This document shows positions 1 through 64,000 of a stretch of 64,000 nt of DNA, one piece after another. Made by a program: the position numbers and the translations under genes. The notes under the pieces are model-generated. The model ran no database searches, was not told the DNA's origin, and saw nothing but the letters and a program-made list of their open reading frames with translations. The DNA lies in the IMG/VR virus record IMGVR_UViG_3300021511_000252, positions 24,141-88,140 of that record; one strand, written 5' to 3'. How positions within the stretch are numbered: the first letter of the stretch is position 1; each line of letters begins with the position of its first letter. Source of the DNA: a virus. Its lineage: Duplodnaviria > Caudoviricetes.

Positions 1-14
1 GCTTTTGTTATTGT

Positions 15-50
15 GGCCCTATATTATATGTTAGATATAGGGAACACAAG
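15..50 (-). promoter_or_regulatory. Early promoter motif copy (drives a gene left of the window)
   Basis: Minus strand CTTGTGTTCCCTATATCTAACATATAATAT; near-identical inverted copy at 5366-5401. Confidence 0.7.
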
Positions 51-57
51 CTTTATT

Positions 58-399
58 TTAACTCTTTTTAAAAGATTTTTCAACAGCTTCCCACACTTTA
101 AGCTCACTTTCATAACATTTCCTTCTACACCATAATCCATCCGCTTCTGTCCTATAGAGAAATTCTCCACATTTAGGACATCTAATATTGACTATGCCTA
201 AATTTGGATTCGATTTAACTTCTACTCCCGGATTTAAATGCTCAATTAGTTCAAAATTAACTTCTTGACTCCCCGTGTTATCTTCTATTGGAGGATAGGG
301 ATAATTATCGGCTTTCTTTATTGCCTCTTCTATATCAGAAGCTTCAATTTCCATTATCCCATACACTTCCCAATTTACAGGAATTTTAAAGACTGGCAT
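58..399 (-). CDS. Hypothetical protein with C-terminal zinc-finger-like motif
   Basis: 113-aa ORF with CPKC..C..C; downstream of the promoter motif at 434-470. Confidence 0.75.
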   Translation of the reverse strand: MPVFKIPVNWEVYGIMEIEASDIEEAIKKADNYPYPPIEDNTGSQEVNFELIEHLNPGVEVKSNPNLGIVNIRCPKCGEFLYRTEADGLWCRRKCYESELKVWEAVEKSFKKS

Positions 400-433
400 T
401 AATTTTCACCCCCTTTTTCTTTGCTTAAAGTAT

Positions 434-470
434 GGCCTATTATTAATGTTAGATATAAGGAACGCAAGGG
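434..470 (-). promoter_or_regulatory. Early promoter motif copy
   Basis: Minus strand CCCTTGCGTTCCTTATATCTAACATTAATAAT; TTGCGT -35-like box with conserved spacer. Confidence 0.7.
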
Positions 471-474
471 TTAT

Positions 475-672
475 TTAATCTGGAATGTCCTCTCTTTCAA
501 ATTTCTTCTTATAGAACTGAGCTTCATTTTTTGAACATCCAGAAACTACAGGTTTCGCTTGTCCATAAAAGATTTGAGAACCCTTTTTCTTAACATCTTT
601 CCGGTAAAAAACGGCCCAAGAACATTCATCATCTCCATCAAATCTTTTGATCACGAATTTAGATCTTACCAT
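475..672 (-). CDS. Hypothetical protein
   Basis: 65-aa ORF with AGAAGGAAGG upstream; fits the tightly packed run of early genes. Confidence 0.7.
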   Translation of the reverse strand: MVRSKFVIKRFDGDDECSWAVFYRKDVKKKGSQIFYGQAKPVVSGCSKNEAQFYKKKFEREDIPD

Positions 673-749
673 ACCGACCTTCTTCCTCAGAACATTTGAT
701 CTTTCTTCTTTCTCTCTCTAACGTTCAATTATAAAAAAAGGCGAGAGAA

Positions 750-941
750 TTATTTCTCAGGAAGCTTTAGTTCCTTAACTAACTCTCTGGCATAATTAGA
801 AACGGTATCGTCTAATCGATAAAAAGCTTCAACTTTCTTTACGGTTCCTAACTTTTTCACCTTCTTCTCAATAAAGGCTTTTTGATCTTTCTCAAGCTTT
901 AGTTTTTCTTTCTTCTTCTTTGGCATTATCCTTCTCCCCAT
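750..941 (-). CDS. Hypothetical basic protein
   Basis: 63-aa Lys-rich ORF, coupled to the upstream gene. Confidence 0.65.
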   Translation of the reverse strand: MGRRIMPKKKKEKLKLEKDQKAFIEKKVKKLGTVKKVEAFYRLDDTVSNYARELVKELKLPEK

Positions 942-1192
942 AAGACTTTAAGAACTTCTCCTGGATTAGCCATCCAATCTTTAAACCTTTTATATTCATA
1001 GACTTCTTGTAAGGTTAGTCCCAAAAAATCAACAAAGGAATAGTTATGGGCAATCATTTCTTGAAAGTCAAAGGGGAAAAGGGGGACATGGGTCTCGTCT
1101 TCTAGAATTCCACATACTCCCAGTTCCCCCCCAACATCTTCAACTATGAGGCCAACAACAACTTCTCTATCTGAACTATCAAATTCTTCCAC
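926..1192 (-). CDS. Hypothetical protein
   Basis: 88-aa ORF, GTG start with an RBS. Confidence 0.65.
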   Translation of the reverse strand: MEEFDSSDREVVVGLIVEDVGGELGVCGILEDETHVPLFPFDFQEMIAHNYSFVDFLGLTLQEVYEYKRFKDWMANPGEVLKVLWGEG

Positions 1193-1201
1193 ACTTTCCC
1201 C

Positions 1202-1696
1202 CTATAATAAGTTTCTTCTAACAGGACTAAGATGATCCACCAACCCCACCGCCCGCAGAATATCCACTTCGGTATTTGCCACTTTCTTCCCTTCCGAATC
1301 TAATAGTCCATACTGAGAGAGCCTGAACCCCATCTCCTTAGCTCTTACCCGACATTTGATATTAAACACCTTACTGCCTGTAGAATGAAGAACCGCAGAA
1401 TCAAAATAGTCATCTCCAACTATCATAAAATCTACTTGAATAGGGATTCCCCCCTTAAGAATAATTCTACAAGACTTATTTCCATCCGTTAAAACCTCTT
1501 CAGCTAAAGATTTAATAGAGGACTTAAGAATCTCTAAATCTGCAGGAACTACAACGAAATCAAGATCCCCTACGGTCTTACATTCTCTTCTAAAAGACCC
1601 ACAGAGACAAAGTCTTTTATAACCATCTAAGGATTTAGTTATAAGAATAGAAGCTTTTTCTGCATCACCATAGCTAAATCTTCCTTTTCTCGCCAT
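1202..1696 (-). CDS. polX: Minimal X-family DNA polymerase (palm + thumb only, ASFV PolX-like architecture)
   Basis: GSFRR..GDLDF, third Asp in QVDFMI, TGS..FN..CR.RAKEMGFRLSQYGL thumb motif; only 164 aa. Confidence 0.9.
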   Translation of the reverse strand: MARKGRFSYGDAEKASILITKSLDGYKRLCLCGSFRRECKTVGDLDFVVVPADLEILKSSIKSLAEEVLTDGNKSCRIILKGGIPIQVDFMIVGDDYFDSAVLHSTGSKVFNIKCRVRAKEMGFRLSQYGLLDSEGKKVANTEVDILRAVGLVDHLSPVRRNLL

Positions 1697-1732
1697 TTTC
1701 TTTACACCCCCTTTCTTTTGTTATTATTTACC

Positions 1733-1766
1733 TAACAATAATATACAGAGATAAGGAATGCAAGGG
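1733..1766 (-). promoter_or_regulatory. Early promoter motif copy upstream of polX
   Basis: Minus strand CCCTTGCATTCCTTATCTCTGTATATATTATT. Confidence 0.65.
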
Positions 1767-2051
1767 TTATTTATAATCATATTTTTTAAAAGATTCTTCA
1801 ATTTCTTTAAGCTGATCTTGTGAAAGATTAACAACCCGAGGAGCACCGACTTTAGCACAGGAAATTTCCCAAGATTCATTCTCTAAATATAAACTTTCAC
1901 CTTCTAATCTATAATAATGAGAATGATGCTTAGTTGAATTTCTTAACATACCATGAGGATGAGAAGATACATAAGGGAGAGCCTTCTCTCCCGTAGGACG
2001 AACTAAGAAAAATTCATTATTATATACTCCTCCAGCTATAAAGATAGACAC
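1767..2051 (-). CDS. Hypothetical protein
   Basis: 94-aa ORF, GGGGG RBS-like site upstream. Confidence 0.65.
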   Translation of the reverse strand: MSIFIAGGVYNNEFFLVRPTGEKALPYVSSHPHGMLRNSTKHHSHYYRLEGESLYLENESWEISCAKVGAPRVVNLSQDQLKEIEESFKKYDYK

Positions 2052-2069
2052 TGGCTTATACCCCCTTTT

Positions 2070-2246
2070 TTAGTCTAAATCGCTACCATCTTCCTTGCAA
2101 CACTTCACAATATATATATTTTCAGGTTGCATAAGGCCAAAATGATTTTCTGCATCATTTTGAGCATCAATAAAGTTCTCGTACACCTGTGGTTCTTCCG
2201 CCTCCACAGGAATCCAACAATCTATTCTCCAAAATTTCTTAGCCAT
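2070..2246 (-). CDS. Small hypothetical protein (below ORF-track cutoff)
   Basis: Hand-translated MAKKFWRIDCWIPVEAEEPQVYENF...DGSDLD*, 58 aa, AGGGAG RBS. Confidence 0.6.
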   Translation of the reverse strand: MAKKFWRIDCWIPVEAEEPQVYENFIDAQNDAENHFGLMQPENIYIVKCCKEDGSDLD

Positions 2247-2380
2247 AAGATTCTTTTCTCCTATTATAGCTTATTAAAGTTTCCTATTCATCGATTCATC
2301 ATTGCAATAGTGTTTATAGGAACACCTTCATCAAAGATTTTTCTTCTATCTTCATAATTCCTTCTTCATCTATAAGAAAA

Positions 2381-2578
2381 CTACTCTGATCTCTCCCCTA
2401 CTATCTCCTCAAAACTAATAGTTATTTCTTCTGGAGTTTTGCTCCCTTTGGGAATATAAATTGTTCCCACTATTCCTTCTTTATTATTATCAATAAGGAA
2501 CCTACGAAACCTTTTTGAATCTTTTTCAAATGTCGCTGTAATCTCTGCCCTTTCTTCTGTCTTGACTTTCTTTCCCAT
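2381..2578 (-). CDS. Hypothetical protein
   Basis: 65-aa ORF with AGGAG RBS. Confidence 0.7.
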   Translation of the reverse strand: MGKKVKTEERAEITATFEKDSKRFRRFLIDNNKEGIVGTIYIPKGSKTPEEITISFEEIVGERSE

Positions 2579-2740
2579 TTTAATTCTCCTTTCTTTAAAG
2601 GTTAATAAAAATTACATCATCCATATCATTCTAATTACACTAATAACAATTATAAGAAGAATGACAAAAATCCCAGTCCAAAATAATTTTACCCACAGTT
2701 CACCTTCCTTTGCATTACTTTCCCTTACATTATTTTGCAC

Positions 2741-2774
2741 TTAATATATATGGCAGATATTAGGAACGCAAGGG
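2741..2774 (-). promoter_or_regulatory. Early promoter motif copy
   Basis: Minus strand CCCTTGCGTTCCTAATATCTGCCATATATATT. Confidence 0.7.
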
Positions 2775-2779
2775 TTTTT

Positions 2780-3007
2780 TTAGTTATTTGCAATAACAAT
2801 TTCGCCACTACCTGAATAAACCTTTCCTTTTTGAATATAGAAATGAGGAACAGTCTTTTTCTTTATTTCTTCTTTCAGTAAAGCAATCTCCCTACCATGC
2901 TCTTCATAATGAGAAGAAACTTGAAGCTCTTGATCTTTAGAGAGAAAAAGAACGGAAACTAATAAACTTCCAAGAAGAATAAACGCACAAATATCTTCAC
3001 ACTTCAT
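2780..3007 (-). CDS. Small membrane-anchored hypothetical protein
   Basis: N-terminal hydrophobic stretch AFILLGSLLVSVLFL. Confidence 0.65.
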   Translation of the reverse strand: MKCEDICAFILLGSLLVSVLFLSKDQELQVSSHYEEHGREIALLKEEIKKKTVPHFYIQKGKVYSGSGEIVIANN

Positions 3008-3232
3008 CTAATCACCCCCTTTCTTCTTTTTCTTCTTCTTTAACTTCTTCTTTTTTAACTTCTTTTTAATAGATTTCCGAAGCTTTTCTATTTCTTTTTG
3101 AAAGATTTCTTGCCCCTCTTCCGAAAGACGTTTAGAAGCATATTCATCTAATCTCTTAATTACTTTCTTCTTCTCAGAAACTGGAAGCTTTAAAATCATT
3201 TTGTCTATTTTTCTTGCCCTTTCTTTTTCCAC
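3008..3232 (-). CDS. Lys-rich hypothetical protein
   Basis: 74-aa ORF with poly-K C-terminus. Confidence 0.65.
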   Translation of the reverse strand: MEKERARKIDKMILKLPVSEKKKVIKRLDEYASKRLSEEGQEIFQKEIEKLRKSIKKKLKKKKLKKKKKKKGGD

Positions 3233-3438
3233 CCCTTCCCCCCTTCTTGAACATACGGATTTATACCAAGGGTTCCTTTAATTAACAAAGATTTAACTAA
3301 CTTAGGATGAGTCTTATAGGTGAAATCAATTATCCTTTGGTCATTTAAAAAAGCTCTTCCTCTTTTAAGATAAGTGTTAAAGAGAAAGAACCCCCTTTGT
3401 GTATTTAAAAAATATTGTCCATGCCTAAATTTCATCAC
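3205..3438 (-). CDS. Hypothetical protein
   Basis: 77-aa ORF, first gene after the promoter at 3467-3501, GAGG RBS. Confidence 0.6.
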   Translation of the reverse strand: MMKFRHGQYFLNTQRGFFLFNTYLKRGRAFLNDQRIIDFTYKTHPKLVKSLLIKGTLGINPYVQEGGKGWKKKGQEK

Positions 3439-3466
3439 ATTTTAACCTCTTTAAATAATATATGCT

Positions 3467-3501
3467 TTATACTATATAACAGATATAAAGAACGCAAGGG
3501 G
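3467..3501 (-). promoter_or_regulatory. Leftward early promoter at the divergence point
   Basis: TTGCGT-N17-TAGTAT on the minus strand with the shared TTC..ATATCT spacer. Confidence 0.75.
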
Positions 3502-3508
3502 TTTTATA

Positions 3509-3535
3509 CGCATTACCCGCATTACCCGTATTATA
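3509..3535. repeat. Short direct repeat in the divergent control region
   Basis: CGCATTACC x2 followed by degenerate CGTATTATA. Confidence 0.6.
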
Positions 3536-3620
3536 ATGTTAGACTTGTAGAATAGTATTTTCCCAAGAAGTCCCAAATTAGAGAAGCAGTATAATACTAT
3601 ATGAATACTTTAAATTAAAG

Positions 3621-3650
3621 CTTGCTTTCCTAACTTCCTTAATGTATTAA
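3621..3650 (+). promoter_or_regulatory. Rightward promoter at the divergence point
   Basis: TTGCTT-N17-TATTAA upstream of the 3706 ORF; spacer resembles that of the 8510 copy. Confidence 0.6.
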
Positions 3651-3705
3651 ACCTTTAAAGCATTATACTGTTTTCACAATAAACCACTTCAAAGAAAGGA
3701 GACCA

Positions 3706-4116
3706 ATGGAAGAATTACGATTAAGATTTTTCGAAGAACTTAAATCCAAAATTGAGAGGAGAATTAAGAGCCCCATTATTCTATTTTCCAGACCTAAAAA
3801 TGGAGAAACGATTAAATTAAATGGAGTTGTTTTATACAAGATTCTTAGAGTTCCTAATCCCTGGAAAAAAAGGGGGGTCGCTGTTTATAAACGGCTTACA
3901 GATTCTGCCCTTGATGTTATCGGAGGAAGAAGATCTAAAGGAAGAAATAAATGGATAGGGTGTGCTTTAACAGAAGCAAATTATTCTATTCTTATGGAAA
4001 TCCTACTTGAAACTTGCGAAAAGGCAACTATCTCGAGAGGGATAAAGATGAAAGATAAGCATACTGGAATAATTCAAAAACCTAAAAAAATTAATCTTAA
4101 AAAAGGAGAGAAATGA
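3706..4116 (+). CDS. Hypothetical protein
   Basis: 136-aa ORF, AAGGAG RBS. Confidence 0.8.
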   Translation: MEELRLRFFEELKSKIERRIKSPIILFSRPKNGETIKLNGVVLYKILRVPNPWKKRGVAVYKRLTDSALDVIGGRRSKGRNKWIGCALTEANYSILMEILLETCEKATISRGIKMKDKHTGIIQKPKKINLKKGEK

Positions 4117-4589
4117 TGGGAGAAAAAACAAAGAAAGAAGAAATTTGGGAAGAACTTAAAGCAATGGAAAAAGACACACCCATTAACATGGTTTCTTTAT
4201 CCAAGAAAATTGGATGTAGTATAAGCTATCTAAGTTCAATGTTCAGATATGCATTAGAAAGTGGATTCCTTAAATTTCATGAAAGTGGAAATTATGAAAT
4301 AAGAAAAATTCCTAATTATCCTAAGTTTCAAAAATCAATTAATGCGATGTATAAAAAATATAGAAAAGAAACCGGAGGCCCAAGAGGTTCAAGGCCAAGA
4401 AGAAAAATGATTCCAAAAGACTTTAAGTTTGAAATCAACAAAGATTCTATTGTTAATATAATCAAAGCCCTAATTCAAGAAAACAAAGAACTCAAAGAAA
4501 AAGTAAAAAAGCTTCTTAAATATTCAAAGCTTCTTAAAGAAAAAATAGACCAAGAAAAAGAAACTTTCTTTGAAGAAGAAATAGACTAA
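4113..4589 (+). CDS. Winged-HTH-like protein with C-terminal coiled coil
   Basis: INMVSLSKKIGCSISYLSSMF HTH pattern plus wing; heptad-rich C-terminus. Confidence 0.6.
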   Translation: MMGEKTKKEEIWEELKAMEKDTPINMVSLSKKIGCSISYLSSMFRYALESGFLKFHESGNYEIRKIPNYPKFQKSINAMYKKYRKETGGPRGSRPRRKMIPKDFKFEINKDSIVNIIKALIQENKELKEKVKKLLKYSKLLKEKIDQEKETFFEEEID

Positions 4590-4607
4590 ATACATAATGA
4601 GGGGAAA

Positions 4608-5348
4608 ATGAAAAAGCTTAACCCGTTAAAAATTAGTTCTGAAGTAGACAGCAGGGCAAGAGTAGAATTTGTCCTTGAATATTTAGACGAATTTACTGCC
4701 TCTTTTTCAATTCCTTTTATGGATAACCTCTATTCTAAAATTTCAAGAACGAAACTAATTACATTAAATCAGATAAGAGAAATAGAAAAAAGGGCAGAAC
4801 ATATTCCCATAAAGGAAATAGAGACTCCTGAAATCTACATATGTAAATATTGGACTCTTCTTTTTCAAATATCTTTTTCTTTAAAAAGAAAGCTTTACAG
4901 TAGAAATCAAGAAAAAGAATTATTAGAAAATCTTTTTGACTTTTTTGTTGAAAGGGGATACTTAACACAAAAACAAATAAATCTTATAAAATTTACTCTT
5001 CCTAAAGAAATAACTAAAATGGCTTCTGGATATATCGCGGCAACCGATCCTTCTATAATAATGAGAGATTTTAGCACCACCTTACACGTTGTCTGCAGAA
5101 AAATTAATTCCTTTATTTCTATTAACTATGCCGAAAACGAATTTAATAAACATCCCATTACAAAAATTTTGTTAGCGCTCTTACCTATTATGTCTTCTTA
5201 TAAAAAAAGAAAAGGATCATCCCCTATGGAAGAAAAGAAAAATGAAGAATCTTTAATCATTAAATCGCCTGAAAAAGAAAAGAAACCTCTGATTCCAAAA
5301 GAATTTCTTTCTTTAAGAGAAATGAGAAGAACTCTAATGATTAATTAA
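4608..5348 (+). CDS. Hypothetical protein
   Basis: 246-aa ORF, GAGGGG RBS. Confidence 0.8.
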   Translation: MKKLNPLKISSEVDSRARVEFVLEYLDEFTASFSIPFMDNLYSKISRTKLITLNQIREIEKRAEHIPIKEIETPEIYICKYWTLLFQISFSLKRKLYSRNQEKELLENLFDFFVERGYLTQKQINLIKFTLPKEITKMASGYIAATDPSIIMRDFSTTLHVVCRKINSFISINYAENEFNKHPITKILLALLPIMSSYKKRKGSSPMEEKKNEESLIIKSPEKEKKPLIPKEFLSLREMRRTLMIN

Positions 5349-5365
5349 TATGTACCTAAAAAAAA

Positions 5366-5401
5366 CTTGCGTTCCCTATATCTAACATATAATATAGTGG
5401 C
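5366..5401 (+). promoter_or_regulatory. Early promoter motif copy
   Basis: CTTGCGTTCCCTATATCTAACATATAATATAG; inverted near-identical twin of 15-50. Confidence 0.75.
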
Positions 5402-5445
5402 ATAAACAAAATTAAGAAAAATTAAAACAAAGGGGGTGAAAAGAA

Positions 5446-6144
5446 TTGGTAAACTGTGGAAAAACAGAATTTGATGCAAATTCTAAAGACTGCCTTTCCT
5501 GCGAAAAAAATCTCAAATGCCTTAGTGACTTTGTCACAAAATTAGGGTGTAAGCTTGGAAATATTTGTTCAGACTCAGAAAATCGTTACAATGGGACATG
5601 TTCTGCGAAACAGGGTTCTATTTGTGCCGAAATGTATGAATTTAGACTTGCAAAAGCCCAAGCAGACTGTGACAAGTTTGGTTTTCCTGGAGAAAAAAGC
5701 TTGGAAGAATGTCTCTTATGTGATTTGCAAAGATTTAGAGAATGCGAAAGTTGGAACCTATCTTTTCGTAATCTTGATCTAACAAAAGATGAAGGGAGGA
5801 AAATTTATGAAGAAGAGTTAGAAACTTTCAAATTTGAAAGCGGAAGTTGTTTAGGTCGCTTTCATTTTTTAGATTCCTGTTGGAAAGAATGTGATTATTG
5901 GTTAGAATGTATGCGAATGACAGGAATTAGACCTCAAAAAGATTGTGTTTTCTTTCCTGATGTTCTTGAAATTAAACAAACCTCTAAACTTAGATTAAAT
6001 TGTTCATCCTGTAAATTATCTGAAAAATGCTCTGGTCTTCTAAATGAAATGATTGAAGCTACTATAAGAAAACAAGAAGAAAAAAAACTCTTTAGGAACT
6101 TTTATTCTATTGAAGAAATCAGAGGAACCTTTATGGAGGATTAA
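5446..6144 (+). CDS. Cys-rich protein with four 4-Cys modules
   Basis: About 20 Cys; repeated C-xn-C-x2/3-C-x5/7-C units. Confidence 0.75.
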   Translation: MVNCGKTEFDANSKDCLSCEKNLKCLSDFVTKLGCKLGNICSDSENRYNGTCSAKQGSICAEMYEFRLAKAQADCDKFGFPGEKSLEECLLCDLQRFRECESWNLSFRNLDLTKDEGRKIYEEELETFKFESGSCLGRFHFLDSCWKECDYWLECMRMTGIRPQKDCVFFPDVLEIKQTSKLRLNCSSCKLSEKCSGLLNEMIEATIRKQEEKKLFRNFYSIEEIRGTFMED

Positions 6145-6147
6145 AAA

Positions 6148-6378
6148 ATGACAACTATGCCCAAAAAGAAAACAGCCAAAGGAAAAAACGAAATTCAGAT
6201 TTTATTTTCTGAACCTTTAAAACTTAACCAAACGGGAACAAGCTCTGTAGACATAAAGAGAAATTCTAAAGGAAGTACAGAATTTTCTGTTAAAGTCTAC
6301 GCACTTTCCCCAAAGGACGCAGAAAGAGAAGCTACCAAGATATACAATTCTCTCAGAAAACAATATCCGGTAGACTAA
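6148..6378 (+). CDS. Hypothetical protein
   Basis: 76-aa ORF, GGAGG RBS. Confidence 0.75.
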   Translation: MTTMPKKKTAKGKNEIQILFSEPLKLNQTGTSSVDIKRNSKGSTEFSVKVYALSPKDAEREATKIYNSLRKQYPVD

Positions 6379-6803
6379 TGGCTTTACGACCTAAAACACA
6401 AACAGATAATACCGGCACAAAATATCATCTGATCTCTGGAATAAACATAGAATGTTCCGGACAAGATTGTGCCTTTTGCCAAGGAGAAACAGACATCTCT
6501 TTTCATGATTGGGAGAATTCTATTCCATTTCCTATCCCCCAGAAAGGGAAACGTTACAAAAACCCTCTTATTCAAAAAAATAGAGGCAAAACTATTATGG
6601 AGATCTGTTATACTTGCAAAAAGATTCCATGTTATATTTGCCGCAGAACTAAATGTCCTAAATGGATGAAAGAAGAACATTTTAAAGGACAAGAAAGAGG
6701 ATGTGAAAGTTGGGAAAATGGTCGTTGTTCTGAATTCTCCTGCGAATTTAATCTCATTCGTACTCATTGGAAGGGGAAAGAAAATGACCGAGGTAGGATA
6801 TGA
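6378..6803 (+). CDS. Cys-rich hypothetical (probable zinc-binding) protein
   Basis: Several CxxC motifs; TAATG stop/start overlap with the upstream gene. Confidence 0.7.
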   Translation: MALRPKTQTDNTGTKYHLISGINIECSGQDCAFCQGETDISFHDWENSIPFPIPQKGKRYKNPLIQKNRGKTIMEICYTCKKIPCYICRRTKCPKWMKEEHFKGQERGCESWENGRCSEFSCEFNLIRTHWKGKENDRGRI

Positions 6804-7419
6804 CTTCTATGAAGAAGAATTAAAAAGACTCTATAGTAAAATCAAAAAAGAGTTTGAAACGGAAATAGTTAAGTTCCTAAAAAAAGAACAAATTCTCCCT
6901 AACACAGATAAGTATAATGTTGAGCAAGACTTTCTAGAAATAGATAAGTGGAGAATTTCAACAACAGGACAAAAGACCTATACTTCAGAAGCTTCTATTT
7001 TAGAAAAAGAAGATATAAAGAATATTAAAGGTTGTCTTACCCTAACTAAAAATGGATTAAAGATTTATCCATCTTTTCTCTTTGAATTTGATGCCACTAA
7101 TTCAAAATTCTCATTTAATCCAGAAGAGGTAAAGAAAATAATAGCCAAAGACATTAAGAGAGAATCCTGGTCTATCTACTCTTTGCTTGGAGAGGAAAGA
7201 ACTTTAAACGTCTACAATAGGAAGAAAGAAGAGCAATTAAAGAAGTTACAGAAAGATGCTATACCTCTTCTTAAGGGAGTAGGGTTTTCAGAAGACGAAT
7301 CGAACCTAATGGTTGTTGGAGCTTTAAAGCATAACCAATTTAAAGACGATATGACCCCAGAGGGGCTGGTAGGCTTGGCACTAAGGGTTCGTGGAGAAAT
7401 TCTTACGAATACTAAATAG
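6784..7419 (+). CDS. Hypothetical protein
   Basis: Start re-called at ATG 6784 (MTEVGYDF) after GGGG RBS; the track extension to 6703 overlaps the previous gene. Confidence 0.75.
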   Translation: MTEVGYDFYEEELKRLYSKIKKEFETEIVKFLKKEQILPNTDKYNVEQDFLEIDKWRISTTGQKTYTSEASILEKEDIKNIKGCLTLTKNGLKIYPSFLFEFDATNSKFSFNPEEVKKIIAKDIKRESWSIYSLLGEERTLNVYNRKKEEQLKKLQKDAIPLLKGVGFSEDESNLMVVGALKHNQFKDDMTPEGLVGLALRVRGEILTNTK

Positions 7420-7420
7420 G

Positions 7421-7456
7421 CCCTTGCATTCTTAATATCTAACATTTATTATAGGC
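7421..7456 (+). promoter_or_regulatory. Early promoter motif copy
   Basis: TTGCAT-N17-TATTAT with TTCTTAATATCTAACAT spacer. Confidence 0.75.
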
Positions 7457-7480
7457 TAAATTTAAACAAAGGAGGTAATA

Positions 7481-8503
7481 ATGGCGAAATTCCGAATAGG
7501 AAAGGCTGAAGTAGATGTACGGTCTGACCCAAATGGAAAATGTATCAATTTCGGTAAAGCCCGATGCGTTCACCATAAATTAGGGAAAGAACAAAAAGCT
7601 CTTCCTAAAACTAAGAGATGTAAAGGGAAAAACAAAAAGTGTAAGTTCTTTATTGGAGAATCTGCGTTTGTTCCGCAGTTCGACCAAGACTATCTTCTTC
7701 CAGATAAAGAAACTGAAACTTTAGCTTTTGCGTTACAAACCGGAGATAACCTTTTATTTTCAGGAATTCCTGGCGTTGGGAAGACCAGTCTTGTGAAACA
7801 ATTAGCGGCGATCTTAAATTGGGGGGTTATCCAATTTTCTTGTAGTGAAGAAACAAGTTCTGCAAAGCTTTTAGGACAATGGGTTGTTGCAGGAAAACAA
7901 ATGGAATGGAACGATGGCTATATTACAACAGCTATGAAAAGAGGGTTTATTCTTCTTGAAGATGAAGCAGACTTTATGAGACCTGAACTTCGTGGGGAAT
8001 TACATTCTATTATGGAAGATAAAGGAACTGTAATTTTATCAGCATTACACCCCGAAAGTAAGAAACCATTTCAAGAAGTCGTTACTAAACATCCTAACTT
8101 TAGATGGATATCTACCGCTAATACTATAGGATTAGGTGATGACTTGTTTCAATATCATGGCGTACAATATTTCAATGCCGCCGCAAGAGATAGATATTCT
8201 CTAATTATCAAATTTCAAAACAAAGCCCCTGAAGAAGAAATTAAAATTCTTACAAAGAAAACAGGCATAGAAGAAGATTTAGCAAAGAAAATGGTTAAAA
8301 TCGCAAACGACTGTAGAAATGATGAATCGAAAGAAATTTTATTCCAGTTTTCTCTAAGAAGACTTATCAGTTGGGCAAACTATTGGAAAAAGATTGGACC
8401 TGATGCTTCTTCTGAATTGGCCGTCCTTAATTTCTGTAGCGATACAGACAGATACTATATTCAAGGTTTAATGCGAACTAATTTAGACATATTTAAAGAT
8501 TAA
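7481..8503 (+). CDS. MoxR/CobS-like AAA+ ATPase
   Basis: Walker A GIPGVGKT, Walker B LLEDEAD, ANT.G.G and AAARDRY motifs. Confidence 0.9.
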   Translation: MAKFRIGKAEVDVRSDPNGKCINFGKARCVHHKLGKEQKALPKTKRCKGKNKKCKFFIGESAFVPQFDQDYLLPDKETETLAFALQTGDNLLFSGIPGVGKTSLVKQLAAILNWGVIQFSCSEETSSAKLLGQWVVAGKQMEWNDGYITTAMKRGFILLEDEADFMRPELRGELHSIMEDKGTVILSALHPESKKPFQEVVTKHPNFRWISTANTIGLGDDLFQYHGVQYFNAAARDRYSLIIKFQNKAPEEEIKILTKKTGIEEDLAKKMVKIANDCRNDESKEILFQFSLRRLISWANYWKKIGPDASSELAVLNFCSDTDRYYIQGLMRTNLDIFKD

Positions 8504-8509
8504 AAATAA

Positions 8510-8547
8510 CCCTTGCAATCCAAAATTCCTTATATTATTATATAATA
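8510..8547 (+). promoter_or_regulatory. Promoter upstream of the vWA gene
   Basis: TTGCAA-N17-TATTAT. Confidence 0.65.
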
Positions 8548-8563
8548 AATTTACAAAAAGGAG

Positions 8564-10591
8564 GTGGTAACAATTTCTCATAAATATATTCCAGCGTATG
8601 AAGCATTAGCAAGAACCTTCTCCAAAAAAACAGGAACTAAGATTATTTGTAAAGGAGGAGGGTTTATGACTGATGGCAAAACAATTTGGATTCCTGATAT
8701 TCCTGATGAATTAAATAAAGAACTTCGAGATCCTGCCCTTGCAGGAATTTTACACGAAAGCCAACACATTGTCCATACTTCCTTCAAAAAAGAATTAAGA
8801 AGCCGTAAAATCATTACACAATTCAAAGGTCTCTTTAACAACATAGAAGATATCCGAATATATAAGTTAGGAAAAAAAGATTATTCTGGATATCAAAATC
8901 TTCAAGAAACAGGTCTTAATTTCATTAAAGACAAGATAATAATTCCAAGCCTACTCAACAATTCCTCAAATAAAAATAAAAATCTACCTACCTTATTAGG
9001 AGGATGCCTCCAATATAGACAATCAGGAATAGATGATAGCTTCTTTCCTGCTTCTGTAAGAAAGATGGCAGATATAGCAGAAAAGGAACTTAAAAAAGTT
9101 AAATGGATTCCCGGAGAAAAGGGAGCCTCCCAGGCCGCTGACCTTACAGAGAAAATAGTAATGCGACTTAAAGAGAAATTAGATAAAGAAGAAAAAACTT
9201 CTTCAGATAAAAGCCCAAATTCAAAAGAAAACGAAAGCAAAGAAAAAGAAAGCAAAGAAAAAGAAAGCAAAGAAAAAGAAGAAAAGTTTGACAATGAAAA
9301 AAACAAAAAAAATGAAGAAAATGGCCCCGAAGACAAAAAAGACGAAAAAGACAAAAAAGACGAAAAAGAAAACGAAGAAGGAGAAGGAGCTCCAGAAAGT
9401 AAAGGGGAAGGAACTGAAGAAGAAGATAATAATAATGGTGAAAAAAAAGGTTCTTTTTCTAACAATAAAGAAAGCAAAGAAGATGAAGAAAATACCTCAA
9501 GAGAAAATGACGATAAGGGCCTTGCTGAAACTTTAATTGACTTCTTTAACGAAGATAATGAAGAAGAACCAGACAGTTTAATGGATCAACTCGAAAACTT
9601 TATAGAAGAAATCGTAAGAAAATTTAATGTAGATAACAATAAGCATGTTCCTTCTCCAGAAATTCTACCCTTTGATGAAGAAACTCACATAAAAGAATTT
9701 TATGAACAAAAAAAGAAAAGAGAAGGGGAACTTGCAGTCGCAAATCTAAAAACAGAATTTTCCGAAATCTCTTCTTTAATAGACCAACAAACACAACTTC
9801 TTAAATCAAAAATTTTACCTGTACTTTTAGCAGAAAAAAGAAGTTCTTTCATATTTGAACAAGAAGAAGGGGAATTAGATAGTGCTCGAATATTCAGGAT
9901 TCCTAATGGAGATTCTAAAGTATATAAGAAAAGAGTTCTTGGAAAAAAACTTAATACAGCTATATCTATTCTTTGCGATATTTCGGGGTCTATGGCTGGA
10001 AACAAAATGAGGATGTTACACCCCACTCTTCTTGTAATTGCAGATACGCTATTTGCCCTAAAGATTCCATTTGAAATATTGGCATTTTCTACAGATGGAG
10101 ACAAAAATCTTTCTAAAAATTATCAGAAATTAAATGATTTGCAAAACAAGTTCTGGGGCAAAACCCTTTCCTCTGAAGACCTAATTTATAACCGTTTTTC
10201 TCCCCTTTTTCATCTTATCATTAAATCTTTTCCAGAAAATTATATTCAAGTAAGAGAACTTATTCCTCTTATAAACGCAATGAAGTCTAATGTAGATGGA
10301 GAAGCGGTTGAATGGGCCGCTAAAAGATTAGCCCGACAAAGAGAAGAAAGAAAAATTCTTATGGTTCTTAGTGATGGAATGCCCGCAAACACAACTTCAG
10401 ATTCTTATCTTCTTGAACGTCATTTAAAAGAAACCGTTAGAAAAATAGAAAAGACAGGAATTGAAGTTTTAGGAGTAGGAATGCTAACCTCTGCACCTGG
10501 ACAATTTTATACTTCCTCTGTTGTTATAAATTCTATAGACAAAATATCCGAAAATATATATCGGGCCTTATTAGAGAAGCTTCGAAATTAA
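8564..10591 (+). CDS. CobT-like vWA-domain protein with N-terminal HExxH motif and acidic low-complexity linker
   Basis: HESQH; MIDAS DISGS; DGEAV and LSDGMP; E/K-rich linker with KEKES repeats. Confidence 0.88.
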   Translation: MVTISHKYIPAYEALARTFSKKTGTKIICKGGGFMTDGKTIWIPDIPDELNKELRDPALAGILHESQHIVHTSFKKELRSRKIITQFKGLFNNIEDIRIYKLGKKDYSGYQNLQETGLNFIKDKIIIPSLLNNSSNKNKNLPTLLGGCLQYRQSGIDDSFFPASVRKMADIAEKELKKVKWIPGEKGASQAADLTEKIVMRLKEKLDKEEKTSSDKSPNSKENESKEKESKEKESKEKEEKFDNEKNKKNEENGPEDKKDEKDKKDEKENEEGEGAPESKGEGTEEEDNNNGEKKGSFSNNKESKEDEENTSRENDDKGLAETLIDFFNEDNEEEPDSLMDQLENFIEEIVRKFNVDNNKHVPSPEILPFDEETHIKEFYEQKKKREGELAVANLKTEFSEISSLIDQQTQLLKSKILPVLLAEKRSSFIFEQEEGELDSARIFRIPNGDSKVYKKRVLGKKLNTAISILCDISGSMAGNKMRMLHPTLLVIADTLFALKIPFEILAFSTDGDKNLSKNYQKLNDLQNKFWGKTLSSEDLIYNRFSPLFHLIIKSFPENYIQVRELIPLINAMKSNVDGEAVEWAAKRLARQREERKILMVLSDGMPANTTSDSYLLERHLKETVRKIEKTGIEVLGVGMLTSAPGQFYTSSVVINSIDKISENIYRALLEKLRN

Positions 10592-10616
10592 TTAAATTAA
10601 GTAAGGGGGAATTAAT

Positions 10617-11393
10617 ATGACTGAAGATTTCGAGTATGGAACAAAGATGACTTTTTTATCCGATAAGGAAGCTGAAGCCTTTTTAAAAAAATATGATAAA
10701 ATAATCCTCCTTGAATCTAAGAAAAAACCTAAAATTCACGGAATAACAACTGAAGATATGGCTCAAGAATGCAGAATGAAGTTGTTGGCGGGATTTCATT
10801 TATTTGATAAAGAGAAATCTTCAGAAAAAACTTGGGTGCTTACTGTTGTTAAAAGAACCCTTAATGGAATTTTAAACCAAGCCTTTAGAAAAAAGAGAAC
10901 ATGCTCAATCATAGAACAAGGTGATAACAATACAGAAATTCCAGTAAGAGACTATAGTTTTGAAAGATATAAAACTCATACAGCTAAAGATAAAACCAGA
11001 AGTTTAGAAGAAACATATACGGGACCTCCGGATGGAAGATCTGCTTTTGGTACAACTTCCTCTTTTACTTCCGAAGATTATCTTTTAGTGTTAGAAGCTT
11101 TACAGTTTCTGAAATCTAAGCTCCCCCAAGCTTCTTACGAAGCTATTAAAGAAGAAATTTTTCCAGAAATAGAAGAACAAATACATATTAATCCAAATTT
11201 AAAAGTTGAATATGAAATAAAGGAAGTAGAAGAATATAACAACATATGGACAATCTTTACGCCTAATGCAAAAGAAAGCGAAATTAAAATCTTAAGTCAA
11301 ATTGCAGATTTCTTCGTTCAAGTATTAGGATTTAATAAAGAAAAGATCTTAAATAGAACAAGTTCTCAAGATATTAAGCTTTCCGTATATTAA
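10617..11393 (+). CDS. Sigma70-family region-2-like transcription factor
   Basis: EDMAQECRMKLL..FD..K....TWVLTVVKRTL resembles sigma region 2; no clear region-4 HTH. Confidence 0.65.
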   Translation: MTEDFEYGTKMTFLSDKEAEAFLKKYDKIILLESKKKPKIHGITTEDMAQECRMKLLAGFHLFDKEKSSEKTWVLTVVKRTLNGILNQAFRKKRTCSIIEQGDNNTEIPVRDYSFERYKTHTAKDKTRSLEETYTGPPDGRSAFGTTSSFTSEDYLLVLEALQFLKSKLPQASYEAIKEEIFPEIEEQIHINPNLKVEYEIKEVEEYNNIWTIFTPNAKESEIKILSQIADFFVQVLGFNKEKILNRTSSQDIKLSVY

Positions 11394-11409
11394 AGAAAAA
11401 GGAGGCATT

Positions 11410-11700
11410 ATGGGCAAAGAAATAAATGATATCGCGAAAATACTGGCTGATATATATTTTTTAAAATTTGGAGGAAAATATAAGGGAAGATATAGTATAA
11501 CCAGAAAAAATTTATTAAAAATGTCCAATAAACGCAGAATGAGTGAGAAGTTCATTAATGATCTTAAACATACAATATTAGAAATGGGTTACGCAATGAT
11601 TGAAGTGGATGAAACCTTTAAAATTATTGATTTAGATGTAATGGGTAATTATCGTAGAGTGCCTAAAAACATAGTGAACATTTTTGATAATATAGATTAG
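11410..11700 (+). CDS. Hypothetical protein
   Basis: 96-aa ORF, GGAGG RBS; last plus-strand gene. Confidence 0.8.
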   Translation: MGKEINDIAKILADIYFLKFGGKYKGRYSITRKNLLKMSNKRRMSEKFINDLKHTILEMGYAMIEVDETFKIIDLDVMGNYRRVPKNIVNIFDNID

Positions 11701-11767
11701 AAAGATAATAAAGATAACCATGCCCCCATAGACAAAAAAAAACAATAGATCTCTAAATAAGGTCAAT

Positions 11768-11807
11768 AAAGCCCCTAATTTGTAGATTAGATTAGGGGTT
11801 TTATTTT
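11768..11807 (+). terminator. Rho-independent (possibly bidirectional) terminator
   Basis: Stem AAAGCCCCTAAT/ATTAGGGGTTTT followed by a T-rich tract, between convergent gene blocks. Confidence 0.75.
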
Positions 11808-12079
11808 GCCTAAAATTTGTGCCCTATTTTAAAAATCTATAAAGCCTCCAGACTGCCCACAGTAACCACCTATATAAAAATACATACCAACATACTGCTT
11901 TTAATATTTGAGGCCACCTACGTTAGTCTGAGAGGCCTTCAGAATGGTATTAAATTTACAGCTACCCTTAAAATAAACTATAACAAAGCCACAGCCTTTA
12001 AATCGCCCTATTTTTAGCCCCTCAGGATGCACCACACGCCCCTCAAATTGTTAAGCCCTATGCCTACCATGCCCTATTT

Positions 12080-12475
12080 TTAACGGAAAATTATTGAATT
12101 TAAACCAAACCCCTTATAGATCTTATCGGCCTCTTCTAAATCGGGTTCATCATAAGTAGTATTTTTCCACAATGTCCCGCCTTCAACATAAATTAAATAA
12201 GATTCTTTAAACATTTTTCTTGCTTCATCTCTCCATTCTTTTTTAGGAGAAATAAGTGCTACAATAACTATTAAACCTTGATCTTCAAATAAGGATGCAA
12301 GTTTTGCAATAGTTAAAATGTTTTGCCTTCTGCCTTCATCTGTAAAGTTAGATTTAATTATTTTTCTAATTTCATCACCATCTAATACCAGAGAAGGGGG
12401 CAATAAAAGATTATGTAATTTATAAGCTAACGTAGTCTTACCTGCATTTGCTTTTCCTGTTATCCAGATTACCAT
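12080..12475 (-). CDS. cysC: Adenylyl-sulfate (APS) kinase, shortened
   Basis: VIWITGKANAGKTTLA, LDGDEIR, R.QNI..IA.LA, IVALISP, R.EAR; lid region reduced. Confidence 0.85.
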   Translation of the reverse strand: MVIWITGKANAGKTTLAYKLHNLLLPPSLVLDGDEIRKIIKSNFTDEGRRQNILTIAKLASLFEDQGLIVIVALISPKKEWRDEARKMFKESYLIYVEGGTLWKNTTYDEPDLEEADKIYKGFGLNSIIFR

Positions 12476-12525
12476 TTTACTTCCTCCTCCAAGTATTCCA
12501 ATCCCTTACTGTGTCAATTCTTCTT

Positions 12526-12777
12526 TCACACTAACGGACATTTTTTAATCCACTCACACGATTCACAACCCCAGCCAAGCCGGTCACAAGGCGGAAGCTC
12601 CATTTCTCCCTTCTCACCAGGCGGATCTGGTAATTCTTGCCAGTACAGAACCTCACAATCCCATTCCGAAGCCTCGATCCAATTATCACAGACATAATTG
12701 TCAATAACCCAGGCTGTATTTCCCTCAGTGTCTTTAGACAGCGTGAGTACGGATCGGCTGTTGTCTGGTGGGTTCAC
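12526..12777 (-). CDS. DUF551-like phage protein
   Basis: Ends of the DUF551 pattern (PP....VL ... VLYWQELPDPP) plus a Cys-rich tail. Confidence 0.55.
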   Translation of the reverse strand: MNPPDNSRSVLTLSKDTEGNTAWVIDNYVCDNWIEASEWDCEVLYWQELPDPPGEKGEMELPPCDRLGWGCESCEWIKKCPLV

Positions 12778-12778
12778 T

Positions 12779-12928
12779 TTATTTTATTTTAAATGTTATT
12801 GTAGTTTCGATATGGCTGGTAAAGATAAGGGCAAATACCCACCAAGATAATTCACCATATATGCATAGAATTACCCCAAATACGAGTGATACCAAAAAGA
12901 ATGGATTGAACGAACATTTATTTATCAT
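12779..12928 (-). CDS. Small membrane peptide (below track cutoff)
   Basis: Hand-translated MINKCSFNPFFLVSLVFGVILCIYGELSWWVFALIF..., 49 aa, overlapping the pentapeptide gene stop. Confidence 0.55.
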   Translation of the reverse strand: MINKCSFNPFFLVSLVFGVILCIYGELSWWVFALIFTSHIETTITFKIK

Positions 12929-13754
12929 TTCCCCCCTCCGGTGCGATCTGTTTATTATATTTACCTCTAAAATACCCTTCTATTCCCCAATTTTTTGCCT
13001 TGCAAATCTCTACTATTAACTCACGATCTGTCATTTCGGGCAAACCTGGTTTCCATAATTCCCTTGATTCCGTGAAAAACCAGGCTCTTTCTTCATTTCG
13101 GTATGGACATGCTTCGCCGTTTGCCCATTTGTCAAAACATTCCGGATGGGGATGCGCATAAGCACCACGACGCATAAGTTCAATAGTAAGATCGGTAGGT
13201 AATTGGCCGAGAGTGATGGACGATAATAAACGGATTGATGGAAATTTGGAAAATTCGAGATTCGCATACCTGAGATCCGCAGACCTGAGATCCGCATCAC
13301 TGAGATCCGCATACCTGAGATCTGCACACCTGAGATCCGCAGACCTGAGATCCACATCACTGAGATTTGCAGACCTGAGATTCGTAGACCTGAGATTTGC
13401 AGACCTGAGATCCGTAGACCTGAAATCCACATCACTGAGATTTGCAGACCTGAGATTCGCATACCTGAAATCCGCATCGCTGAGATTCGCATACCTGAGA
13501 TCCGCAGACCTGAAATCCACATCACTGAGATCCGCATACCTGAGATCCACAGACCTGAAATCCGCATACCTGAGATCCGCATACCTGAGATCCGTATGCC
13601 TGAGATTCACATTTCTTAGATTCGCATTTCTCAGGTCTGCATCACTTAGATCCACACCACTTAGATCCACAGACCCCTTTTCTGCCAGTTCCTTCACGGA
13701 ACCCTCCCCCTCAATGATAACTTCACCTGTGTATCTGTTTCGTATTTTCGCCAT
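12918..13754 (-). CDS. Pentapeptide-repeat protein with C-terminal domain
   Basis: About 25 tandem A(D/N)LRS/Y pentapeptides; typical phage N-terminus MAKIRNRYTGEVI. Confidence 0.92.
   Translation of the reverse strand: MAKIRNRYTGEVIIEGEGSVKELAEKGSVDLSGVDLSDADLRNANLRNVNLRHTDLRYADLRYADFRSVDLRYADLSDVDFRSADLRYANLSDADFRYANLRSANLSDVDFRSTDLRSANLRSTNLRSANLSDVDLRSADLRCADLRYADLSDADLRSADLRYANLEFSKFPSIRLLSSITLGQLPTDLTIELMRRGAYAHPHPECFDKWANGEACPYRNEERAWFFTESRELWKPGLPEMTDRELIVEICKAKNWGIEGYFRGKYNKQIAPEGGNDK
13255..13670. repeat. 15-bp tandem repeat encoding the pentapeptide solenoid
   Basis: Units such as CTGAGATCCGCAGAC and CTGAGATCCGCATAC in tandem. Confidence 0.9.
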
Positions 13755-13816
13755 GATGATGATGACTCCTTACTGTCTGAAGGCATAATGTGTTGCATGA
13801 CTCTCCCCTTGGTGTT

Positions 13817-14083
13817 TCATGGCAACCCAACTTCTCTGGTAAATGTTATAGAATGGAAAAGACCATTACTGACTCTTTCAGGTGTAACAATCCGAATGAA
13901 CTCGTTATCTAAATTAATATCTTCTAAATTAATGATGTCGCGCTCATCTACATCAAAAGCACCACCCCCTCCAATCTGACCAAACCTCAATTTGCAATAC
14001 CCATCTTCAGGTTCAAGTTTAGTTATGAATTTAACCGTTGCCATAGCTAATCGCAATTTTGTTTTCATCATCATCTTCTCCAT
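13817..14083 (-). CDS. Hypothetical protein
   Basis: 88-aa ORF. Confidence 0.6.
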   Translation of the reverse strand: MEKMMMKTKLRLAMATVKFITKLEPEDGYCKLRFGQIGGGGAFDVDERDIINLEDINLDNEFIRIVTPERVSNGLFHSITFTREVGLP

Positions 14084-14143
14084 CTTCGATATCGTAAATA
14101 CAATAGAATGCAGAAATATATGATCTGCTAATAATCCATCATA

Positions 14144-14338
14144 TCATTCCCCTTTGGCTACTTTACATTCTACTAAATCACAGTAATGAGTTTGGGTGAT
14201 TGAGTTAAAACTAATGATGTGTTCGACTTTTTCTATCAGCCATTCCTCTTCAAGTTGTAGTGATACCACTACTTCTCCCACTCGCGGGACAACGGATGAT
14301 TTATATCTAAGTTTGTCTATAAGGATAATGTCCATCAT
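14144..14338 (-). CDS. Hypothetical protein
   Basis: 64-aa ORF, GAGG RBS. Confidence 0.65.
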   Translation of the reverse strand: MMDIILIDKLRYKSSVVPRVGEVVVSLQLEEEWLIEKVEHIISFNSITQTHYCDLVECKVAKGE

Positions 14339-14392
14339 AGTTACCTCTTAAAATTGTGTGCGCCCCAAGCTTTGTGTACACGCCGCTATTTT

Positions 14393-14505
14393 TTCACTGT
14401 TAGGGATTTGAACCCATATCTAAGGATTATCGTATATTTTCAGGCCATGAACCCCTATCTTTTACGAACCACCCTTATATCCTTCCAGATTAGATGAGAC
14501 AGCGA
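14393..14505 (-). ncRNA. Degenerate tRNA-like element with expanded anticodon arm, enclosed by an outer inverted repeat (14351-14365/14506-14518)
   Basis: Acceptor TCGCTGT/ACAGTGA, T-loop GGG-TTCAAAT-CCC, stem TAAGG/CCTTA enclosing 47 nt. Confidence 0.55.
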
Positions 14506-14520
14506 GGGCGCACAATTTGA

Positions 14521-14750
14521 TGTGGCAGCCAGGACTCGAACCTGGACGGGAGAGGCTTTATTATCGTGGGGGAGTATAAACGCATTCTATTCCCACTTCC
14601 TGTTAATTCAGGCCCAGACCTCAAATTTATCAGGACGGTGTGTTTGCCCTATTCACCCCGATAGCCATATACTCTACACTATCTGCGTCTACCAATGACA
14701 GGATGTTGGATATATATCCTATGTAACCTTGCCAATTCCGCTACTGCCAC
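14521..14750 (-). ncRNA. 230-nt tRNA-Leu-like RNA with D-loop, anticodon-loop and variable-arm insertions
   Basis: Perfect acceptor GTGGCAG/CTGCCAC-A, Leu-type D arm GCGGAAT..TTGGTAGACGC, stem GATAG/CTATC, T arm CCAGG-TTCGAGT-CCTGG. Confidence 0.7.
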
Positions 14751-14957
14751 ATACTGTAAAGATCAATCCTGCTACCCTCTACCCGATCCTCATGGCACAG
14801 AGACTCTTAGACTTATTTAATGAGAATCGTAATTTGATGATGAAATAACAACAATGCCACAACAATTCTATTTTTGACAGCTAAATTTTTTATAAAAAAT
14901 TTTCCACTTAGGAACTATACGTTCGGACCAAATAAAAGGCGAGAGATTTAAAATCTG

Positions 14958-15365
14958 TTACCAAGGAAGATCCTCCTCCTCATCCGTTACATCCCTTACA
15001 TTAAAAGAAAGAGGGGGCCTTTCTTCTAATTCATCTATGGGAATAGAAGTATCCCCCCAAGGGTCAACAACTTCGATTATCTGATCTATCTGGTTACGAA
15101 AATGTTTAGGAAGATCTTCATTTTTAGCTAAATATTCTAAAACATAAGAACTCTCTTCATATCCTCTAAGAAGAGAAGAGATTTTTCTGCCGCTATGCTT
15201 ACCAAATAAAAGGATCCCATCTTCAAGAGGTTTCTTCTTAGAAGGGGATAAGGGGATAGTTTCAAGAAGGGGTTTAGCTCTAAGGGAATATTTAATACGG
15301 CTATTTCTTTCTTCGTTTAGAGCTTCTGCTCTTTTTTCCACTTTTTTTATGTTGAATTTGCCCAT
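14958..15365 (-). CDS. Hypothetical protein (contains FGKH.G motif)
   Basis: 135-aa ORF; LFGKHSGRKISSL resembles the small FGKY.G motif found at exonuclease C-termini. Confidence 0.7.
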   Translation of the reverse strand: MGKFNIKKVEKRAEALNEERNSRIKYSLRAKPLLETIPLSPSKKKPLEDGILLFGKHSGRKISSLLRGYEESSYVLEYLAKNEDLPKHFRNQIDQIIEVVDPWGDTSIPIDELEERPPLSFNVRDVTDEEEDLPW

Positions 15366-15840
15366 TGTTAGCTTCCTCCTTCTTCTTTCTCTTCTTTTTC
15401 TTCTTTTTCTTCTTTTTCATATCTAAGTATTTAAGAGTTTGAAGGGGATTAGTCTTTAATCCTCTATAAACACTCATAAGGTAAATAAATTTATTATAAA
15501 GCCTTATAAGGTCTTTTCTTTCTTGAAATAAATTTTTACTCTTACAAAAGGAGATCATTTTTGAACGAGGTTTTGAAATGCAGATCGGATAATAAGAACA
15601 ACCAATTTCTCTACAAATGTAAACTCTTCTCTTGAGAGCATCACAAGGCTTTCTGCAAACTTTATGGCAAAGATAAATATGCTGCTGGTAACTTGAAGAT
15701 CTAAGTTCACCTTTAGAATTTGTTTTAACTCCATCTGGATAACAAAACAAATGGTTCGTATGTTTTTTTGAAAACGTGTTAATCTTTTTCCAGAGAATCT
15801 TTTTTAACTTTTCTACTCTTTCTTTATCTTCTTTTTTCAT
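15301..15840 (-). CDS. Basic Cys-containing hypothetical protein
   Basis: 179-aa ORF, several Cys, poly-K tail. Confidence 0.7.
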   Translation of the reverse strand: MKKEDKERVEKLKKILWKKINTFSKKHTNHLFCYPDGVKTNSKGELRSSSYQQHIYLCHKVCRKPCDALKRRVYICREIGCSYYPICISKPRSKMISFCKSKNLFQERKDLIRLYNKFIYLMSVYRGLKTNPLQTLKYLDMKKKKKKKKKRKKKEEANNGQIQHKKSGKKSRSSKRRKK

Positions 15841-16017
15841 TTAATCCTCTTCAAATTCTAAGATTGTAAAAATTCCCCCTGAATCTATACCCATCTCTAT
15901 AGACATAAATTCCCTTCTTTCAAGTTCTTTAATGGAAAGTTTCTTTCCTGAAAGAATTTCCGCACAATAAAGTTCTCCTTCTGAATCTCTTTCATAAATT
16001 AAATATTTTTCTAGCAT
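15841..16017 (-). CDS. Small hypothetical protein (below track cutoff)
   Basis: Hand-translated MLEKYLIYERDSEGELYCAEIL...TILEFEED*, 58 aa; fills the gap exactly. Confidence 0.65.
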   Translation of the reverse strand: MLEKYLIYERDSEGELYCAEILSGKKLSIKELERREFMSIEMGIDSGGIFTILEFEED

Positions 16018-16027
16018 CTTAATCTCT

Positions 16028-16747
16028 CTATAACTCAGGCTTATTTTTTAAAAAGAACTCTACTTTAGAACCCTGGTTCATAATTAATTTAAAAAGGGAA
16101 CTTTCCTGATATCTGAACAGATTTTTTAATCCAGGATTTTTCTTGTACCTTTCCTCTTTTAAAAATAACCTAATTTCCTCAGGATCTTCTATTTTGCTTT
16201 TAACGATTTCTTTTGCCATAAGGGTTGCCGCATATCCTACTTGGGCTAGAACGAAAGCATCAGCAGCATCATTATTAGAAATTTTAACACCATACCTATC
16301 TAAGATCTCTAACATTATTTGGTCTTTACTCTTTGCTTTAACCCATGCTTTAATAGTGAGAGGAGAAACTACAAGAAGAGGACTTTTCTTATAATAAAAA
16401 AGCCTTCTTAAAACGCCCCCTAATTCTCCTGCTAATTCTCTACCGAATCTAGCATTCATAGCATACCCCTCTATAACTACAAGGGGAGAAATATTTTCAT
16501 AAAACCCCCTAATCTTTTTTTCAACATAAATGACCTTAGAAAATCCTTCACTAGGAGGTGAAATATTTCCCGTCTCAATCCAATTTTTTTTAGAAGGCTT
16601 CAAAAAACACCATCCTGTAGAACCCCTTGCAGGATCTATACCGAGAATCTCACTCTTATTACAATACTTCTCTACAGCTCTTACTAGAAATTTAGAACCT
16701 TCTATAAAAGCCTTTCTCTGCTCAAGAACGCCTTTTGGCTTAGACAT
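16028..16747 (-). CDS. ruvC: RuvC-like Holliday junction resolvase
   Basis: ILGIDP..GSTGW, VVIEGYA, ELGG, NDAADA catalytic motifs. Confidence 0.88.
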   Translation of the reverse strand: MSKPKGVLEQRKAFIEGSKFLVRAVEKYCNKSEILGIDPARGSTGWCFLKPSKKNWIETGNISPPSEGFSKVIYVEKKIRGFYENISPLVVIEGYAMNARFGRELAGELGGVLRRLFYYKKSPLLVVSPLTIKAWVKAKSKDQIMLEILDRYGVKISNNDAADAFVLAQVGYAATLMAKEIVKSKIEDPEEIRLFLKEERYKKNPGLKNLFRYQESSLFKLIMNQGSKVEFFLKNKPEL

Positions 16748-16759
16748 GAATTAGTCCTC

Positions 16760-17032
16760 TTAATTAATAACTTCAAAAATATGAAAAACTAAAGCTCCAT
16801 TCCTCATTTGAAAAGTGTTTATAAATTTTAAACTCTCTACACCCTCCTCAATTTGATGTCCTGTTCCTACAAAACGAAAAATTCTAGTTTCTAACTCAGC
16901 TTCGGGATTTATTAACGCCCAAAGATAAGGAACTTCTTGCTGAACACCTACAGTTAAGATTTTAGCTCCTCTAGGCAAATCCAATTCGAAATAGTCATTT
17001 ATTTGAATTCTGTATTTGAATATTCTAAGCAT
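16760..17032 (-). CDS. Conserved small phage protein
   Basis: IFKY.....LP.GAKIL.V..Q....LWA......R.F...GTGH pattern common in phages. Confidence 0.7.
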   Translation of the reverse strand: MLRIFKYRIQINDYFELDLPRGAKILTVGVQQEVPYLWALINPEAELETRIFRFVGTGHQIEEGVESLKFINTFQMRNGALVFHIFEVIN

Positions 17033-18812
17033 TTTTAATTGTAGACCTCCCGTTGTAGCGATTCACTTCTAAAATTTCTCCATACCCTGTTGGTATATTT
17101 TTATTAGAAATAACAAAAACTTTATTTCCTTCTTCGCTAATTTTTTGTAAAAGATTTATTACTCTTTCTCTACCTGTCTTATCTAGACCCGTTAATGGTT
17201 CATCTAAGAAAAGAAATGGGAAATTAGAATCTGCAGAAGAAAATAATACTAACTGGGTAACTAATTCTACTCTGCTCTTTTCTCCTCCGGAATAAGTTCT
17301 AAAGTCCCTCGGAGAAGAACCATCAACCGAAACTAAAACACTTATTTCATCAACAATTTTTTTAGACTTTCGTTCAACCTTTGAATCAAAAATGACACTA
17401 ATGTCATTGTCGCAAAGATCATCCAAGTAAACATTGGAATAACGGTTAAGATTATTAAGAAAATCATCAAATAAATTTCGAATAGTCTTACCGAAAACTG
17501 CTTTTGAAAATTCATTTTTTCTTCTCTTTAATTGTAAAATTCTCAATTTCTTTTCCAAAAGAGACTTTTCCCCTAGAAGCTCTTCTATCTTTTCTTTTAT
17601 ATCTTTAAGCTCTTCAGTTAAGATCTCAAACTTACTTTCTTCCCCCTTTAAAGATCTTAATTTTTCTTCAAAATCTATGCCAGGTTTAGAAGAAAAGGTT
17701 TTAATTTTACAAACAGCCTTCTTTAGAAGGGGTTCTTCTACTTCAATTTTAGTTCGCAACTTGTGAATTTTTTCAGTAAAGAAAATAAGCTTCTTTTTCC
17801 CCTCTTCAAGCTCTCTTTTTACCCCCCGTATTGACTTTAATCTCTTTTCTCTGTCGAGACTTGCCCCGCATTTACTACACCGTACAGTTACTTTGTTTTT
17901 TAAGTCGCCAATTTCTTTTTCGGCCTCCAAAATTTTGGCCATCAGTCTATCTTTTTTTTCGATTTCATTAGCAAGCTTATTCTTTTTTTTCGAAAAACTT
18001 AGTTTCTTTTCATTCATTTCTTGCAAAAGCTTTTCTTCTCTTTCTTTACTTGCTTTTCTTTTTAAAATATTCTTTTCTATTTTAGAAATTTTCAAAGCTA
18101 AATCTTTTGTACTTATACACTCTTTTTTCTTCTTGAAAATCTTTTCTTCCATTTCTCTAAGTAATTCTAATTGCTTATCTACAGCAATCATCTTAGAATC
18201 AGATTCTTGGAAATCTTCTTTAAGTTTCTTAAGGTTATCATTAGAAAGATCTTTAGCTCTCTGAAAGTCAGATAAATCCTGGATATCAATTATAATTTCA
18301 GCTTTTTTTGTATCTGTAACTCGAAGAAATCTTTCTGAATCATCTTGCCCAAAATAATTTCGATTTTTAAAGGTTTTCCAATTAATCCCTAAAACTCTCC
18401 AAATTTCTCTATATGTATCCGCCTTAGTTTTTCTAGAAAGAGAAACTTTCCCTGTTTTAGTTTTCTTAGTAAAGAATAACTTATCTCCATACTTAGGATG
18501 ATTACGGAATTTTTTTATAAGATACTTTTCTTTAGAAATTGTATCTTGAATAAGAAGAGAAGAAACGCACCACTTACCAAATTCTCCAATAAAGCTTTTT
18601 TGAGAATGCCTCCTTATTGTTTTATCAAATAAAAGATCTGCAAATAAATCTCCAATAAGAGACTTTCCGGAACAGTTACTATCCGTTCCAGAAATATCAA
18701 GATTGTTCCCCACAATGAAGATTAAATTTCCTTCTAACTCTCTAAACTTTAAATCTAAATCTTCATATAGAACAAAATTCTTAGCCTTTAATCTAAGAAA
18801 TTCAAATTTCAT
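17025..18812 (-). CDS. sbcC: SbcC/Rad50/gp46-like SMC ATPase
   Basis: Start re-called at MKFEFLRL; N-terminal NCSGKS Walker A, coiled coil with CSKC hook, YSGGE signature, LFLDEP Walker B. Confidence 0.92.
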   Translation of the reverse strand: MKFEFLRLKAKNFVLYEDLDLKFRELEGNLIFIVGNNLDISGTDSNCSGKSLIGDLFADLLFDKTIRRHSQKSFIGEFGKWCVSSLLIQDTISKEKYLIKKFRNHPKYGDKLFFTKKTKTGKVSLSRKTKADTYREIWRVLGINWKTFKNRNYFGQDDSERFLRVTDTKKAEIIIDIQDLSDFQRAKDLSNDNLKKLKEDFQESDSKMIAVDKQLELLREMEEKIFKKKKECISTKDLALKISKIEKNILKRKASKEREEKLLQEMNEKKLSFSKKKNKLANEIEKKDRLMAKILEAEKEIGDLKNKVTVRCSKCGASLDREKRLKSIRGVKRELEEGKKKLIFFTEKIHKLRTKIEVEEPLLKKAVCKIKTFSSKPGIDFEEKLRSLKGEESKFEILTEELKDIKEKIEELLGEKSLLEKKLRILQLKRRKNEFSKAVFGKTIRNLFDDFLNNLNRYSNVYLDDLCDNDISVIFDSKVERKSKKIVDEISVLVSVDGSSPRDFRTYSGGEKSRVELVTQLVLFSSADSNFPFLFLDEPLTGLDKTGRERVINLLQKISEEGNKVFVISNKNIPTGYGEILEVNRYNGRSTIKNA

Positions 18813-18993
18813 CCCGCTCCTCTTTTTCTCTTCTTGCCATTTCAGATTTATAAGCCATATAAGCTTTCTTAGCACACCCATCATGTAGAAGAACTGTACT
18901 AGAAGGAGAAACTTTAATAGGAACACCAGTCTCTTCTCTAGGAACAATATTTTCACAAATAACACAAAATCTATCTGAAGTTACTTCAGCCAT
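18802..18993 (-). CDS. Small zinc-binding hypothetical protein
   Basis: MAEVTSDRFCVICE...LHDGCA; GAGGG RBS. Confidence 0.65.
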   Translation of the reverse strand: MAEVTSDRFCVICENIVPREETGVPIKVSPSSTVLLHDGCAKKAYMAYKSEMARREKEERDEI

Positions 18994-18994
18994 A

Positions 18995-20059
18995 TCATTT
19001 CCCTCCCTTAACTTTTTCATATATATCAAGAGTATGTTCGTAAAATTTCTTTCGCCTTTTCTCTTCTAATTTAAAATCTCTCATAGTAGAAAGCAAAGCC
19101 TTTCTTTTATTTACAGAAGAATAATTAGCTTTCTTCTCTTCTATTAAGAAAGTCCTTTTAAGTCTAGGCTGAACAAGATAATAAGGGTTGCATTTTAAAA
19201 CATCCTTAAGGAATTTAAGATTGTCTTCTTCAGAAACTTTTTCTGTATCTACTATTGGTTTAACAATAGACCCAGAAATTTCTTCTGGGTCTATCTTGTA
19301 ATTATCAATCAAAGTAAATCTTGGAGAAAATGTATTTTCAATACGGTGAGCCTTTAAAGTTGGAAGAGTTATAATTAGCCCACCGGGAATTGTATCTACT
19401 TCATCCATTCTTGTTTGGTGAATTGATCCTGCATAAAAACAGTTATCTGTAATCCATTGAAATTTATGATGATGACCTAAAATTATTAAATCATAATGTT
19501 CAGAAAGTCTTTCTATATCTTCTTTCTTAACCCCTATAATAGACTTTGTAGAACCATGTAATGTGCCTTTAACTCCAACATGCCCCACTAAAATAGAGAA
19601 CATTGTTTTCTTTTTCTGCCCTGCGGCTAAAAAAGCATTCTTTAAAAATTTTTCATGAGAACAATAATTAATTGTATCAAAAGTAATATTATCAAACTGA
19701 AAACTTTTAAAGATTTTAGAATTATAATGAATATTTGAATTAAGAACTTGGCCACTCAAAAAAGAAAGGATGCTTGTATTTCCATCTAAATCATGATTGC
19801 CTGAAATGAAAATAGTAGGAATACCACTTCTGATAATATGATTTATTAAATAAAGAAGGAGATCTAAATCATCTGAATTGAGAAAGGCACTATGGCATAT
19901 ATCTCCAGGAAGAACAAGATAATCAATTTGATTTTTATGCACATAAGAAAAGAAATGAGCGAGATACTTCTTTAATTTATCCTTTCTAGAAAGATCTCCC
20001 GATACTGTATAGGGAAGTGAATTGGTTAAATGTAAATCACTAAGAATAGCAAGAAGCAT
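18995..20059 (-). CDS. sbcD: SbcD/Mre11/gp47-like metallophosphoesterase nuclease
   Basis: SDLHL, PGDI, SGNHD, GH, LGHHH motifs. Confidence 0.92.
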   Translation of the reverse strand: MLLAILSDLHLTNSLPYTVSGDLSRKDKLKKYLAHFFSYVHKNQIDYLVLPGDICHSAFLNSDDLDLLLYLINHIIRSGIPTIFISGNHDLDGNTSILSFLSGQVLNSNIHYNSKIFKSFQFDNITFDTINYCSHEKFLKNAFLAAGQKKKTMFSILVGHVGVKGTLHGSTKSIIGVKKEDIERLSEHYDLIILGHHHKFQWITDNCFYAGSIHQTRMDEVDTIPGGLIITLPTLKAHRIENTFSPRFTLIDNYKIDPEEISGSIVKPIVDTEKVSEEDNLKFLKDVLKCNPYYLVQPRLKRTFLIEEKKANYSSVNKRKALLSTMRDFKLEEKRRKKFYEHTLDIYEKVKGGK

Positions 20060-20060
20060 T

Positions 20061-20264
20061 TCAGTTGATTTCCTTTGGAAGTGGAATAGGACCGGCCCAC
20101 CATCCTCCTTGGGGCAAGGCCATAGAAGTTTGATTTTGCCAATAATAATTAAGACCTTCCTCTACTTCACAAAAAAATATTTCCCACAAATGAGAACTGT
20201 ATCTCTTTGATCTTCTATACCAATACCACCCATCTTCTTTAGGTTTATCTTTCACCCATTTCAT
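20061..20264 (-). CDS. Small Trp-rich phage protein
   Basis: W..DKP.EDGWYW...WWAGPIPLP pattern. Confidence 0.7.
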   Translation of the reverse strand: MKWVKDKPKEDGWYWYRRSKRYSSHLWEIFFCEVEEGLNYYWQNQTSMALPQGGWWAGPIPLPKEIN

Positions 20265-20274
20265 AATTTTCTCC

Positions 20275-21324
20275 CTATAAATATTTCCTTATTAACTTCT
20301 TAGACTCCGGAAACTCTTTAATAAATGGAGCAAAACCTTCAGCCCCCTGCCACTTTAATTCGCGATTTTCTTTAAAATGAAACCAAGCTCCCTTCTTAAC
20401 AATTAACTTTTTACCTATAAGGTAATCTAAAATAGCAAAAGATCTATTGAACCCCTTGCCATTAATAATCTTAAACCGAACTTCTTTATGTGGAGGATAA
20501 AGCTTATTTTTAGAAGTTTTAACTATTCCGAAATGACCTATGATTCTTTTCTTACTATTTTGAATTGCTTTCGTTCTATAAAAGCTTAAACAAATTGAAT
20601 CATGATAATCAAAAGCAGATCCTCCAATATTAGTATCAGGACTCCCCCAGCGAATTCCTATTTTTGATTTCGTTTGGTGGCTAAGGATAAGTATGGCTTT
20701 AGCTTTAGACAAAAGACCAGTTAGCTTACGGCACGCCATAGAAGCTATTCTTGCATGTTCTCCAAGAGCTTTTCCCGAAGAAGAAAAATCTCCATCTAAC
20801 TCTGCCGCAGGAGAAAACCCCGAAAAAGAATCCATAATAATAACAAACGGAGCTCTATTTTCATTAACATGACGAGCCTTTTCACAGATATTTAGAGCCG
20901 TACGAGCAGTATCAAAAGCCTCTTCTAAAGTATCTGGCTGAGTGATGAAAAATTCATCAACAGAAGGGCAAATCTTTCTAGCGTATTTTACATCTAAAGC
21001 TCTTTCCGATTCTATAATGTGAGCCGCCCCTCCTCTTTTAACAGCTTGTTCTGCAATTCTTAAAAGAAAGGTTGTTTTTCCCACACTCGGTTTAGCTTTT
21101 ACAGAAATAATTCTTCCAACAGGCAAACCCCATTCACCATCTTCTGACAAACAAAGTATTCTGTCAAGATTAGGCAGTCCCGTTGGAAGAACATTTCTAA
21201 CCATTAAGGGGGTAAAATCATCTCCAAGCATTAACGTGTCTACCCCCTTAGTTTTATTAATCGTGTCTTTCATGATAAAAGACAGATTTTTTTCTGCAAC
21301 ATCTTCCTTTTTCTTTTTCCCCAT
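20275..21324 (-). CDS. recA: RecA/UvsX recombinase
   Basis: LPVGRIISV, PSVGKTT, IESERALD, IMDSFS, SHQ, GG.AFDYHDS, KNKLYPP. Confidence 0.95.
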   Translation of the reverse strand: MGKKKKEDVAEKNLSFIMKDTINKTKGVDTLMLGDDFTPLMVRNVLPTGLPNLDRILCLSEDGEWGLPVGRIISVKAKPSVGKTTFLLRIAEQAVKRGGAAHIIESERALDVKYARKICPSVDEFFITQPDTLEEAFDTARTALNICEKARHVNENRAPFVIIMDSFSGFSPAAELDGDFSSSGKALGEHARIASMACRKLTGLLSKAKAILILSHQTKSKIGIRWGSPDTNIGGSAFDYHDSICLSFYRTKAIQNSKKRIIGHFGIVKTSKNKLYPPHKEVRFKIINGKGFNRSFAILDYLIGKKLIVKKGAWFHFKENRELKWQGAEGFAPFIKEFPESKKLIRKYL

Positions 21325-21335
21325 TTTAATCTCAC

Positions 21336-22541
<1,206 letters not shown>

Positions 22542-22599
22542 AAAAGGTTAATATTTTAAATAAATATACTATTTTCTTGTATAAGACTTCTGCAAATTT

Positions 22600-23166
22600 T
22601 TAACCTTCTCTCCTTCTTTCATCTAGAGGAATAACTTCCTTTCTAGAAATCCCCCTAATACTATCAGAAGGGACATTACGTATATCACTACTTCTTGACA
22701 TAATAGCTATAGACTTTTCTCTTAACGCATCATATAATAGACTCGCCCTAAGAGCTTTTTCCTTAGCTTTACTAACTTCTAATTGGGCCTCTAACCATTT
22801 TGGATACCTTCGAATAACATTCTCTATTCTTTTTTCTCCAATTACCCCTTTATTTCTAACTTGTTTATCAAGTTCTGCTTCAACCTGTTTTCTTATCGCA
22901 TCTTTATCTCTTACCTCTTTCTCTAAAAGAGAAACGATAGACCCAAAATACCCCATTATAGCAGGAATTCTTTCTACTAAAGAATGGACATCTTCTTCCT
23001 CATTAAATAATAATTCTCCGCCTATATCAACTTCATAAACCCTCCCCTTTAACTTAAACTTTACACTTGTAAGATTATTAAAGAGATGAGCGGAAGCAGA
23101 AGAAACTTTCTTCTTAGTTTTCTTTTTTTTCTTCTTTGATTCTTTAGCGACCATAATATCTATCAC
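22600..23166 (-). CDS. UvsY-like recombination mediator
   Basis: Helical protein with T4 UvsY-like pattern (EKRIENVI...LYDALREKS..I); upstream of the SSB gene. Confidence 0.6.
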   Translation of the reverse strand: MIDIMVAKESKKKKKKTKKKVSSASAHLFNNLTSVKFKLKGRVYEVDIGGELLFNEEEDVHSLVERIPAIMGYFGSIVSLLEKEVRDKDAIRKQVEAELDKQVRNKGVIGEKRIENVIRRYPKWLEAQLEVSKAKEKALRASLLYDALREKSIAIMSRSSDIRNVPSDSIRGISRKEVIPLDERRREG

Positions 23167-23177
23167 CTTAAAGAAAA

Positions 23178-23216
23178 GTATAGCGAGAGAATAAAACTCC
23201 TCTCGCTATACAAAAA
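23178..23216 (-). terminator. Rho-independent terminator after the HU gene
   Basis: Perfect 12-bp stem GTATAGCGAGAG/CTCTCGCTATAC flanked by A/T runs. Confidence 0.85.
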
Positions 23217-23225
23217 TTACCTATT

Positions 23226-23609
23226 CTATTTCTTCTTCTTTTTCTTACTTTTAGGCTTCGCCTTTTTCTTTGCTTTCTTAGCCCCTCCAACAATGGAAGG
23301 ATCTACATCAGCAAGCTGAGCCTTCAAAGTTGAAGAAGGACGAAATTTAACAGCCACTTTTTCTGGAATTTCAATACTCTCTCCAGAATGTGGATTCCTG
23401 CCCGTTCTAGCTCCTTGAACAACAGCTTCAAACTTACCAAACTTAGGAACTGCGATACTTTCTCCACTGACAAGTGCTTGTGTAGAAATATCAAATACAC
23501 TCTTGACAATTTCATAAACACCACTTTTCGTTAGAGCAGGAACTCCAGAATCTTCATCTTGATCAATTCTGAGATGAACTTCCTTCGCCAATTCAGCCAA
23601 AGATACCAT
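23226..23609 (-). CDS. hup: HU/IHF-family DNA-binding protein with Lys-rich tail
   Basis: IAVPKFGKF....ARTGRNPHSGESIEIPEK..VKFRPSSTLK. Confidence 0.95.
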   Translation of the reverse strand: MVSLAELAKEVHLRIDQDEDSGVPALTKSGVYEIVKSVFDISTQALVSGESIAVPKFGKFEAVVQGARTGRNPHSGESIEIPEKVAVKFRPSSTLKAQLADVDPSIVGGAKKAKKKAKPKSKKKKKK

Positions 23610-23644
23610 TTTTCTTACCTCCTTTCTCTTAGATTTACTACGCC

Positions 23645-24223
23645 CTACAAGCCAACCTTATTAACTATTTCATTAACAACTTTTAAGACACTGGGAATAT
23701 TAAATTCCCTTCGGATGATATTTAGGGCATTCAAATAAATTCCGCGAAAAGCTTGATTCCCTATTTCAATTTCAGTTACAGCATATATGAGAATTTCAAA
23801 TTTATCCATACAAGCAACCAACTGACCTTCTGGGGAATCATCCTTCGCTGTCAACCAAGCTTCTTTTAATTTCAACCCTGTAATTTCAGGAAGCTCTTCG
23901 AAAATTTTCTCCTTAACACATTTTTCCCGAATATAATCAAGCCTTTCTTTAAAATCAGGATTTTCGTCATGTAAGGGATACAATATATCTCCCGTTTCAC
24001 ACTCTTCTAAGTCATGAACCAAAGCTTTTTGAAGAACAAGCTCTAAATTATAATAATAACCTTCAAGCCTTTCATTTTCTAAGTGAGCAAAGACCATAGC
24101 GTACAAAGCCAGATAAAAAGAATGTTGAGCAACAGAATAAGGCTTTATATGGGGAAGATTACTGCATCTATCTATATAACGTAATTTTTGAACTCGATCA
24201 AAGAAATCAAATTTTTCTTCCAA
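23645..24223 (-). CDS. HD-domain 5'-deoxynucleotidase (YfbR-like)
   Basis: LRYIDRC..YSVAQHSF, ALVHDLEECETGDI, DKFE motifs. Confidence 0.85.
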   Translation of the reverse strand: MEEKFDFFDRVQKLRYIDRCSNLPHIKPYSVAQHSFYLALYAMVFAHLENERLEGYYYNLELVLQKALVHDLEECETGDILYPLHDENPDFKERLDYIREKCVKEKIFEELPEITGLKLKEAWLTAKDDSPEGQLVACMDKFEILIYAVTEIEIGNQAFRGIYLNALNIIRREFNIPSVLKVVNEIVNKVGL

Positions 24224-24665
24224 TTTTTTTTACCCCCTGCTTTCTCACTTTAATTTTATATTTTCGTAACAACTTACAAATAAGAGGCTGGGAAATATGT
24301 AAAAGGTCACTTATTTCATGTGAAGTTAAAAAGTATTTTTCATAATATATATAAAGAGCACACCATGGAAAAACAAACGGAGTATGTTCTCTAACCCTTG
24401 CTTCTACATCTACTCTTCTTTTCTTCTTAGGAGCAATTCCGGGAAGTGTTCCTTTTGCCCTCGGAGGAAACCCTCTTTTAAGTAACGAGGTTCTCATCTT
24501 AGTAGTAGAAATGTTAATTATCTCCCCACTACGTTTTAAAGAAAGCTTCTTATCATAATAACAAATAAAAGCAAAAGATGTAAAGTTTCTAAACCCCGCT
24601 TCTTTAGCCTTAACTTCTTCATCTACTTGATTAAGAGGCCACTTTTTCTGTTGTAAATGGGTCAA
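24207..24665 (-). CDS. Tandem-HTH hypothetical protein
   Basis: Two HTH-like segments (LSLKRSGEIINIS; LTSHEISDLLHISQPLI); architecture like 56791-57192. Confidence 0.55.
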   Translation of the reverse strand: MTHLQQKKWPLNQVDEEVKAKEAGFRNFTSFAFICYYDKKLSLKRSGEIINISTTKMRTSLLKRGFPPRAKGTLPGIAPKKKRRVDVEARVREHTPFVFPWCALYIYYEKYFLTSHEISDLLHISQPLICKLLRKYKIKVRKQGVKKIGRKI

Positions 24666-25011
24666 AGTTATACACCTTAGCTCTTCGATTTAAATCTCTT
24701 GCATACTTATTCTGCCTTTTGATAATTTCATCTCTTTTTTTTAGTCTTCGTTTTTCTTCTGCTGGAATTCCCCCTTCATCTATTATTTTCCCAAGGGTAA
24801 GATCATCAGTTTCATATCCTGACTTGCCTGTAGTTTCTAGAACTTTTGATCCAATCTTAAAAGAAGAAATAATTTTTCGGGCACTATACGTTCCACACTT
24901 ATTACAATATACCCGTTTCCGGCTTAAAGCTTTCCAATCCTCCGAAGAGACTTTTTCCAACTTTTCAAACTTTAATTTGCAATATTCACAGTAATATTCA
25001 TATAATGGCAT
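24631..25011 (-). CDS. FmdB-family zinc-ribbon protein
   Basis: MPLYEYYCEYC...FE ... CNKCG....RKIIS. Confidence 0.85.
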   Translation of the reverse strand: MPLYEYYCEYCKLKFEKLEKVSSEDWKALSRKRVYCNKCGTYSARKIISSFKIGSKVLETTGKSGYETDDLTLGKIIDEGGIPAEEKRRLKKRDEIIKRQNKYARDLNRRAKVYNFDPFTTEKVAS

Positions 25012-25073
25012 ATTTAGCCCCTTTTATAGATCGCTAATCTCAAAAAATCGCCCCCAAAAATTTTGGAGTCAGC

Positions 25074-25472
25074 CTATCCCCTCTCTCGGTTTTGTCCCTT
25101 GTTAAATTTCTTCTTTCTGAGCTTAGAACGATTTACTTTCGATATATCTAAAGAAATTCCATAAGGAATCTTCTTTTTTAAATCCCCTGTTCTTATTTCA
25201 GAAATTCTAGCTATAAATTTATACTTCGGCCATAGATCTGCTAAAAAAGCTGCAAGTTCTGCCCTTACATACCCTATTTTTTGATCTTTCTTTTTCCTCT
25301 TAACCATTACGGCTACTGCATTTTTATCAAATCTATTGTTTGGTTCTCTCTTAAGATAAACTTTTTCCTTCCCAGATAGACTAGAGATAATTTCTTGTCG
25401 ATCAAAAGGAAGATCTTCATTTCTAAAAGTTACTCCCTTAACAGTAATTTCCATACTAATCTCCAATCTCAA
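25074..25472 (-). CDS. Stand-alone HIRAN-domain protein
   Basis: VKGVTFRN, LKREPNNRFDKNAVAV, KIGYV.AELA. Confidence 0.9.
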   Translation of the reverse strand: MRLEISMEITVKGVTFRNEDLPFDRQEIISSLSGKEKVYLKREPNNRFDKNAVAVMVKRKKKDQKIGYVRAELAAFLADLWPKYKFIARISEIRTGDLKKKIPYGISLDISKVNRSKLRKKKFNKGQNRERG

Positions 25473-26046
25473 ATGATTTTCTTATTTGCCTTAAAGACAT
25501 AAACTCAGGTAAAATTTTTTCTGGTTCCATTACAGAAAGTAAAGGATCTCTAACCTCTTTGGATTTATATAATAAAATATCTAACCTTAAACCTGCCCCA
25601 TCAGAAATTGCCCCTAGAAGATCAAACTTTGAAAAATTTTCTTTTATAATTCGAGAGTGTTCTTTAGGGAGATATCCAATATCTGCACGAACCATTCCTG
25701 TATCTACAAAAACTGCAATCGCATTAGAGTCATACTTATTATTTGGTTCCGGAATTAACTTTAAGTATTTTTCCATATATTTTTTTCTTGCAGGAATTGC
25801 ATCTTTATCAAGTAATTGAATGATTTCATACCGACAATCTGGTTCCCCAAGGATTACATCTTTCCCATGAACTCTAACAAAATCAGCAATTATTCTTCTT
25901 CGAGAAAAATCTCTAACAAGTTCACTTTTAAAATTAACCCCTACAATTTTTGGATTATAATAATAAATTCCTTCATACCCGAAAAGAGAACGAGTTAAAA
26001 AGACCTCTCTATCGGTTCGTTTAGCTCTCATAGAACTACAATCCAA
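25456..26046 (-). CDS. HIRAN-domain protein with insertion
   Basis: IVGVNF ... LIPEPNNKYDSNAIAV ... IGYLPK. Confidence 0.85.
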   Translation of the reverse strand: MDCSSMRAKRTDREVFLTRSLFGYEGIYYYNPKIVGVNFKSELVRDFSRRRIIADFVRVHGKDVILGEPDCRYEIIQLLDKDAIPARKKYMEKYLKLIPEPNNKYDSNAIAVFVDTGMVRADIGYLPKEHSRIIKENFSKFDLLGAISDGAGLRLDILLYKSKEVRDPLLSVMEPEKILPEFMSLRQIRKSFEIGD

Positions 26047-29000
26047 TGCCCTGGCTCCAAAACTTTATTCTTCCTTCTTCTATCAGCACTTACTGCGATT
26101 GAAGACTCTTTATTCCAAACATTTTTCTTTCCAGAAACAATAATCATACTCCCCACATCAAATTCTAAATTTTCTTCTATTAATTCTAGACTCTCTGGAA
26201 ACAAAATTACCTTCTGTTCTCCATCTTTATTTTTAATGTGAATATAACACATTAGAGTATCCCGAACAGTCTTTCGAAAAATTTTCTTCGTGACTTTGCC
26301 ATAAGTTCTAAGAGGCCCATTCTGCCTAAGCCTTTCAAACTCTTTTAGAGAAGTAAAAGGTTTATACTCTTCTATCTGATCTTTATATAAGCTTTCTAAA
26401 GGATAAGTCTCAAACCCATACAGATTTTCTCGAGCCAAAAGGAAATTTTCTTTAGAAGAAAAAGCTAAGGGCATTTCTTTTTCAAGTTCTTTCTTTCCTT
26501 TGATTGCTCTGTATTCTAAAAGAACATCTTTTGCTTTTCCGAATTCCTTAAACACTCCCGCTATAGCTAATGATTCTACAATTCTACTATTACATGCCCT
26601 TCTGTTGATTCGATTATAAAAGTCTTCTATAGAATCATACGGAGCATTTTCAATAATAGTAGCCGAAGCTTTTTCCCCTAAATGTTTTATTGCGGTAATA
26701 GGCCACTCTATACGTGTCCTACATGGCTCGAAAATAGCTTTTGGGTGGTTTATATTAGGTAAGTTAAATTTGATACCGTAATGGCTTTCTGCGATCATTT
26801 TTGCATTAGAAATTTTATCATGAGGAAGGTATCGAAGATGACAAGCAAAAAATTCTACAGGATAATGTACTTTAAGATACTGGCAAATATATCCGAGAAG
26901 AGCATAACTAGAAGCATGACCTCTTGGAAACAAATAGCTACCAGCTTGAGAAAACTTCTTCCAAATCTGTTCAGCAACCTCTTCTATATCTTCCTCGCCA
27001 GACCACTTTTTCATTGCTCCTTCAATAAATTTCTTTTTGTAGCTCTTAAATACTTTAGGATTTTTTCCTTTAATAATCTTCCGAAGAGCATCAGCCTTTT
27101 TAGGGTGCATACCTGCAAATTCACTTGCTGTCCTTAAAATATGCTCACTAAAAACAAGAACTCCAAGGGAATCATTTAAAATATTCTTTAAAGAGTGATG
27201 ATCATATTTAACAAGAGAGGGATCTTTCTTTCTTTTAGAAAAAGATTTATCAGCATTTGCAGACAAGGCTCCTGGGCGAGCAAGAGCATTGATGACAATA
27301 AGATCATTAAATTCAGTTATGTTCACCATATCTACAATCTTCTTAGCAGAACCTCCACTAAACTGAAAGACCCCAAAGACCTCCCCTTCATTAAACTTAT
27401 TAAAGGTTGCTTCATCTTCTAAATCTAATTCATAAAGGTTTATTTCTTCCCCTTTTGTTTTCTTTACAAGGTCAATAACTTCAGAAACAACAGAAAGGGT
27501 TCTTACCCCTAAAATGTCAAGAACCATTACTCCAATTTCATTTAAGTCTTCTCTACTCGTATGGGAATTTTCCCATACTGTAGAAATAATCCTTTCGCTT
27601 TTCTTTGCAGGGTTTACTTGTGTTCTAATAGGAAGAAGCTCATCTACTTTTCCAGGAGTAAGAACTACTCCTGCAGGATGTAAAGATGAATTCCTTACAT
27701 TTCCAACGAGAGGAGAAATAAATGTATCTACAGCTCTTGAATTGCCATTACACCATTCATCGAAAAATTCATACTTCTCCCTTGCACTCTCTAAAGATAG
27801 TCCATCTTCCATTCCAGAAGTTATCTTATTTATAATTCCAAATTGATAACCTTTTTGGAGATTAAATATTCTATTTGCTTCTTTCTTATCTTCTTCTAAA
27901 AGAGCATCTTTTCTTTCAACTTCTAATCGATCTTTAAGGACTCTAGTAACATCTTTAATAGCTCCCTTCAATTGCATTCGATTATAAGTCCCTACAGATA
28001 CAACTCGATCTTCTCCATACTTTTCTCTTAAATAGCTAATAGCTTTACTTCTAAATTCTGAGCGAACATCAATATCTATATCAACATCATTAAGGGATCG
28101 ATACTTACTAATAAACCTTTCAAACATAATACTATGTTTTATAGGATCTATTAACCCGAATCCAAAGATAAAAGCAATAAGACTACCATTAGCTGACCCC
28201 CTAATGAGAGAAAAAGCACCTTCGTTTCTTACATAATTCAGAAGATCATCACATATAAGAAAATAATCTACCGCCCCAAGACTAACAAGGGTCTTATATT
28301 CATAGATAATTCTTTTTCTATAAATAGAATTTTCAAATTGCTTCTTACTAAGTATTTTCTTGGCTCGATAAAGAAGCATTTCTTTAAAGAACTTATCTTT
28401 ATTTCCAATTGGAAATTTTTTATACAAAAAATGAGTAGTATGGTCATAGGTAGGAAAATAAAGATTTCCAGTAGGAATCTGATAAGTGCATTCTTCTGCA
28501 ATCTTAAGACAATTATCTATAGCAGATCTAAATATCTTCTTAGGAATAGATCTTCTTTGGTCTCTTATGTCTTCCCATTCTTTTAAAGATTTTAGATAAT
28601 TCTCGGGAGCATCGTATGCAAAGCCCCCCTTAGTAGCCATTTCCATTACTAATCTTTGGACACTATGTTCTCCTTTATGTACGAAATGAACATCATTAGT
28701 AACTACAAAGGGAATATTAAGTTTCTTACCTAACTGAATCAAATGCTTATTAACTACATCTTGATCAGAATAATCCACTAACTGAAGTTCTAAATAAAAA
28801 TTTTCTCCAAATTCTTCTTTCATCCTTTTAGCTACTTTTAGAGCTGTTTTGGGTTTCTTATTTAAAAGAAGCTCAGGGATGATCCCTTTAGTACATGCAG
28901 AAGTGCATACAATTCCCTCTTTGTGTTTAAATAGTTCAGAAAAATCTAATCTTGCATTATAATAGAACCCCTTTGTCCACGCAAAATTATTCAAAGCGAT

Positions 29001-29339
29001 TAAATTCTGAAATCCCGCCTTATTTTTAGCCAAAAGAAGAATATGATTAGCAGTCCTATATTTTTCTAATTCCCCTTTCTTCAAGTCTTTTTTCTTTCTA
29101 TCATCTTGCATCTTCTTAACACTTTGAACAAAGTATGCTTCAAGGCCCATTATAGGAGATACATTGAACTTGGAAGATTCTATGGTTGCTTCAGCTAAAG
29201 CCCCTAAATTTCCATGGTCTGTTATGGCAAGATGAGTCATCTCCAATTCATCACATCTTTCAAAGTAAGAAGAGGGGGAAGGAATCCCATCTAATAATGA
29301 AAACATTGTATGAACATGAAGCGAAGGGAAACTCTTCAT
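26028..29339 (-). CDS. dnaE: DNA polymerase III alpha subunit (DnaE)
   Basis: PHP LHVHTMFSLLDG, RGSANGSL, DVDIDID, HPAGVV, DILG, FPRGHASSYA, C-terminal OB fold; no intein. Confidence 0.97.
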   Translation of the reverse strand: MKSFPSLHVHTMFSLLDGIPSPSSYFERCDELEMTHLAITDHGNLGALAEATIESSKFNVSPIMGLEAYFVQSVKKMQDDRKKKDLKKGELEKYRTANHILLLAKNKAGFQNLIALNNFAWTKGFYYNARLDFSELFKHKEGIVCTSACTKGIIPELLLNKKPKTALKVAKRMKEEFGENFYLELQLVDYSDQDVVNKHLIQLGKKLNIPFVVTNDVHFVHKGEHSVQRLVMEMATKGGFAYDAPENYLKSLKEWEDIRDQRRSIPKKIFRSAIDNCLKIAEECTYQIPTGNLYFPTYDHTTHFLYKKFPIGNKDKFFKEMLLYRAKKILSKKQFENSIYRKRIIYEYKTLVSLGAVDYFLICDDLLNYVRNEGAFSLIRGSANGSLIAFIFGFGLIDPIKHSIMFERFISKYRSLNDVDIDIDVRSEFRSKAISYLREKYGEDRVVSVGTYNRMQLKGAIKDVTRVLKDRLEVERKDALLEEDKKEANRIFNLQKGYQFGIINKITSGMEDGLSLESAREKYEFFDEWCNGNSRAVDTFISPLVGNVRNSSLHPAGVVLTPGKVDELLPIRTQVNPAKKSERIISTVWENSHTSREDLNEIGVMVLDILGVRTLSVVSEVIDLVKKTKGEEINLYELDLEDEATFNKFNEGEVFGVFQFSGGSAKKIVDMVNITEFNDLIVINALARPGALSANADKSFSKRKKDPSLVKYDHHSLKNILNDSLGVLVFSEHILRTASEFAGMHPKKADALRKIIKGKNPKVFKSYKKKFIEGAMKKWSGEEDIEEVAEQIWKKFSQAGSYLFPRGHASSYALLGYICQYLKVHYPVEFFACHLRYLPHDKISNAKMIAESHYGIKFNLPNINHPKAIFEPCRTRIEWPITAIKHLGEKASATIIENAPYDSIEDFYNRINRRACNSRIVESLAIAGVFKEFGKAKDVLLEYRAIKGKKELEKEMPLAFSSKENFLLARENLYGFETYPLESLYKDQIEEYKPFTSLKEFERLRQNGPLRTYGKVTKKIFRKTVRDTLMCYIHIKNKDGEQKVILFPESLELIEENLEFDVGSMIIVSGKKNVWNKESSIAVSADRRRKNKVLEPGHWIVVL

Positions 29340-29340
29340 C

Positions 29341-30501
29341 CTAATGCCTCCTTATGTAATCTTCAATTTTTTCAATTGAAAAAGATGAAAGCGATTTTCC
29401 TTCAAACCTACTTCTTGTAAGACTTAAAGCTTTTGCCAGATTACCCCCTGGTCTAGAAAGGAATTCTATGGCAGAAACAAAAATATCATCAGCCTTAACG
29501 TAAATTAAAAATTCCATCGCTTCAGAAAGATTATTATTTTTATAATGATAAAAACTTTTGGCAAGAATAAGTCCATCTTGTAAATAATTAAAAGAAGGAA
29601 CAATCGCAGAATTATCAAACTTTCCTTTTCTTATATCTTCTTCTATCTGAAAAAATAATTTCAGTTCAAAATCTAAATGTTGGACTCTATCTTCTTTAGG
29701 AAGATCCATTTCGAAAGGCAACGGCCTTACATGCTCATAAACATTGAAAGAATATTTTGCACCAAGAACACTTTTAGTTATATCTCCCTGGAAATCATAA
29801 GCGTGGAGACTGTTAATCATATGGATTTGCCTTCCTATCGGAATTTCTAATAACATTGCCATCGTTTCAAGAATTACAGAAAATTGGACAACATTTGTAT
29901 TACAAAGACCGTATGTTATATCATTAGATCTATTAAAAATAGTAAGATCTAACTTCCCTTCCCTAATTAAAAACTGAAACGCTATGTTACAAGGACGGTC
30001 ATTAGTTTCAATTTCAAAATGATCTAAAAAAGGATTCCAATAGATCATAACTGCTTGCCGAGTGGAAGAATCTTTTAGAAGAGCATTATAACAATCTTCG
30101 AACTGATCTCTTAATTGAATCTTCGGAGTTCTTAAAGAAAAAGTTCTATGACTTCCCCACTCTCTCATTCGAACTCCATAAGGAGCATGGAACTCCTTTT
30201 GTTCGTCTGCATATTTTTTCATATTCCCAAGATAATATTCTATAAATTCAAGATCTCCTCTTCCTCCTAAAATATATTCACTTTCTTGCATTTGAAAAAA
30301 AGGATGAATCATTCTTCCCGGACAAGTTAAAAATCTTTCCCTTGGCTTATTGATAATCACCATAGCAGGACGAACTTCTTTAGTCGATAATCCTCTCGGA
30401 GAAATTTCCATTCCTCTTTCAATTATTCCATCCAAGGTATCTTTGTAAAAATCATTTACTCCGTCACCTTCAACAACAAAAAATCTAGAATCTTCTATCA
30501 T
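29341..30501 (-). CDS. Thymidylate-synthase homologue, probable dUMP hydroxymethylase-type
   Basis: TRQA, DRPCN catalytic Cys, RSNDITYGLCNTN, SLHAY; long C-terminal extension absent from classical ThyA. Confidence 0.8.
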   Translation of the reverse strand: MIEDSRFFVVEGDGVNDFYKDTLDGIIERGMEISPRGLSTKEVRPAMVIINKPRERFLTCPGRMIHPFFQMQESEYILGGRGDLEFIEYYLGNMKKYADEQKEFHAPYGVRMREWGSHRTFSLRTPKIQLRDQFEDCYNALLKDSSTRQAVMIYWNPFLDHFEIETNDRPCNIAFQFLIREGKLDLTIFNRSNDITYGLCNTNVVQFSVILETMAMLLEIPIGRQIHMINSLHAYDFQGDITKSVLGAKYSFNVYEHVRPLPFEMDLPKEDRVQHLDFELKLFFQIEEDIRKGKFDNSAIVPSFNYLQDGLILAKSFYHYKNNNLSEAMEFLIYVKADDIFVSAIEFLSRPGGNLAKALSLTRSRFEGKSLSSFSIEKIEDYIRRH

Positions 30502-30517
30502 GATTACAACCCCAAAT

Positions 30518-30751
30518 CTAGAGAGTTTTTATTCCGCCATCTTCATTCTTTATCTTAACAATAACTCTTCTGTTAGGCCCAGATTTAATAAAAGATTTTT
30601 CTCTCCCTTTATCAATTCCTAAAAGGGAATCAATAAACCCTTTGTAATCTGTAACAGCTAAAGTAATTTCAATCATATCTGGACCTACAACTTCTTCAAC
30701 ACAAACATGAGGTGAATTGAATTTCAAATGTAATCCTTTATTCTCTTCCAT
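30518..30751 (-). CDS. Hypothetical protein
   Basis: 77-aa ORF, GGAGG RBS. Confidence 0.7.
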   Translation of the reverse strand: MEENKGLHLKFNSPHVCVEEVVGPDMIEITLAVTDYKGFIDSLLGIDKGREKSFIKSGPNRRVIVKIKNEDGGIKTL

Positions 30752-31019
30752 CTCCCTCCTCCTCCTTTTCTTTTTTAAAGTCTATATCTCCAAAAGTATT
30801 AAACAGAAAATTTAACCCAAAATATCTAGATACAAAGAAAAAAACCAAAGAGAAAAGAAAAAATAAAGAACTCATCCCCATTCTTCCTCTACCAAAAAAG
30901 AAAATTGCCACACCGAGAAACGCCCCTCCAACAAAGGATAAGAATAAACTCTTATCAATAGAATTATAAATTGCACTCCTCAAATTTTCTTCAGGAAATA
31001 CTGAATCTTCATTATCCAT
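30738..31019 (-). CDS. Small two-TM membrane protein
   Basis: Start re-called at MDNEDSVF; two hydrophobic segments. Confidence 0.65.
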   Translation of the reverse strand: MDNEDSVFPEENLRSAIYNSIDKSLFLSFVGGAFLGVAIFFFGRGRMGMSSLFFLFSLVFFFVSRYFGLNFLFNTFGDIDFKKEKEEEGDGRE

Positions 31020-31078
31020 TTCATTTCCTCTTTTTACAAGTAAATACCTAAATCCAACAGGCAATAGCATATATATAA

Positions 31079-31681
31079 CTATACTGCTTTTTGTATAGAG
31101 ACTTCTTTACTAAATTCATTCTTTAAAAGAACAATTAAACCAAGAGCTGACCATTCATACTTTCTCTTAGGATGTTCAACCAAATGCTTAATTGGATACC
31201 CTAATACTTTTAAAGACCTCATTCTTGATCTTGTAGTTAAGGGAAGAGCACACATCCCTTCTCTTCCTTTAACTATTGGAGTAGGGCAATCTTGACAAGA
31301 ATGCTCTACAAAAAAAGCAAGAGCTTCATGATAGCCCTGTCTTACAAATTGTAACCTAAGAGAATATAATTCTTTTTGGAATTTAACTAACTGATAAGAA
31401 ACGAGATTCTTCCCCGGATGAGAAAAGATATGGTCGGATAATCTTATTCCTCGATACACGGTTTTTTTAGCTTTATACTCACACCAGGGACAAAGAAGGC
31501 CATTGACTTTCTCCCTAAATGGCTTCTCAAATAAGATAGCTTCTCTTCCTGCAATTATATCTACAAACTGTTTAAAAGTTATTCCCATAGAGTCAAAATC
31601 ATACAAGAAACAAGCTTGAGGCTTTTTAATCTTAGGTGTCCACCGCTTAACCTTAACAAAATCCACGATCTCTGGGAGCAT
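31079..31681 (-). CDS. Divergent DUF2284-like metalloprotein with C2H2-type finger
   Basis: CPWC-x16-H-x3-H, then L....F..GY..ALAF...SCQDC...C....R.SL..LG resembling the DUF2284 C-terminal half. Confidence 0.55.
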   Translation of the reverse strand: MLPEIVDFVKVKRWTPKIKKPQACFLYDFDSMGITFKQFVDIIAGREAILFEKPFREKVNGLLCPWCEYKAKKTVYRGIRLSDHIFSHPGKNLVSYQLVKFQKELYSLRLQFVRQGYHEALAFFVEHSCQDCPTPIVKGREGMCALPLTTRSRMRSLKVLGYPIKHLVEHPKRKYEWSALGLIVLLKNEFSKEVSIQKAV

Positions 31682-31682
31682 A

Positions 31683-32315
31683 TTATCTTTCCTTCTTAAT
31701 TGCCATAAGAGTTACTTGGGTAAGATAAGACATTACCGGATATTCATATTCCACGCCTAACTTTTCCAGAAGAGAATAAACATTTATTCCTGTAGCTTCT
31801 AAAGAAGTTAAACCATGCCTTTTACAAGGAGGATGTTCCCTCTGGGGACATTTTCTTTTACATAAATCGCAATGCCCTTGAATATATGTTTCCGCTTTAA
31901 ATCCTTGCCTTCGATTAATTTTTCTTATCTTATACATTAGAAATGTAAGATATCTCGCACTTACACTTTCTATGCCCTTTAGCTGTCTTCCGCTTGTAAC
32001 TTTTCTCAGCCTAAAATGGGCATATTCTTCTTGCTCTCTCTTGTACCAGAACCTTTTAGTCCCATCATTCCTAAAAATATAAACATAAATTTCATCAAAA
32101 GAATTAAAATATTCTATAGAAGAATCTATTGTTCTATACTGAGGATAAGTCTGATACAATAACGGAGGACATAATATTCCTCTATTATATAAACCACAAT
32201 TCTGACACAATACTCTAGCATAAGCAGTTATAGGAAGATCTTTAGGGGAAATTTTAAAAATCTTATAAATAAACTGAGGAAAGTTTTTTTCTTTTACATA
32301 TTTTACTTTTGGCAT
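31683..32315 (-). CDS. DUF2284-family predicted metal-binding protein
   Basis: RVLCQNCGLYN....CPP; GHCDLC...C......C....TSLEATGINV. Confidence 0.8.
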   Translation of the reverse strand: MPKVKYVKEKNFPQFIYKIFKISPKDLPITAYARVLCQNCGLYNRGILCPPLLYQTYPQYRTIDSSIEYFNSFDEIYVYIFRNDGTKRFWYKREQEEYAHFRLRKVTSGRQLKGIESVSARYLTFLMYKIRKINRRQGFKAETYIQGHCDLCKRKCPQREHPPCKRHGLTSLEATGINVYSLLEKLGVEYEYPVMSYLTQVTLMAIKKER

Positions 32316-32323
32316 TTCTACCT

Positions 32324-33661
32324 CTAAAAAATTTTCTTTCTGAAGAATTTAATTCCCTCGTTAGAAGCCTTTTTTAACTCGGGACTTAACTTTCCCCTTA
32401 CTCGCTTGTTAAAAAGGCCACAAGCTTTACCATTTGCAAGATCAATAAAATCTTGAGCAATTTTTTTCCTGTCGAACATATACATCAAGTTATAATTATT
32501 AGAAATTATAGCTTCAGCTTCGTCTTTAGATAACGAACTCCCATATTCTACAATTTTCCCATACTCTTTCGGAATAGCATCATATGGAATCATTATATAA
32601 TTTTCGTTAGGCTTAAATACTTGACCTACTCCGCTAGAATCGTTTGACATCCCAAGGTTAATAGCAATAGGAATGGTTCCTCTCTTTATTGCGTCTACTA
32701 TCACTCTATTAAAATGACTTCCATATTTATTATACCTTCTAGACCAAGAAGAATCTACTAAAGTTCGAACTTGACTAAGGATTACATCTCTCTTAAATGG
32801 AGAAATGAATCCAAGATAATCCATTCCATAATGTAAGGCTCTATCCCAAATTCTAGTATTGGAAGTTTCTAAGAATTCTGGAAGATCAGGATCTTCTGCT
32901 TCTCTGCAATAGTATTTATCTTTTACTTTATCTTTCGAGACCATATATCTCTGCTCTATGCCGCCTCCCGCAACAAACTTTTTTATATGATCTCCCATGT
33001 ATGGAATTGCCCTAATTAAATTGTCAACATGTTTCCAAGATTTAAAGACTTGAAGAGAAAGAAAGCCAGGAGATCTTTTATCATAATCATAAACCTCTTC
33101 TATTCCAGAAAGATCTTGAGGGTTGAGAATTAATGCTCTAGGAACATCTAGATTCCTACCGAGATTGAAGGCGCATTCATGGACACAGGCTATTCCATCA
33201 AAATACTTACGAATTCCTGCAATCCAAGGAATATTAAATAAATTACCATCATGCAAAATAGCTATAGATTTTTGACAAGCTGAATATAGATACAGCCAAT
33301 CAGAATTTCCTTGATTTGCTTTGGATTTAGAAGGAACAGGAACTTCCCAAATTACAAGATCGTATTTAGAAAGAGTATCTTTTGTCTTTTTTAAATTCTC
33401 CTCTCCCTTATACGAAAGCTTATGTTTCCAAGGAACAGCATTCCACCCTGCCTGTTGATTAACTACACAAAAAGCTCCATTGACCCATCCTCTTCTGAGA
33501 AGCTCTCTATCTTGGTAAGGTCGCCTGAAAAAATCCTGATAATAAAGAATATGAAAATTAACCTGATGCCCTAACTCTCTTAATCCAAAAGCTAATTCTT
33601 CAACATGGTTAATTATCCCCCCTAAATCTGAAATTGGATATATTACAAGAGCAACTTTCAT
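32324..33661 (-). CDS. GT-B glycosyltransferase resembling T4 DNA alpha-glucosyltransferase
   Basis: Start re-called at MKVALVIYP; GGI..HV..L..GH.V, DLVIWEVP, ILHD, SWKHV, DA..RGTIPI match motifs of T4 AGT as I recall them. Confidence 0.7.
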   Translation of the reverse strand: MKVALVIYPISDLGGIINHVEELAFGLRELGHQVNFHILYYQDFFRRPYQDRELLRRGWVNGAFCVVNQQAGWNAVPWKHKLSYKGEENLKKTKDTLSKYDLVIWEVPVPSKSKANQGNSDWLYLYSACQKSIAILHDGNLFNIPWIAGIRKYFDGIACVHECAFNLGRNLDVPRALILNPQDLSGIEEVYDYDKRSPGFLSLQVFKSWKHVDNLIRAIPYMGDHIKKFVAGGGIEQRYMVSKDKVKDKYYCREAEDPDLPEFLETSNTRIWDRALHYGMDYLGFISPFKRDVILSQVRTLVDSSWSRRYNKYGSHFNRVIVDAIKRGTIPIAINLGMSNDSSGVGQVFKPNENYIMIPYDAIPKEYGKIVEYGSSLSKDEAEAIISNNYNLMYMFDRKKIAQDFIDLANGKACGLFNKRVRGKLSPELKKASNEGIKFFRKKIF

Positions 33662-33683
33662 AATTCTTTCTCCATTAGTTTTT

Positions 33684-34625
33684 TTATTTACATTGCCCTT
33701 CAACACAAAATGCATCTGCATAATTTGGATTAAGATGAACAATTACTGGCAAAACAATATCCTTATGAGCTTTTTTTATCATTCTTTGATAAATTTTCCA
33801 ATCTTCCTCGGACATCCTCTTCTTTAGAACTTTTTCTGTAGTTACCCACCCATACGTTCTAGTTACACTAAAGCCTATATTCTTAAGAATTTTAACTAAT
33901 TCTTCAGGATTATACTCGTACACATGAAAATCATACCCTTTAGAATTTCTCCTAACTGGAGTCGAGATGAAATATTTTCCTCTTTTACGAAGAACTCTAT
34001 GCATTTCTTTCAAAAGAAGAATAGCATATTTTTCTTCAAAATGTTCTAAAGTTTCACCAAGAAAAATGCAATCAACAGAATTAGATTTAACGAAATTTAA
34101 AGGAAAAGTTATATCATGTTGAATAAACATAACAGGGGTTCTAGATGCCCCTACAGCTTCAAATCCTTGAGTAAGGCGCTCATCATCTATATCTACCCCC
34201 ACATAAAGAGGGTTTTTATAATAAAAAGACCCACTCATAATCTTTCTAATTTCTCCTACATCACAGCCTAGATCCAACACCCTAGCTCTTCTTTTCTTGA
34301 AGACAGGAACTCGGGCTGACCATTCATAATGTCTATTAAGCCAACTTAATCTTCTAGAATATCGAACCATACCTCGGCCAATCTCCTCCAGCATAAAGGC
34401 AGTTCCACAATTTTCTATTCCGGAATTATGAAGATTTTCCTTTAGCTTTTTCGCTAAAAATAAAAAAGCCTTACTTTTTACAGCAGGCTTTCTTTTTGAT
34501 CTTCGAAGAACACTTAAATCAATAAAAGAACCAAAGGCGGTTTCTATTTCAGAAGATACTTTCTCAACTTCCATCTTTTTCTCCAAAAACATAGAGACTA
34601 GATAAATTCTAGCCTCTATGTTCAT
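33684..34625 (-). CDS. Class I SAM-dependent methyltransferase
   Basis: VLDLGCDVG, VGVDID, HDI, GETLEH, HRVLR..G..FISTP. Confidence 0.9.
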   Translation of the reverse strand: MNIEARIYLVSMFLEKKMEVEKVSSEIETAFGSFIDLSVLRRSKRKPAVKSKAFLFLAKKLKENLHNSGIENCGTAFMLEEIGRGMVRYSRRLSWLNRHYEWSARVPVFKKRRARVLDLGCDVGEIRKIMSGSFYYKNPLYVGVDIDDERLTQGFEAVGASRTPVMFIQHDITFPLNFVKSNSVDCIFLGETLEHFEEKYAILLLKEMHRVLRKRGKYFISTPVRRNSKGYDFHVYEYNPEELVKILKNIGFSVTRTYGWVTTEKVLKKRMSEEDWKIYQRMIKKAHKDIVLPVIVHLNPNYADAFCVEGQCK

Positions 34626-34654
34626 TTTATAATTTTAAAATTTATCTTAAATTT

Positions 34655-35566
34655 CTATTTTTTCTTTTTCTTCCCTCCCTTTTTTCCTTTAGCTTTCTTC
34701 TTAGACTTCTTCTTAGGTTCTTTCTCTTCAACTTTCTTCTTAGATTTCTTCTTAGGTTCTTTCTCCTCAACTTTCTTCTTGGACTTCTTCTTAGGTTCTT
34801 TCTCTTCAACTTTCTTCTTGGACTTCTTCTTTGCTCCAACTACGTTCTTAGCAAACCATTCACTATACTGTTCAACAATTTTAAGCCCATCGTCTATAGC
34901 TGTTTTAGAAACGGCAACCTTGACCGCCTTATAAGGCTTTGTCCAGTAATCACACATCTTTTTAAGACTTTTACCTTTAGGCTGGAAAAACTTTTCATCA
35001 TCAATTACCGACTTATTAAGCCAAAGATAAATTTCTCCTTCTTTAGCTTGCTTAACAATGCTGCAAAAATTAGGCCCATCTTTTCCAAGAGTAACAATCG
35101 TAATTGATTTTTTATGAACTACCTTTCCAAATTCCTCAAGGCCCTTCAGAAAAGGCTTAAAAGAAATAGGGACTACAGTCTGTTCTCCCCCAACTTTAAG
35201 TCGGTCTACTTTAGGCCCACCGCCACCGCCACCTCTGTTTGATTTCTTAGGCTTAATCTTCTTTCCAGGAAATCGAGCTTTTTCCGGAGGAAGCTCTTCT
35301 TCCTCTTCTTCCTCTTCTTCCTCTTCCTCTTCTTCTTCCTCCTCTTCTTCTTCTTCTTCTTCCTCCTCCTCTTCTTCTTCTTCCTCTTCCTCTTCCTCTT
35401 CTTCCTCCTCCTCTTCTTCTTCTTCCTCTTCCTCTTCCTCTTCTTCTTCCTCCTCTTCCTCCTCTTCTTCTTCTTCTTCAAGTTCGTCTTCTAAATCTTC
35501 CTCCTCATCTTCCAATTCTTCATCTTCAAAATCCATGTCCTCAAATTCATCCTTGTCTTTTGCCAT
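34655..35566 (-). CDS. Bipolar low-complexity protein (poly-Glu N-terminus, KKKSKKKVEEKEP repeats at C-terminus)
   Basis: About 60 consecutive Glu; three 13-aa repeats; globular core between them. Confidence 0.8.
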   Translation of the reverse strand: MAKDKDEFEDMDFEDEELEDEEEDLEDELEEEEEEEEEEEEEEEEEEEEEEEEEEEEEEEEEEEEEEEEEEEEEEEEEEEEEEEEEEEEEELPPEKARFPGKKIKPKKSNRGGGGGGPKVDRLKVGGEQTVVPISFKPFLKGLEEFGKVVHKKSITIVTLGKDGPNFCSIVKQAKEGEIYLWLNKSVIDDEKFFQPKGKSLKKMCDYWTKPYKAVKVAVSKTAIDDGLKIVEQYSEWFAKNVVGAKKKSKKKVEEKEPKKKSKKKVEEKEPKKKSKKKVEEKEPKKKSKKKAKGKKGGKKKKK

Positions 35567-35655
35567 TTTTGTTCTCCTCCGTAATTAAAGTTTTTAGACA
35601 AACATACAGGTTTTTACCTCATGTTACATTATACACCGTTCAAAATTAACGACTT

Positions 35656-36636
35656 CTAAAATAAATAAATCTTGCTTTTTTTTATAGAATCTTTTATTTT
35701 TTTTACAGATGACTCATCAGGGTCTTTCCCATTAGGGAGAATACATACTCTAACTTCCTTATCGATACAAACCTTTGAAAGGAGATTATGAATTTTCTTA
35801 AGATTTTTTATGGGGACAGACCCATCCAACATAAGGAAAATTCTCTCAGCTTCAGTCCGGGATAAAAGGTGGACTTGCCTATTGCTAACAGAGCTCCCTA
35901 AAAGACCCACGGCGGAAAGATTAAGTGCTCTCATCTTTAACACATCCCATATCCCTTCTACAACAAAAATATTCTTTTTATAAATTACGTCATTATACCC
36001 ATATAACACCTCCGACATAAAAGATTTCTTAGGAAAGAGTGATTTTCTATACTTTCCCCCTTTTTCTTCTGCCAATTCTTTAGCTTCCCTAAAGGCTTTT
36101 TTACTTAAAGCTGTAACCGCAGTAAAAGTCTCAGTTCTTAAAGTTTTAATTGGGAAAACTATTCTATTAAAATATTTTCCCCCCTGATTACAAATTAAAG
36201 CTCCTGTCTGAACAGCAAGCTCATAACTTACCTTCCTTTCCTTAAACACTTTAGGAAATCTTTCTCTTGTTATCTTCTTTAACCCCATAGGAAGGGGATT
36301 CTTAAAATATACCTCTTGAAAATCTAAGCTCTGAGAGCCTAACCGTACCTCTTCTAATAGCCCCCTAACCTTACCCCTTAACCCGTCCGGCGAAGTGTCC
36401 CTCCCCCGCTTACAGAGCTCCAGAGCGACATCAACATTAATATCAAAGACCGCCATTAAAAAGGCAACAGCATTACACGCCCATTTACATCTATGACAAA
36501 TTCCAAGATTCTTTTTGACGTTATAATAAAAATGATCTTCTTTATCACACGAAGGACAAGTCATCAAAATTTCTTTATCGTTAATCACGCGATATGAAAT
36601 TGCCTTATCTTTCAATATGTCTTTAATATCAAACAT
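35656..36636 (-). CDS. dnaG: DnaG-like primase (zinc-binding domain + Toprim)
   Basis: CPSC...H...CHRC, RIVFPI, FVVEGIWD, LLG, MLDG, KDPDE. Confidence 0.9.
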   Translation of the reverse strand: MFDIKDILKDKAISYRVINDKEILMTCPSCDKEDHFYYNVKKNLGICHRCKWACNAVAFLMAVFDINVDVALELCKRGRDTSPDGLRGKVRGLLEEVRLGSQSLDFQEVYFKNPLPMGLKKITRERFPKVFKERKVSYELAVQTGALICNQGGKYFNRIVFPIKTLRTETFTAVTALSKKAFREAKELAEEKGGKYRKSLFPKKSFMSEVLYGYNDVIYKKNIFVVEGIWDVLKMRALNLSAVGLLGSSVSNRQVHLLSRTEAERIFLMLDGSVPIKNLKKIHNLLSKVCIDKEVRVCILPNGKDPDESSVKKIKDSIKKSKIYLF

Positions 36637-36885
36637 CAGAGTGGAAGAGTATCACCATTATATATATTCTAAGGGGAATTTTATTTTTTCTTCTCTGCAA
36701 ACTTTCTTATTAGTCAGCTTCTTTCTTGGTCTATGCACAACAAATTGATTAAGAATAGAATCAAATTTTATAGAGACAACTCTGGACTCTCCCAAATCAC
36801 CCTTTTTCTCCAATAAGATATTCAAAAATCTCCCTTAAAACATCTTCACCAATCAATGCCACGGATTCATATTCTCTAGACATCT

Positions 36886-38076
36886 TTATTTCTTTTCAAC
36901 CTTCACAATAGAGAAAGGAGACTCTACAAATTTACCATTAATGAACTCGTTATAAATTGAATACAAAAGAGAAATGTTTTTCTCCCCTTGCAAATGATCT
37001 ACTGCATTTAATATATCTTCCGGAGAAATAACAGAAAAACAAGGAGAAGGGAACCCTTTATCACAAGGACTATGTCCATGAATAAAACTTGGAGCACACT
37101 TAACCCCGCAATCTATTCCAATAGCATTTTTATAATACTTCATTCTAATTTTAGAAGGAAAACATCCATAAAGACCAACGACAGGAACGCCTAGTCCTCC
37201 TGCAATATGTACAAAGGCAGAATCAGGAGCAATTATTACATCTAAAAGACTAACTATCGCAACAGATTCCCTTAAAGGTTGATCTGCAGAAATTAAATTT
37301 ACAAAATTTTTCTCTCCTAAAAGAATTTCTTGTAAATACTTTCCCACCCCTTCCTGTCTTTTTCCTCCAAATACAAAAACAACATATCCTTTCCCAAGAA
37401 ACTTTTTGGTAACAGCAATTATTTTATCTAAAGGAATAGTTCTAATAGGAGAAGAAGCTTCTACTTGAATTCCTATTTTTTTAGCACCAGTATCAATTCC
37501 AAATTCTTTAACTTTCTTTTTTGCTATGGAGATTTCACTATCTTCCAAATAGATCTTTGGAATTTTTTCTTCTGCAGAAATTTTTGTAAAATCTACTCCT
37601 GCTTCTTCTAAAAATAAATCAACCGCATGGAGTTTTTGAGCCCTTTCTGGATTATCTTCTATTGCTCCTTCAAAAATTAAATGGTAGTTACTCTTTTCCA
37701 TTTCTTTTACATCAAAAGGCATCTGAACAACCTTCTTGATGTATGGATTTCCATTTATTACAGCAGAATACATAGGAGAAGTTCCAAGCTTAATTGTTAC
37801 TCCATACTCCTTAATTAAATGCACAGCTAAGGGGACCATAAACATCACATCTCCTATCCCCCCGCTTCTAAACAAAAAAACTTCATCTCCTTTTTTTAAT
37901 TTTTCAAGATCTACCTTTCTATATACATCTTCAAATTTTCTTGTTTGACTTAGTCCTCCAGGATAAAGCTTTAAAAGCTGCCGCATTACAGCCCCAGACA
38001 TAACATACTCATGATTCTTCTTTAAAGTCAGCCCTTGATAAACTCCCAAATCTATAAATAATTCAACAATAACCAC
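36886..38076 (-). CDS. GT9 (heptosyltransferase-like) glycosyltransferase
   Basis: RSGGIGDV, ASSPIRT.P, IAPDSAFVHIAGGLG.P.VGLYG, HGH..C...C. Confidence 0.9.
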   Translation of the reverse strand: MVIVELFIDLGVYQGLTLKKNHEYVMSGAVMRQLLKLYPGGLSQTRKFEDVYRKVDLEKLKKGDEVFLFRSGGIGDVMFMVPLAVHLIKEYGVTIKLGTSPMYSAVINGNPYIKKVVQMPFDVKEMEKSNYHLIFEGAIEDNPERAQKLHAVDLFLEEAGVDFTKISAEEKIPKIYLEDSEISIAKKKVKEFGIDTGAKKIGIQVEASSPIRTIPLDKIIAVTKKFLGKGYVVFVFGGKRQEGVGKYLQEILLGEKNFVNLISADQPLRESVAIVSLLDVIIAPDSAFVHIAGGLGVPVVGLYGCFPSKIRMKYYKNAIGIDCGVKCAPSFIHGHSPCDKGFPSPCFSVISPEDILNAVDHLQGEKNISLLYSIYNEFINGKFVESPFSIVKVEKK

Positions 38077-38078
38077 AA

Positions 38079-38429
38079 CTATTCTCCTATATTATACAAT
38101 GAAAAATGAGGAACTCCTTCCATCTTGCCAGAACCATCAATCTTTACACGATCTTCTTGTTCAATTCTTTTAAATTCCTCATAGAATTCTTCTCTTTTAA
38201 AAATGTTCTTTTGTTCTAAAAGAGTATTAGAAACAACAACATTGGATTTGACATTTTGAATTCTTTCAAAAAGAGTATCCATTCTCTGTTCTAATGGAAC
38301 AACCATTATCTGAAAAACTTTTCTTATATGAAGATCAAGGTCAGACATAAAAGTTTTCTGATCAATCTGAATTCCTACAGAAGAATTCTTTCTTCTTAGC
38401 TTCTGCACCTTCTTTTTTTTCTTACTCAT
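38079..38429 (-). CDS. Small helical protein, paralogue of 60268-60579
   Basis: Alignable along its length with the 60268 protein; both sit directly upstream of a GT9 gene. Confidence 0.75.
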   Translation of the reverse strand: MSKKKKKVQKLRRKNSSVGIQIDQKTFMSDLDLHIRKVFQIMVVPLEQRMDTLFERIQNVKSNVVVSNTLLEQKNIFKREEFYEEFKRIEQEDRVKIDGSGKMEGVPHFSLYNIGE

Positions 38430-39715
38430 TATTTTATCTCCAAAAGTCTCATTTTCTTATAGTCTCGATAAAGATCAACCCTTACCCCTCCAGGACCATC
38501 TCTGTTTTTATCCAATGCTAAAGTTAAAATATTATCCTTAGCCTGTTCTTCTGACTGATTCATGATATATATAATATCTAAAATCCGAGCTTTATCATAA
38601 GCTTCTGCTAAGTCTTCTACAGTAGAAAGTTTAAATCTGGAAGTAGCCTTTAGCTGAGTAGTTGTCAACCCTGGAAGTCTTTTGGCTTTAAGATAGAATT
38701 TAAAGTCCCAATATATCGAGGCTCTATCTAACCTATGAGAATCATAGTTTTTCACAGCAGACATTAAATCACAAGAATCAATAATGAGAAATTCAGTATC
38801 GAACCCTTCGAGCTTAAGAAGCTCAAGGACTTTATCTACCATTACTATACTCGTTTCATCTTTTACTGTTTCTTTAATAACAACATCATTCTTCATCCTA
38901 GAAGATAAAGATTTAAAAACCTTTCTAAAATGACTCAACTGACTCTTATCAAATTCATACAATTTTATTGTATCATATTCTATTTCAGAAAGCCGACTAT
39001 CATATCTTTGAGCTGTCTGCTCTGCTAAATTTTCCAATGTAAAATGAAGAACATTAAGACCCTCAAGAAATGAATTTACTCCAAACTCTCCCGCAACAAT
39101 AGACTTCCCCATTCCAGTAACTCCTGCAACGGTAGCAGCTTCTGAAACTTGAATTCCTTGAGTAGCTACATTAATTACCTTATATGGAGTAGAAATGAAT
39201 CTTTTAATAGCAGGAATTTTACTCAACTCCTCTCTTAAAATCTGCCTAGACTCCCAATCTTGTAAAACCCTTATTGTATCCCCTTCATTAGGAGTATTCA
39301 TAATTAAATTCGTTAAAAGTTCTTTTTTAGCCTTAGAGATATTTCCTTTTTCTATCTCCCTTAAAGACTTATCAACAGCAACTAAAAATTCTTCTTGATC
39401 AATTTTTTCCTCTACATTCTTTTCCATATATTTAAGGGAAGTTTTCACCTTCCTCTTAAATAGTTTCTTAATAACAATAAAATACTGTTTCTTTTTTTCA
39501 GAAGAAAATGAAGTTTTAAGAAGCTCTGATTGAAACACTTTTATTGTCGGAAGGTCTTTGAACTTAGAGAAATAATTTGATAAAACTTTATATGTCCATC
39601 TCAAAACTTCATTACGAAAATGCTCCTCCTTAATCTTTGTGGAGAACTTTATATATTTCTTTCTATTCTTAAGAAATACTGACAATAAATCCGCTTCAAA
39701 TGTAGAAAGAGACAT
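38429..39715 (-). CDS. dnaB: DnaB-like replicative helicase
   Basis: AGVTGMGKS, HFTLE, LIIDSCDLM, TTTQL, EDLAEA..KA..D, DKNRDG. Confidence 0.92.
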   Translation of the reverse strand: MSLSTFEADLLSVFLKNRKKYIKFSTKIKEEHFRNEVLRWTYKVLSNYFSKFKDLPTIKVFQSELLKTSFSSEKKKQYFIVIKKLFKRKVKTSLKYMEKNVEEKIDQEEFLVAVDKSLREIEKGNISKAKKELLTNLIMNTPNEGDTIRVLQDWESRQILREELSKIPAIKRFISTPYKVINVATQGIQVSEAATVAGVTGMGKSIVAGEFGVNSFLEGLNVLHFTLENLAEQTAQRYDSRLSEIEYDTIKLYEFDKSQLSHFRKVFKSLSSRMKNDVVIKETVKDETSIVMVDKVLELLKLEGFDTEFLIIDSCDLMSAVKNYDSHRLDRASIYWDFKFYLKAKRLPGLTTTQLKATSRFKLSTVEDLAEAYDKARILDIIYIMNQSEEQAKDNILTLALDKNRDGPGGVRVDLYRDYKKMRLLEIK

Positions 39716-39717
39716 TA

Positions 39718-40557
39718 TTAACCTTTAACCTTTTTCTTTTTTTTTCTTTTTTTTATCTTCTTAAAGAACTGATCTCTCTCTTCGCTACATTTAGTCTTAC
39801 GAATATCAGCAGAATCTGAAAAATCGAATATCTTACAATAAGACTGGATCATGTTCGTTATAGAAACCCCATAAACTTTTTTAAATTCAGGATAAGAATA
39901 ATTAGAAATTAAGATAGTTGGTTTTCTCAGACTTACTCTTTTTTTATACATAGATTTGAATTCTGAAATGACATACTCGCTTCTCTTACTTTCATTCCCT
40001 ATTTCATCTATCATTAAAATATCAACAGAGAAAATTTCATTTAATAATCTCTCAGCATCTTGATCATTCTTGAATAACTTTCTAGTGAGCCTTAGAAGAT
40101 CTGTCATTTCTATGTTATGAACAGTTAAACCTTTAAAAACAGCATGGTAGAGAATTTTTAATCCAATAAAAGTTTTTCCAGTCCCATTCTTTCCCAAAAA
40201 TAAAAGCCCATAAGGACTTCTTGCAACTTTTCTTATGTACTTAATATATGGATTAACAATTTCTTTCCGAAGTTCTATCTTATCTTTAGACAAAACATCA
40301 GTAACTAACTTACCATAAATTTGCTGATTAACTAAATTTTCATAAGGGACATTAGAAATGAAAAATTTAGACAAACCATCAAACTTTTTTCTACATCCAC
40401 AAGGCTCTACAATTTTTCTAATGAATCCAGAATCATTAGGTTCTAATCTTTCGATAAATCCAGTTCCATTACAAGATTTATGACTCCCTATAACTTCTTT
40501 TCTGAGGAAATCTACCTCATGCTCTAAAGCTCTTCTTCTTTCTTTTTCTAAATCCAT
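39718..40557 (-). CDS. DnaC/IstB-like helicase loader ATPase
   Basis: N-terminal HxxC..CxC zinc site, GKNGTGKT, LMIDEIG.E, PTILISN. Confidence 0.88.
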   Translation of the reverse strand: MDLEKERRRALEHEVDFLRKEVIGSHKSCNGTGFIERLEPNDSGFIRKIVEPCGCRKKFDGLSKFFISNVPYENLVNQQIYGKLVTDVLSKDKIELRKEIVNPYIKYIRKVARSPYGLLFLGKNGTGKTFIGLKILYHAVFKGLTVHNIEMTDLLRLTRKLFKNDQDAERLLNEIFSVDILMIDEIGNESKRSEYVISEFKSMYKKRVSLRKPTILISNYSYPEFKKVYGVSITNMIQSYCKIFDFSDSADIRKTKCSEERDQFFKKIKKRKKKKKVKG

Positions 40558-41194
40558 TTTCTTCCATAAACTTTCTATCCATAAATTTACAAAACATTAT
40601 AGCGATATCATTATTGGTATTGCCCTTTAATTTTTTATACAAAGTTTTCATCTTTAAATAAGTCTTTTTCCTCTTCTGCTTTTTTCTTCTATATTCAGAA
40701 TAAGAAAAAACTTCACCATTAGAAAATTGAACAATAAGTCGATTAACGGCTGGAGAAAAATAAAACTTTTTACCCGCAGAAGAAGAATAAATGAACCCAT
40801 AAACTTCATTTTTAAAAATCATATTTAAACATTCATCTTTACCCTCAGAACTAAACCCCGCCATTTCAGAATCTTTCTCTAAAAGCTTTTTCTTCAGCCC
40901 CTTACTAAATAAAAATTCCGCAAGCCTTTCGTCCTTATTTGCAAAAATAAAAATTTTAGAATACGGAATCTTCCCTGACTTCTTTTTTGCAAAAAAGTCA
41001 TTAAGATTATCAATATATTGTAAAGTGTCAGATAAATATTCATTAACTTCTTCCTTTGAAGATAATGACTTGGACAGTTTTTCTTCTAATTCCTCTAAGA
41101 TATGCTCCCACTTATTTTGAAGATCTTTAATTGAACCAGGATAAACATCTCTCATAAACTCAAAAAGAAGTCGCTTTACTTTTTCCGGGGACAT
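40517..41194 (-). CDS. Hypothetical protein (possible initiator partner of the loader)
   Basis: 225-aa ORF between UvsW-like helicase and loader. Confidence 0.7.
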   Translation of the reverse strand: MSPEKVKRLLFEFMRDVYPGSIKDLQNKWEHILEELEEKLSKSLSSKEEVNEYLSDTLQYIDNLNDFFAKKKSGKIPYSKIFIFANKDERLAEFLFSKGLKKKLLEKDSEMAGFSSEGKDECLNMIFKNEVYGFIYSSSAGKKFYFSPAVNRLIVQFSNGEVFSYSEYRRKKQKRKKTYLKMKTLYKKLKGNTNNDIAIMFCKFMDRKFMEENGFRKRKKKSFRA

Positions 41195-42686
41195 ATTTCA
41201 CCTCTTTAACCTTAAACCTTTTTTCCATCCGAAAAGTCAAAAACCTGTTAATAGAATGTCTCCTGAGATCCTTATGGGTATCATCAAAAAAATCATATAT
41301 CCTCACTATGTTTTCTTCTTCTTGAACTACATCTAAGTTTCCAGATTTAATTGGCTTCCTTATAACTCTTCCTACTTTCTGAATAACAGCCCTAACCCCT
41401 TTTGAGTCATTTACATCTTTCCCTCCTCCTCCATCTGCCAGTATTAAAACATCAACAGAAGGAATATCTATCCCTTCTGTCCAAATAGAAGAAGCAATAA
41501 CTACATTCAATTTTTTATTCCGAAACTTTTCTTTAACTTCATCCCTTTTAAACTTAGGCGTAGAGCCATGAATGAATTCAATTTCACCAAAAGAAAATCC
41601 CGCCTCCTCAATGAGGTTTTTCAGAATTTTCCCATGCGCTATTATTCTAATAATAACTAAAATAGAAGCATCGTTAGAATTAGATAATTCATCAAGAACA
41701 ATCTCAGAAATAATCTGGTTCCGAATGTCGTTATTTACGATCTTCTTTCGATAAAGTTCAGCATAATTTTTAACATATCTGATAGGTTCAGAATCATATT
41801 TAATCATAAAAATATGAGGGACAGAAACCCACCCTTCTTCAATAAGCTTTGACATAGAAACTCTAGAAAGAGGAGGGCCTGTAACAGATTCTAACTCTAA
41901 ATCATCAGTTGTAAGAGAAAAAGGAGTGCCTGAAAAACCATGTCTAGCAATGGTGCTATTACACTTGCTAATTGTTTGTTTGAACATCTTACTGTCAATA
42001 ATGTGATGGGCCTCATCCGATATAAGATGCTCAATGTCTTCTAGATACTTAATTACCTTCTTATCTTTTCTCCGAACAGCCCTTTGCCAAAGAGTATTAA
42101 TAACCGCAACAGTTATCTTCTCCGGTTCAAACCTACCTTCTTCTATCAAACCTATCTTGGTTTCCAGCATACTTCCGAGTTCTGTTCTATGTTGGGAAGC
42201 CAAATCTTTATTCGCAACTAGAATAAGAGTATTTCTAAAGGTCTCTTCTTTTAAAGCAAGAATCAAAGCAGAAAACTGAACTGTTTTGCCTGAAGAAGTA
42301 GCCCACCAAAAAGTAAGGTAAGGAATATTAAGTCCTCTTATTAAACCATCTATCTGATATGGTCTAAGGGAAAATTTAAAATCTTTTAGATTTTCTAAAA
42401 CCCGCTCTTCTGTCCAAACAAATTTCTTACGATTATCTTCAACTTCAAAAGAAAGACCTCTTTTTTTTAAGAACTTAGAAATTCTATACAGAAGCCCAGA
42501 AGGAAATGTATGATACTGGAGACTAAACTTCCTAATATACCCATCCCATACTCCGCTTAAATAAGCATCAGAAAATTGAAAATTATAAGCCTTGTAAGAA
42601 CAGAACTTATTTATCTCTCTTTCTATTTTCTTAGGGCAATTTAGAAGTTTTCCCCTTGTTGAATTAACAATTATTTTAATCATTAG
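41160..42686 (-). CDS. Superfamily-2 helicase (UvsW-like)
   Basis: LRPYQ, ATSSGKT, SDEAHH, GFSGTP, EGIDIP, QKVGRVIR. Confidence 0.93.
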   Translation of the reverse strand, partial: LMIKIIVNSTRGKLLNCPKKIEREINKFCSYKAYNFQFSDAYLSGVWDGYIRKFSLQYHTFPSGLLYRISKFLKKRGLSFEVEDNRKKFVWTEERVLENLKDFKFSLRPYQIDGLIRGLNIPYLTFWWATSSGKTVQFSALILALKEETFRNTLILVANKDLASQHRTELGSMLETKIGLIEEGRFEPEKITVAVINTLWQRAVRRKDKKVIKYLEDIEHLISDEAHHIIDSKMFKQTISKCNSTIARHGFSGTPFSLTTDDLELESVTGPPLSRVSMSKLIEEGWVSVPHIFMIKYDSEPIRYVKNYAELYRKKIVNNDIRNQIISEIVLDELSNSNDASILVIIRIIAHGKILKNLIEEAGFSFGEIEFIHGSTPKFKRDEVKEKFRNKKLNVVIASSIWTEGIDIPSVDVLILADGGGGKDVNDSKGVRAVIQKVGRVIRKPIKSGNLDVVQEEENIVRIYDFFDDTHKDLRRHSINRFLTFRMEKRFKVKEVKYVPGKSKATSF

Positions 42687-42918
42687 CTTTCCCAAAAGGA
42701 TACCACACGGGAATTTTTCTTCTAGGAATTTCTTCGTTGATATAATTTGGAGACCTACTTTCTATAGCCATTAGTTCTCTTGACAACGGTTTATTATTCA
42801 TCTCACCACAAAATGCCATATAAAATGAAAGCGAAGATGATTCACCTTCTCCATCAGAATGATAATAGATTACACCAGGACAATCTTGGCATTCGTTTAC
42901 TTTTTTTGGATATAGCAC
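42676..42918 (-). CDS. Small Cys-containing hypothetical protein
   Basis: CQDCP...FC...IP.WYP pattern. Confidence 0.65.
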   Translation of the reverse strand: MLYPKKVNECQDCPGVIYYHSDGEGESSSLSFYMAFCGEMNNKPLSRELMAIESRSPNYINEEIPRRKIPVWYPFGKAND

Positions 42919-42947
42919 CTTTTTATCCCCCCCTTAATTTCTTTTGT

Positions 42948-43073
42948 TGTGACAGCCAGGATTTGAACCTGGACAAAGTGATGACTTTAGATTTAACTTC
43001 GGCACTGTATACCAATGGCGAACCTACCCTCTGGGGAACCTCCACCTCGGCCACCAACTTCCGCCACGGCCAT
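42948..43073 (-). ncRNA. tRNA-Leu(UAA)-like element with D-loop hairpin insertion
   Basis: T arm CCAGG-TTCAAAT-CCTGG, variable hairpin AAAGT-CATC-ACTTT, imperfect acceptor ATGGCCG/CTGTCAC; 3' 27 nt match 14521-14547 at 24 positions. Confidence 0.6.
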
Positions 43074-43108
43074 ATAACTACTATGCCTAAATATACTTTT
43101 TTCTTTTT

Positions 43109-43915
43109 TTAAGACTTCTTCCCTGTAACAATCGCCATCCGACACCGAAGTCTATAATCTCCATTCGACAAAGGCAACATTGCATACGCATCTTTGAATT
43201 CTTTAGAAGCTTCTACATGCATAGAATAGAGAAGAGCTTTCTTTTCTGAAGTTAAAGTATGATCATTAAGCCAACTATTAAGACTTATATCAAATCTATA
43301 AGTTAAGAATTGAATATTCATAAATCCAGAATTTTCAACAAGCCCCAAAAGATCTTGAAGAAGATAACAATTTCTTCGCTCTTTAATTCTAAATATATCT
43401 TGATAATAATCGAAAATCTTTTCATCTGGAGGGATAGCTTCTGCTATAAGAACAAAACCATTTTTTTTTAAAAGACCATAGGCTTTATCTACAGCTAATT
43501 GATCTCTTCCATCTATAAGATGGTGAATGAATAGACTCATCATTACAAGATTAAAAAAGGGAGAAAGATTAGGAATGAAATTAAAGAAATTAGATCTAAC
43601 AAACTTAAGATTAAAGGCTTGTTTCAAATTAGCTGCATCTACCATTTTCTGTGACAAGTCTACACCTATGACGTTAGAGTGTCTGAAATTGTCCCTAACA
43701 ACCTTCGTTATATTTCCCGCCCCGCAACCTGCATCCAATATCCACGATCCTGCATTTAGTCCTAACGGCTTTATCATACTCACTATCTTATAAGCAGTTC
43801 TCTTGGACTTAACATCATCAAGATCTCTATACGTATTAGCTCTTTTTTCCCAAAAATCAAAATTAGACAAATCCTTCTTCATATATTTGACCTCCCCCTC
43901 CAAGCGAATATCCAA
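43109..43915 (-). CDS. Class I SAM-dependent methyltransferase
   Basis: ILDAGCGAG, GVDLS, LFIHHL. Confidence 0.9.
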   Translation of the reverse strand: MDIRLEGEVKYMKKDLSNFDFWEKRANTYRDLDDVKSKRTAYKIVSMIKPLGLNAGSWILDAGCGAGNITKVVRDNFRHSNVIGVDLSQKMVDAANLKQAFNLKFVRSNFFNFIPNLSPFFNLVMMSLFIHHLIDGRDQLAVDKAYGLLKKNGFVLIAEAIPPDEKIFDYYQDIFRIKERRNCYLLQDLLGLVENSGFMNIQFLTYRFDISLNSWLNDHTLTSEKKALLYSMHVEASKEFKDAYAMLPLSNGDYRLRCRMAIVTGKKS

Positions 43916-44120
43916 AAGATTCTATCAACTTGTTTTCTTCTTTTTGCGCTTTAAATCTCGGGCATTTACTACAAGAAAAACTCTTCCAGTTCTTCGCTAT
44001 TGCTTTATCTAAACATTTATCATATCTTTTACAATCCAAATTCCTATGCTCAGCCATATGAGAAAGACTAAATGGCCTATCTAGCTTTGTCATAACAATT
44101 CGAAGAGACATATATCTTAG
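43863..44120 (-). CDS. Small 4-Cys protein
   Basis: RNLDCKRYDKCLDKAIAKNWKSFSCSKC motif; start uncertain. Confidence 0.65.
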   Translation of the reverse strand, partial: LRYMSLRIVMTKLDRPFSLSHMAEHRNLDCKRYDKCLDKAIAKNWKSFSCSKCPRFKAQKEENKLIESFGYSLGGGGQIYEEGFV

Positions 44121-44121
44121 A

Positions 44122-45177
44122 CTAGGAATAAATCCCATTATAAAAGCTTCTGAAATTCTCAGACCACGAGAATCTTTCTCTAGCTAAAGTTAAAGAACTT
44201 TGGCGAAAATCCACTAAGTTATTTAAAATTTGAGCTAGTTTATGATTAAAATCTGATTGACTAGAATATGTGAACCCATTACGACCTTCTTCTACAAACT
44301 CTGTATCTCTAAATGCTCTTTCCCCCAAAAGAAGAGGAACCCCACATCCTAAAGCTTCTACTACAGACCTATTAGTAGTTGTTGAAGGATTCTCTGGTTT
44401 AATGTTCGGCCAAACAAATACTCCACAATGCCCTAAGAAATCAACAAGTTGATCTTGGGGCATAAAGTCTCTAAGAAAAACACGATCTGTTCTTTTCTTT
44501 TCTATATCTATATACCTTCTAATTTCATTATAATGCTCTGCTGTTCTAGTAAAATCCCCTACAATAACCAAACTTCTTCCTGAGCCTATTGCCGTATCTA
44601 TCATTGTCGGAATTTGTTTTACAGGAACAAATCCTGCAACATAAACTAAGGGATAAGAAATATTCGAAGTATATTTAGGACAAAACTTTTCTAAATCCAC
44701 AGCCCTTCTTCTTACAACTATTTTGTGTTTATCTTCAAGAAAACATTTCATTCTTTCTACTTGAAGAGGATGATTAACAATTATATAATCAAAAAAATGA
44801 AGAAAATCAGGAGTGCCACAAGAAGATCCTGCAGGAGAAAAGATAAGCTTATTTACTTTATGATAAAAAGATCTAGCATAATACATAGATGAAGGCCACC
44901 CGTGATTAAAATGCATATGAATAACATCTGGACTAATCTTCTCTAATATAAACCTTCCCACCTCTTCTTTTGCGTAATGAGTCGGTAAAAACACCACTTC
45001 ATATTTTTCAACTTCATACCGGGAGATTTCATCTCCATACCTCCCCAAGACAACGCAATCAAAATTTCTACTAAGCCCACGCATTGAATTTGAATCATCA
45101 TAACAAGAAATTAACTGCTCTTTCTTTTGGAAAACATAATCAATAAACTTTACTATTTTCTTCTTCTCCATGATCAA
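44122..45177 (-). CDS. GT-B (GT4-like) glycosyltransferase
   Basis: PDVIH.H, VD...F.P, YVAGFVPVKQ, ENP....RSVVEALGCGVPLL. Confidence 0.85.
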   Translation of the reverse strand: MIMEKKKIVKFIDYVFQKKEQLISCYDDSNSMRGLSRNFDCVVLGRYGDEISRYEVEKYEVVFLPTHYAKEEVGRFILEKISPDVIHMHFNHGWPSSMYYARSFYHKVNKLIFSPAGSSCGTPDFLHFFDYIIVNHPLQVERMKCFLEDKHKIVVRRRAVDLEKFCPKYTSNISYPLVYVAGFVPVKQIPTMIDTAIGSGRSLVIVGDFTRTAEHYNEIRRYIDIEKKRTDRVFLRDFMPQDQLVDFLGHCGVFVWPNIKPENPSTTTNRSVVEALGCGVPLLLGERAFRDTEFVEEGRNGFTYSSQSDFNHKLAQILNNLVDFRQSSLTLARERFSWSENFRSFYNGIYS

Positions 45178-45210
45178 TTCCCTTTATTGTTTGTAAAATC
45201 AACTACTGAT

Positions 45211-45461
45211 TTATGAATTCCAAGTATGGCCAGTATTTATGAATCCAATACATGATTTTGATACATCATATATATTCGCAATTTCTAATTGAATTAACCT
45301 TTTTTCATATAAAAGAATTCTTATTTGATCCACTTGGTTCCGGGTCAATTTTGCGAAATTACTTTTTCTCCACGATTTCTTTCTGGACTCGCCACGCCAA
45401 TCTTCTTCTTAGCTTCCTCTGAATGGTGTTTCCCGAACATAGGAGCATCCTTTCCAACCAT
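45211..45461 (-). pseudogene. Frameshifted NUMOD3 + HTH gene (homing-endonuclease DNA-binding remnant)
   Basis: FGKHHSEEAKKKIG then RGEK/SNFAKLT..QV..IR..EIA..Y.VSKSCI..I..G.TW in another frame; one extra A in the A5 run at 45363-45367 restores 83 aa. Confidence 0.75.
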
Positions 45462-45470
45462 TCTAATCTC

Positions 45471-46187
45471 CTATATGAACTCTTTTTCCTTACTTAAAGC
45501 TTCAATAATTTCCGCTCTTAATTTTGGGAATTTTTCTTTATGCCCAAACAAAACATTTTCTCTCTTTACTCCTCTAGCATGAGAATAATTTTTAATTCCT
45601 TTATAATCTAAAACATATCTCCCTTTAAAAATTTCCCCAACAAAACCAAATAACCTCTGAGAAAAAAACATTGTATCTCCATCTAACAAAACGTCAAAAT
45701 CGAATACATACCAATCAATTGAACTTTGTTCACAGAAAAGCTTTAACTCTTTAATCATAAACATTCCCATAAGATAATCTCTTATCATTTCTTTCATAGG
45801 AAGATCTACGCCTTTATCCATCACCCTTTTCTTTCGAGAAACTAATGTATCAACTGTATCTCTTTCTGTAAAAATAATTTTTAGAGTATCAAATTGATCA
45901 TGTATAAATCCTACTTTTTTTTCGATAAATAATTTCACTAAAAATAAAGAAGTGCTTGCATTTATTGCAATTTTATTTCCATTAAATTCTTTAGATAAGA
46001 TTGGAATATCTTCTAACGAACCTATCTTATCTCCATTAAGAAACTTTTCTTTTTTTGGAGAATAGATAAAAGAATTATTTAATTCATAACCTAAATTAAG
46101 ATTAGGAGAAGAATTTAATAGTCCAGTACATAAAGAAGTTCCCGTTCTCCCATAGCCAATTATTAAAATGAAGATATCTTTTCTCAC
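45471..46187 (-). CDS. PAPS-dependent sulfotransferase-like protein
   Basis: 5'-PSB loop IIGYGRTGTSL...LNS.P; 3'-PB IFTERD.VD.LVS. Confidence 0.75.
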   Translation of the reverse strand: MRKDIFILIIGYGRTGTSLCTGLLNSSPNLNLGYELNNSFIYSPKKEKFLNGDKIGSLEDIPILSKEFNGNKIAINASTSLFLVKLFIEKKVGFIHDQFDTLKIIFTERDTVDTLVSRKKRVMDKGVDLPMKEMIRDYLMGMFMIKELKLFCEQSSIDWYVFDFDVLLDGDTMFFSQRLFGFVGEIFKGRYVLDYKGIKNYSHARGVKRENVLFGHKEKFPKLRAEIIEALSKEKEFI

Positions 46188-46735
46188 TACTTCTTCCTAT
46201 ATACTGCATAACAATAACGTTCAGTCCATAATAGATCTTCTATCTTAAGATCTAACTTCTCAGAAAAAGCAATTAAAGAATCTCTCATGAACCTATAACA
46301 ATCTACAGGGTACTTATGCTCTTCAACCATAGGGCCACAAGTATGAAGATAAAGCAACCCTCCAGATTTTAAAACTCTTACCATGTTCCTCATGGCTCCC
46401 ATAGGATCATCTATATGTTCTAACGTTGCTTGGCATACAATCCAATCAGGATCATTTAATAAAGATCCAGTAACGGATTCTGTAATATCCCAAATAATAT
46501 TACAATCTTCTTTATCCACAGAATAAATTTCTGTAATCTCAGGATATAATTCTTTAAGTTTCTCATGAGAAGTTTTCCAAATAGAATCTTGAGCCCCTAT
46601 CATTAAACCTACTCCTGTTAATCGAAAGATATCCCACCATTTTTTTAGTAAAAGATAATATTTCGGACCAACAGGAACCCAAGTTTCTCTTTCAGTTTCA
46701 TCAACTTCTATTCCTAGAATTTCTGTCTTAGTCAT
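46187..46735 (-). CDS. SAM-dependent methyltransferase (Methyltransf_11-like)
   Basis: IGA, SVD, WDI, CQATLEHI.DP, VRVLKSGG, H.YP.DCYRF. Confidence 0.85.
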   Translation of the reverse strand: MTKTEILGIEVDETERETWVPVGPKYYLLLKKWWDIFRLTGVGLMIGAQDSIWKTSHEKLKELYPEITEIYSVDKEDCNIIWDITESVTGSLLNDPDWIVCQATLEHIDDPMGAMRNMVRVLKSGGLLYLHTCGPMVEEHKYPVDCYRFMRDSLIAFSEKLDLKIEDLLWTERYCYAVYRKK

Positions 46736-46895
46736 ACAACTTTACCTTTATTTCTCTTCTCTTCAACTCTTCAGATAAGACAAGTAAGAGACCGGAATAA
46801 AAATTTTTCGCAGTATTATTTTGATACATCAAATTTACCATTTCTACAATTACTTTTCCTAAATTTATTCCGGCCCCATAAGATCTTATCATCAT
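46728..46895 (-). CDS. Small hypothetical protein (below track cutoff)
   Basis: Hand-translated MMIRSYGAGINLGKVIVEMVNLMYQNNTAKNFY...KLYD*, 55 aa. Confidence 0.55.
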   Translation of the reverse strand: MMIRSYGAGINLGKVIVEMVNLMYQNNTAKNFYSGLLLVLSEELKRREIKVKLYD

Positions 46896-46922
46896 TGCAC
46901 CATAGAAGATTTAAAGGTTAAA

Positions 46923-47069
46923 TTAATCATCCACAAATCTTTCGTCATCTGAATTTTCACATTTCGGACAAATATAAATAGGAATTTCATCATCTTCTTC
47001 CTCATCAAAAATATAATCACTTATAAAATCCTGGTCATCACCTATATGACCACACCTTAAACATTTCAT
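46923..47069 (-). CDS. Small zinc-ribbon protein (below track cutoff)
   Basis: Hand-translated MKCLRCGH...ICPKCE...*, 48 aa, GAGG RBS. Confidence 0.7.
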   Translation of the reverse strand: MKCLRCGHIGDDQDFISDYIFDEEEDDEIPIYICPKCENSDDERFVDD

Positions 47070-47087
47070 ATCGGATTACCTCTACAT

Positions 47088-47936
47088 CTATTTGACTACA
47101 GATATAAAACTCAAACAATCGTGCCCCGGAAACTTTATCTTATCTTTAGGAAGATCAAACTTTCGAAGTCTTCTTTCTATATAAAGTTTCTTATCTTCAC
47201 GAATCATCTCATATCTTTTCCCAGGATCCATAGCAGGAATCTCGCTCTTAGCTTCTCTATTATGATAAATAAGATCCCCTTTAGGCCACGCATATTTTCC
47301 TAAGAAAATTGCTCGATGGGTTAATTCAACATCACAATATTGAATCTTATATCCAGGATGAAACCAGCCCCCATTATACTCTACAAATTTCTTACTCGAA
47401 ATTCCGAAAGCAGCTCCATTACCATTCCTTAATGACATAACCCCTACTTGGTCAGGGAAAAATTCTATAAATTCTCTTACCATTCGCTCAATCCAATACT
47501 TGTCTGGAAAAGTAACAAGATTAGATACCCAACAGAAGAGATCTGTCTGGCATTCAAGCAGAGCTTGATTATAAGTTCCTACAGAATAGAGTCTTTTGCT
47601 AGAAAAGAAAGACTTAAAATTCTTAAAGAGCTTTTCTTTTTCGAAAACAATTTTTTCCGAATCAGAATCATCATCTACTACAACAATTACTGTAGCTTTT
47701 CCAACTTTAGAAACCGCTAAAGAATCTAAACAGGCTGAAAATTCTCCCAATCTTCCTCTTGTTGGAATTAAAATACTTAAATCTTTTGCAAACGGCCCCT
47801 CAGAAGAAGTCTCTTTTAAATTTAAAGACTTATCTTTTAATATTTTTTTTTGAAATTTAGAACTGGGACTCGGCTTCTTTACTTTTTTCTTGGTTGACTT
47901 TTTTAAAACCTTCTTTTTTGTTGATTTAGTTTCCAT
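47088..47936 (-). CDS. GT-A (GT2) glycosyltransferase
   Basis: LSILIPTRGR, VVVDDD, YCDVEL..RA; paralogue of 49957. Confidence 0.85.
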   Translation of the reverse strand: METKSTKKKVLKKSTKKKVKKPSPSSKFQKKILKDKSLNLKETSSEGPFAKDLSILIPTRGRLGEFSACLDSLAVSKVGKATVIVVVDDDSDSEKIVFEKEKLFKNFKSFFSSKRLYSVGTYNQALLECQTDLFCWVSNLVTFPDKYWIERMVREFIEFFPDQVGVMSLRNGNGAAFGISSKKFVEYNGGWFHPGYKIQYCDVELTHRAIFLGKYAWPKGDLIYHNREAKSEIPAMDPGKRYEMIREDKKLYIERRLRKFDLPKDKIKFPGHDCLSFISVVK

Positions 47937-47938
47937 GT

Positions 47939-48310
47939 CTATTCTCCTCTATAGTTAAACGTGTCTGGATCATTTTCATCATACTCCTCATTGGTGATAA
48001 TTAACACTTCACAAATAAGATTTGAAGCTGGATTAAACAGAAAGTGATATTCGTAGGGGATTACTTTGACAAACTCTTTAACTTTACTGTCTAAAAAACA
48101 AACTTTCTTTTCGTCCGTTTTAACATCAACAATTTCCAAAATACAAGAACCGCTTATAGCACAAAACCATTCTACTTTTCTCTTGTGATAATGACCTCCC
48201 CGAATGCATCCAGAATTTATTTCCAAAATAGAGAGCTGTCCAAAATCAACATCTGACTTATGCGCTAACTCTTGAAAAGAACCTTCTGCATTTTTATGGA
48301 TAGGGTTCAT
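47939..48310 (-). CDS. Cupin sugar epimerase (C-terminal domain of FnlB/CapF as a separate gene)
   Basis: GSFQEL, GQ.S, RGGHYHKRKVEWF, EEYDENDPDTF; own GGAGG RBS. Confidence 0.85.
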   Translation of the reverse strand: MNPIHKNAEGSFQELAHKSDVDFGQLSILEINSGCIRGGHYHKRKVEWFCAISGSCILEIVDVKTDEKKVCFLDSKVKEFVKVIPYEYHFLFNPASNLICEVLIITNEEYDENDPDTFNYRGE

Positions 48311-48998
48311 ACTTTTCCTCCTTTCCCTTTGGTCTATTCTCCTCTAAACGTTGATAAAATTTCAGAGTCTTCGCTAGCTTTCTATGCTTCCCAGATTTAA
48401 GATGAAAAGCAATCTGTCCTATTGTCATAACTTTCCCTCTAGGTCGAATATATCTATTAAATTCTGGAACAAGTAGCTCCTTTACAAAATCATCAATATA
48501 TATAAAATCTCTTTCAACCATTGGATCATTAATTGTAAGTTCTTCTCCAACAGAAAGTTGATGACAAAAAGTAGCAACAACAGAATTGTAGAAAGGCTTA
48601 CATCCAGGACCATATACGTTCGGAGCTCTGTAAATACACCATTTCCTAGCTTCTTTTACTGCACTTTCTTCTAGAAATTTAGAAATCCCATATTCACTTG
48701 TGGGGTTCGACTCTACTTGTGTAGAAGAAACAAAAATTAATTCAGGAAATTTATTTTCAAGATTCATCGCTAAGATAAGATTAGCTGTAGAAAGAAGATT
48801 ATTCTTCAGAAGCTTTCCGGGAGCCACTTCCCTGTTTTTACCTGCCAAGTGATAAATTCTGTCACAAGACTTTATAAATTCTCTAACATCTGGAAGATAA
48901 TCAAGGGTTTTATACCTTAAAAGCACAGGATTCTCTATCCTCCTGATTAAATGACTCCCGATAAATCCTTCTGCTCCTGTAATTCCTATTCTTTTCAT
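48294..48998 (-). CDS. NAD-dependent sugar reductase (N-terminal domain of FnlB/CapF/WbjC)
   Basis: GITGAEGFIG, HLAGKNR, SSTQ, YG.SK, PNVYGPGCKPFYNSVVATFCH. Confidence 0.88.
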   Translation of the reverse strand: MKRIGITGAEGFIGSHLIRRIENPVLLRYKTLDYLPDVREFIKSCDRIYHLAGKNREVAPGKLLKNNLLSTANLILAMNLENKFPELIFVSSTQVESNPTSEYGISKFLEESAVKEARKWCIYRAPNVYGPGCKPFYNSVVATFCHQLSVGEELTINDPMVERDFIYIDDFVKELLVPEFNRYIRPRGKVMTIGQIAFHLKSGKHRKLAKTLKFYQRLEENRPKGKEEKYEPYP

Positions 48999-49960
48999 AA
49001 CGCACCTGTACGTTTTAAGAGAGCTAAGGTTTCTTGTTGGTTAAACCGTGTTGTATTTTCTGAAGTGAAAGGAAGACTTAGAGAATAATCTCCAGATTTC
49101 TTTTTTGTCGAAACCTTTACATAGATTATTCCGTCTACAGCCATCTTTTCTTCCCCTTTAAAAACTTCTTCGCTCGTAAGAAGAGTTTCATGAATCTTTT
49201 CTCCAGGTCTAATTCCTATTATATCTTCAGAATATGCCTTCTTTATTCCCATTGAAATTGCCTTTGCTAAAGTACCAACAGTACAAGCGGGAGATTTAAT
49301 GACAAATAAATCACCTTGCTCCCCCTCTTCAATACATCGTTTAGATAAAAAAACAGCTTCGTTTAAAGTTAATAAGAATCTAGTCATGTTAGGATCAGTC
49401 ATTGTTACAGGCTTCCCTTCTTTAAGTTGAGATATAAAGAGAGGAATTACAGATCCACGTGAACCTATAACATTTCCATATCTTAAACTAACACAGATTG
49501 TATCTCCTTCATGAGCCGCTACAAGTTTTTCTGAAAGCCCTTTCGTCATTCCGTATGCATTTACTGGCATTACAGCTTTATCGGAAGATAGATTAACGAC
49601 CTTTTCTACTCCGCATTTTTCAGCCGCCTCTATAATATTCTGTGTTCCGAGAACATTCGTTAAAATAACTTCTTCAGGAAACTCTTCCCCCACAGGAACT
49701 TGCTTTAAAGCCGCCGCATGAAAAATAAAATCTACTTCTTTAAAAACTTTACAAAGTCTATGTTTGTCTCTAATATCTCCTATTATATATTGGATAGGCA
49801 GATTCCCAAATTCAAGTTTCATATCTTGTTGCTTCTTTTCATCTCGACTATAGACAATAATTTTTCTTATTTTGTTAAGCTGACTTTTATCCTGAAGATA
49901 ACTTTTTATAAGAGATTTCCCGAAAGAACCTGTACCACCTGTTACTAACATTGTCTTCAC
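48995..49960 (-). CDS. fnlA: UDP-GlcNAc 4,6-dehydratase/5-epimerase (FnlA/CapE/WbjB)
   Basis: TGGTGSFG, SRDEKKQ, FHAAALKQVP, LSSDKAV.PVNAYGMTK, RYGNVIGSRGSVIP, T.TDPNMTRF, GIRPGEKIHE. Confidence 0.92.
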   Translation of the reverse strand: MKTMLVTGGTGSFGKSLIKSYLQDKSQLNKIRKIIVYSRDEKKQQDMKLEFGNLPIQYIIGDIRDKHRLCKVFKEVDFIFHAAALKQVPVGEEFPEEVILTNVLGTQNIIEAAEKCGVEKVVNLSSDKAVMPVNAYGMTKGLSEKLVAAHEGDTICVSLRYGNVIGSRGSVIPLFISQLKEGKPVTMTDPNMTRFLLTLNEAVFLSKRCIEEGEQGDLFVIKSPACTVGTLAKAISMGIKKAYSEDIIGIRPGEKIHETLLTSEEVFKGEEKMAVDGIIYVKVSTKKKSGDYSLSLPFTSENTTRFNQQETLALLKRTGAL

Positions 49961-50688
49961 TTAACTTCTCCTTTCAGAGGCAAACTAACTTCTCTATAGC
50001 CTTCCCATTTATAGATCTTACTCTTAGGAAGACCAAAATTATTCTCAGATCTCTTATAAAAAATGCCTCTATCAAGTTTCTTTAATTTAATCTTTTCTTC
50101 CCAAGGAATAGCAGAAACAGCTTTAGTTATTCTTTCATCATGAAACACCCCATTATTTTCTAACCAAGCATAACGACCTAATAAAATCGCCCTTGTTGTA
50201 AGTTCATCATCAGAATAATAAAGAGTATAAGCAGGATTATATATTTCATTTTCATTATATCTTACAAATTCTTGAGTAGTTAAACAGAGGCCAGCTTTCT
50301 TTTTTTTAAATAAAGATAAAAGACCAACTCCATCTGGAAATCTTAAGTTAAATATATCCAGAGCTTTAATTAGCCAATTTGGTTCATAACTATTTTCATC
50401 ATTCATAAAACAAAAATATCTAGAAATACACATATTATAAAGAGAAATAAAAGCTTTAACAGGATAACATCTTTTTGCAGAATAATACACCTGATAAGAT
50501 CTGAACTTTTGCTTGTCCGGAAATTTCTCTGCTATAGAAAATGACTCTCTATCTTGATCAGCGTGAATTATTACATTAAGAAGATCTTTCACCCCTTCTG
50601 TTTCAGATAAAGAATAAAGACTATCAGATAATACCTTATATCTTCCTTTAGTAGGAAGAAGAACAGTTACCGAATTTGTATATTCCAA
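49957..50688 (-). CDS. GT-A (GT2) glycosyltransferase
   Basis: VTVLLPTKGR, MNDE, YYSDDELT.RA. Confidence 0.82.
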   Translation of the reverse strand: MEYTNSVTVLLPTKGRYKVLSDSLYSLSETEGVKDLLNVIIHADQDRESFSIAEKFPDKQKFRSYQVYYSAKRCYPVKAFISLYNMCISRYFCFMNDENSYEPNWLIKALDIFNLRFPDGVGLLSLFKKKKAGLCLTTQEFVRYNENEIYNPAYTLYYSDDELTTRAILLGRYAWLENNGVFHDERITKAVSAIPWEEKIKLKKLDRGIFYKRSENNFGLPKSKIYKWEGYREVSLPLKGEVK

Positions 50689-50697
50689 AATATTCTC

Positions 50698-51441
50698 CTA
50701 AATAAAATTCTTATAATGCCTTTTAATGTACGAATAATTCGGAAATTTTTTAGCTTGTTTAGTTACATACTCTCCACCCTTACTTGTAGAATCTATATGC
50801 CAAAATTTAAGATTCTTACAAAGAATATTCTCATACCCCCTATCGAACCATTCCCCACAAAAAGAATTACACATTCCCTTATTGAACTGGAGTTCAGCAA
50901 AGGACTTTCTAAAAATAAAAGATCCAGTACACCAAGCAGTTTGTACGAAATCTATTTTCTTTTCTTCAATTATTCTCCAGAAATTAATTTCTGGATCTCT
51001 GTTTCTAGCAAATCTAAAAGGAGCAGAATCTTCTGTAATTCCTTGCTTGTGAATTCCTCCTAAAGCACAAAGCTTAAAATCTTTTTCTAAAGATTCATAT
51101 ATTTCTATCATTTTTCGATAATATGCTCCAGTAGAAAGTAGAATATCATTGTCATGCTGAGCAACAAAGTCTCCTCTGGCAATTTTTATACCTGCCGCCA
51201 TTCCTAATCCATCACCAACATTCTTAGAAAAAAGAAGAGGTCGTATTGGATAATATCCATCATCAACTACCGATCTTAACCACTCACTTGTTCCATCTGT
51301 ACTTCCCTGGTCGACACAAATTATTTCGTAGGAATTCCGGTTTAATCCAGATTTTTCACTAATAGAAACAATAGTTCTTATTGTATATTCAAGTCGATTC
51401 CAAGTTCTAATGATTATACTTAGTCTCATCTTCCTCCTCAT
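50698..51441 (-). CDS. GT-A (GT2) glycosyltransferase
   Basis: LSIIIRTWNR, VDQGSTDGT, ARGDFVAQHDND. Confidence 0.88.
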   Translation of the reverse strand: MRRKMRLSIIIRTWNRLEYTIRTIVSISEKSGLNRNSYEIICVDQGSTDGTSEWLRSVVDDGYYPIRPLLFSKNVGDGLGMAAGIKIARGDFVAQHDNDILLSTGAYYRKMIEIYESLEKDFKLCALGGIHKQGITEDSAPFRFARNRDPEINFWRIIEEKKIDFVQTAWCTGSFIFRKSFAELQFNKGMCNSFCGEWFDRGYENILCKNLKFWHIDSTSKGGEYVTKQAKKFPNYSYIKRHYKNFI

Positions 51442-51638
51442 ATATAACTAAAGGATGTCCCTTCTGGCATTTTTTTTGGTTTTGTAACTTTGATATCTTT
51501 TATTTCTACCCCCGCAAGATCTTCTTCGGTGAAAAAAATTGCGGGAATAGAAGCTTGCAAAGTTTTTCCATTACTAAATTCAATAAAGACATTCTGAAAA
51601 TATTCCAGCTCTTTTTGCTTCTTCTTTTTTTTAAACAT
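51438..51638 (-). CDS. Hypothetical protein
   Basis: 66-aa ORF. Confidence 0.65.
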   Translation of the reverse strand: MFKKKKKQKELEYFQNVFIEFSNGKTLQASIPAIFFTEEDLAGVEIKDIKVTKPKKMPEGTSFSYI

Positions 51639-51640
51639 AA

Positions 51641-51778
51641 TTACTTACCACCCGCTCCCCTTTTTCCTCCGGTTTGTTTTCCTGTTCCTTTGCCTCCAGT
51701 TCTTCTTCCTTTTCCTCCGCCACTACCATCTCTTTTCCTGCCTCCAGCCGGAGGCCCTGTCTGATCACGTCGGGGCAT
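51641..51778 (-). CDS. Gly/Arg/Lys-rich peptide (MPRxDxTGP start, DUF5320-like)
   Basis: Hand-translated MPRRDQTGPPAGGRKRDGSGGGKGRRTGG..., 45 aa, AGGAGG RBS. Confidence 0.7.
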   Translation of the reverse strand: MPRRDQTGPPAGGRKRDGSGGGKGRRTGGKGTGKQTGGKRGAGGK

Positions 51779-51801
51779 CTTAATTTCCTCCTTAAATAAG
51801 A

Positions 51802-52734
51802 TTAAATAAATTTTATTTCTTCAACTTCACTACTTAATCCCCAGTTTGGTCTGGAAATATTAGCACAAATACAATCTCCCACTTCAGCATATTCTTTCCA
51901 AACATCAATATTAAATTGTTTAAGAACGCCAAAATTTCTTTCAGAATCGCTTAAACTATGATGAAGATGAAAATCAGCTTCTCCTTCTAAAACTTTTAAT
52001 TTTAATCCTAGCCCAATTTTTCCCCAATGATCATTAACTTTTCCAACTATTTGTTTCCCATCCTTGGGGGGATTTCTAGTTAATCTTCTAAAAAGATCTA
52101 AATTATATGAACTCCATTCTGAAAAAAACTCATTATGCCCTCCTACTTTTATAAAATTAGATTTTTTCAAACACATCCAGGTAGCTTCGTTATATATTCC
52201 AGAAGAAGAAATGTTTGTATCAGCTTTATAAGCAAATAAATGATTAACATCTATTTTCCATCTTGTTTTTTCAAAAGCTTCTCTACATTCTTTCACTGTA
52301 AATCCTGGAGTACTAGAATGTTTAAGAAAATGATAGGGGGTTGTAACTACAATGATATCATCTCCCCAATTACTAAATTGAGTAGATGCCTTTACGAGAA
52401 CTCCGGGAGTTAGAATTCTTGCAGCATCAACTGCTAGAAGAAGATATTCTCCTTGAGCATATTGCCTTACCCCAAGATTAACAGGAAAAGTAGCATTTGA
52501 AATAGTTTTAGCTCTATTATCGTAGACTTGGATTAAACGAAGATTATCTTTAAGGGAAATATAAGATCTTAAACCTTCTTCTATTTCTTTATCTTCAGGA
52601 TTGGTGTTTACAATTATTATTTCGAGCTTATTAAATGAAATACCATATTGTTTAGAGAGAGAAAAAATAGTCTTATCAAGTTCCCACCAATGACCATGAG
52701 TTGGGATAACAATTGATAAAGAAACCTTCTCCAT
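51802..52734 (-). CDS. GT-A (GT2-like) glycosyltransferase
   Basis: LSIVIPT, LEIIIVN, AQGEYLLLAVDAA, F.KVGGH.E.F, FH..H. Confidence 0.8.
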   Translation of the reverse strand: MEKVSLSIVIPTHGHWWELDKTIFSLSKQYGISFNKLEIIIVNTNPEDKEIEEGLRSYISLKDNLRLIQVYDNRAKTISNATFPVNLGVRQYAQGEYLLLAVDAARILTPGVLVKASTQFSNWGDDIIVVTTPYHFLKHSSTPGFTVKECREAFEKTRWKIDVNHLFAYKADTNISSSGIYNEATWMCLKKSNFIKVGGHNEFFSEWSSYNLDLFRRLTRNPPKDGKQIVGKVNDHWGKIGLGLKLKVLEGEADFHLHHSLSDSERNFGVLKQFNIDVWKEYAEVGDCICANISRPNWGLSSEVEEIKFI

Positions 52735-52746
52735 GAGCTTTTCTCC

Positions 52747-52956
52747 TTATCCGCTATTCGTAGGTTGAAAGTGAACAAGACCTTCTTCTTTCATTCTATA
52801 TAAGAAATCATAATGAAGACCTTCCATAACTTTATTCGCTATAGCTTTATCGTCTTTAAAGAACTTACGGGCAAATTCAAACCTAGAATGAACTTGTTCT
52901 CCTTTCCTAAAGAAAGTTATACTTCCAATCACTTCTGTAATTATTTCTTCACCCAT
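52747..52956 (-). CDS. Hypothetical protein
   Basis: 69-aa ORF. Confidence 0.65.
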   Translation of the reverse strand: MGEEIITEVIGSITFFRKGEQVHSRFEFARKFFKDDKAIANKVMEGLHYDFLYRMKEEGLVHFQPTNSG

Positions 52957-52983
52957 ATTCTTTAATTCTACCTTCCTTTATTT

Positions 52984-53652
52984 CTACATACAAGCCGCTA
53001 AAGGTAATTTTTCAGGTCTTTCTCTAGAACCATGTTCGTTCGCCATTTTATTAAATCCTTTTTCATTAGATTCTAAGAAAAGCTTTAAGGCTATTACATT
53101 ATCTGTTTCTGGGTAAGTATATTTATTCTTAAGGTGAATACAAAGATCTGTTATTTTATTCTTCTCTATTCTTTTAACAAACCCTTCTTTCTTTAAGATA
53201 TAATCATACTTTTCCCCCCTAACAAACAGCCTTCCTGTTTTATTATAAATTTCAAGCTCTTCTGAACCAATAAGATCTAAAAGAAGATCGGTAGCTTTTT
53301 TCTCAGCTTTTTTTCTCTTAGCCTCTATTTCTTTTCTCTTAATCCTTGCTTTTTCTCTCTCTTTTCTCGCTTCTTCTTTTATTCTTCTTATTTCCTCTTG
53401 AGAAAGTATCGAACCAGAATTAAAATAGGGTGGAAAATTGGAATTCGATATAACAGGAGTTGTATCTCTAGATCCCTCTTCTACCCAAGCCTCCCAAACC
53501 TGAGAAGAATGTGTTCCTTCATAAGTACAAGATTCGTTCCATGTTTCCCAGGTATAATCTGCAACACTTGCTAAAGGAGAATCAGTACCAGTAGTCCAAG
53601 TGTTCCATGCATATTCAGAAGAAGAAGCTGTATTAGTACAATAAGCAGACAT
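52984..53652 (-). CDS. Hypothetical protein with Trp-repeat N-terminus and conserved phage C-terminal domain
   Basis: AWNTW/TWETW/VWEAW repeats, coiled coil, A..LL...G...V.G...LCIH...P..D...ALKL.LE..E..F...AN. Confidence 0.75.
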   Translation of the reverse strand: MSAYCTNTASSSEYAWNTWTTGTDSPLASVADYTWETWNESCTYEGTHSSQVWEAWVEEGSRDTTPVISNSNFPPYFNSGSILSQEEIRRIKEEARKEREKARIKRKEIEAKRKKAEKKATDLLLDLIGSEELEIYNKTGRLFVRGEKYDYILKKEGFVKRIEKNKITDLCIHLKNKYTYPETDNVIALKLFLESNEKGFNKMANEHGSRERPEKLPLAACM

Positions 53653-53656
53653 TAGC

Positions 53657-53878
53657 TTATCCTCCCACTAAAGCAGGAGTCATAATAACCTTTCCCGCTT
53701 CTGGATTAAAAGTTTTAATTTCTCTTCCTTGTTTCCCGTCTTTCTTGACTTGAAAAGCTTTAAATCCTTTTTTGATTAAAGAATTAAATTGATCTTCTGC
53801 TGCTCCAGTCTCATCCTTATTTTCTGGATCCCAAATAACTTTTGTATCGCCTTCTGTACCTAAAATAGCCATCTCTCC
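53657..53878 (-). CDS. Conserved small phage protein
   Basis: MGEMAILG.EGDTKVIWDP.N.DE..AA..QF..L.KKGF.AF pattern; start re-called at MGEM. Confidence 0.75.
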   Translation of the reverse strand, partial: GEMAILGTEGDTKVIWDPENKDETGAAEDQFNSLIKKGFKAFQVKKDGKQGREIKTFNPEAGKVIMTPALVGG

Positions 53879-53892
53879 CATTTTTCTCACCT

Positions 53893-53980
53893 CCTTTCTT
53901 TATTCTTACCTTACTATTCTTACTACTTTCTTTACTCTTACTACTTTCTTTACTCTTACTACTTTCTTTATTCTTACTGC
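53893..53980. repeat. 18-bp intergenic tandem repeat
   Basis: Minus strand AGTAAGA(A/G)TAAAGAAAGT x3 plus partial copies. Confidence 0.85.
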
Positions 53981-54001
53981 TTCTTTATCTTGCTACTTTT
54001 G

Positions 54002-54418
54002 CTATCTATTAATTGCAGAATAGATTTCTCCAAATCCACCAAAAATAGTAGTAGTAGAAGAAGTATTAAAAGTATCAGAAGAATCAGAAGAACCATATGT
54101 TCTTAGAATTTGAACATGAACAGCAGGACGAGGAACTTCAAATTGAATTTGAAGCTTTAAAATCATATCTACAAGATTATTGACTTCTTTCATCTTCTTT
54201 ATTCTTCTTTCTTTTTCTTTATTATCTGCTACTAAATCTGGATGAAATTTCTTAGCTAAGATTCTTCTTTTCTTCCTAGCTGTTCTCTTTAGATCTTCTA
54301 ATCTTTCAAGAGCTAATTGAGGAGAAGAAGATTCTAGAAGATTTAGAAATCTCTCTTCTTTAATCTCTAAGAGAAATAAAATTCTTTGAAAATTTCTTAT
54401 ATCTAAATTATTTCTCAT
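54002..54418 (-). CDS. J-domain-like protein
   Basis: KKRRILAKKFHPDL...MKEVN; HPD loop between helices. Confidence 0.75.
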   Translation of the reverse strand: MRNNLDIRNFQRILFLLEIKEERFLNLLESSSPQLALERLEDLKRTARKKRRILAKKFHPDLVADNKEKERRIKKMKEVNNLVDMILKLQIQFEVPRPAVHVQILRTYGSSDSSDTFNTSSTTTIFGGFGEIYSAINR

Positions 54419-54662
54419 TCTTTATCTCTATTTTTAAAGCGGGAGCTTTTCCTGTTCTAAAGAATTTTTCCCATTCTTCCGCCCAATCATCTCTATATTC
54501 TTCAGGCTCTAATAGACGGGAATTTTTATCACCAAAAGAAGAGCAATTAAAGACAGGACAACTACAACACATATTTCCTTGATAGAAAGGTTCCTTCCTG
54601 TAAGGACAATCAGAAAGGCAAGAATCTGGAACAATAAACTGTAATTTAGAACCTATTTTCAT
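54408..54662 (-). CDS. Small Cys-rich hypothetical protein
   Basis: C..DCPY...CCSCPVFNC. Confidence 0.7.
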   Translation of the reverse strand: MKIGSKLQFIVPDSCLSDCPYRKEPFYQGNMCCSCPVFNCSSFGDKNSRLLEPEEYRDDWAEEWEKFFRTGKAPALKIEIKNEK

Positions 54663-54689
54663 ATTGCTTCTCCTTATTGACTTATTCAG

Positions 54690-55140
54690 AAACTCAAAAA
54701 GAATTAAAGAATTAAAGAATTATTCTAATATATATATAGTTCTAATAGAATAATAACAAAATATATAATACTTGCCTTCTGTGAAGAAACCCCCTCCCCC
54801 CCGGAGAAAAAATATATAATATATATAATATTACTAAAATATATATACTTTTCTTCAGTAAGAGAGAAGGTTTTTCTTAATCGATCTTTCAATCATTCTT
54901 TTTCGCCTCGTCGATTAAGAAAAAACCAAGTAAACCCAACAAATTACTACTTAGATTTCCCAGGTCTAAGCTTTCATAAGTCAGTATTTTTCCTTTCTGT
55001 ACAAGAAACCCAACCTGTTCGCACTCCGTTAAGAGCTCCTCCGCTTATCAATTGATAAGAACAGGCTCAGAAACAAGAAAGTAATATCTCCGCCCCCACT
55101 TTCGTTTTCGGAAATACTAACTAAATATACTACGTTCTTT
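54690..55140. other. Non-coding palindrome-rich, AT-rich region (origin- or ncRNA-like)
   Basis: 14-bp inverted repeat 54871-54884/54911-54924, 16-bp palindrome 55044-55059, AT-dinucleotide tracts around a C-run. Confidence 0.45.
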
Positions 55141-55145
55141 TTTTA

Positions 55146-55685
55146 CTATTTCTCAAGACCTTTCTTTTCTTTCATTAGAACTATCTCAAAAGAATAATCT
55201 TCACATATAGAATCACTAGAAACTATTTTAACATTCCCATATGAAAATACTGGAGGTCCCTCTTCTAATATTATTTTTACGAAATCTAAACTGAATTTAT
55301 CTATCTTGTGATTTGAATTTCTAGGCTTTTTATTTTCTTTGCAGTATTTTCGGTAAGCTTGTTCATCTGGAAGATAAAGGACGAGAAATCCTCCAGGTTT
55401 AATTACTCTTATCCATTCCCATAAAGTAGATTTCATTTCATCAATTGAAAAATCTTCTAAAAGATGAGATGAGAAAATATAGTCTAAACAATTATCCTTA
55501 AACCAATAAAGATTTCGACCATCACCTATAAGATTCTGAGGATGATCTCCTACTTTTGTATATGGTTTTTCTAAATCTAAAGTTATCGCTGTAGGAATTA
55601 TAGGATCTCCACCGTATCCTATATCAAGGCCGTTTCCTATACAAAATTTCTTTAATCTCTCCCGGCACTTAGATGCTTCAGACAT
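55146..55685 (-). CDS. SAM-dependent methyltransferase (Methyltransf_11-like)
   Basis: GLDIGYG, YIFSSHLLED, EWIRVIKPGG.L.LYLPD. Confidence 0.88.
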   Translation of the reverse strand: MSEASKCRERLKKFCIGNGLDIGYGGDPIIPTAITLDLEKPYTKVGDHPQNLIGDGRNLYWFKDNCLDYIFSSHLLEDFSIDEMKSTLWEWIRVIKPGGFLVLYLPDEQAYRKYCKENKKPRNSNHKIDKFSLDFVKIILEEGPPVFSYGNVKIVSSDSICEDYSFEIVLMKEKKGLEK

Positions 55686-55796
55686 AATCGCAACCCCCTT
55701 ACCTTAACGTGTGGCATTAACTTATATAACGAAGTGGCTCAGAATGGCGTTTAGGCGTCCTCAGAGCAAAGTTTAATTTATTTAGCGGTTAAAAAT

Positions 55797-56816
55797 TTAT
55801 AACAAACTAACTATATGCCTAGCGATCACAACTTCCGCGTCCTTTTGATTCTCAAATAAGAGATTAACTATTATTTTTCTTTTTTCTTTTTTATAGTCGT
55901 TCTCTAACACTCCTCTTATGAGATTAGGTAAATTAAGAACATTTAAAGATTCTATTTGATAAGCATATTCATTTCTAAATATCCATTCAGGGCCATGCTG
56001 ATCATAATAAGGAGAACGAACTCTATCGGGATTATTGTAAGCTATTACAGGTTTCTCTCCAGCAATAGATAAAAATAAAGCTCCTGAGCAGTCTCCAATA
56101 ACAACATCACTCCAGAGAATAGCATCAGTTATATCATGGTTAGAATTTTCATGATAATAAACATTACCATAAGTCTTAGAAAGTTCTTTAACAAATTCTG
56201 CTTGCTCAGGATACTTTTTGTGAAGTACCGGATGAAGTTTGAAGGCTATTTGATAATCATGCATTTGTTTAAATAATTGATTGTTCTTTTCTTCTTCCAT
56301 TAGCACATCCATTATACTCAAATCTTTATTATAAGTAGGAGCAAAAAGAACTTTTAATCCAAGGTTACAATTTTTAGTCTCCCAAATAGAACCTTTGAGA
56401 ATTTCTTTTCTAAAAAGGCGAGAAGCCGCAGGGTTTCCTGTAACGATCATTTCTTTTTTAGGACTAACTCCCCTTTTAAGGAATTCAGTTTTATAAAACT
56501 GGCTAAACGTATAAATATAATCAGCATCTGAATTCTTAGAATCTAAAGTAGTATGTTTACTGGCTGGAGAATGTCCTATTGTTATTAAAATTTCAGCTTG
56601 GTTTCTAAATAAATTAGTCCATTCATCAGCAATTATTACAATTGAAAACTTCCTTTCTCTTTCGTTAAATAAATCATAAACTAAATGTCGCTTCCCTGTC
56701 ATCCAGAAATTAATTTTTAATTTTTCTAATTCTGTAGCTATCGGACCTAAAATTGAATCGTGAAATGAATACTTTGAAAAGAGAACCACATCAAAATTTG
56801 CCATAATGCCTCCCAT
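55797..56816 (-). CDS. CDP-glycerol glycerophosphotransferase (TagB/TagF)-like protein
   Basis: IGHS, TGNP, LFAPTY, FKLHP, SDVVIGDCSG. Confidence 0.8.
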   Translation of the reverse strand: MGGIMANFDVVLFSKYSFHDSILGPIATELEKLKINFWMTGKRHLVYDLFNERERKFSIVIIADEWTNLFRNQAEILITIGHSPASKHTTLDSKNSDADYIYTFSQFYKTEFLKRGVSPKKEMIVTGNPAASRLFRKEILKGSIWETKNCNLGLKVLFAPTYNKDLSIMDVLMEEEKNNQLFKQMHDYQIAFKLHPVLHKKYPEQAEFVKELSKTYGNVYYHENSNHDITDAILWSDVVIGDCSGALFLSIAGEKPVIAYNNPDRVRSPYYDQHGPEWIFRNEYAYQIESLNVLNLPNLIRGVLENDYKKEKRKIIVNLLFENQKDAEVVIARHIVSLL

Positions 56817-57192
56817 TATTTAAAACCTTTTTAAAGGATCGGTTATGTTTTTTAATTAACTTTCCTGTATATGTATCACTTGAATTTCCACAAGCTTCCA
56901 TGATTTCTAATTTTGTCATCGTTGCCATTTTTTCAGCAGAGATCTCTAAAAATTTTCTACAGATAACCCCCTTATGATTCTTCCCCCCTTTTCCTTCAAT
57001 AATAATTCCATACATTCTTACTTTCTTTCCAAAAGTTGGTCTAGAAACCCCTAATATTTCAGAAGATTTACTCAAGCTTTTTGTATCTTGATATAATTCT
57101 AACACCATATCTCTAACTGTTCTATGTTCTGTCTTGAACATATGATTATATCCTCTTCTTAAATCTTCCCAATCAATAGAGGGGCCGCTCAT
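56791..57192 (-). CDS. Tandem-HTH hypothetical protein
   Basis: SLSKSSEILGVSRPTF HTH plus a second HTH-like segment. Confidence 0.6.
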   Translation of the reverse strand: MSGPSIDWEDLRRGYNHMFKTEHRTVRDMVLELYQDTKSLSKSSEILGVSRPTFGKKVRMYGIIIEGKGGKNHKGVICRKFLEISAEKMATMTKLEIMEACGNSSDTYTGKLIKKHNRSFKKVLNNGRHYGKF

Positions 57193-57214
57193 ATTCTTAT
57201 CCTCCTTAAAATTT

Positions 57215-57820
57215 TTACTTTAGTAAGCTTGCTTCTTTTTTAAAAGCTTTTAACGTAGAACGAAAAAGTTTAAAGTTTTCTGTAGAATATAAAAGAGAGG
57301 CTGGGTGAAGACATGGCATGACTTTTATAGTATTGGCGTTTTTATCCGTTAGAATACGGATATTCCCGCTCTCATGTGTTATTCCTTCAACATCATCAAA
57401 GAAATATCTTAAAGCATAATTTCCTAAAGCAAGAATTAATTTAGGTTCAAACACTTCTATATATCTTTCTGTCCAAAATCTACAATTTTCAATTTCTTCT
57501 TCTGTAGGTTTACCATTTTTCCCATTCTCTACGGGACGACATTGAACTGTATTTAACAACACAAAATCTTTTCTTTTCAGATTAATTTTATGTCGAGATA
57601 ATTCAGAAAAAAGTTTCCTTCCTGCTCTTCCTACAAGAGGGGTTTGATAATTATCTTGAACTTCAATTTCTCCTGGGGCTTCAGCCATAGCAAGATATTT
57701 AGAATGCCTGGTAAAATATGGATAGGCTTTCCCGAAATGATAAAGTCTTTCGCACTTTTTACATTTACTAATTGATTCATTTAAAAAGTTTAACTTCTTA
57801 ATTTGTTTTCCCGTAAGCAT
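57215..57820 (-). CDS. udg: Family-4 uracil-DNA glycosylase (4Fe-4S)
   Basis: CKKC, AEAPG, PLVGRAG, NTVQCRP, LALGNYA, LHPAS. Confidence 0.93.
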   Translation of the reverse strand: MLTGKQIKKLNFLNESISKCKKCERLYHFGKAYPYFTRHSKYLAMAEAPGEIEVQDNYQTPLVGRAGRKLFSELSRHKINLKRKDFVLLNTVQCRPVENGKNGKPTEEEIENCRFWTERYIEVFEPKLILALGNYALRYFFDDVEGITHESGNIRILTDKNANTIKVMPCLHPASLLYSTENFKLFRSTLKAFKKEASLLK

Positions 57821-57844
57821 ATTTCCTCCTTGATAAATTCAATT

Positions 57845-58582
57845 TTACCCATCTGCTACTGGATCATCTCTATTAGTCCTTAGATAATAAATATTCTCAT
57901 GGTAAATTTTAATGTTTGGAATTACCCAATGTTTCATTCCGGGATATCTTTCTCCTACTCTATCTGCGAACCCACTATCACTTCCATAATGTGGAGGCGT
58001 ATCTACTCCCAATTCAATCTCATCTAAAAGATATCTCCTTATCAAACAAAAAGAAAAGTTATTATAAGAAGTTTCTAGAGGTTTAGTAGGAAGTCTTTTA
58101 TCTCCCATAGGTAAATGAAGAAAATCATGTGTGCCTTTTTTGTCCATTCTTCCTATCCAGTAAATTGTATTTTTAAGATGGTATAAAGAAGGAGTTAAAG
58201 TTGCTACTTTTTTATTTTCTATCATAAATTGAATCATTTTTCTTAGCCAACTTAATTGATTACCTGGAACAAAAATGTCGTCATTCGCAAGAAGAACATA
58301 TTCGCTTTCAGGATCAATAACTTTAAACCCTTTCGCGCAACCTTTAGCGTGATAGAGATTCTTCTCATTAAAGATAAATTTAAAATTACCCCATTCTTCA
58401 GAATATCTGTTACAGGCATTTCTTATTTTTTGGTTAGTTTTTTCACTTTTACATGGATTATGTGAAGCTATTATTTCAAAATTTGAATAATCTGTATTTT
58501 CATGTAGAGATTCTATGGCTCTTGTAAAAAATTCATAATTATCAAACGGTAAAATGATAATAGAAACTTTAGGTTCATTCAT
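57845..58582 (-). CDS. GT-A (GT2) glycosyltransferase
   Basis: KVSIIIL, TDYSNFEII, YVLLANDDI, YGSDS, IYH. Confidence 0.87.
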   Translation of the reverse strand: MNEPKVSIIILPFDNYEFFTRAIESLHENTDYSNFEIIASHNPCKSEKTNQKIRNACNRYSEEWGNFKFIFNEKNLYHAKGCAKGFKVIDPESEYVLLANDDIFVPGNQLSWLRKMIQFMIENKKVATLTPSLYHLKNTIYWIGRMDKKGTHDFLHLPMGDKRLPTKPLETSYNNFSFCLIRRYLLDEIELGVDTPPHYGSDSGFADRVGERYPGMKHWVIPNIKIYHENIYYLRTNRDDPVADG

Positions 58583-59063
58583 TTTTTTCTCCCTCAAGAT
58601 AGTTTATTGACAGATCATTAATAATATTATACTCTATATTTGCTTCTTTAAAAAGTTTTGCAGAATAATCTTCTCTTTGGTAATGATAAAGAGCAACAAC
58701 CCTTATGATTCCTACCCGAATAATCTTCATCGCACATCTAAAACAGGGAAATATTTTACAGTAAATTGTACCCCCCATTAAAGATGTTCCAAATTGAGCT
58801 GCTTGTAAGATTGCATTTTCTTCCGCATGAATTGTTCGACAACAATGTTTTGATTCTTCACCCTTTTCATCTATAACTGTATGGATTAAGTGACCAACAT
58901 CATCACAGTGAGGTAAGCCCTGAGGAGAACCCACATAGCCGGTTGTTAAAATTCGATTATCTCTTACAATAATTGCTCCACTTCTTCCTCTATTACAAGT
59001 TCCCCTTTCGCCTATGTCAAATACTAAATTTAAAAAATATTCATCCCAGCTCAATCTAGCCAT
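58575..59063 (-). CDS. dCMP deaminase (ComEB-like)
   Basis: SWDEYF, RGTC.R...GA, GY.G.P.G, HAEENA, FPC.RC. Confidence 0.93.
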   Translation of the reverse strand: MARLSWDEYFLNLVFDIGERGTCNRGRSGAIIVRDNRILTTGYVGSPQGLPHCDDVGHLIHTVIDEKGEESKHCCRTIHAEENAILQAAQFGTSLMGGTIYCKIFPCFRCAMKIIRVGIIRVVALYHYQREDYSAKLFKEANIEYNIINDLSINYLEGEKNE

Positions 59064-59121
59064 TTTCTTCTCCTCATGTTTTTAAATAAAATAAACAAAC
59101 TATACTAAAATATATTACTTT

Positions 59122-60222
59122 TTATTTAACGACTTCGCATTTATTTTCAAGTTCATTTAATGAATCTATAATCATTTCTGAAGTAATTAAGTTCATACAT
59201 GGTGATGGATCCCCCTTAGAGCATGGAGAATGACCATGCTGAAAACAAGGAGAACAAGCCGTTCTCGCATCTATGCCTATAGCGTTCATAAAATATTTCA
59301 TGCGTAAGCTACTATGGAATGGGCCATAAAGACCTATCAGGGGTATCCTGAGGGCTCCTGCGGCGTGTATAAACATAGAATCACAGGCAATAATATAATC
59401 CATTAATTTCGCCATCACAAGAGCTTCTCTTAGGGGGCCTATTATTTTATAAATGTTCGACTTAAACTGAGATCCTAAATAATTTATTGGAGTAGACTGA
59501 TTAGAACTGCCGAATAAATAAACTTCGTAATCTTTAGAAATTAAATATTCAATTACTGGAAGAAATTTATGAGGGGGGTAATTTCTAATAGGAGAAGAAG
59601 AAGCTATCTGTATACCTACTTTCTTTTTATTAGAAATGAGCTGAGGATATGCTTTTTTTATGTCTATAAATTCCTGATCTTTAAAGAATAATTTAGGAAT
59701 TTTATTTTCAGGAGGAACTTCTCTTATATTAAGACTCATTTGTTGCATAAATAAATCATAAGCGTTTAAAACCTCAGCCTCTGGATTATTTTCAATTAAT
59801 CCTTCAAAAATTAAATGATAATGAAATTCATTCCAATCATCTAACTTAATAGGAAGAGAAAAGACTTGATCTATATTTGGATTGTTCTCTATTGTGGGGA
59901 AATACATAGGGCTGATAGCAAGATTAAGACTACTTTGAGGATACTTTCTTTTAAGTTCAGAATATCCCGTTAAGAGAAAAAGAATGTCTCCAAATCCGCC
60001 ATGTCTAATAGAAAGAATTTTTCGATTATTAAGATCTTGTCCTTGATAAGGGTTGTAAATATCTAAGAAAGGAATTTCTACGCCTAAAGCATAATCTGCT
60101 AATGTCTTCAGCTTACTATAAAATTCATCAGACATTATATAAAAGTTCTTCTTTTCTAATTTTTCTTCTGCTCGACCTCCCATTTGGATTTCTAGATCTT
60201 CTAATAACTGAACTACTTTCAT
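59122..60222 (-). CDS. GT9 glycosyltransferase, paralogue of 36886
   Basis: RHGGFGDI, ASSPIRNYP, ACDSMFIHAAGAL.IP.IGLYGP, HGH..C...C. Confidence 0.9.
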   Translation of the reverse strand: MKVVQLLEDLEIQMGGRAEEKLEKKNFYIMSDEFYSKLKTLADYALGVEIPFLDIYNPYQGQDLNNRKILSIRHGGFGDILFLLTGYSELKRKYPQSSLNLAISPMYFPTIENNPNIDQVFSLPIKLDDWNEFHYHLIFEGLIENNPEAEVLNAYDLFMQQMSLNIREVPPENKIPKLFFKDQEFIDIKKAYPQLISNKKKVGIQIASSSPIRNYPPHKFLPVIEYLISKDYEVYLFGSSNQSTPINYLGSQFKSNIYKIIGPLREALVMAKLMDYIIACDSMFIHAAGALRIPLIGLYGPFHSSLRMKYFMNAIGIDARTACSPCFQHGHSPCSKGDPSPCMNLITSEMIIDSLNELENKCEVVK

Positions 60223-60267
60223 GATTATTCTCCTTTCACTGACTATGTTTGTCTGAAGGATTAAAAT

Positions 60268-60579
60268 TTATGTAAAATTATAATGAGTCCTTGTCACCTC
60301 TCCCTTAATTACTCCAGCTTTATCAACAACTCCAAAAGATTCTCTAATTTCAGCAAAGACTTCTCTGAATTCACTCTTTTCAAAAAGACCCTTAGAATAT
60401 AAAAGAGAGGAAAGAGTTGCTATGTTGATTTTTGTATCATCTAGAGTCTTAAAAAAAGAATCTAATTCTTGGAACTTTTTATCAACATATAGTCGAAGGT
60501 TTGTAAATACAGTATTTGCTATAGAGTCTAAAACTTTGTCAAGATCTACTTCTTGTTTCTGAGAGCTATGTTTTTTCAT
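60268..60579 (-). CDS. Small helical protein, paralogue of 38079-38429
   Basis: Shared pattern ending ...F...EF...F..I......D..G...G.....YN. Confidence 0.75.
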   Translation of the reverse strand: MKKHSSQKQEVDLDKVLDSIANTVFTNLRLYVDKKFQELDSFFKTLDDTKINIATLSSLLYSKGLFEKSEFREVFAEIRESFGVVDKAGVIKGEVTRTHYNFT

Positions 60580-60612
60580 CTAATGTTCTCCTCATTTCTT
60601 GAATTTTTATTT

Positions 60613-62784
60613 TTAAATATAATCCCAGGGGGGCATAGCCCCCACTGCGACTTGTGTCCCATAAGTTTTAAAAAAAATCAATTTCTCAGGATCGTAATCT
60701 CCGTGCCCTCTTATATCTAAAATAAATTGCTTAATTGCATTTGTTAAATCTTCATTTTCCTCTTGTTCTCTTGGGTCTATTGTTTCCCAATCTATTGATT
60801 CTCCATACGCATTTCTTTCTCCATTAAAATAATTACAGGCTGCCCATACAAAATTATAAGGGTGAGAAACTTCTTCATCACTTGAATCAGGAAGTACAGG
60901 AGGTCCTGGATCCATAGGCCAAGAATTATATCTTTCTTGTTCTTCTTTTCTTTCTTGTTCTTGGTCTTCTGTTAATCCATTTCTAAAAACTGTATTCGTA
61001 ATCAGAGGGGGGAAAAAAGCATAAATTTGGAACATAACCCCTTCATCTTCTATCACTCCCGCACTCCATGCAGGGTGAGAAATTGCACTTGATATAGTTG
61101 GTTCATTGACATCTGCATATTCTCGATTAACACAAGGATAAGCAGGATTATAATAAGGATTCGGTCTTATTCTCCATTCGTTTATATCCATCATAGTAAA
61201 TATACTTCTTTGAGTTAGTTGACCTTTATAAAGAAAATGTGTGATAGAATCAAAAGTACATCCTTCTCCTGCAAGAGGCCCAAATGGTTCTCCGTCTGGA
61301 TCCTTTGTTATTGGATCAATTGAAATAGTTGTTTTACTGACAAAAGAAAAAACAGTTTCGACCACAGGAATATCCCATACAATCCCAACTGGAAGATGAA
61401 TGGTGTACTCGCGATCAGTTATGGCATATTCTAAATATCTACTTGATATCATTTCATTTTCAGCTTCGTGTTGCGCTTGCTCCGATTCAGGAATTCTCGT
61501 ATAATATTCAGATTGATAAATATAATGATGACCAGATCCTCTGATTTGAGCATCCCCACCTTTAAATTCTCCAACATTCACTTTGAGAATATTCCCTCCT
61601 AATGCCTGCGGGGAAAGTCCAAGATCTTTTCCATAATCAGTTTCTTCCAATTCATGGCTGTATGCATCCCGAAACATAATTTGGTCTGTAGAATGAGCAA
61701 CAGAGTTAAAAGGCATTTTTATTGTCCAGAGTTTATTCACAATCATATACCCGCTCCCTGGGTCAATATCTCGTTCCCATCTGAATTGAACCGCTCTCCA
61801 ATATTCTCTAATTTCTTCAAGCGCAGATGGAGGAACATCTAACCCAGGAATTTTAATTTCAGCCCCTCCCCCTCCAGGTTGAGTTACAGAATTCTTAAAG
61901 GCTTTCATGTTTTCAACACCTAAATCAACTTTCCCTTCTGAATAAAAAGATGGTGGAAAACCTTCTATCGGATTAGATCTTTCAAAAGGATATTTCGCCC
62001 AAATTGTTTCATAAGGACCATTTGGAGTAAGAAATCCATAAGTACAAGCCTCTTCAAAATTATCTGTAATTTCTAAGTGATAAGGCGAATATTTAAGTTC
62101 TGCATCATATATTCTTTGATCATGAGCTGTCTCAATACACGTGACCATTCCTCCTCCACCCCCAGAATCTTTAAGTAATTTAAGAGGCTTATTGTAATTA
62201 GCATCACTTAAAGGAAGAAGAGTTTCTTTTGCCTCAGTTTCTATTGTATATAATTCGGTTGGTTCTTGAATATCAGATTCTTCAGGAATAGGATCAGATG
62301 GAAATTTCCCAATACAAGCTTCTAATATAGGGTCATTAACGGGAACGGGAAAATTAATTCCTAAATCATCAGGAACTTTATTATTGTCAGGATCCCAAAG
62401 AATACATAAGAAGGGAGTTCTTTCTGTTGTAGATTGAGCTTGCTCTGCCACAATTAACAAATATTTCGGACCACATTTTTTATCTTCCCCTTCCCATCCT
62501 ACAATTATTGGATATTGGTTGTTAGGTAATCTATACATAACCCTTACCATATCTCCAACCCGAAATGCAGAAGCTCCTTTCATATCGTCATCATCTGGGT
62601 AAGATGCATCAAAGGATTTCTGATTGTCAACAGTGGCATCTTCATCACAATGATAATGAATTGGAACGGGGAACTTAATCCCTTTAACTCTAGCTGTGAG
62701 ATTTATTTTGTCAATACTGATTATTTCTTTATATTCAGTATTCCCAGCAAGAACACTTAAATCTTCATATTGAAAAAAACTCAT
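60613..62784 (-). CDS. Large hypothetical protein, probably virion/tail-associated
   Basis: 723 aa, acidic and Pro-rich, lies at the end of a probable structural block; no catalytic motif recognised. Confidence 0.5.
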   Translation of the reverse strand: MSFFQYEDLSVLAGNTEYKEIISIDKINLTARVKGIKFPVPIHYHCDEDATVDNQKSFDASYPDDDDMKGASAFRVGDMVRVMYRLPNNQYPIIVGWEGEDKKCGPKYLLIVAEQAQSTTERTPFLCILWDPDNNKVPDDLGINFPVPVNDPILEACIGKFPSDPIPEESDIQEPTELYTIETEAKETLLPLSDANYNKPLKLLKDSGGGGGMVTCIETAHDQRIYDAELKYSPYHLEITDNFEEACTYGFLTPNGPYETIWAKYPFERSNPIEGFPPSFYSEGKVDLGVENMKAFKNSVTQPGGGGAEIKIPGLDVPPSALEEIREYWRAVQFRWERDIDPGSGYMIVNKLWTIKMPFNSVAHSTDQIMFRDAYSHELEETDYGKDLGLSPQALGGNILKVNVGEFKGGDAQIRGSGHHYIYQSEYYTRIPESEQAQHEAENEMISSRYLEYAITDREYTIHLPVGIVWDIPVVETVFSFVSKTTISIDPITKDPDGEPFGPLAGEGCTFDSITHFLYKGQLTQRSIFTMMDINEWRIRPNPYYNPAYPCVNREYADVNEPTISSAISHPAWSAGVIEDEGVMFQIYAFFPPLITNTVFRNGLTEDQEQERKEEQERYNSWPMDPGPPVLPDSSDEEVSHPYNFVWAACNYFNGERNAYGESIDWETIDPREQEENEDLTNAIKQFILDIRGHGDYDPEKLIFFKTYGTQVAVGAMPPWDYI

Positions 62785-62806
62785 ATCTATTTCCCCAAAA
62801 GCATAA

Positions 62807-63247
62807 TTAAAGAATTATATAGTATGGAGTATCATTAGAGTCAATTGCGAAAAAGAATTCATTTGTTTGAGACTCTATAAGAAAGACCCCTGAATCACTC
62901 GTTATACAAAGATTCTGAGTATGATTAGAAGTTATTCCTTGATATTTTGTTAATCCAGCCTGACCAAAAGCCCAAGGAAGCCTTTCTTCTTCTGTCCACC
63001 CATGATCCATCATATCCTTATATCTTTCTTGAACAATAAAGGCTCTAATAATTAAGGAAAAATCTTCACAATCCATCATTTCAGCAGTATATTGGTATTC
63101 ATCTAAATATTTACTCTGAAGAAAAGTAGAAACTTCGCTTTTTGTGGGGGTCCAATAATATTCATCAGATATAATCATATCTTCAATAAGAAACCAGGGC
63201 CAAACAGCTTGGAGTTCTTGAATCGCTTCTAAAGCAGAAATTTTCAT
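62807..63247 (-). CDS. Papain/transglutaminase-fold protein (agglutinin C-terminal-like)
   Basis: Y..E..DCEDFS...AFG.....H..N......G...IE.Q. Confidence 0.6.
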   Translation of the reverse strand: MKISALEAIQELQAVWPWFLIEDMIISDEYYWTPTKSEVSTFLQSKYLDEYQYTAEMMDCEDFSLIIRAFIVQERYKDMMDHGWTEEERLPWAFGQAGLTKYQGITSNHTQNLCITSDSGVFLIESQTNEFFFAIDSNDTPYYIIL

Positions 63248-63271
63248 TTTTTTACACCTCTCTTTAACTTC

Positions 63272-64000
63272 TTAAAACCCAGAAACTTTTCGTAACCAAT
63301 CTACAGCATTTTCCCAATACGATTGAGAAGTTGGAATGATATGCCATGTCTCACTTCCTTTTCTGGATAAAAGGAGCCATCTTCCAACTTCATAACGTAA
63401 GAGTACCCCTGAAACACTAACTAAGTCAGAACTAATTTTATTTCCCTCAATCCGGATACATCTGATCGAATAGTCATATGGGCCAGATCCTGATCTTCCG
63501 ACTATTCTTCCAGCCTTTAGCCATTGGGGCTGATAACAGGCAAAAGCTAATCCAAATGGAGACATATTTCCATAACTTGCGTCGTTAATATATCCCCAAA
63601 CATTATAAGAGGCAAATGGAATTGGATGACTGTCTTCCCAAATATAAGTATAAGAACAAATTGGATTATGAGATTCTAACACACATCCAGACCCCATATC
63701 ATCTGGATCATATTCTAAAGTATGTCCCAAATCTAAAGACAAAGTTGGAACATCATTAGATTTTCCATAATAATTATTTTCTCCAGAATCGCCCCTTCCT
63801 CTACATAGCCCTACTGTAATTTTCCCATTCTCAGATCCTTCTAAAGGCCACGATTTTGCTCTTAAGCCAGTTGCGCTAGAATATTCTGTCGGAGTAGAAA
63901 TTATAGTAGGTCTAACTTCTCCAACTTTAAGAATCCTATCTTGAGTATCATCCCAATCAGAAAAAACTTTATAAAAATTGATCCCACAAGGCCATATTGT
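63272..64000 (-). CDS. 5'-truncated hypothetical protein (probably structural)
   Basis: Frame is open from the window edge through 63742 to the stop at 63272. Confidence 0.65.
   Translation of the reverse strand, partial: TIWPCGINFYKVFSDWDDTQDRILKVGEVRPTIISTPTEYSSATGLRAKSWPLEGSENGKITVGLCRGRGDSGENNYYGKSNDVPTLSLDLGHTLEYDPDDMGSGCVLESHNPICSYTYIWEDSHPIPFASYNVWGYINDASYGNMSPFGLAFACYQPQWLKAGRIVGRSGSGPYDYSIRCIRIEGNKISSDLVSVSGVLLRYEVGRWLLLSRKGSETWHIIPTSQSYWENAVDWLRKVSGF

Follow-up and report, generated by a model that had tools for sequence, protein, structure and literature searches.

A phage RNA family that retains the top half of leucine tRNA and is predicted not to read codons

Codon usage and evasion of anticodon nucleases are the usual reasons given for the tRNA genes of phages. 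Bacteriophage T5 also carries RNA1 (NC_005859, positions 30501–30644), which is annotated as 'tRNA-like stable RNA with unknown functions', and T4 carries rnaC and rnaD (species 1 and 2), which are stable RNAs of unknown function, arranged in tandem and co-transcribed with tRNAs. Two bacterial RNAs offer further points of reference. The tRNA-like domain of tmRNA mimics the upper half of a tRNA without an anticodon arm and is aminoacylated without decoding. The Y RNA YrlA is a noncoding RNA with a tRNA-like module, and in M. smegmatis it is cut by RNase P and receives CCA (PMC4201824).

In E. coli, neither the anticodon of tRNA-Leu nor its long variable arm is an identity element, and a truncated tRNA-Leu without both arms is still charged if A73 and the tertiary contacts joining the D loop to the T loop are intact (PMC9976931). 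The critical hinge elements are A15–U48, G18G19, and A20a, together with U8:A14 in the case of Aquifex LeuRS (PMC9976931). Here we describe a 230-nt viral element that retains these features, and the RNA family to which it belongs. A search of the open-access literature returned neither a description of this family nor a functional study of T5 RNA1.

Architecture and surroundings of the 230-nt element

The element lies on the minus strand of the window, the 64,000-nt stretch of viral DNA analysed here, and its RNA runs from 14750 (5' end) to 14521 (3' end). The acceptor 5' strand, G1–G7 (GUGGCAG, 14744–14750), makes seven of seven Watson-Crick pairs with CUGCCAC at 14522–14528, in agreement with the perfect 7-bp stem proposed in an earlier note on this DNA, and the 3' strand is followed by the discriminator A73 at 14521. 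The base just 5' of G1 is U-1 (14751); U-1 and G1 correspond to the preference of RNase P. U8 and A9 (14742–14743) lead into a Leu-type D arm (14685–14741; stem GCGG/CGC), which is split by a hairpin and reads GCGG-AAU[39-nt hairpin]UUGGUAGA-CGC. The D loop runs A14, A15, U16, the hairpin, then U17, G18, G19, U, A, G, A, and A26 is directly 3' of the D stem. The hairpin (14696–14734) was estimated before at about 35 nt and measures 39 nt. It reads UGGCAAGG...CCUGUCA, with the base UGGCA(A)GG/CCUGUCA and the predicted inner GGAU-AUAU-AUCC as its apex.

A pseudo-anticodon arm follows (14660–14683). Its stem, GAUAG/CUAUC, closes the 14-nt loop that had been noticed at the anticodon position, UGUAGAGUAUAUGG, in which a G takes the place of U33. 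From this stem to the T arm there are 114 nt, the last of which, U48 (14546), is the Levitt-pair partner of A15. U48 sits at the edge of a lineage-specific body (14547–14659) that replaces the variable arm. The T arm (14529–14545) reads CCAGG-UUCGAGU-CCUGG; the canonical T arm and the Leu-type D sequence that were reported earlier are thus both present. The element has A73, A15–U48, G18G19, A20a, and U8:A14, that is, all the LeuRS elements listed in PMC9976931.

Thermodynamics by itself does not set the 230-nt RNA apart (MFE z = −0.79 for the whole RNA, compared with shuffles). The variable arm had been described as about 100 nt long with at least three hairpins. The three that were named can be drawn, but the region measures 114 nt and its folding is no better than that of shuffled sequence (z = −0.02).

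Three copies of the T-loop motif GGTTCRANTCC are present in the window, versus 0.19 expected, and none of 100 shuffles reaches three. Default ARAGORN finds no tRNA gene and no tmRNA in the window, and Rfam at the gathering score gives no match in the whole window. At the locus, the Rfam tRNA model (RF00005) aligns with the T arm and the acceptor only, at 13.8 bits (E = 7.7) versus a gathering score of 29, so the Infernal search suggested in the earlier note falls below threshold. Rfam at E <= 10 on 14300–14850 gives nothing usable and no Y-RNA family match. With introns allowed, ARAGORN makes a forced call of 'Ile-AAT, 151-nt intron' exactly here, the sole call in the 88-kb contig. BLAST of the locus and of its 12-kb flank against 50,697 phage records returns no match.

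The source of the element is a single 88,140-bp IMG/VR virus record (34% G+C; about 64% complete). The same locus is present, identical, in DNA contigs of hydrothermal-vent metagenomes of 2018 and 2025, and DNA contigs of a sediment run contain only fragmentary relatives. None of the sequencing runs listed as holding the locus is an RNA run. The genes around the element encode a RuvC-like resolvase, SbcCD-like nuclease subunits, a DnaE-like polymerase, a UvsW-like helicase, a CobT-like protein, and a pentapeptide-repeat protein. A T4-like or cyanophage label for the source phage was considered and dropped, because the large polymerase is DnaE-like (Pol III alpha type). In this contig, about 64% complete, there is no canonical tRNA gene (ARAGORN, default and with introns allowed) and no match to the RNA ligase, RtcB, CCA-enzyme (PolyA_pol), or TROVE families.

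The element occupies a 620-bp inter-ORF gap (14338–14958) together with a second tRNA-like RNA and about 200 nt of upstream spacer, and no sigma-70 promoter or intrinsic terminator is matched on its own strand. The second RNA (14357–14514, minus strand, about 158 nt) starts 7 nt downstream of the element. It has a 9-bp terminal helix (UGUGCGCCC/GGGCGCACA), the T-loop motif GGUUCAAAUCC on a weak T stem, about 33 nt between the T arm and the 3' strand, and no Leu D arm (MFE z = −2.40). Variants in a sediment relative give the T loop UUCGAAU and restore the outer T-stem pair. A third tRNA-like RNA (42948–43067, minus strand) lies between class I methyltransferase and UvsW-like helicase genes. It shares A73 and the T arm with the family, and its hairpin occupies the same D-loop position, AAGU[UGGUGG...UCGCCA]UUGGUAUA; there is no D stem, and the former UG-GCGG segment pairs as the acceptor strand (GUGGCGG/CUGUCAC, two G:U). 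Family membership of these two RNAs is judged by signature only. About 0.6 kb downstream of the RNA pair, the gene at 12918–13754 (minus strand) encodes a 278-aa pentapeptide-repeat protein (Pfam PF00805, E = 1e-41) and is overlapped by repeat-driven ORFs in other frames.

A phage RNA family and what it conserves

Exact patterns for the two halves of the Leu D arm with a gap between them match in 14 viral contigs and 45 metagenome contigs, from which 44 full-length hairpin-bearing copies, 36 of them unique, were extracted. The same split-D-arm pattern gives four chance matches, in coding sequence and without a T arm, in 185,579 species-representative cellular genomes. By this pattern and in these genomes, the hairpin-bearing form is virus-encoded and has no genuine cellular copy. 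A second scan looked for an intact Leu D arm followed 42–72 nt later by the same T arm; in canonical tRNA-Leu, the two arms are separated by roughly 32–40 nt. This unsplit form is present in at least 118 viral contigs, and 64 to 90 unsplit relatives were used in the tests below. Because the unsplit form is so common, the window element is best classed, on its sequence, as a rarer, hairpin-bearing sub-type of a very large phage RNA family.

Pairing in the core was assessed in an alignment of 22 members, in which the core comprises an 8-bp acceptor, a 3-bp D stem, an 8-bp hairpin base, and a 5-bp T stem. At the core pairs, 97.1% of the cells are paired versus 79% in shuffles. The covariation score is 0.483 versus 0.128 in shuffles, with none of 500 reaching it, and is at most 0.093 when the partners are slid. 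All eight pairs of the acceptor helix change on both sides and are 100% paired in the 22 members. Two relatives differ in the D stem by a double change, CG→UA. The T arm is near-invariant, [G/C]CAGGUUCGAAUCCUG[C/G], with a covarying outer pair. Among the 36 unique hairpin-bearing sequences, pairs 1–8 are paired in 35–36, with many pair types, and pair 10 in 7 only. The check on homologue covariation proposed in the earlier note is therefore favourable: the core covaries, and the relatives do not carry stem-breaking substitutions at the neutral rate.

Single nucleotides are kept as well. U8 and U48 are each present in 35 of the 36 hairpin-bearing sequences, and in 90 and 88, respectively, of 90 unsplit relatives; the positions neighbouring U48 vary freely. 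A14/A15 and G18G19 are also kept, the near-invariance of the D arm being partly imposed by the search patterns, which do not affect the results for the acceptor, the T arm, U48, and the hairpin base. In the unsplit relatives, A73 is found in 71 of 90, U-1 in 72 of 90, and C74 nearly always. In the hairpin-bearing set, for which these three positions were scored differently, most members have an A next to the helix end. About half of the hairpin-bearing members (for example, L019, L024, L029, and L059) have an 8-bp acceptor helix, with an extra G:C at -1:73 and then an A. Together with the 5-bp T stem, this makes a 13-bp coaxial stack, a geometry as in tRNA-Sec or tRNA-His; the window copy has 7 bp. 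By covariation and invariant nucleotides, what the family conserves is exactly the upper half of a leucine tRNA, namely the acceptor helix with U-1 and the discriminator A, U8:A14, A15:U48, G18G19, A20a, and the T arm.

The D-loop hairpin has a fixed seat and a variable end. Its insertion site between positions 16 and 17 and its base stem, UGGCAAG/CUUGCCA, are conserved across the 36 unique relatives, and its apex, 30–80 nt long, is hypervariable, with unrelated apical sequences. The hairpins have a mean folding z of −2.46 compared with shuffles, and 64% are below −2; the D-loop hairpin itself is under structural selection. Positions 16 and 17 belong to the variable alpha region of the D loop, and their bases face the solvent in solved tRNA structures. 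Since these bases point outward, the L shape should survive the insertion. The earlier suggestion that preserved pairing reflects selection therefore stands for the acceptor, D, and T stems and for the D-loop hairpin, and fails for the long variable arm.

No anticodon stem-loop is conserved across the 36 hairpin-bearing and 64 to 90 unsplit relatives, the pseudo-anticodon arm of the window copy included. Of 64 unsplit relatives, default ARAGORN reports only 4 as tRNAs, and 2 of these have 4-nt 'anticodons'. When introns are allowed, the relatives are assigned to about 20 scattered identities. Because no consistent anticodon is found in the family, the 230-nt RNA is predicted not to decode.

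Many otherwise differing unsplit phage contigs (L064–L143) have an identical acceptor, AGUCAGG/CCUGACU, with A1:U72 as the first pair and ACAA/ACUA as the 3' end; the hairpin-bearing L003 has this acceptor, too. Three family members (L015:124-377, L053:1120-1350, and L034:493-745) have 27–35 nt inserted after the T stem and before the acceptor 3' strand. A second D-arm 5' half (UGGCGGAAU) lies within this insertion in L015 and L053 and suggests that copies have recombined with one another.

Possible roles of the RNA

The locus is best read as a real phage gene for an RNA with the upper half of a leucine tRNA that would be unable to read codons. This agrees with one of the two proposals of the earlier note, a tRNA-mimic noncoding RNA, since the top half covaries and the anticodon region is replaced by unrelated bodies. 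A role as a synthetase ligand or as a ligand recognized through the top half is plausible. A decoy for anticodon nucleases, also proposed in the earlier note, is unlikely because the anticodon loop is exactly the part that is not conserved.

We favour, with moderate confidence, an explanation that combines tRNA-like maturation, leucylation, and mimicry of the tRNA-Leu top half to divert a host factor. Because genes on the same strand flank the element, which is without a promoter or terminator of its own, the RNA would probably be excised from a transcript of the replication/recombination module by host RNase P and 3' trimming. CCA would then be added to the trimmed 3' end, giving a stable L-shaped RNA, which would probably be leucylated but could not decode. 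Leucylation is proposed because the LeuRS elements are retained and a minimal tRNA-Leu is still charged. The mimic may occupy or divert a host factor that reads the acceptor end and the elbow, such as LeuRS, an acceptor-end-directed antiphage toxin, or an aminoacyl-transferase, and the D-loop hairpin may offer an additional grip at the elbow. Antiphage toxins directed at the acceptor end are known, among them MenT (PMC10435456) and the toxSAS enzyme FaRel2 (PMC11559606), and toxins of this type would be natural targets for such a decoy.

Several observations count against this explanation. The 3' end of the window copy reads A73-U-C-A, not A-C-N-A, and the 8-bp acceptor of about half of the hairpin-bearing members is unusual in a tRNA-Leu. 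LeuRS is sensitive to where G18G19 lie, and both LeuRS and RNase P would have to tolerate a 39-nt hairpin in the alpha region of the D loop. Bodies of up to 186 nt sit badly with a role of the top half only, and the tally of neighbouring genes shows no recurrent partner protein family beside the relatives.

A broader version of the mimicry explanation is advanced tentatively. Phages may make wide use of leucylatable, non-decoding mimics of the tRNA-Leu top half for counter-defence or host takeover, for example as abundant decoy substrates of antiphage toxins that act on the acceptor end (CCA pyrophosphorylases or nucleotidyltransferases), or as dedicated aminoacyl donors, with the D-loop hairpin docking a specific protein.

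It is possible, though doubtful, that the tRNA frame is a chassis for processing and stability, and that the hairpin apex and the body are the functional cargo, in the form of aptamers, sponges, or antisense RNAs aimed at host targets. Engineered tRNA scaffolds are a precedent for such a chassis. The D-loop hairpins are strongly structured, and both modules turn over fast and independently: unrelated bodies of 50 nt or 170 nt follow the same acceptor GGGUCAG, and a trio of relatives with a common body differs in the length of the D hairpin. Within this trio, a helix of the body shows a single compensatory change, G:C→A:U, between L032 and L033. However, as a set, the bodies are no more stably folded than flanking DNA of matched length (mean z −0.47 versus −0.31, p = 0.30). 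They range from 33 to 186 nt, the two shortest having 33–34 nt only, and share no motif (k-mer enrichment never exceeds the shuffle maximum). Each body is confined to its own lineage, and the body and hairpin apex of the window element match none of the other loci collected. Within the 88-kb contig, antisense matches to this body and hairpin do not go beyond chance (longest 12 nt, versus 11–15 nt in shuffles).

The genomic setting bears on a different reading. Relatives are packed tightly between same-strand genes, often 10–70 nt past a stop codon and 15–30 nt ahead of an RBS, and their neighbourhoods are replication/recombination modules, with RecA, ERF, RecT, YqaJ, PD-(D/E)XK nucleases, clamp loader, ligase, UDG, FEN, and PolA; the RuvC/SbcCD surroundings of the window element fit this setting. 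The tight packing and the missing promoter and terminator signals would suit a cis-acting 'tRNA punctuation', in which the element recruits RNase P and RNase Z or E to cut a polycistronic early or middle transcript and the released RNA has no role. RNase P reads the top half of a tRNA alone, in keeping with such a function. Punctuation leaves unexplained, however, the conserved A73, A15:U48, and A20a, the exclusive Leu frame, and the selected D-loop hairpin, and T5 RNA1 is annotated as a stable RNA. We therefore consider it quite unlikely.

The other proposal of the earlier note, a tRNA with several non-canonical introns, is very improbable. In this view, the element would be a functional tRNA-Leu(UAG), and an undescribed pathway would remove three introns, namely the D-loop hairpin, the extension of the anticodon loop, and the giant variable arm. 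In its favour, the D loop is canonical Leu-type once the hairpin is removed, UAG lies within the 14-nt loop after a 5-bp stem, and the contig is without any canonical tRNA. Against it, there is a G at the U33 position, a 7-nt anticodon loop is still not restored when the insertions are removed, and the relatives have no conserved anticodon arm and receive random isotype calls. Read from the sequence, the insertion borders contain no bulge-helix-bulge, as the hairpin base closes onto the D loop without 3-nt bulges, and the 64%-complete contig has no match to a ligase or RtcB. In addition, the L015 copy adjoins ordinary tRNA-Leu(UAA) and tRNA-Leu(UAG) genes. We see no sign of an intron-bearing tRNA.

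A decaying tRNA-Leu pseudogene or DNA-level relic without RNA function, such as an attachment or recombination site, would suit the unconstrained look of the body, the occurrence of 5' halves alone (L014), and the duplicated D-arm fragments (L015 and L053), but is highly unlikely given the compensatory acceptor covariation across dozens of phages of 34–54% GC, the retention of U48 and U8 beside free-running sequence, the identity of the locus in vent samples of 2018 and 2025, and the fact that only a tRNA's 3' part would be expected in an attachment site. In L014:2872-2967 (minus strand), the acceptor strand and a D arm split by a 75-nt hairpin come immediately before an RBS and a gene, and there is no T arm within 260 nt; several contig-internal partial copies occur elsewhere, too.

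The family is an abundant set of phage RNAs that have given up the decoding part of tRNA-Leu and retain only what RNase P, the CCA enzyme, EF-Tu, and LeuRS read. It occurs in hundreds of uncultured phages and is missed by standard annotation (ARAGORN and Rfam). What the window copy adds is a selected hairpin grafted on the D loop at the tRNA elbow. If these RNAs are charged or act as decoys, they would represent a new layer of phage–host conflict at the tRNA acceptor end.

Comparison with known systems

The likeness to bacterial class II tRNA-Leu (RF00005) includes the acceptor, the D-arm sequence, A15:U48, G18G19, the T arm, and A73, and is evidently due to descent. The element differs from tRNA-Leu in its 39-nt D-loop insertion, its 14-nt loop without U33, and its variable arm of 114 nt versus about 15 nt.

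The tRNA-like domain of tmRNA shares the principle of an upper half that lacks an anticodon arm. The earlier note had set the element apart from tmRNA, and rightly so: pair 3:70 is G:C rather than G:U, the identity is Leu-type rather than Ala-type, and ARAGORN makes no tmRNA call. Moreover, pseudoknots and a tag reading frame would need a body much longer and less variable than this one. The two ends of YrlA pair into the Ro60-binding stem, and the YrlA gene is a neighbour of rsr (PMC4201824), whereas the ends of the window element form the acceptor stem and its contig, 64% complete, has no match to TROVE (rsr).

T4 rnaC has a GGUUCGAAUCC T arm, and the window, like the T4 cluster, holds two tandem tRNA-like RNAs. 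However, judged by signature only, rnaC lacks both a Leu D arm and clear pairing of an acceptor, and the relation of rnaC and rnaD to the window element is best regarded as one of analogy.

SPP1 (NC_004166, L183) contains an unannotated family member at 6645–6761 (plus strand), with a 9-bp terminal helix, the D arm UG-GCGG-AAUAGGUAGA-CGC, a 56-nt body, and the T loop UGCAAAU. It overlaps 'gene 10', whose record notes that the protein conflicts with the conceptual translation. Because members are present in the model phages T5 (RNA1) and SPP1, the function of the family is open to genetic testing.

By its predicted architecture, T5 RNA1 is the closest described relative of the window element, and its annotation indicates a stable RNA in this family. 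T5 RNA1 differs from the window element in having no D-loop hairpin, a 6-bp terminal helix, a flipped 10:25 pair, and the T loop UUCAACU, and it lies in a tRNA cluster, whereas the window element belongs to a replication/recombination module and its contig has no canonical tRNA. The two share the Leu-type D arm (UG-CCGG-AAUUGGUAGA-CGG in T5 RNA1), U48, the T arm, and the terminal helix. In T5 RNA1, a 79-nt non-tRNA body replaces the anticodon and variable arms, and all core blocks align with those of the window element.

Follow-up and report, generated by a model that had tools for sequence, protein, structure and literature searches.

Does the stretch of genes directly upstream from dnaE in a large uncultured phage from hydrothermal vents encode the replacement of thymine by a modified base and the glycosylation of that base in DNA? 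The 64,000 nucleotides analyzed here (the window) belong to record IMGVR_UViG_3300021511_000252, which comprises 88 kb of a genome estimated at about 138 kb (completeness of about 64%). We consider it fairly probable that the locus forms a pre-replicative module for thymine replacement and DNA glycosylation. The contig was built from ordinary metagenomic libraries, which weakly disfavors a very bulky modification.

Organization and conserved core of the operon

Seven tightly packed ORFs, all on the minus strand, fill positions 29341–34625. They encode a 313-aa class I SAM methyltransferase of the small-molecule type (33684–34625), a 445-aa GT-B (GT4-like) glycosyltransferase with an ATG start, which is a candidate 5-hydroxymethyluracil (5hmU)-DNA glycosyltransferase (32324–33661), a 210-aa Cys-rich metal-binding protein of the DUF2284 family (Pfam PF10050; 31683–32315), a 200-aa Cys/His-rich protein, designated o200, predicted to be the partner of the latter (31079–31681), a 110-aa ORF whose translation contains a hydrophobic Phe-rich stretch, possibly a small membrane protein (30738–31070), a 77-aa ORF assigned to no family (30518–30751), and a 386-aa thymidylate synthase (TS)-fold protein, predicted to be a dUMP hydroxymethylase (29341–30501). 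From the methyltransferase to the TS homologue, the successive gaps are 22, 8, 1, 8, –14, and 16 nt. The TS gene lies 1 nt upstream from dnaE (26028–29339, minus strand), which encodes a DnaE-type replicative polymerase (1103-aa ORF) at the downstream end of the operon. The original prediction placed seven genes with gaps of about 20 nt or less between primase and dnaE; the spacing was confirmed, but an eighth gene, encoding a 303-aa poly-Glu/Lys-rich protein (34655–35566), intervenes on the primase side, 89 nt from primase (35656–36636) and 29 nt from the methyltransferase gene. The sequence motifs reported initially for the TS homologue (RSND and the Asn of GLCNTN) and for the GT-B protein (DLVIWEVP, ILHD, SWK, and RGTIP) were all found in the translations. 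The TS homologue, initially described as having a long C-terminal extension, is 386 aa long, versus 264 aa for E. coli ThyA.

The junction between the TS and DnaE genes is kept in L002, G001, and L097, and the DnaE orthologue of L002 contains PHP, DNA_pol3_alpha, finger, and HHH_6 domains. The 77-aa ORF had no match in Pfam, PHROG, or NCBIfam searches and is weakly similar to its positional counterpart in L002 (30% identity, E 7e-7). The 110-aa ORF had no family match, and the 112-aa ORF occupying its position in L002 has no detectable similarity to it.

GT-B, DUF2284, o200, TS, and DnaE occur together in four divergent lineages (24–62% identity for GT-B). Two DUF2284 metalloproteins had been proposed. 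The 210-aa protein clears the PF10050 cut-off (61.5 bits for a cut-off of 25), whereas o200 does not (12.9 bits, E 0.09) and hhalign gave a probability of about 1% (E 0.22 and 0.05). Assignment of o200 to DUF2284 was therefore rejected; judged by its sequence, o200 represents a small Cys/His family of its own, with just 21 representative clusters in a set of 1.84 billion proteins and with C24, C64xxC67, H84xxxH88, C129xxC132, and C144 as invariant residues. Modeling predicts that the two proteins form a heterodimer, with an ipSAE of 0.72 versus 0.00 for the best control. For comparison, 58 of 80 solved complexes and 2 of 110 mismatched pairs reached that mark. Three runs shared at least 68% of contacts, with a partner pLDDT of at least 78.

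The heterodimer would be a metal-binding component, probably Fe-S/Zn, of the same conserved module, and our best guess is that it assists the tailoring of the base or sugar, in a redox or DNA-binding role. Alternatively, the pair may be regulatory or structural, for instance a zinc-finger DNA-binding factor of the replication operon, and play no part in base modification. The C2H2-like CxxC...HxxxH motif of o200 is consistent with this alternative, as is the absence of the pair from the 18 other TS-linked loci and from all TET-linked GT-B loci. We consider it possible but rather unlikely, in view of the invariable location of the pair between GT-B and TS in the four lineages, of the radical SAM-SPASM enzyme adjacent to it in two lineages, and of the conservation of DUF2284, which ranks second among the proteins shared by G000 and G001 (44% identity versus 54% for GT-B and 37% for DnaE). 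In addition, a named selenoprotein family combines DUF2284 and a SAM methyltransferase in one fusion protein (PMC13188914).

The methyltransferase matched Methyltransf_11/23/25 (about 1e-10) and, in NCBIfam, only generic UbiE/UbiG-like models, far under their cut-offs; no DNA-methylase family was present among its Pfam, PHROG, and NCBIfam matches. An orthologue is present in L002 (47% identity) and none was detected in the G001 record or the L097 locus. The methyltransferase is thus lineage-specific and outside the conserved core, so its role in sugar tailoring, proposed originally together with that of the Fe/Zn proteins, is a guess. It may, together with a nearby GT9 (heptosyltransferase-like) enzyme, lengthen or further modify the sugar in this lineage. 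The GT9 gene (36886–38076, minus strand; PF01075, 8.6e-13) is located between DnaB and primase, as is its orthologue in L002 (51% identity), and a GT9-like gene follows DnaB in G001; a second sugar-adding step is a possible function.

The GT-B glycosyltransferase and its likely acceptor

The GT-B fold of the 445-aa glycosyltransferase was assigned with confidence. Fold searches retrieved GT4 enzymes and the T4 α-glucosyltransferase (AGT), which tied with ordinary GT4 enzymes; DNA glycosyltransferases and GT4 enzymes acting on lipids or small molecules were not separable by this approach. Profile comparison revealed no sequence relationship to T4 AGT or BGT, and relatives of the protein carry a GT4 Pfam domain. 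The initial description as T4-AGT-like is therefore valid for the fold and not for the sequence. With GT4 enzymes and AGT as its fold neighbors, the protein may plausibly form a retaining, alpha-type linkage. A tblastn search of 50,697 phage records with GT-B and the DUF2284 protein gave no match, and no cultured phage was found to carry either.

Gene context provides the best evidence for the role of the GT-B protein. Orthologues were found in 84 viral loci, which are not independent (69 distinct GT-B sequences in two clades), and in 76 of them the orthologue lies next to a gene for a TET/JBP dioxygenase or for a TS homologue of the dUMP type. The TET/JBP gene is located just upstream in 54 loci, whose GT-B proteins are 38–45% identical to that of the window. 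A TS homologue lies close by in 22 cases (inside the locus in 21, just past its end in one), and the TS-linked and TET-linked GT-B proteins form two sister clades. Among the 20 TS-like neighbors that were aligned, taken from the loci with a TS match, all harbored RS-x-D (RSND in 19) and all had Asn at the N177 column. A crude motif search detected no C5 cytosine methylase motif in any of the 84 loci. Together, the nature of these neighbors and the lack of a cytosine methylase motif indicate that 5hmU in DNA is the likely acceptor. The order of the genes is comparable to that of T4 (b-gt, gene 42, then DNA polymerase). The context argues strongly for direct glycosylation of 5hmU in DNA by the GT-B protein, with neither a kinase nor a transferase step, as anticipated; the only P-loop kinase seen in the 88-kb record is an APS kinase.

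The GT4-like enzyme would transfer a sugar from a nucleotide-sugar to the 5-hydroxymethyl group in the DNA polymer, bypassing the 5-hmU DNA kinase and amino-acid:DNA transferase routes. The product would be an O-glycosyl-hmU, probably of retained (alpha) configuration, of the type of trypanosome base J. Unlike the GT-B protein of the window, the transferase of base J (JGT) is GT-A, as are the similar phage enzymes that have been tested. We found no report of glycosyl-5hmU from a phage in the searchable literature. Phage clusters combining TET/JBP (5mYOX) enzymes and glycosyltransferases have been described (Burke 2021, PMC8256090; Pyle 2023, bioRxiv 10.1101/2023.12.21.572611), as have phage T-dioxygenases of the TET/JBP type (PMC13229309). 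In contrast to these systems, the hydroxymethyl group would be formed before replication by the TS homologue, with no need for O2. GT-B/ThyS and GT/T-dioxygenase neighborhoods are already in the literature (Pyle et al., bioRxiv 10.1101/2023.12.21.572611; PMC13229309), and the cassette is less new than stated.

An improbable alternative is that plain 5hmU replaces thymine, as in SPO1, and that the GT-B protein, the methyltransferase, and the sugar genes serve targets other than DNA (host envelope, teichoic-acid-like polymers, or virion proteins). About 20 further carbohydrate genes, absent from the original prediction, are interleaved with replication genes in the window and form a full polysaccharide-style toolkit: several GT2, a GT4, two GT9, a TagF-like glycerophosphotransferase, a Polysacc_synt_2 dehydratase, an epimerase, a cupin, and a sulfotransferase, in addition to the APS kinase. 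The solved folds closest to the GT-B protein act on lipids or small molecules, and about 65% of phage glycosyltransferase contigs are unlinked to base modification (Pyle et al., bioRxiv 10.1101/2023.12.21.572611). However, the family adjoins TET/JBP or dUMP-type TS genes in 76 of 84 loci and is embedded in replication modules, and G001 shares GT-B, DUF2284, o200, TS, and DnaE with the window and none of the large sugar island.

Glycosylation of 5hmU in DNA invites comparison with SP-15, YerA41, and Carin-5 (PMC9023294, PMC13697223), which also combine a thymine-derived base carrying sugars, many glycosyltransferase genes, a UDG function, a TS homologue, and a deaminase. In these phages, unlike the window, the sugars are attached via a carbon linker (dihydroxypentyl-type), some genomes encode aGPT-Pplase, and the polymerases are of the A family with a fused UDG; no sequence relationship to the window GT-B was detected.

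The TS homologue and the proposed supply of the modified nucleotide

The TS homologue matched PF00303 (2.5e-18) and phrog_5131 (2.7e-71), and its best phage matches were the dUMP hydroxymethylases of SPO1, SP8, and SP10. SPO1 gp29 is the nearest characterized relative (40% identity over 241 aa, E 4e-59), ahead of E. coli ThyA (E 8e-15) and T4 gp42 (E 1e-10). At the diagnostic positions defined for TS-like hydroxymethylases and hydroxylases (PMC13326640), the catalytic Cys is present, Asp replaces L143, a hydroxymethylase marker, retention of Asp169 sets the protein apart from 5-hydroxy synthases, and the N177 column is occupied by Asn, pointing to uracil as the base. Identification as a dUMP hydroxymethylase, as first proposed, is thus well supported at the sequence level by every published diagnostic position and by the nearest characterized relatives.

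The possibility that the protein is an ordinary TS or performs other C5 chemistry, such as that of the flavin-dependent 5-hydroxylase of the RB69 gp48 type, with an acceptor other than 5hmU, appears very unlikely. The protein does belong to PF00303, unexpected chemistry is known for TS homologues (PMC13326640), and the tree that we built was poorly resolved and gave no strong support for grouping the protein with SPO1/SP10. However, the Asp at L143 and RSND with Asp169 distinguish it from methyl-forming TS and D169N hydroxylases, Asn177 speaks against dCMP as substrate, its scores were far under the cut-offs of all NCBIfam TS models, and flavin hydroxylases require O2, which we infer to be at odds with the hydrothermal vent origin of the samples. 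Synthesis of a free modified nucleotide or nucleoside, as by the CMP hydroxymethylase MilA of mildiomycin synthesis, the best PDB sequence match of the TS homologue, is scarcely credible for genes within a phage replication operon ending in DnaE, with sister GT-B proteins paired with TET/JBP enzymes that act on DNA polymers (PMC13229309) and no exporter or further nucleoside-antibiotic genes seen.

The dUMP hydroxymethylase assignment brings the locus close to the pre-replicative 5hmU pathway of SPO1, SP8, and SP10, which involves gp29, a dCMP deaminase, and a dTMPase (PMC8989533). The TS homologue shares with gp29 a similar length (about 385 aa) and the PCN, RSND, and Asn motifs, but the C-terminal extensions are not alignable. 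The window also encodes a dCMP deaminase, a 5'-deoxynucleotidase, and an HU-like protein. It differs by an unrelated host and phage lineage, by a DnaE-type polymerase, and by a dedicated GT-B enzyme in place of the bare 5hmU of SPO1 or the 5-hmU DNA kinase and transferase of SP10. The T4 glucosyl-hmC system relies on the gene 42 dCMP hydroxymethylase and alpha- and beta-glucosyltransferases, and modifies cytosine (Asp) rather than uracil (Asn).

In the proposed pathway, dUMP supplied by the phage dCMP deaminase (58575–59063, minus strand; PF00383, 2.1e-20) would be converted by the TS-fold enzyme into 5-hm-dUMP, a step well anchored in the sequence. Kinases encoded outside the identified genes of the incomplete record would yield 5-hm-dUTP, and the DnaE-type polymerase would insert 5hmU into DNA instead of thymine; the record, which is about 64% complete, yielded no dNMP kinase, dUTPase, or dTTPase. 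Stray uracil may be excised by the phage uracil-DNA glycosylase superfamily protein (57215–57820, minus strand; PF03167, 2.4e-21), such enzymes being reportedly typical of phages with T-modified genomes (PMC13697223). A YfbR-like HD 5'-deoxynucleotidase (23645–24223, minus strand; PF12917, 1.4e-28) is the candidate dTMP-depleting enzyme and probably removes dTMP; YfbR homologues adjoin the TS gene in four other loci (L016, L017, L059, and L081).

Organization and conservation of the cassette

The window corresponds to the final 64 kb of an 88,140-bp IMG/VR virus record, for which CheckV estimates a completeness of 64%. The GC content is about 33%, almost every gene is carried by the minus strand, and the same DNA was found in hydrothermal-vent metagenomes of several studies. 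A nucleotide search of GenBank phages with the cassette revealed nothing similar. Positions 29341-34625 are filled by seven minus-strand ORFs separated by gaps of 22, 8, 1, 8, -14, and 16 nt, and a 1-nt gap separates the last ORF from dnaE (26028-29339). In the order of transcription, these ORFs encode a class I SAM methyltransferase (33684-34625), the 445-aa GT-B protein (32324-33661), a DUF2284 protein (31683-32315), the 200-aa Cys/His-rich protein o200 (31079-31681), two products of 110 and 77 aa encoded between o200 and the thymidylate synthase (TS) homologue, and the 386-aa TS homologue itself (29341-30501). Every motif cited in the original prediction was present in the translations. The seven-gene run was also recovered as described between the primase gene (35656-36636) and dnaE, although an additional gene located between the primase and methyltransferase genes had been omitted. 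The observations made at the outset were largely confirmed and their interpretation partly supported. Scanning for promoters and terminators gave the result expected for shuffled sequence and was uninformative on the operon.

The product of the omitted gene (34655-35566, minus strand) is 303 aa long and has a run of about 75 Glu residues, a middle part that looks folded, and a Lys-rich C-terminal tail containing three KKSKKKVEEKEP repeats. A homologue displaying 53% identity over part of the protein is present in the related viral locus L002. This poly-Glu protein could be a DNA mimic or be histone-chaperone-like. Directly downstream of dnaE, two consecutive minus-strand genes (25074-26046) encode HIRAN-domain proteins, one of which is kept in L002.

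The order GT-B, DUF2284, o200, TS, and DnaE was found in four lineages, represented by the window, by L002 and L003, by the distant relative G001, and by L097. Identity to the GT-B of the window was 62% for L002/L003 and about 54-55% for G001, and fell to 24% (E 1e-11) for the GT-B-like protein of L097. An orthologue of the cassette methyltransferase was detected only in L002, which additionally carries a second methyltransferase gene and a 186-aa ORF. A radical SAM-SPASM enzyme is encoded directly after GT-B in G001 and L097; the 88-kb record, itself about 64% complete, yielded no radical SAM enzyme. In G001 (locus L006, 11326-19485), the region between GT-B and DUF2284 contains, besides the radical SAM-SPASM gene, a TnpB/IS605 element, two HNH homing endonuclease genes, and genes for an amidase, a cupin, and a PfkB sugar kinase, indicating that the cassette tolerates mobile-element insertions. 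Only about 12 detectable proteins are common to G001 and the record of the window. Among these, GT-B (54% identity) and DUF2284 (44%) are more conserved than DnaE (37%), TS (33%), and the helicases (27%). That the modification proteins are more conserved than DnaE points to genes for modification that are either strongly constrained or laterally exchanged.

Predicted substrate and product specificity of the TS homologue

The TS homologue matched PF00303 (2.5e-18) and, much more strongly, phrog_5131. The catalytic Cys is present, the RPC motif being aligned to APC146 of the E. coli enzyme. According to Lee et al. 2026 (PMC13326640), methyl-forming TS enzymes have a hydrophobic residue at the position corresponding to L143 in E. 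coli, whereas hydroxymethylases have an acidic one, which lets water in and so leads to the hydroxymethyl product. In the TS homologue this column holds Asp, three residues ahead of the catalytic Cys (N-D-R-P-C), as it does in the dUMP hydroxymethylase SPO1 gp29 and the dCMP hydroxymethylase T4 gp42, the E. coli residue being Leu. Position 177 specifies the substrate, Asn selecting dUMP and Asp selecting dCMP (PMC13326640). The TS homologue and SPO1 gp29 both have Asn in this column, T4 gp42 having Asp. Taken with Asp169, which is kept in an RSND motif, the marker pattern of the TS homologue (NDRPC, RSND, Asn177) is that of SPO1 gp29.

Sequence comparisons pointed to the same enzymes. Among 50,697 phage records, the best matches were the dUMP hydroxymethylases of SPO1, SP8, and SP10, with 40% identity to SPO1 gp29 over 241 aa. 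The E-value of 4e-59 against gp29 is to be compared with 8e-15 against E. coli ThyA and 1e-10 against T4 gp42. The best solved relative by sequence was the CMP hydroxymethylase MilA. In a maximum-likelihood tree, E. coli ThyA and T4 gp42 occupied very long branches and the nearest characterised rows were SP10 and SPO1, although strong branch support was missing and the position of the TS homologue was not fixed by the tree. At about 140 aa, the C-terminal extension is similar in length to that of gp29 but does not align to it. A search for related loci with this single TS protein as the query found none.

Two other activities were considered. A 5-hydroxy-dCMP synthase of the RB69 gp48 or DLP3 gp80 type was rejected, since D169N, the mark of these flavin-dependent enzymes, occurs in them together with N177D (PMC13326640), and the TS homologue keeps both Asp169 and Asn177. 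A canonical ThyA was rejected on the basis of the Asp, rather than a hydrophobic residue, at the L143 column and of scores far under the cut-off of every NCBIfam TS model, the best being 72 bits for a cut-off of 174.55 and 54.5 bits for a cut-off of 327. The hydroxymethyluracil (hmU) synthase assignment made in the original prediction agrees with all three diagnostic positions, and, as judged from sequence, the TS homologue is very probably a dUMP hydroxymethylase, a well-supported assignment.

Several other genes fit the classical hmU pathway (PMC8989533), namely those encoding a dCMP deaminase (58575-59063, minus strand), a YfbR-like 5'-deoxynucleotidase (23645-24223, minus strand), a UDG (57215-57820, minus strand), and an HU-like protein (23226-23609). 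In four further loci, a YfbR-like gene is a neighbour of the TS gene. The phage matches of the HU-like protein were not retained as evidence because they include many Ackermannviridae and Bacillus phages and are not specific to SPO1 TF1. No dNMP kinase, including thymidylate kinase, no dUTPase, and no 5-hmU DNA kinase was seen in the 88-kb record, about a third of the genome being missing. The only Walker-A ORFs in these 88 kb encode the AAA/MoxR protein, a CobT-like protein, APS kinase, DnaB, the helicase loader, and a dehydratase; searching PHROGs with the remaining ORFs gave no match. A P-loop 5-hmU DNA kinase together with an aGPT-Pplase gene would mark the T-hypermodification pathway of M6, ViI, SP10, and phiW-14, which proceeds through an amino-acid:DNA transferase. 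Because the record is incomplete, the missing radical SAM, dUTPase, and thymidylate kinase genes do not show absence from the phage.

A GT-B family associated with 5hmU-making enzymes

The GT-B protein itself had no Pfam match at E-values up to 0.01 and no PHROG match. Many of its 228 homologues, among them orthologues displaying 40-62% identity, contain the GT4 domain PF00534 (Glycos_transf_1). An AlphaFold model based on 32 homologues (pLDDT 93.7, pTM 0.90) displayed the two-Rossmann GT-B fold, which is superposable on T4 alpha-glucosyltransferase AGT (CAZy family GT72). The protein had been described as T4-AGT-like. In the Foldseek comparison proposed to discriminate AGT and the T4 beta-glucosyltransferase BGT from GT4 enzymes, the top ranks were occupied by the GT4 enzymes HepE, BshA, PimA, glycogen synthase, and MshA (E 1e-12 to 1e-9), AGT appearing at ranks 38-50 (E about 5e-9). 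Profile comparison by hhalign gave a probability of 1.6% for a-gt, with a non-colinear match, and of 0.2% for b-gt. Searching PDB sequences with phmmer returned only noise, AGT being absent at E-values up to 1, and tblastn against the 50,697 phage records gave no match. Since GT4 enzymes lead the structural search and the profile comparison with a-gt and b-gt is empty, the likeness to AGT holds for the fold but not for sequence or profile. A GT-B enzyme that is GT4-like and probably retaining is the description that fits best.

The acceptor was approached through gene neighbourhoods. Scanning IMG/VR with the GT-B family alignment gave 271 confirmed matches on viral contigs, of which the best 80 were examined as loci; three further protein look-ups added four loci, for a total of 84. 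A TET/JBP dioxygenase gene was located 1.3-2.4 kb upstream of GT-B in 54 of the 84 loci. A TS homologue was encoded close to GT-B, downstream in nearly all cases, in 21; in G001, it lies about 10 kb downstream of GT-B, just beyond the end of the fetched locus. The neighbourhood survey called for by the original prediction thus paired GT-B with a TET/JBP dioxygenase or a dUMP-type TS in 76 of 84 loci, which are not independent and comprise 69 distinct GT-B sequences in two clades. The remaining loci are mostly short fragments cut near the GT-B gene, or a radical-SAM variant. In the latter (L005/L007, 6960-14741), a GT-B orthologue (48% identity) has two B12-binding radical SAM enzymes on one side and a DnaE-UDG fusion on the other, with neither a TS nor a TET gene in view; this variant may represent an oxygen-free, TS-independent route to the acceptor.

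All 20 aligned TS homologues from GT-B neighbourhoods had Asp at the L143 column, an RS-x-D motif (RSND in 19), and Asn at N177, and none was of the dCMP type. A crude motif search detected no C5-cytosine methylase in any locus, in agreement with reports that the phage dioxygenases linked to glycosyltransferases are thymine dioxygenases (PMC13229309). In the GT-B tree, TS-linked and TET-linked proteins separated with a single label change, and the TS-linked clade, which has 26 rows, includes the GT-B of the window. Since the substrate of TET/JBP enzymes is the DNA polymer, 5hmU in DNA is the simplest candidate for an acceptor common to the family. With gene context as the decisive basis, it is reasonably likely that the GT-B of the window glycosylates 5hmU in DNA.

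Specific and widespread, the family can be newly defined by its partners, which are almost exclusively makers of 5hmU, whether pre-replicative (TS-type) or post-replicative (TET/JBP). This pairing makes it a concrete candidate for a 'J-like' DNA glycosyltransferase family. Base J of trypanosomes is the known case of direct glycosylation of 5-hydroxymethyluracil, and the same kind of product, a glycosyl-5hmU, is predicted here. In the base J pathway, thymine is oxidized after replication by a JBP dioxygenase and glycosylated by the GT-A enzyme JGT, whereas the transferase of the window is a GT-B enzyme and the hydroxymethyl group comes from a TS homologue. The cassette would therefore work like base J synthesis without being a member of that pathway. 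The logic, a hydroxymethylase combined with a DNA glycosyltransferase, is that of T4, in which b-gt, gene 42, and the DNA polymerase gene are in an analogous order, and the hydroxymethylase is of the SPO1 type. Direct 5hmU glycosylation has been predicted for phages; no chemically characterised, directly glycosylated viral 5hmU was found in the literature searched. ThyS occurs in 28% of phage GT-B neighbourhoods, and mono- to tri-saccharides have been shown on 5hmC (Pyle et al., bioRxiv 10.1101/2023.12.21.572611). If the prediction is true, the cassette would extend the set of hypermodified thymines, supply new enzymes with which 5hmU could be labelled, and help explain how anoxic-vent phages evade restriction without O2-dependent dioxygenases.

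Accessory proteins and glycan genes

Two DUF2284 proteins had been proposed. The 210-aa protein fits this description, passing PF10050 with 61.5 bits for a cut-off of 25 and having only DUF2284 proteins in its nearest Atlas clusters. For o200, the DUF2284 assignment was not supported (12.9 bits, E 0.09 in Pfam; hhalign E-values of 0.22 and 0.051 with probabilities of about 1% or less). The reading of o200 as a second DUF2284 protein was dropped because BLASTP against DUF2284 and the two hhalign runs were not significant. Sub-threshold DUF2284 matches were obtained for 3 of 18 members of the o200 family, and the sole likeness is a C-terminal CxxC-x11-C spacing. The family comprises 21 representative clusters among 1.84 billion proteins, its invariant residues being a C2H2-like CxxC...HxxxH motif together with C24, a CxxC, and C144; Atlas look-ups gave only 'DUF2284' and weak C2H2 leads.

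Complex prediction for DUF2284 and o200 gave an ipSAE of 0.72, the best control scoring 0.00; 58 of 80 solved complexes attained this mark, as did 2 of 110 mismatched pairs. Contacts agreed by at least 68% across three runs, the partner pLDDT was at least 78, and the predicted interface joins the Cys loop of DUF2284 (residues 30-51) to the regions of o200 around C24 and C144. The confidence of the prediction, rather than a measurement, supports a heterodimer. The pair is new as a conserved, predicted heterodimeric component, and the locus provides the first functional context for DUF2284 together with a previously unnoticed partner family. No literature on DUF2284 function was found, the sole hint being its fusion to an ArsM-type methyltransferase in a named selenoprotein family (PMC13188914).

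The cassette is a small part of the carbohydrate genes of the window, which lie on the same strand and are interleaved with replication genes, forming a very large glycan toolkit in a vent phage, itself a new element. The main island (43109-60222) encodes a GT4 (44122-45177), six GT2-like proteins (between 47088 and 58597), a Polysacc_synt_2 dehydratase, an epimerase, and a cupin (47939-49960), a TagF-like glycerophosphotransferase (55797-56816), a GT9 (59122-60222), and several SAM methyltransferases, all on the minus strand; the window contains four SAM methyltransferases besides that of the cassette, also on this strand. Another GT9 gene (36886-38076, minus strand) has its position kept in L002, and a GT9-like gene follows DnaB in G001, which lacks the island. 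Minus-strand genes for a sulfotransferase (45471-46187, PF13469) and an APS kinase (12080-12475, PF01583, 5e-23) were also identified, which suggests that the phage provides for itself the PAPS needed to sulfate some glycan or other acceptor.

A scheme joining all these genes is, taken as a whole, unlikely. GT-B would prime 5hmU, and GT9, GT2, and GT4 enzymes would lengthen the sugar to an oligosaccharide carried by the DNA and methylated and/or sulfated, with the nucleotide-sugar pathway, methyltransferases, APS kinase, and sulfotransferase all provided by the phage and with DUF2284-o200 acting as a new class of Fe-S/Zn enzyme on modified DNA bases under anoxic conditions. An adduct comparable to the 1-kDa adduct of YerA41 (PMC9023294) is weakly disfavoured because the contig was assembled from ordinary libraries.

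Elsewhere in the window, a plus-strand block (7481-11393) encodes a MoxR/CbbQ-type AAA ATPase, a CobT-like VWA protein, and a sigma-70 region 2 protein. A pentapeptide-repeat protein (12918-13754, minus strand; PF00805, 1e-41) may mimic DNA or have an anti-defence role. The minus-strand genes at 16028-20059, downstream of RecA, encode a RuvC-like resolvase, a 646-aa SbcC-like protein, and an SbcD-like phosphoesterase, and constitute an ordinary recombination module.
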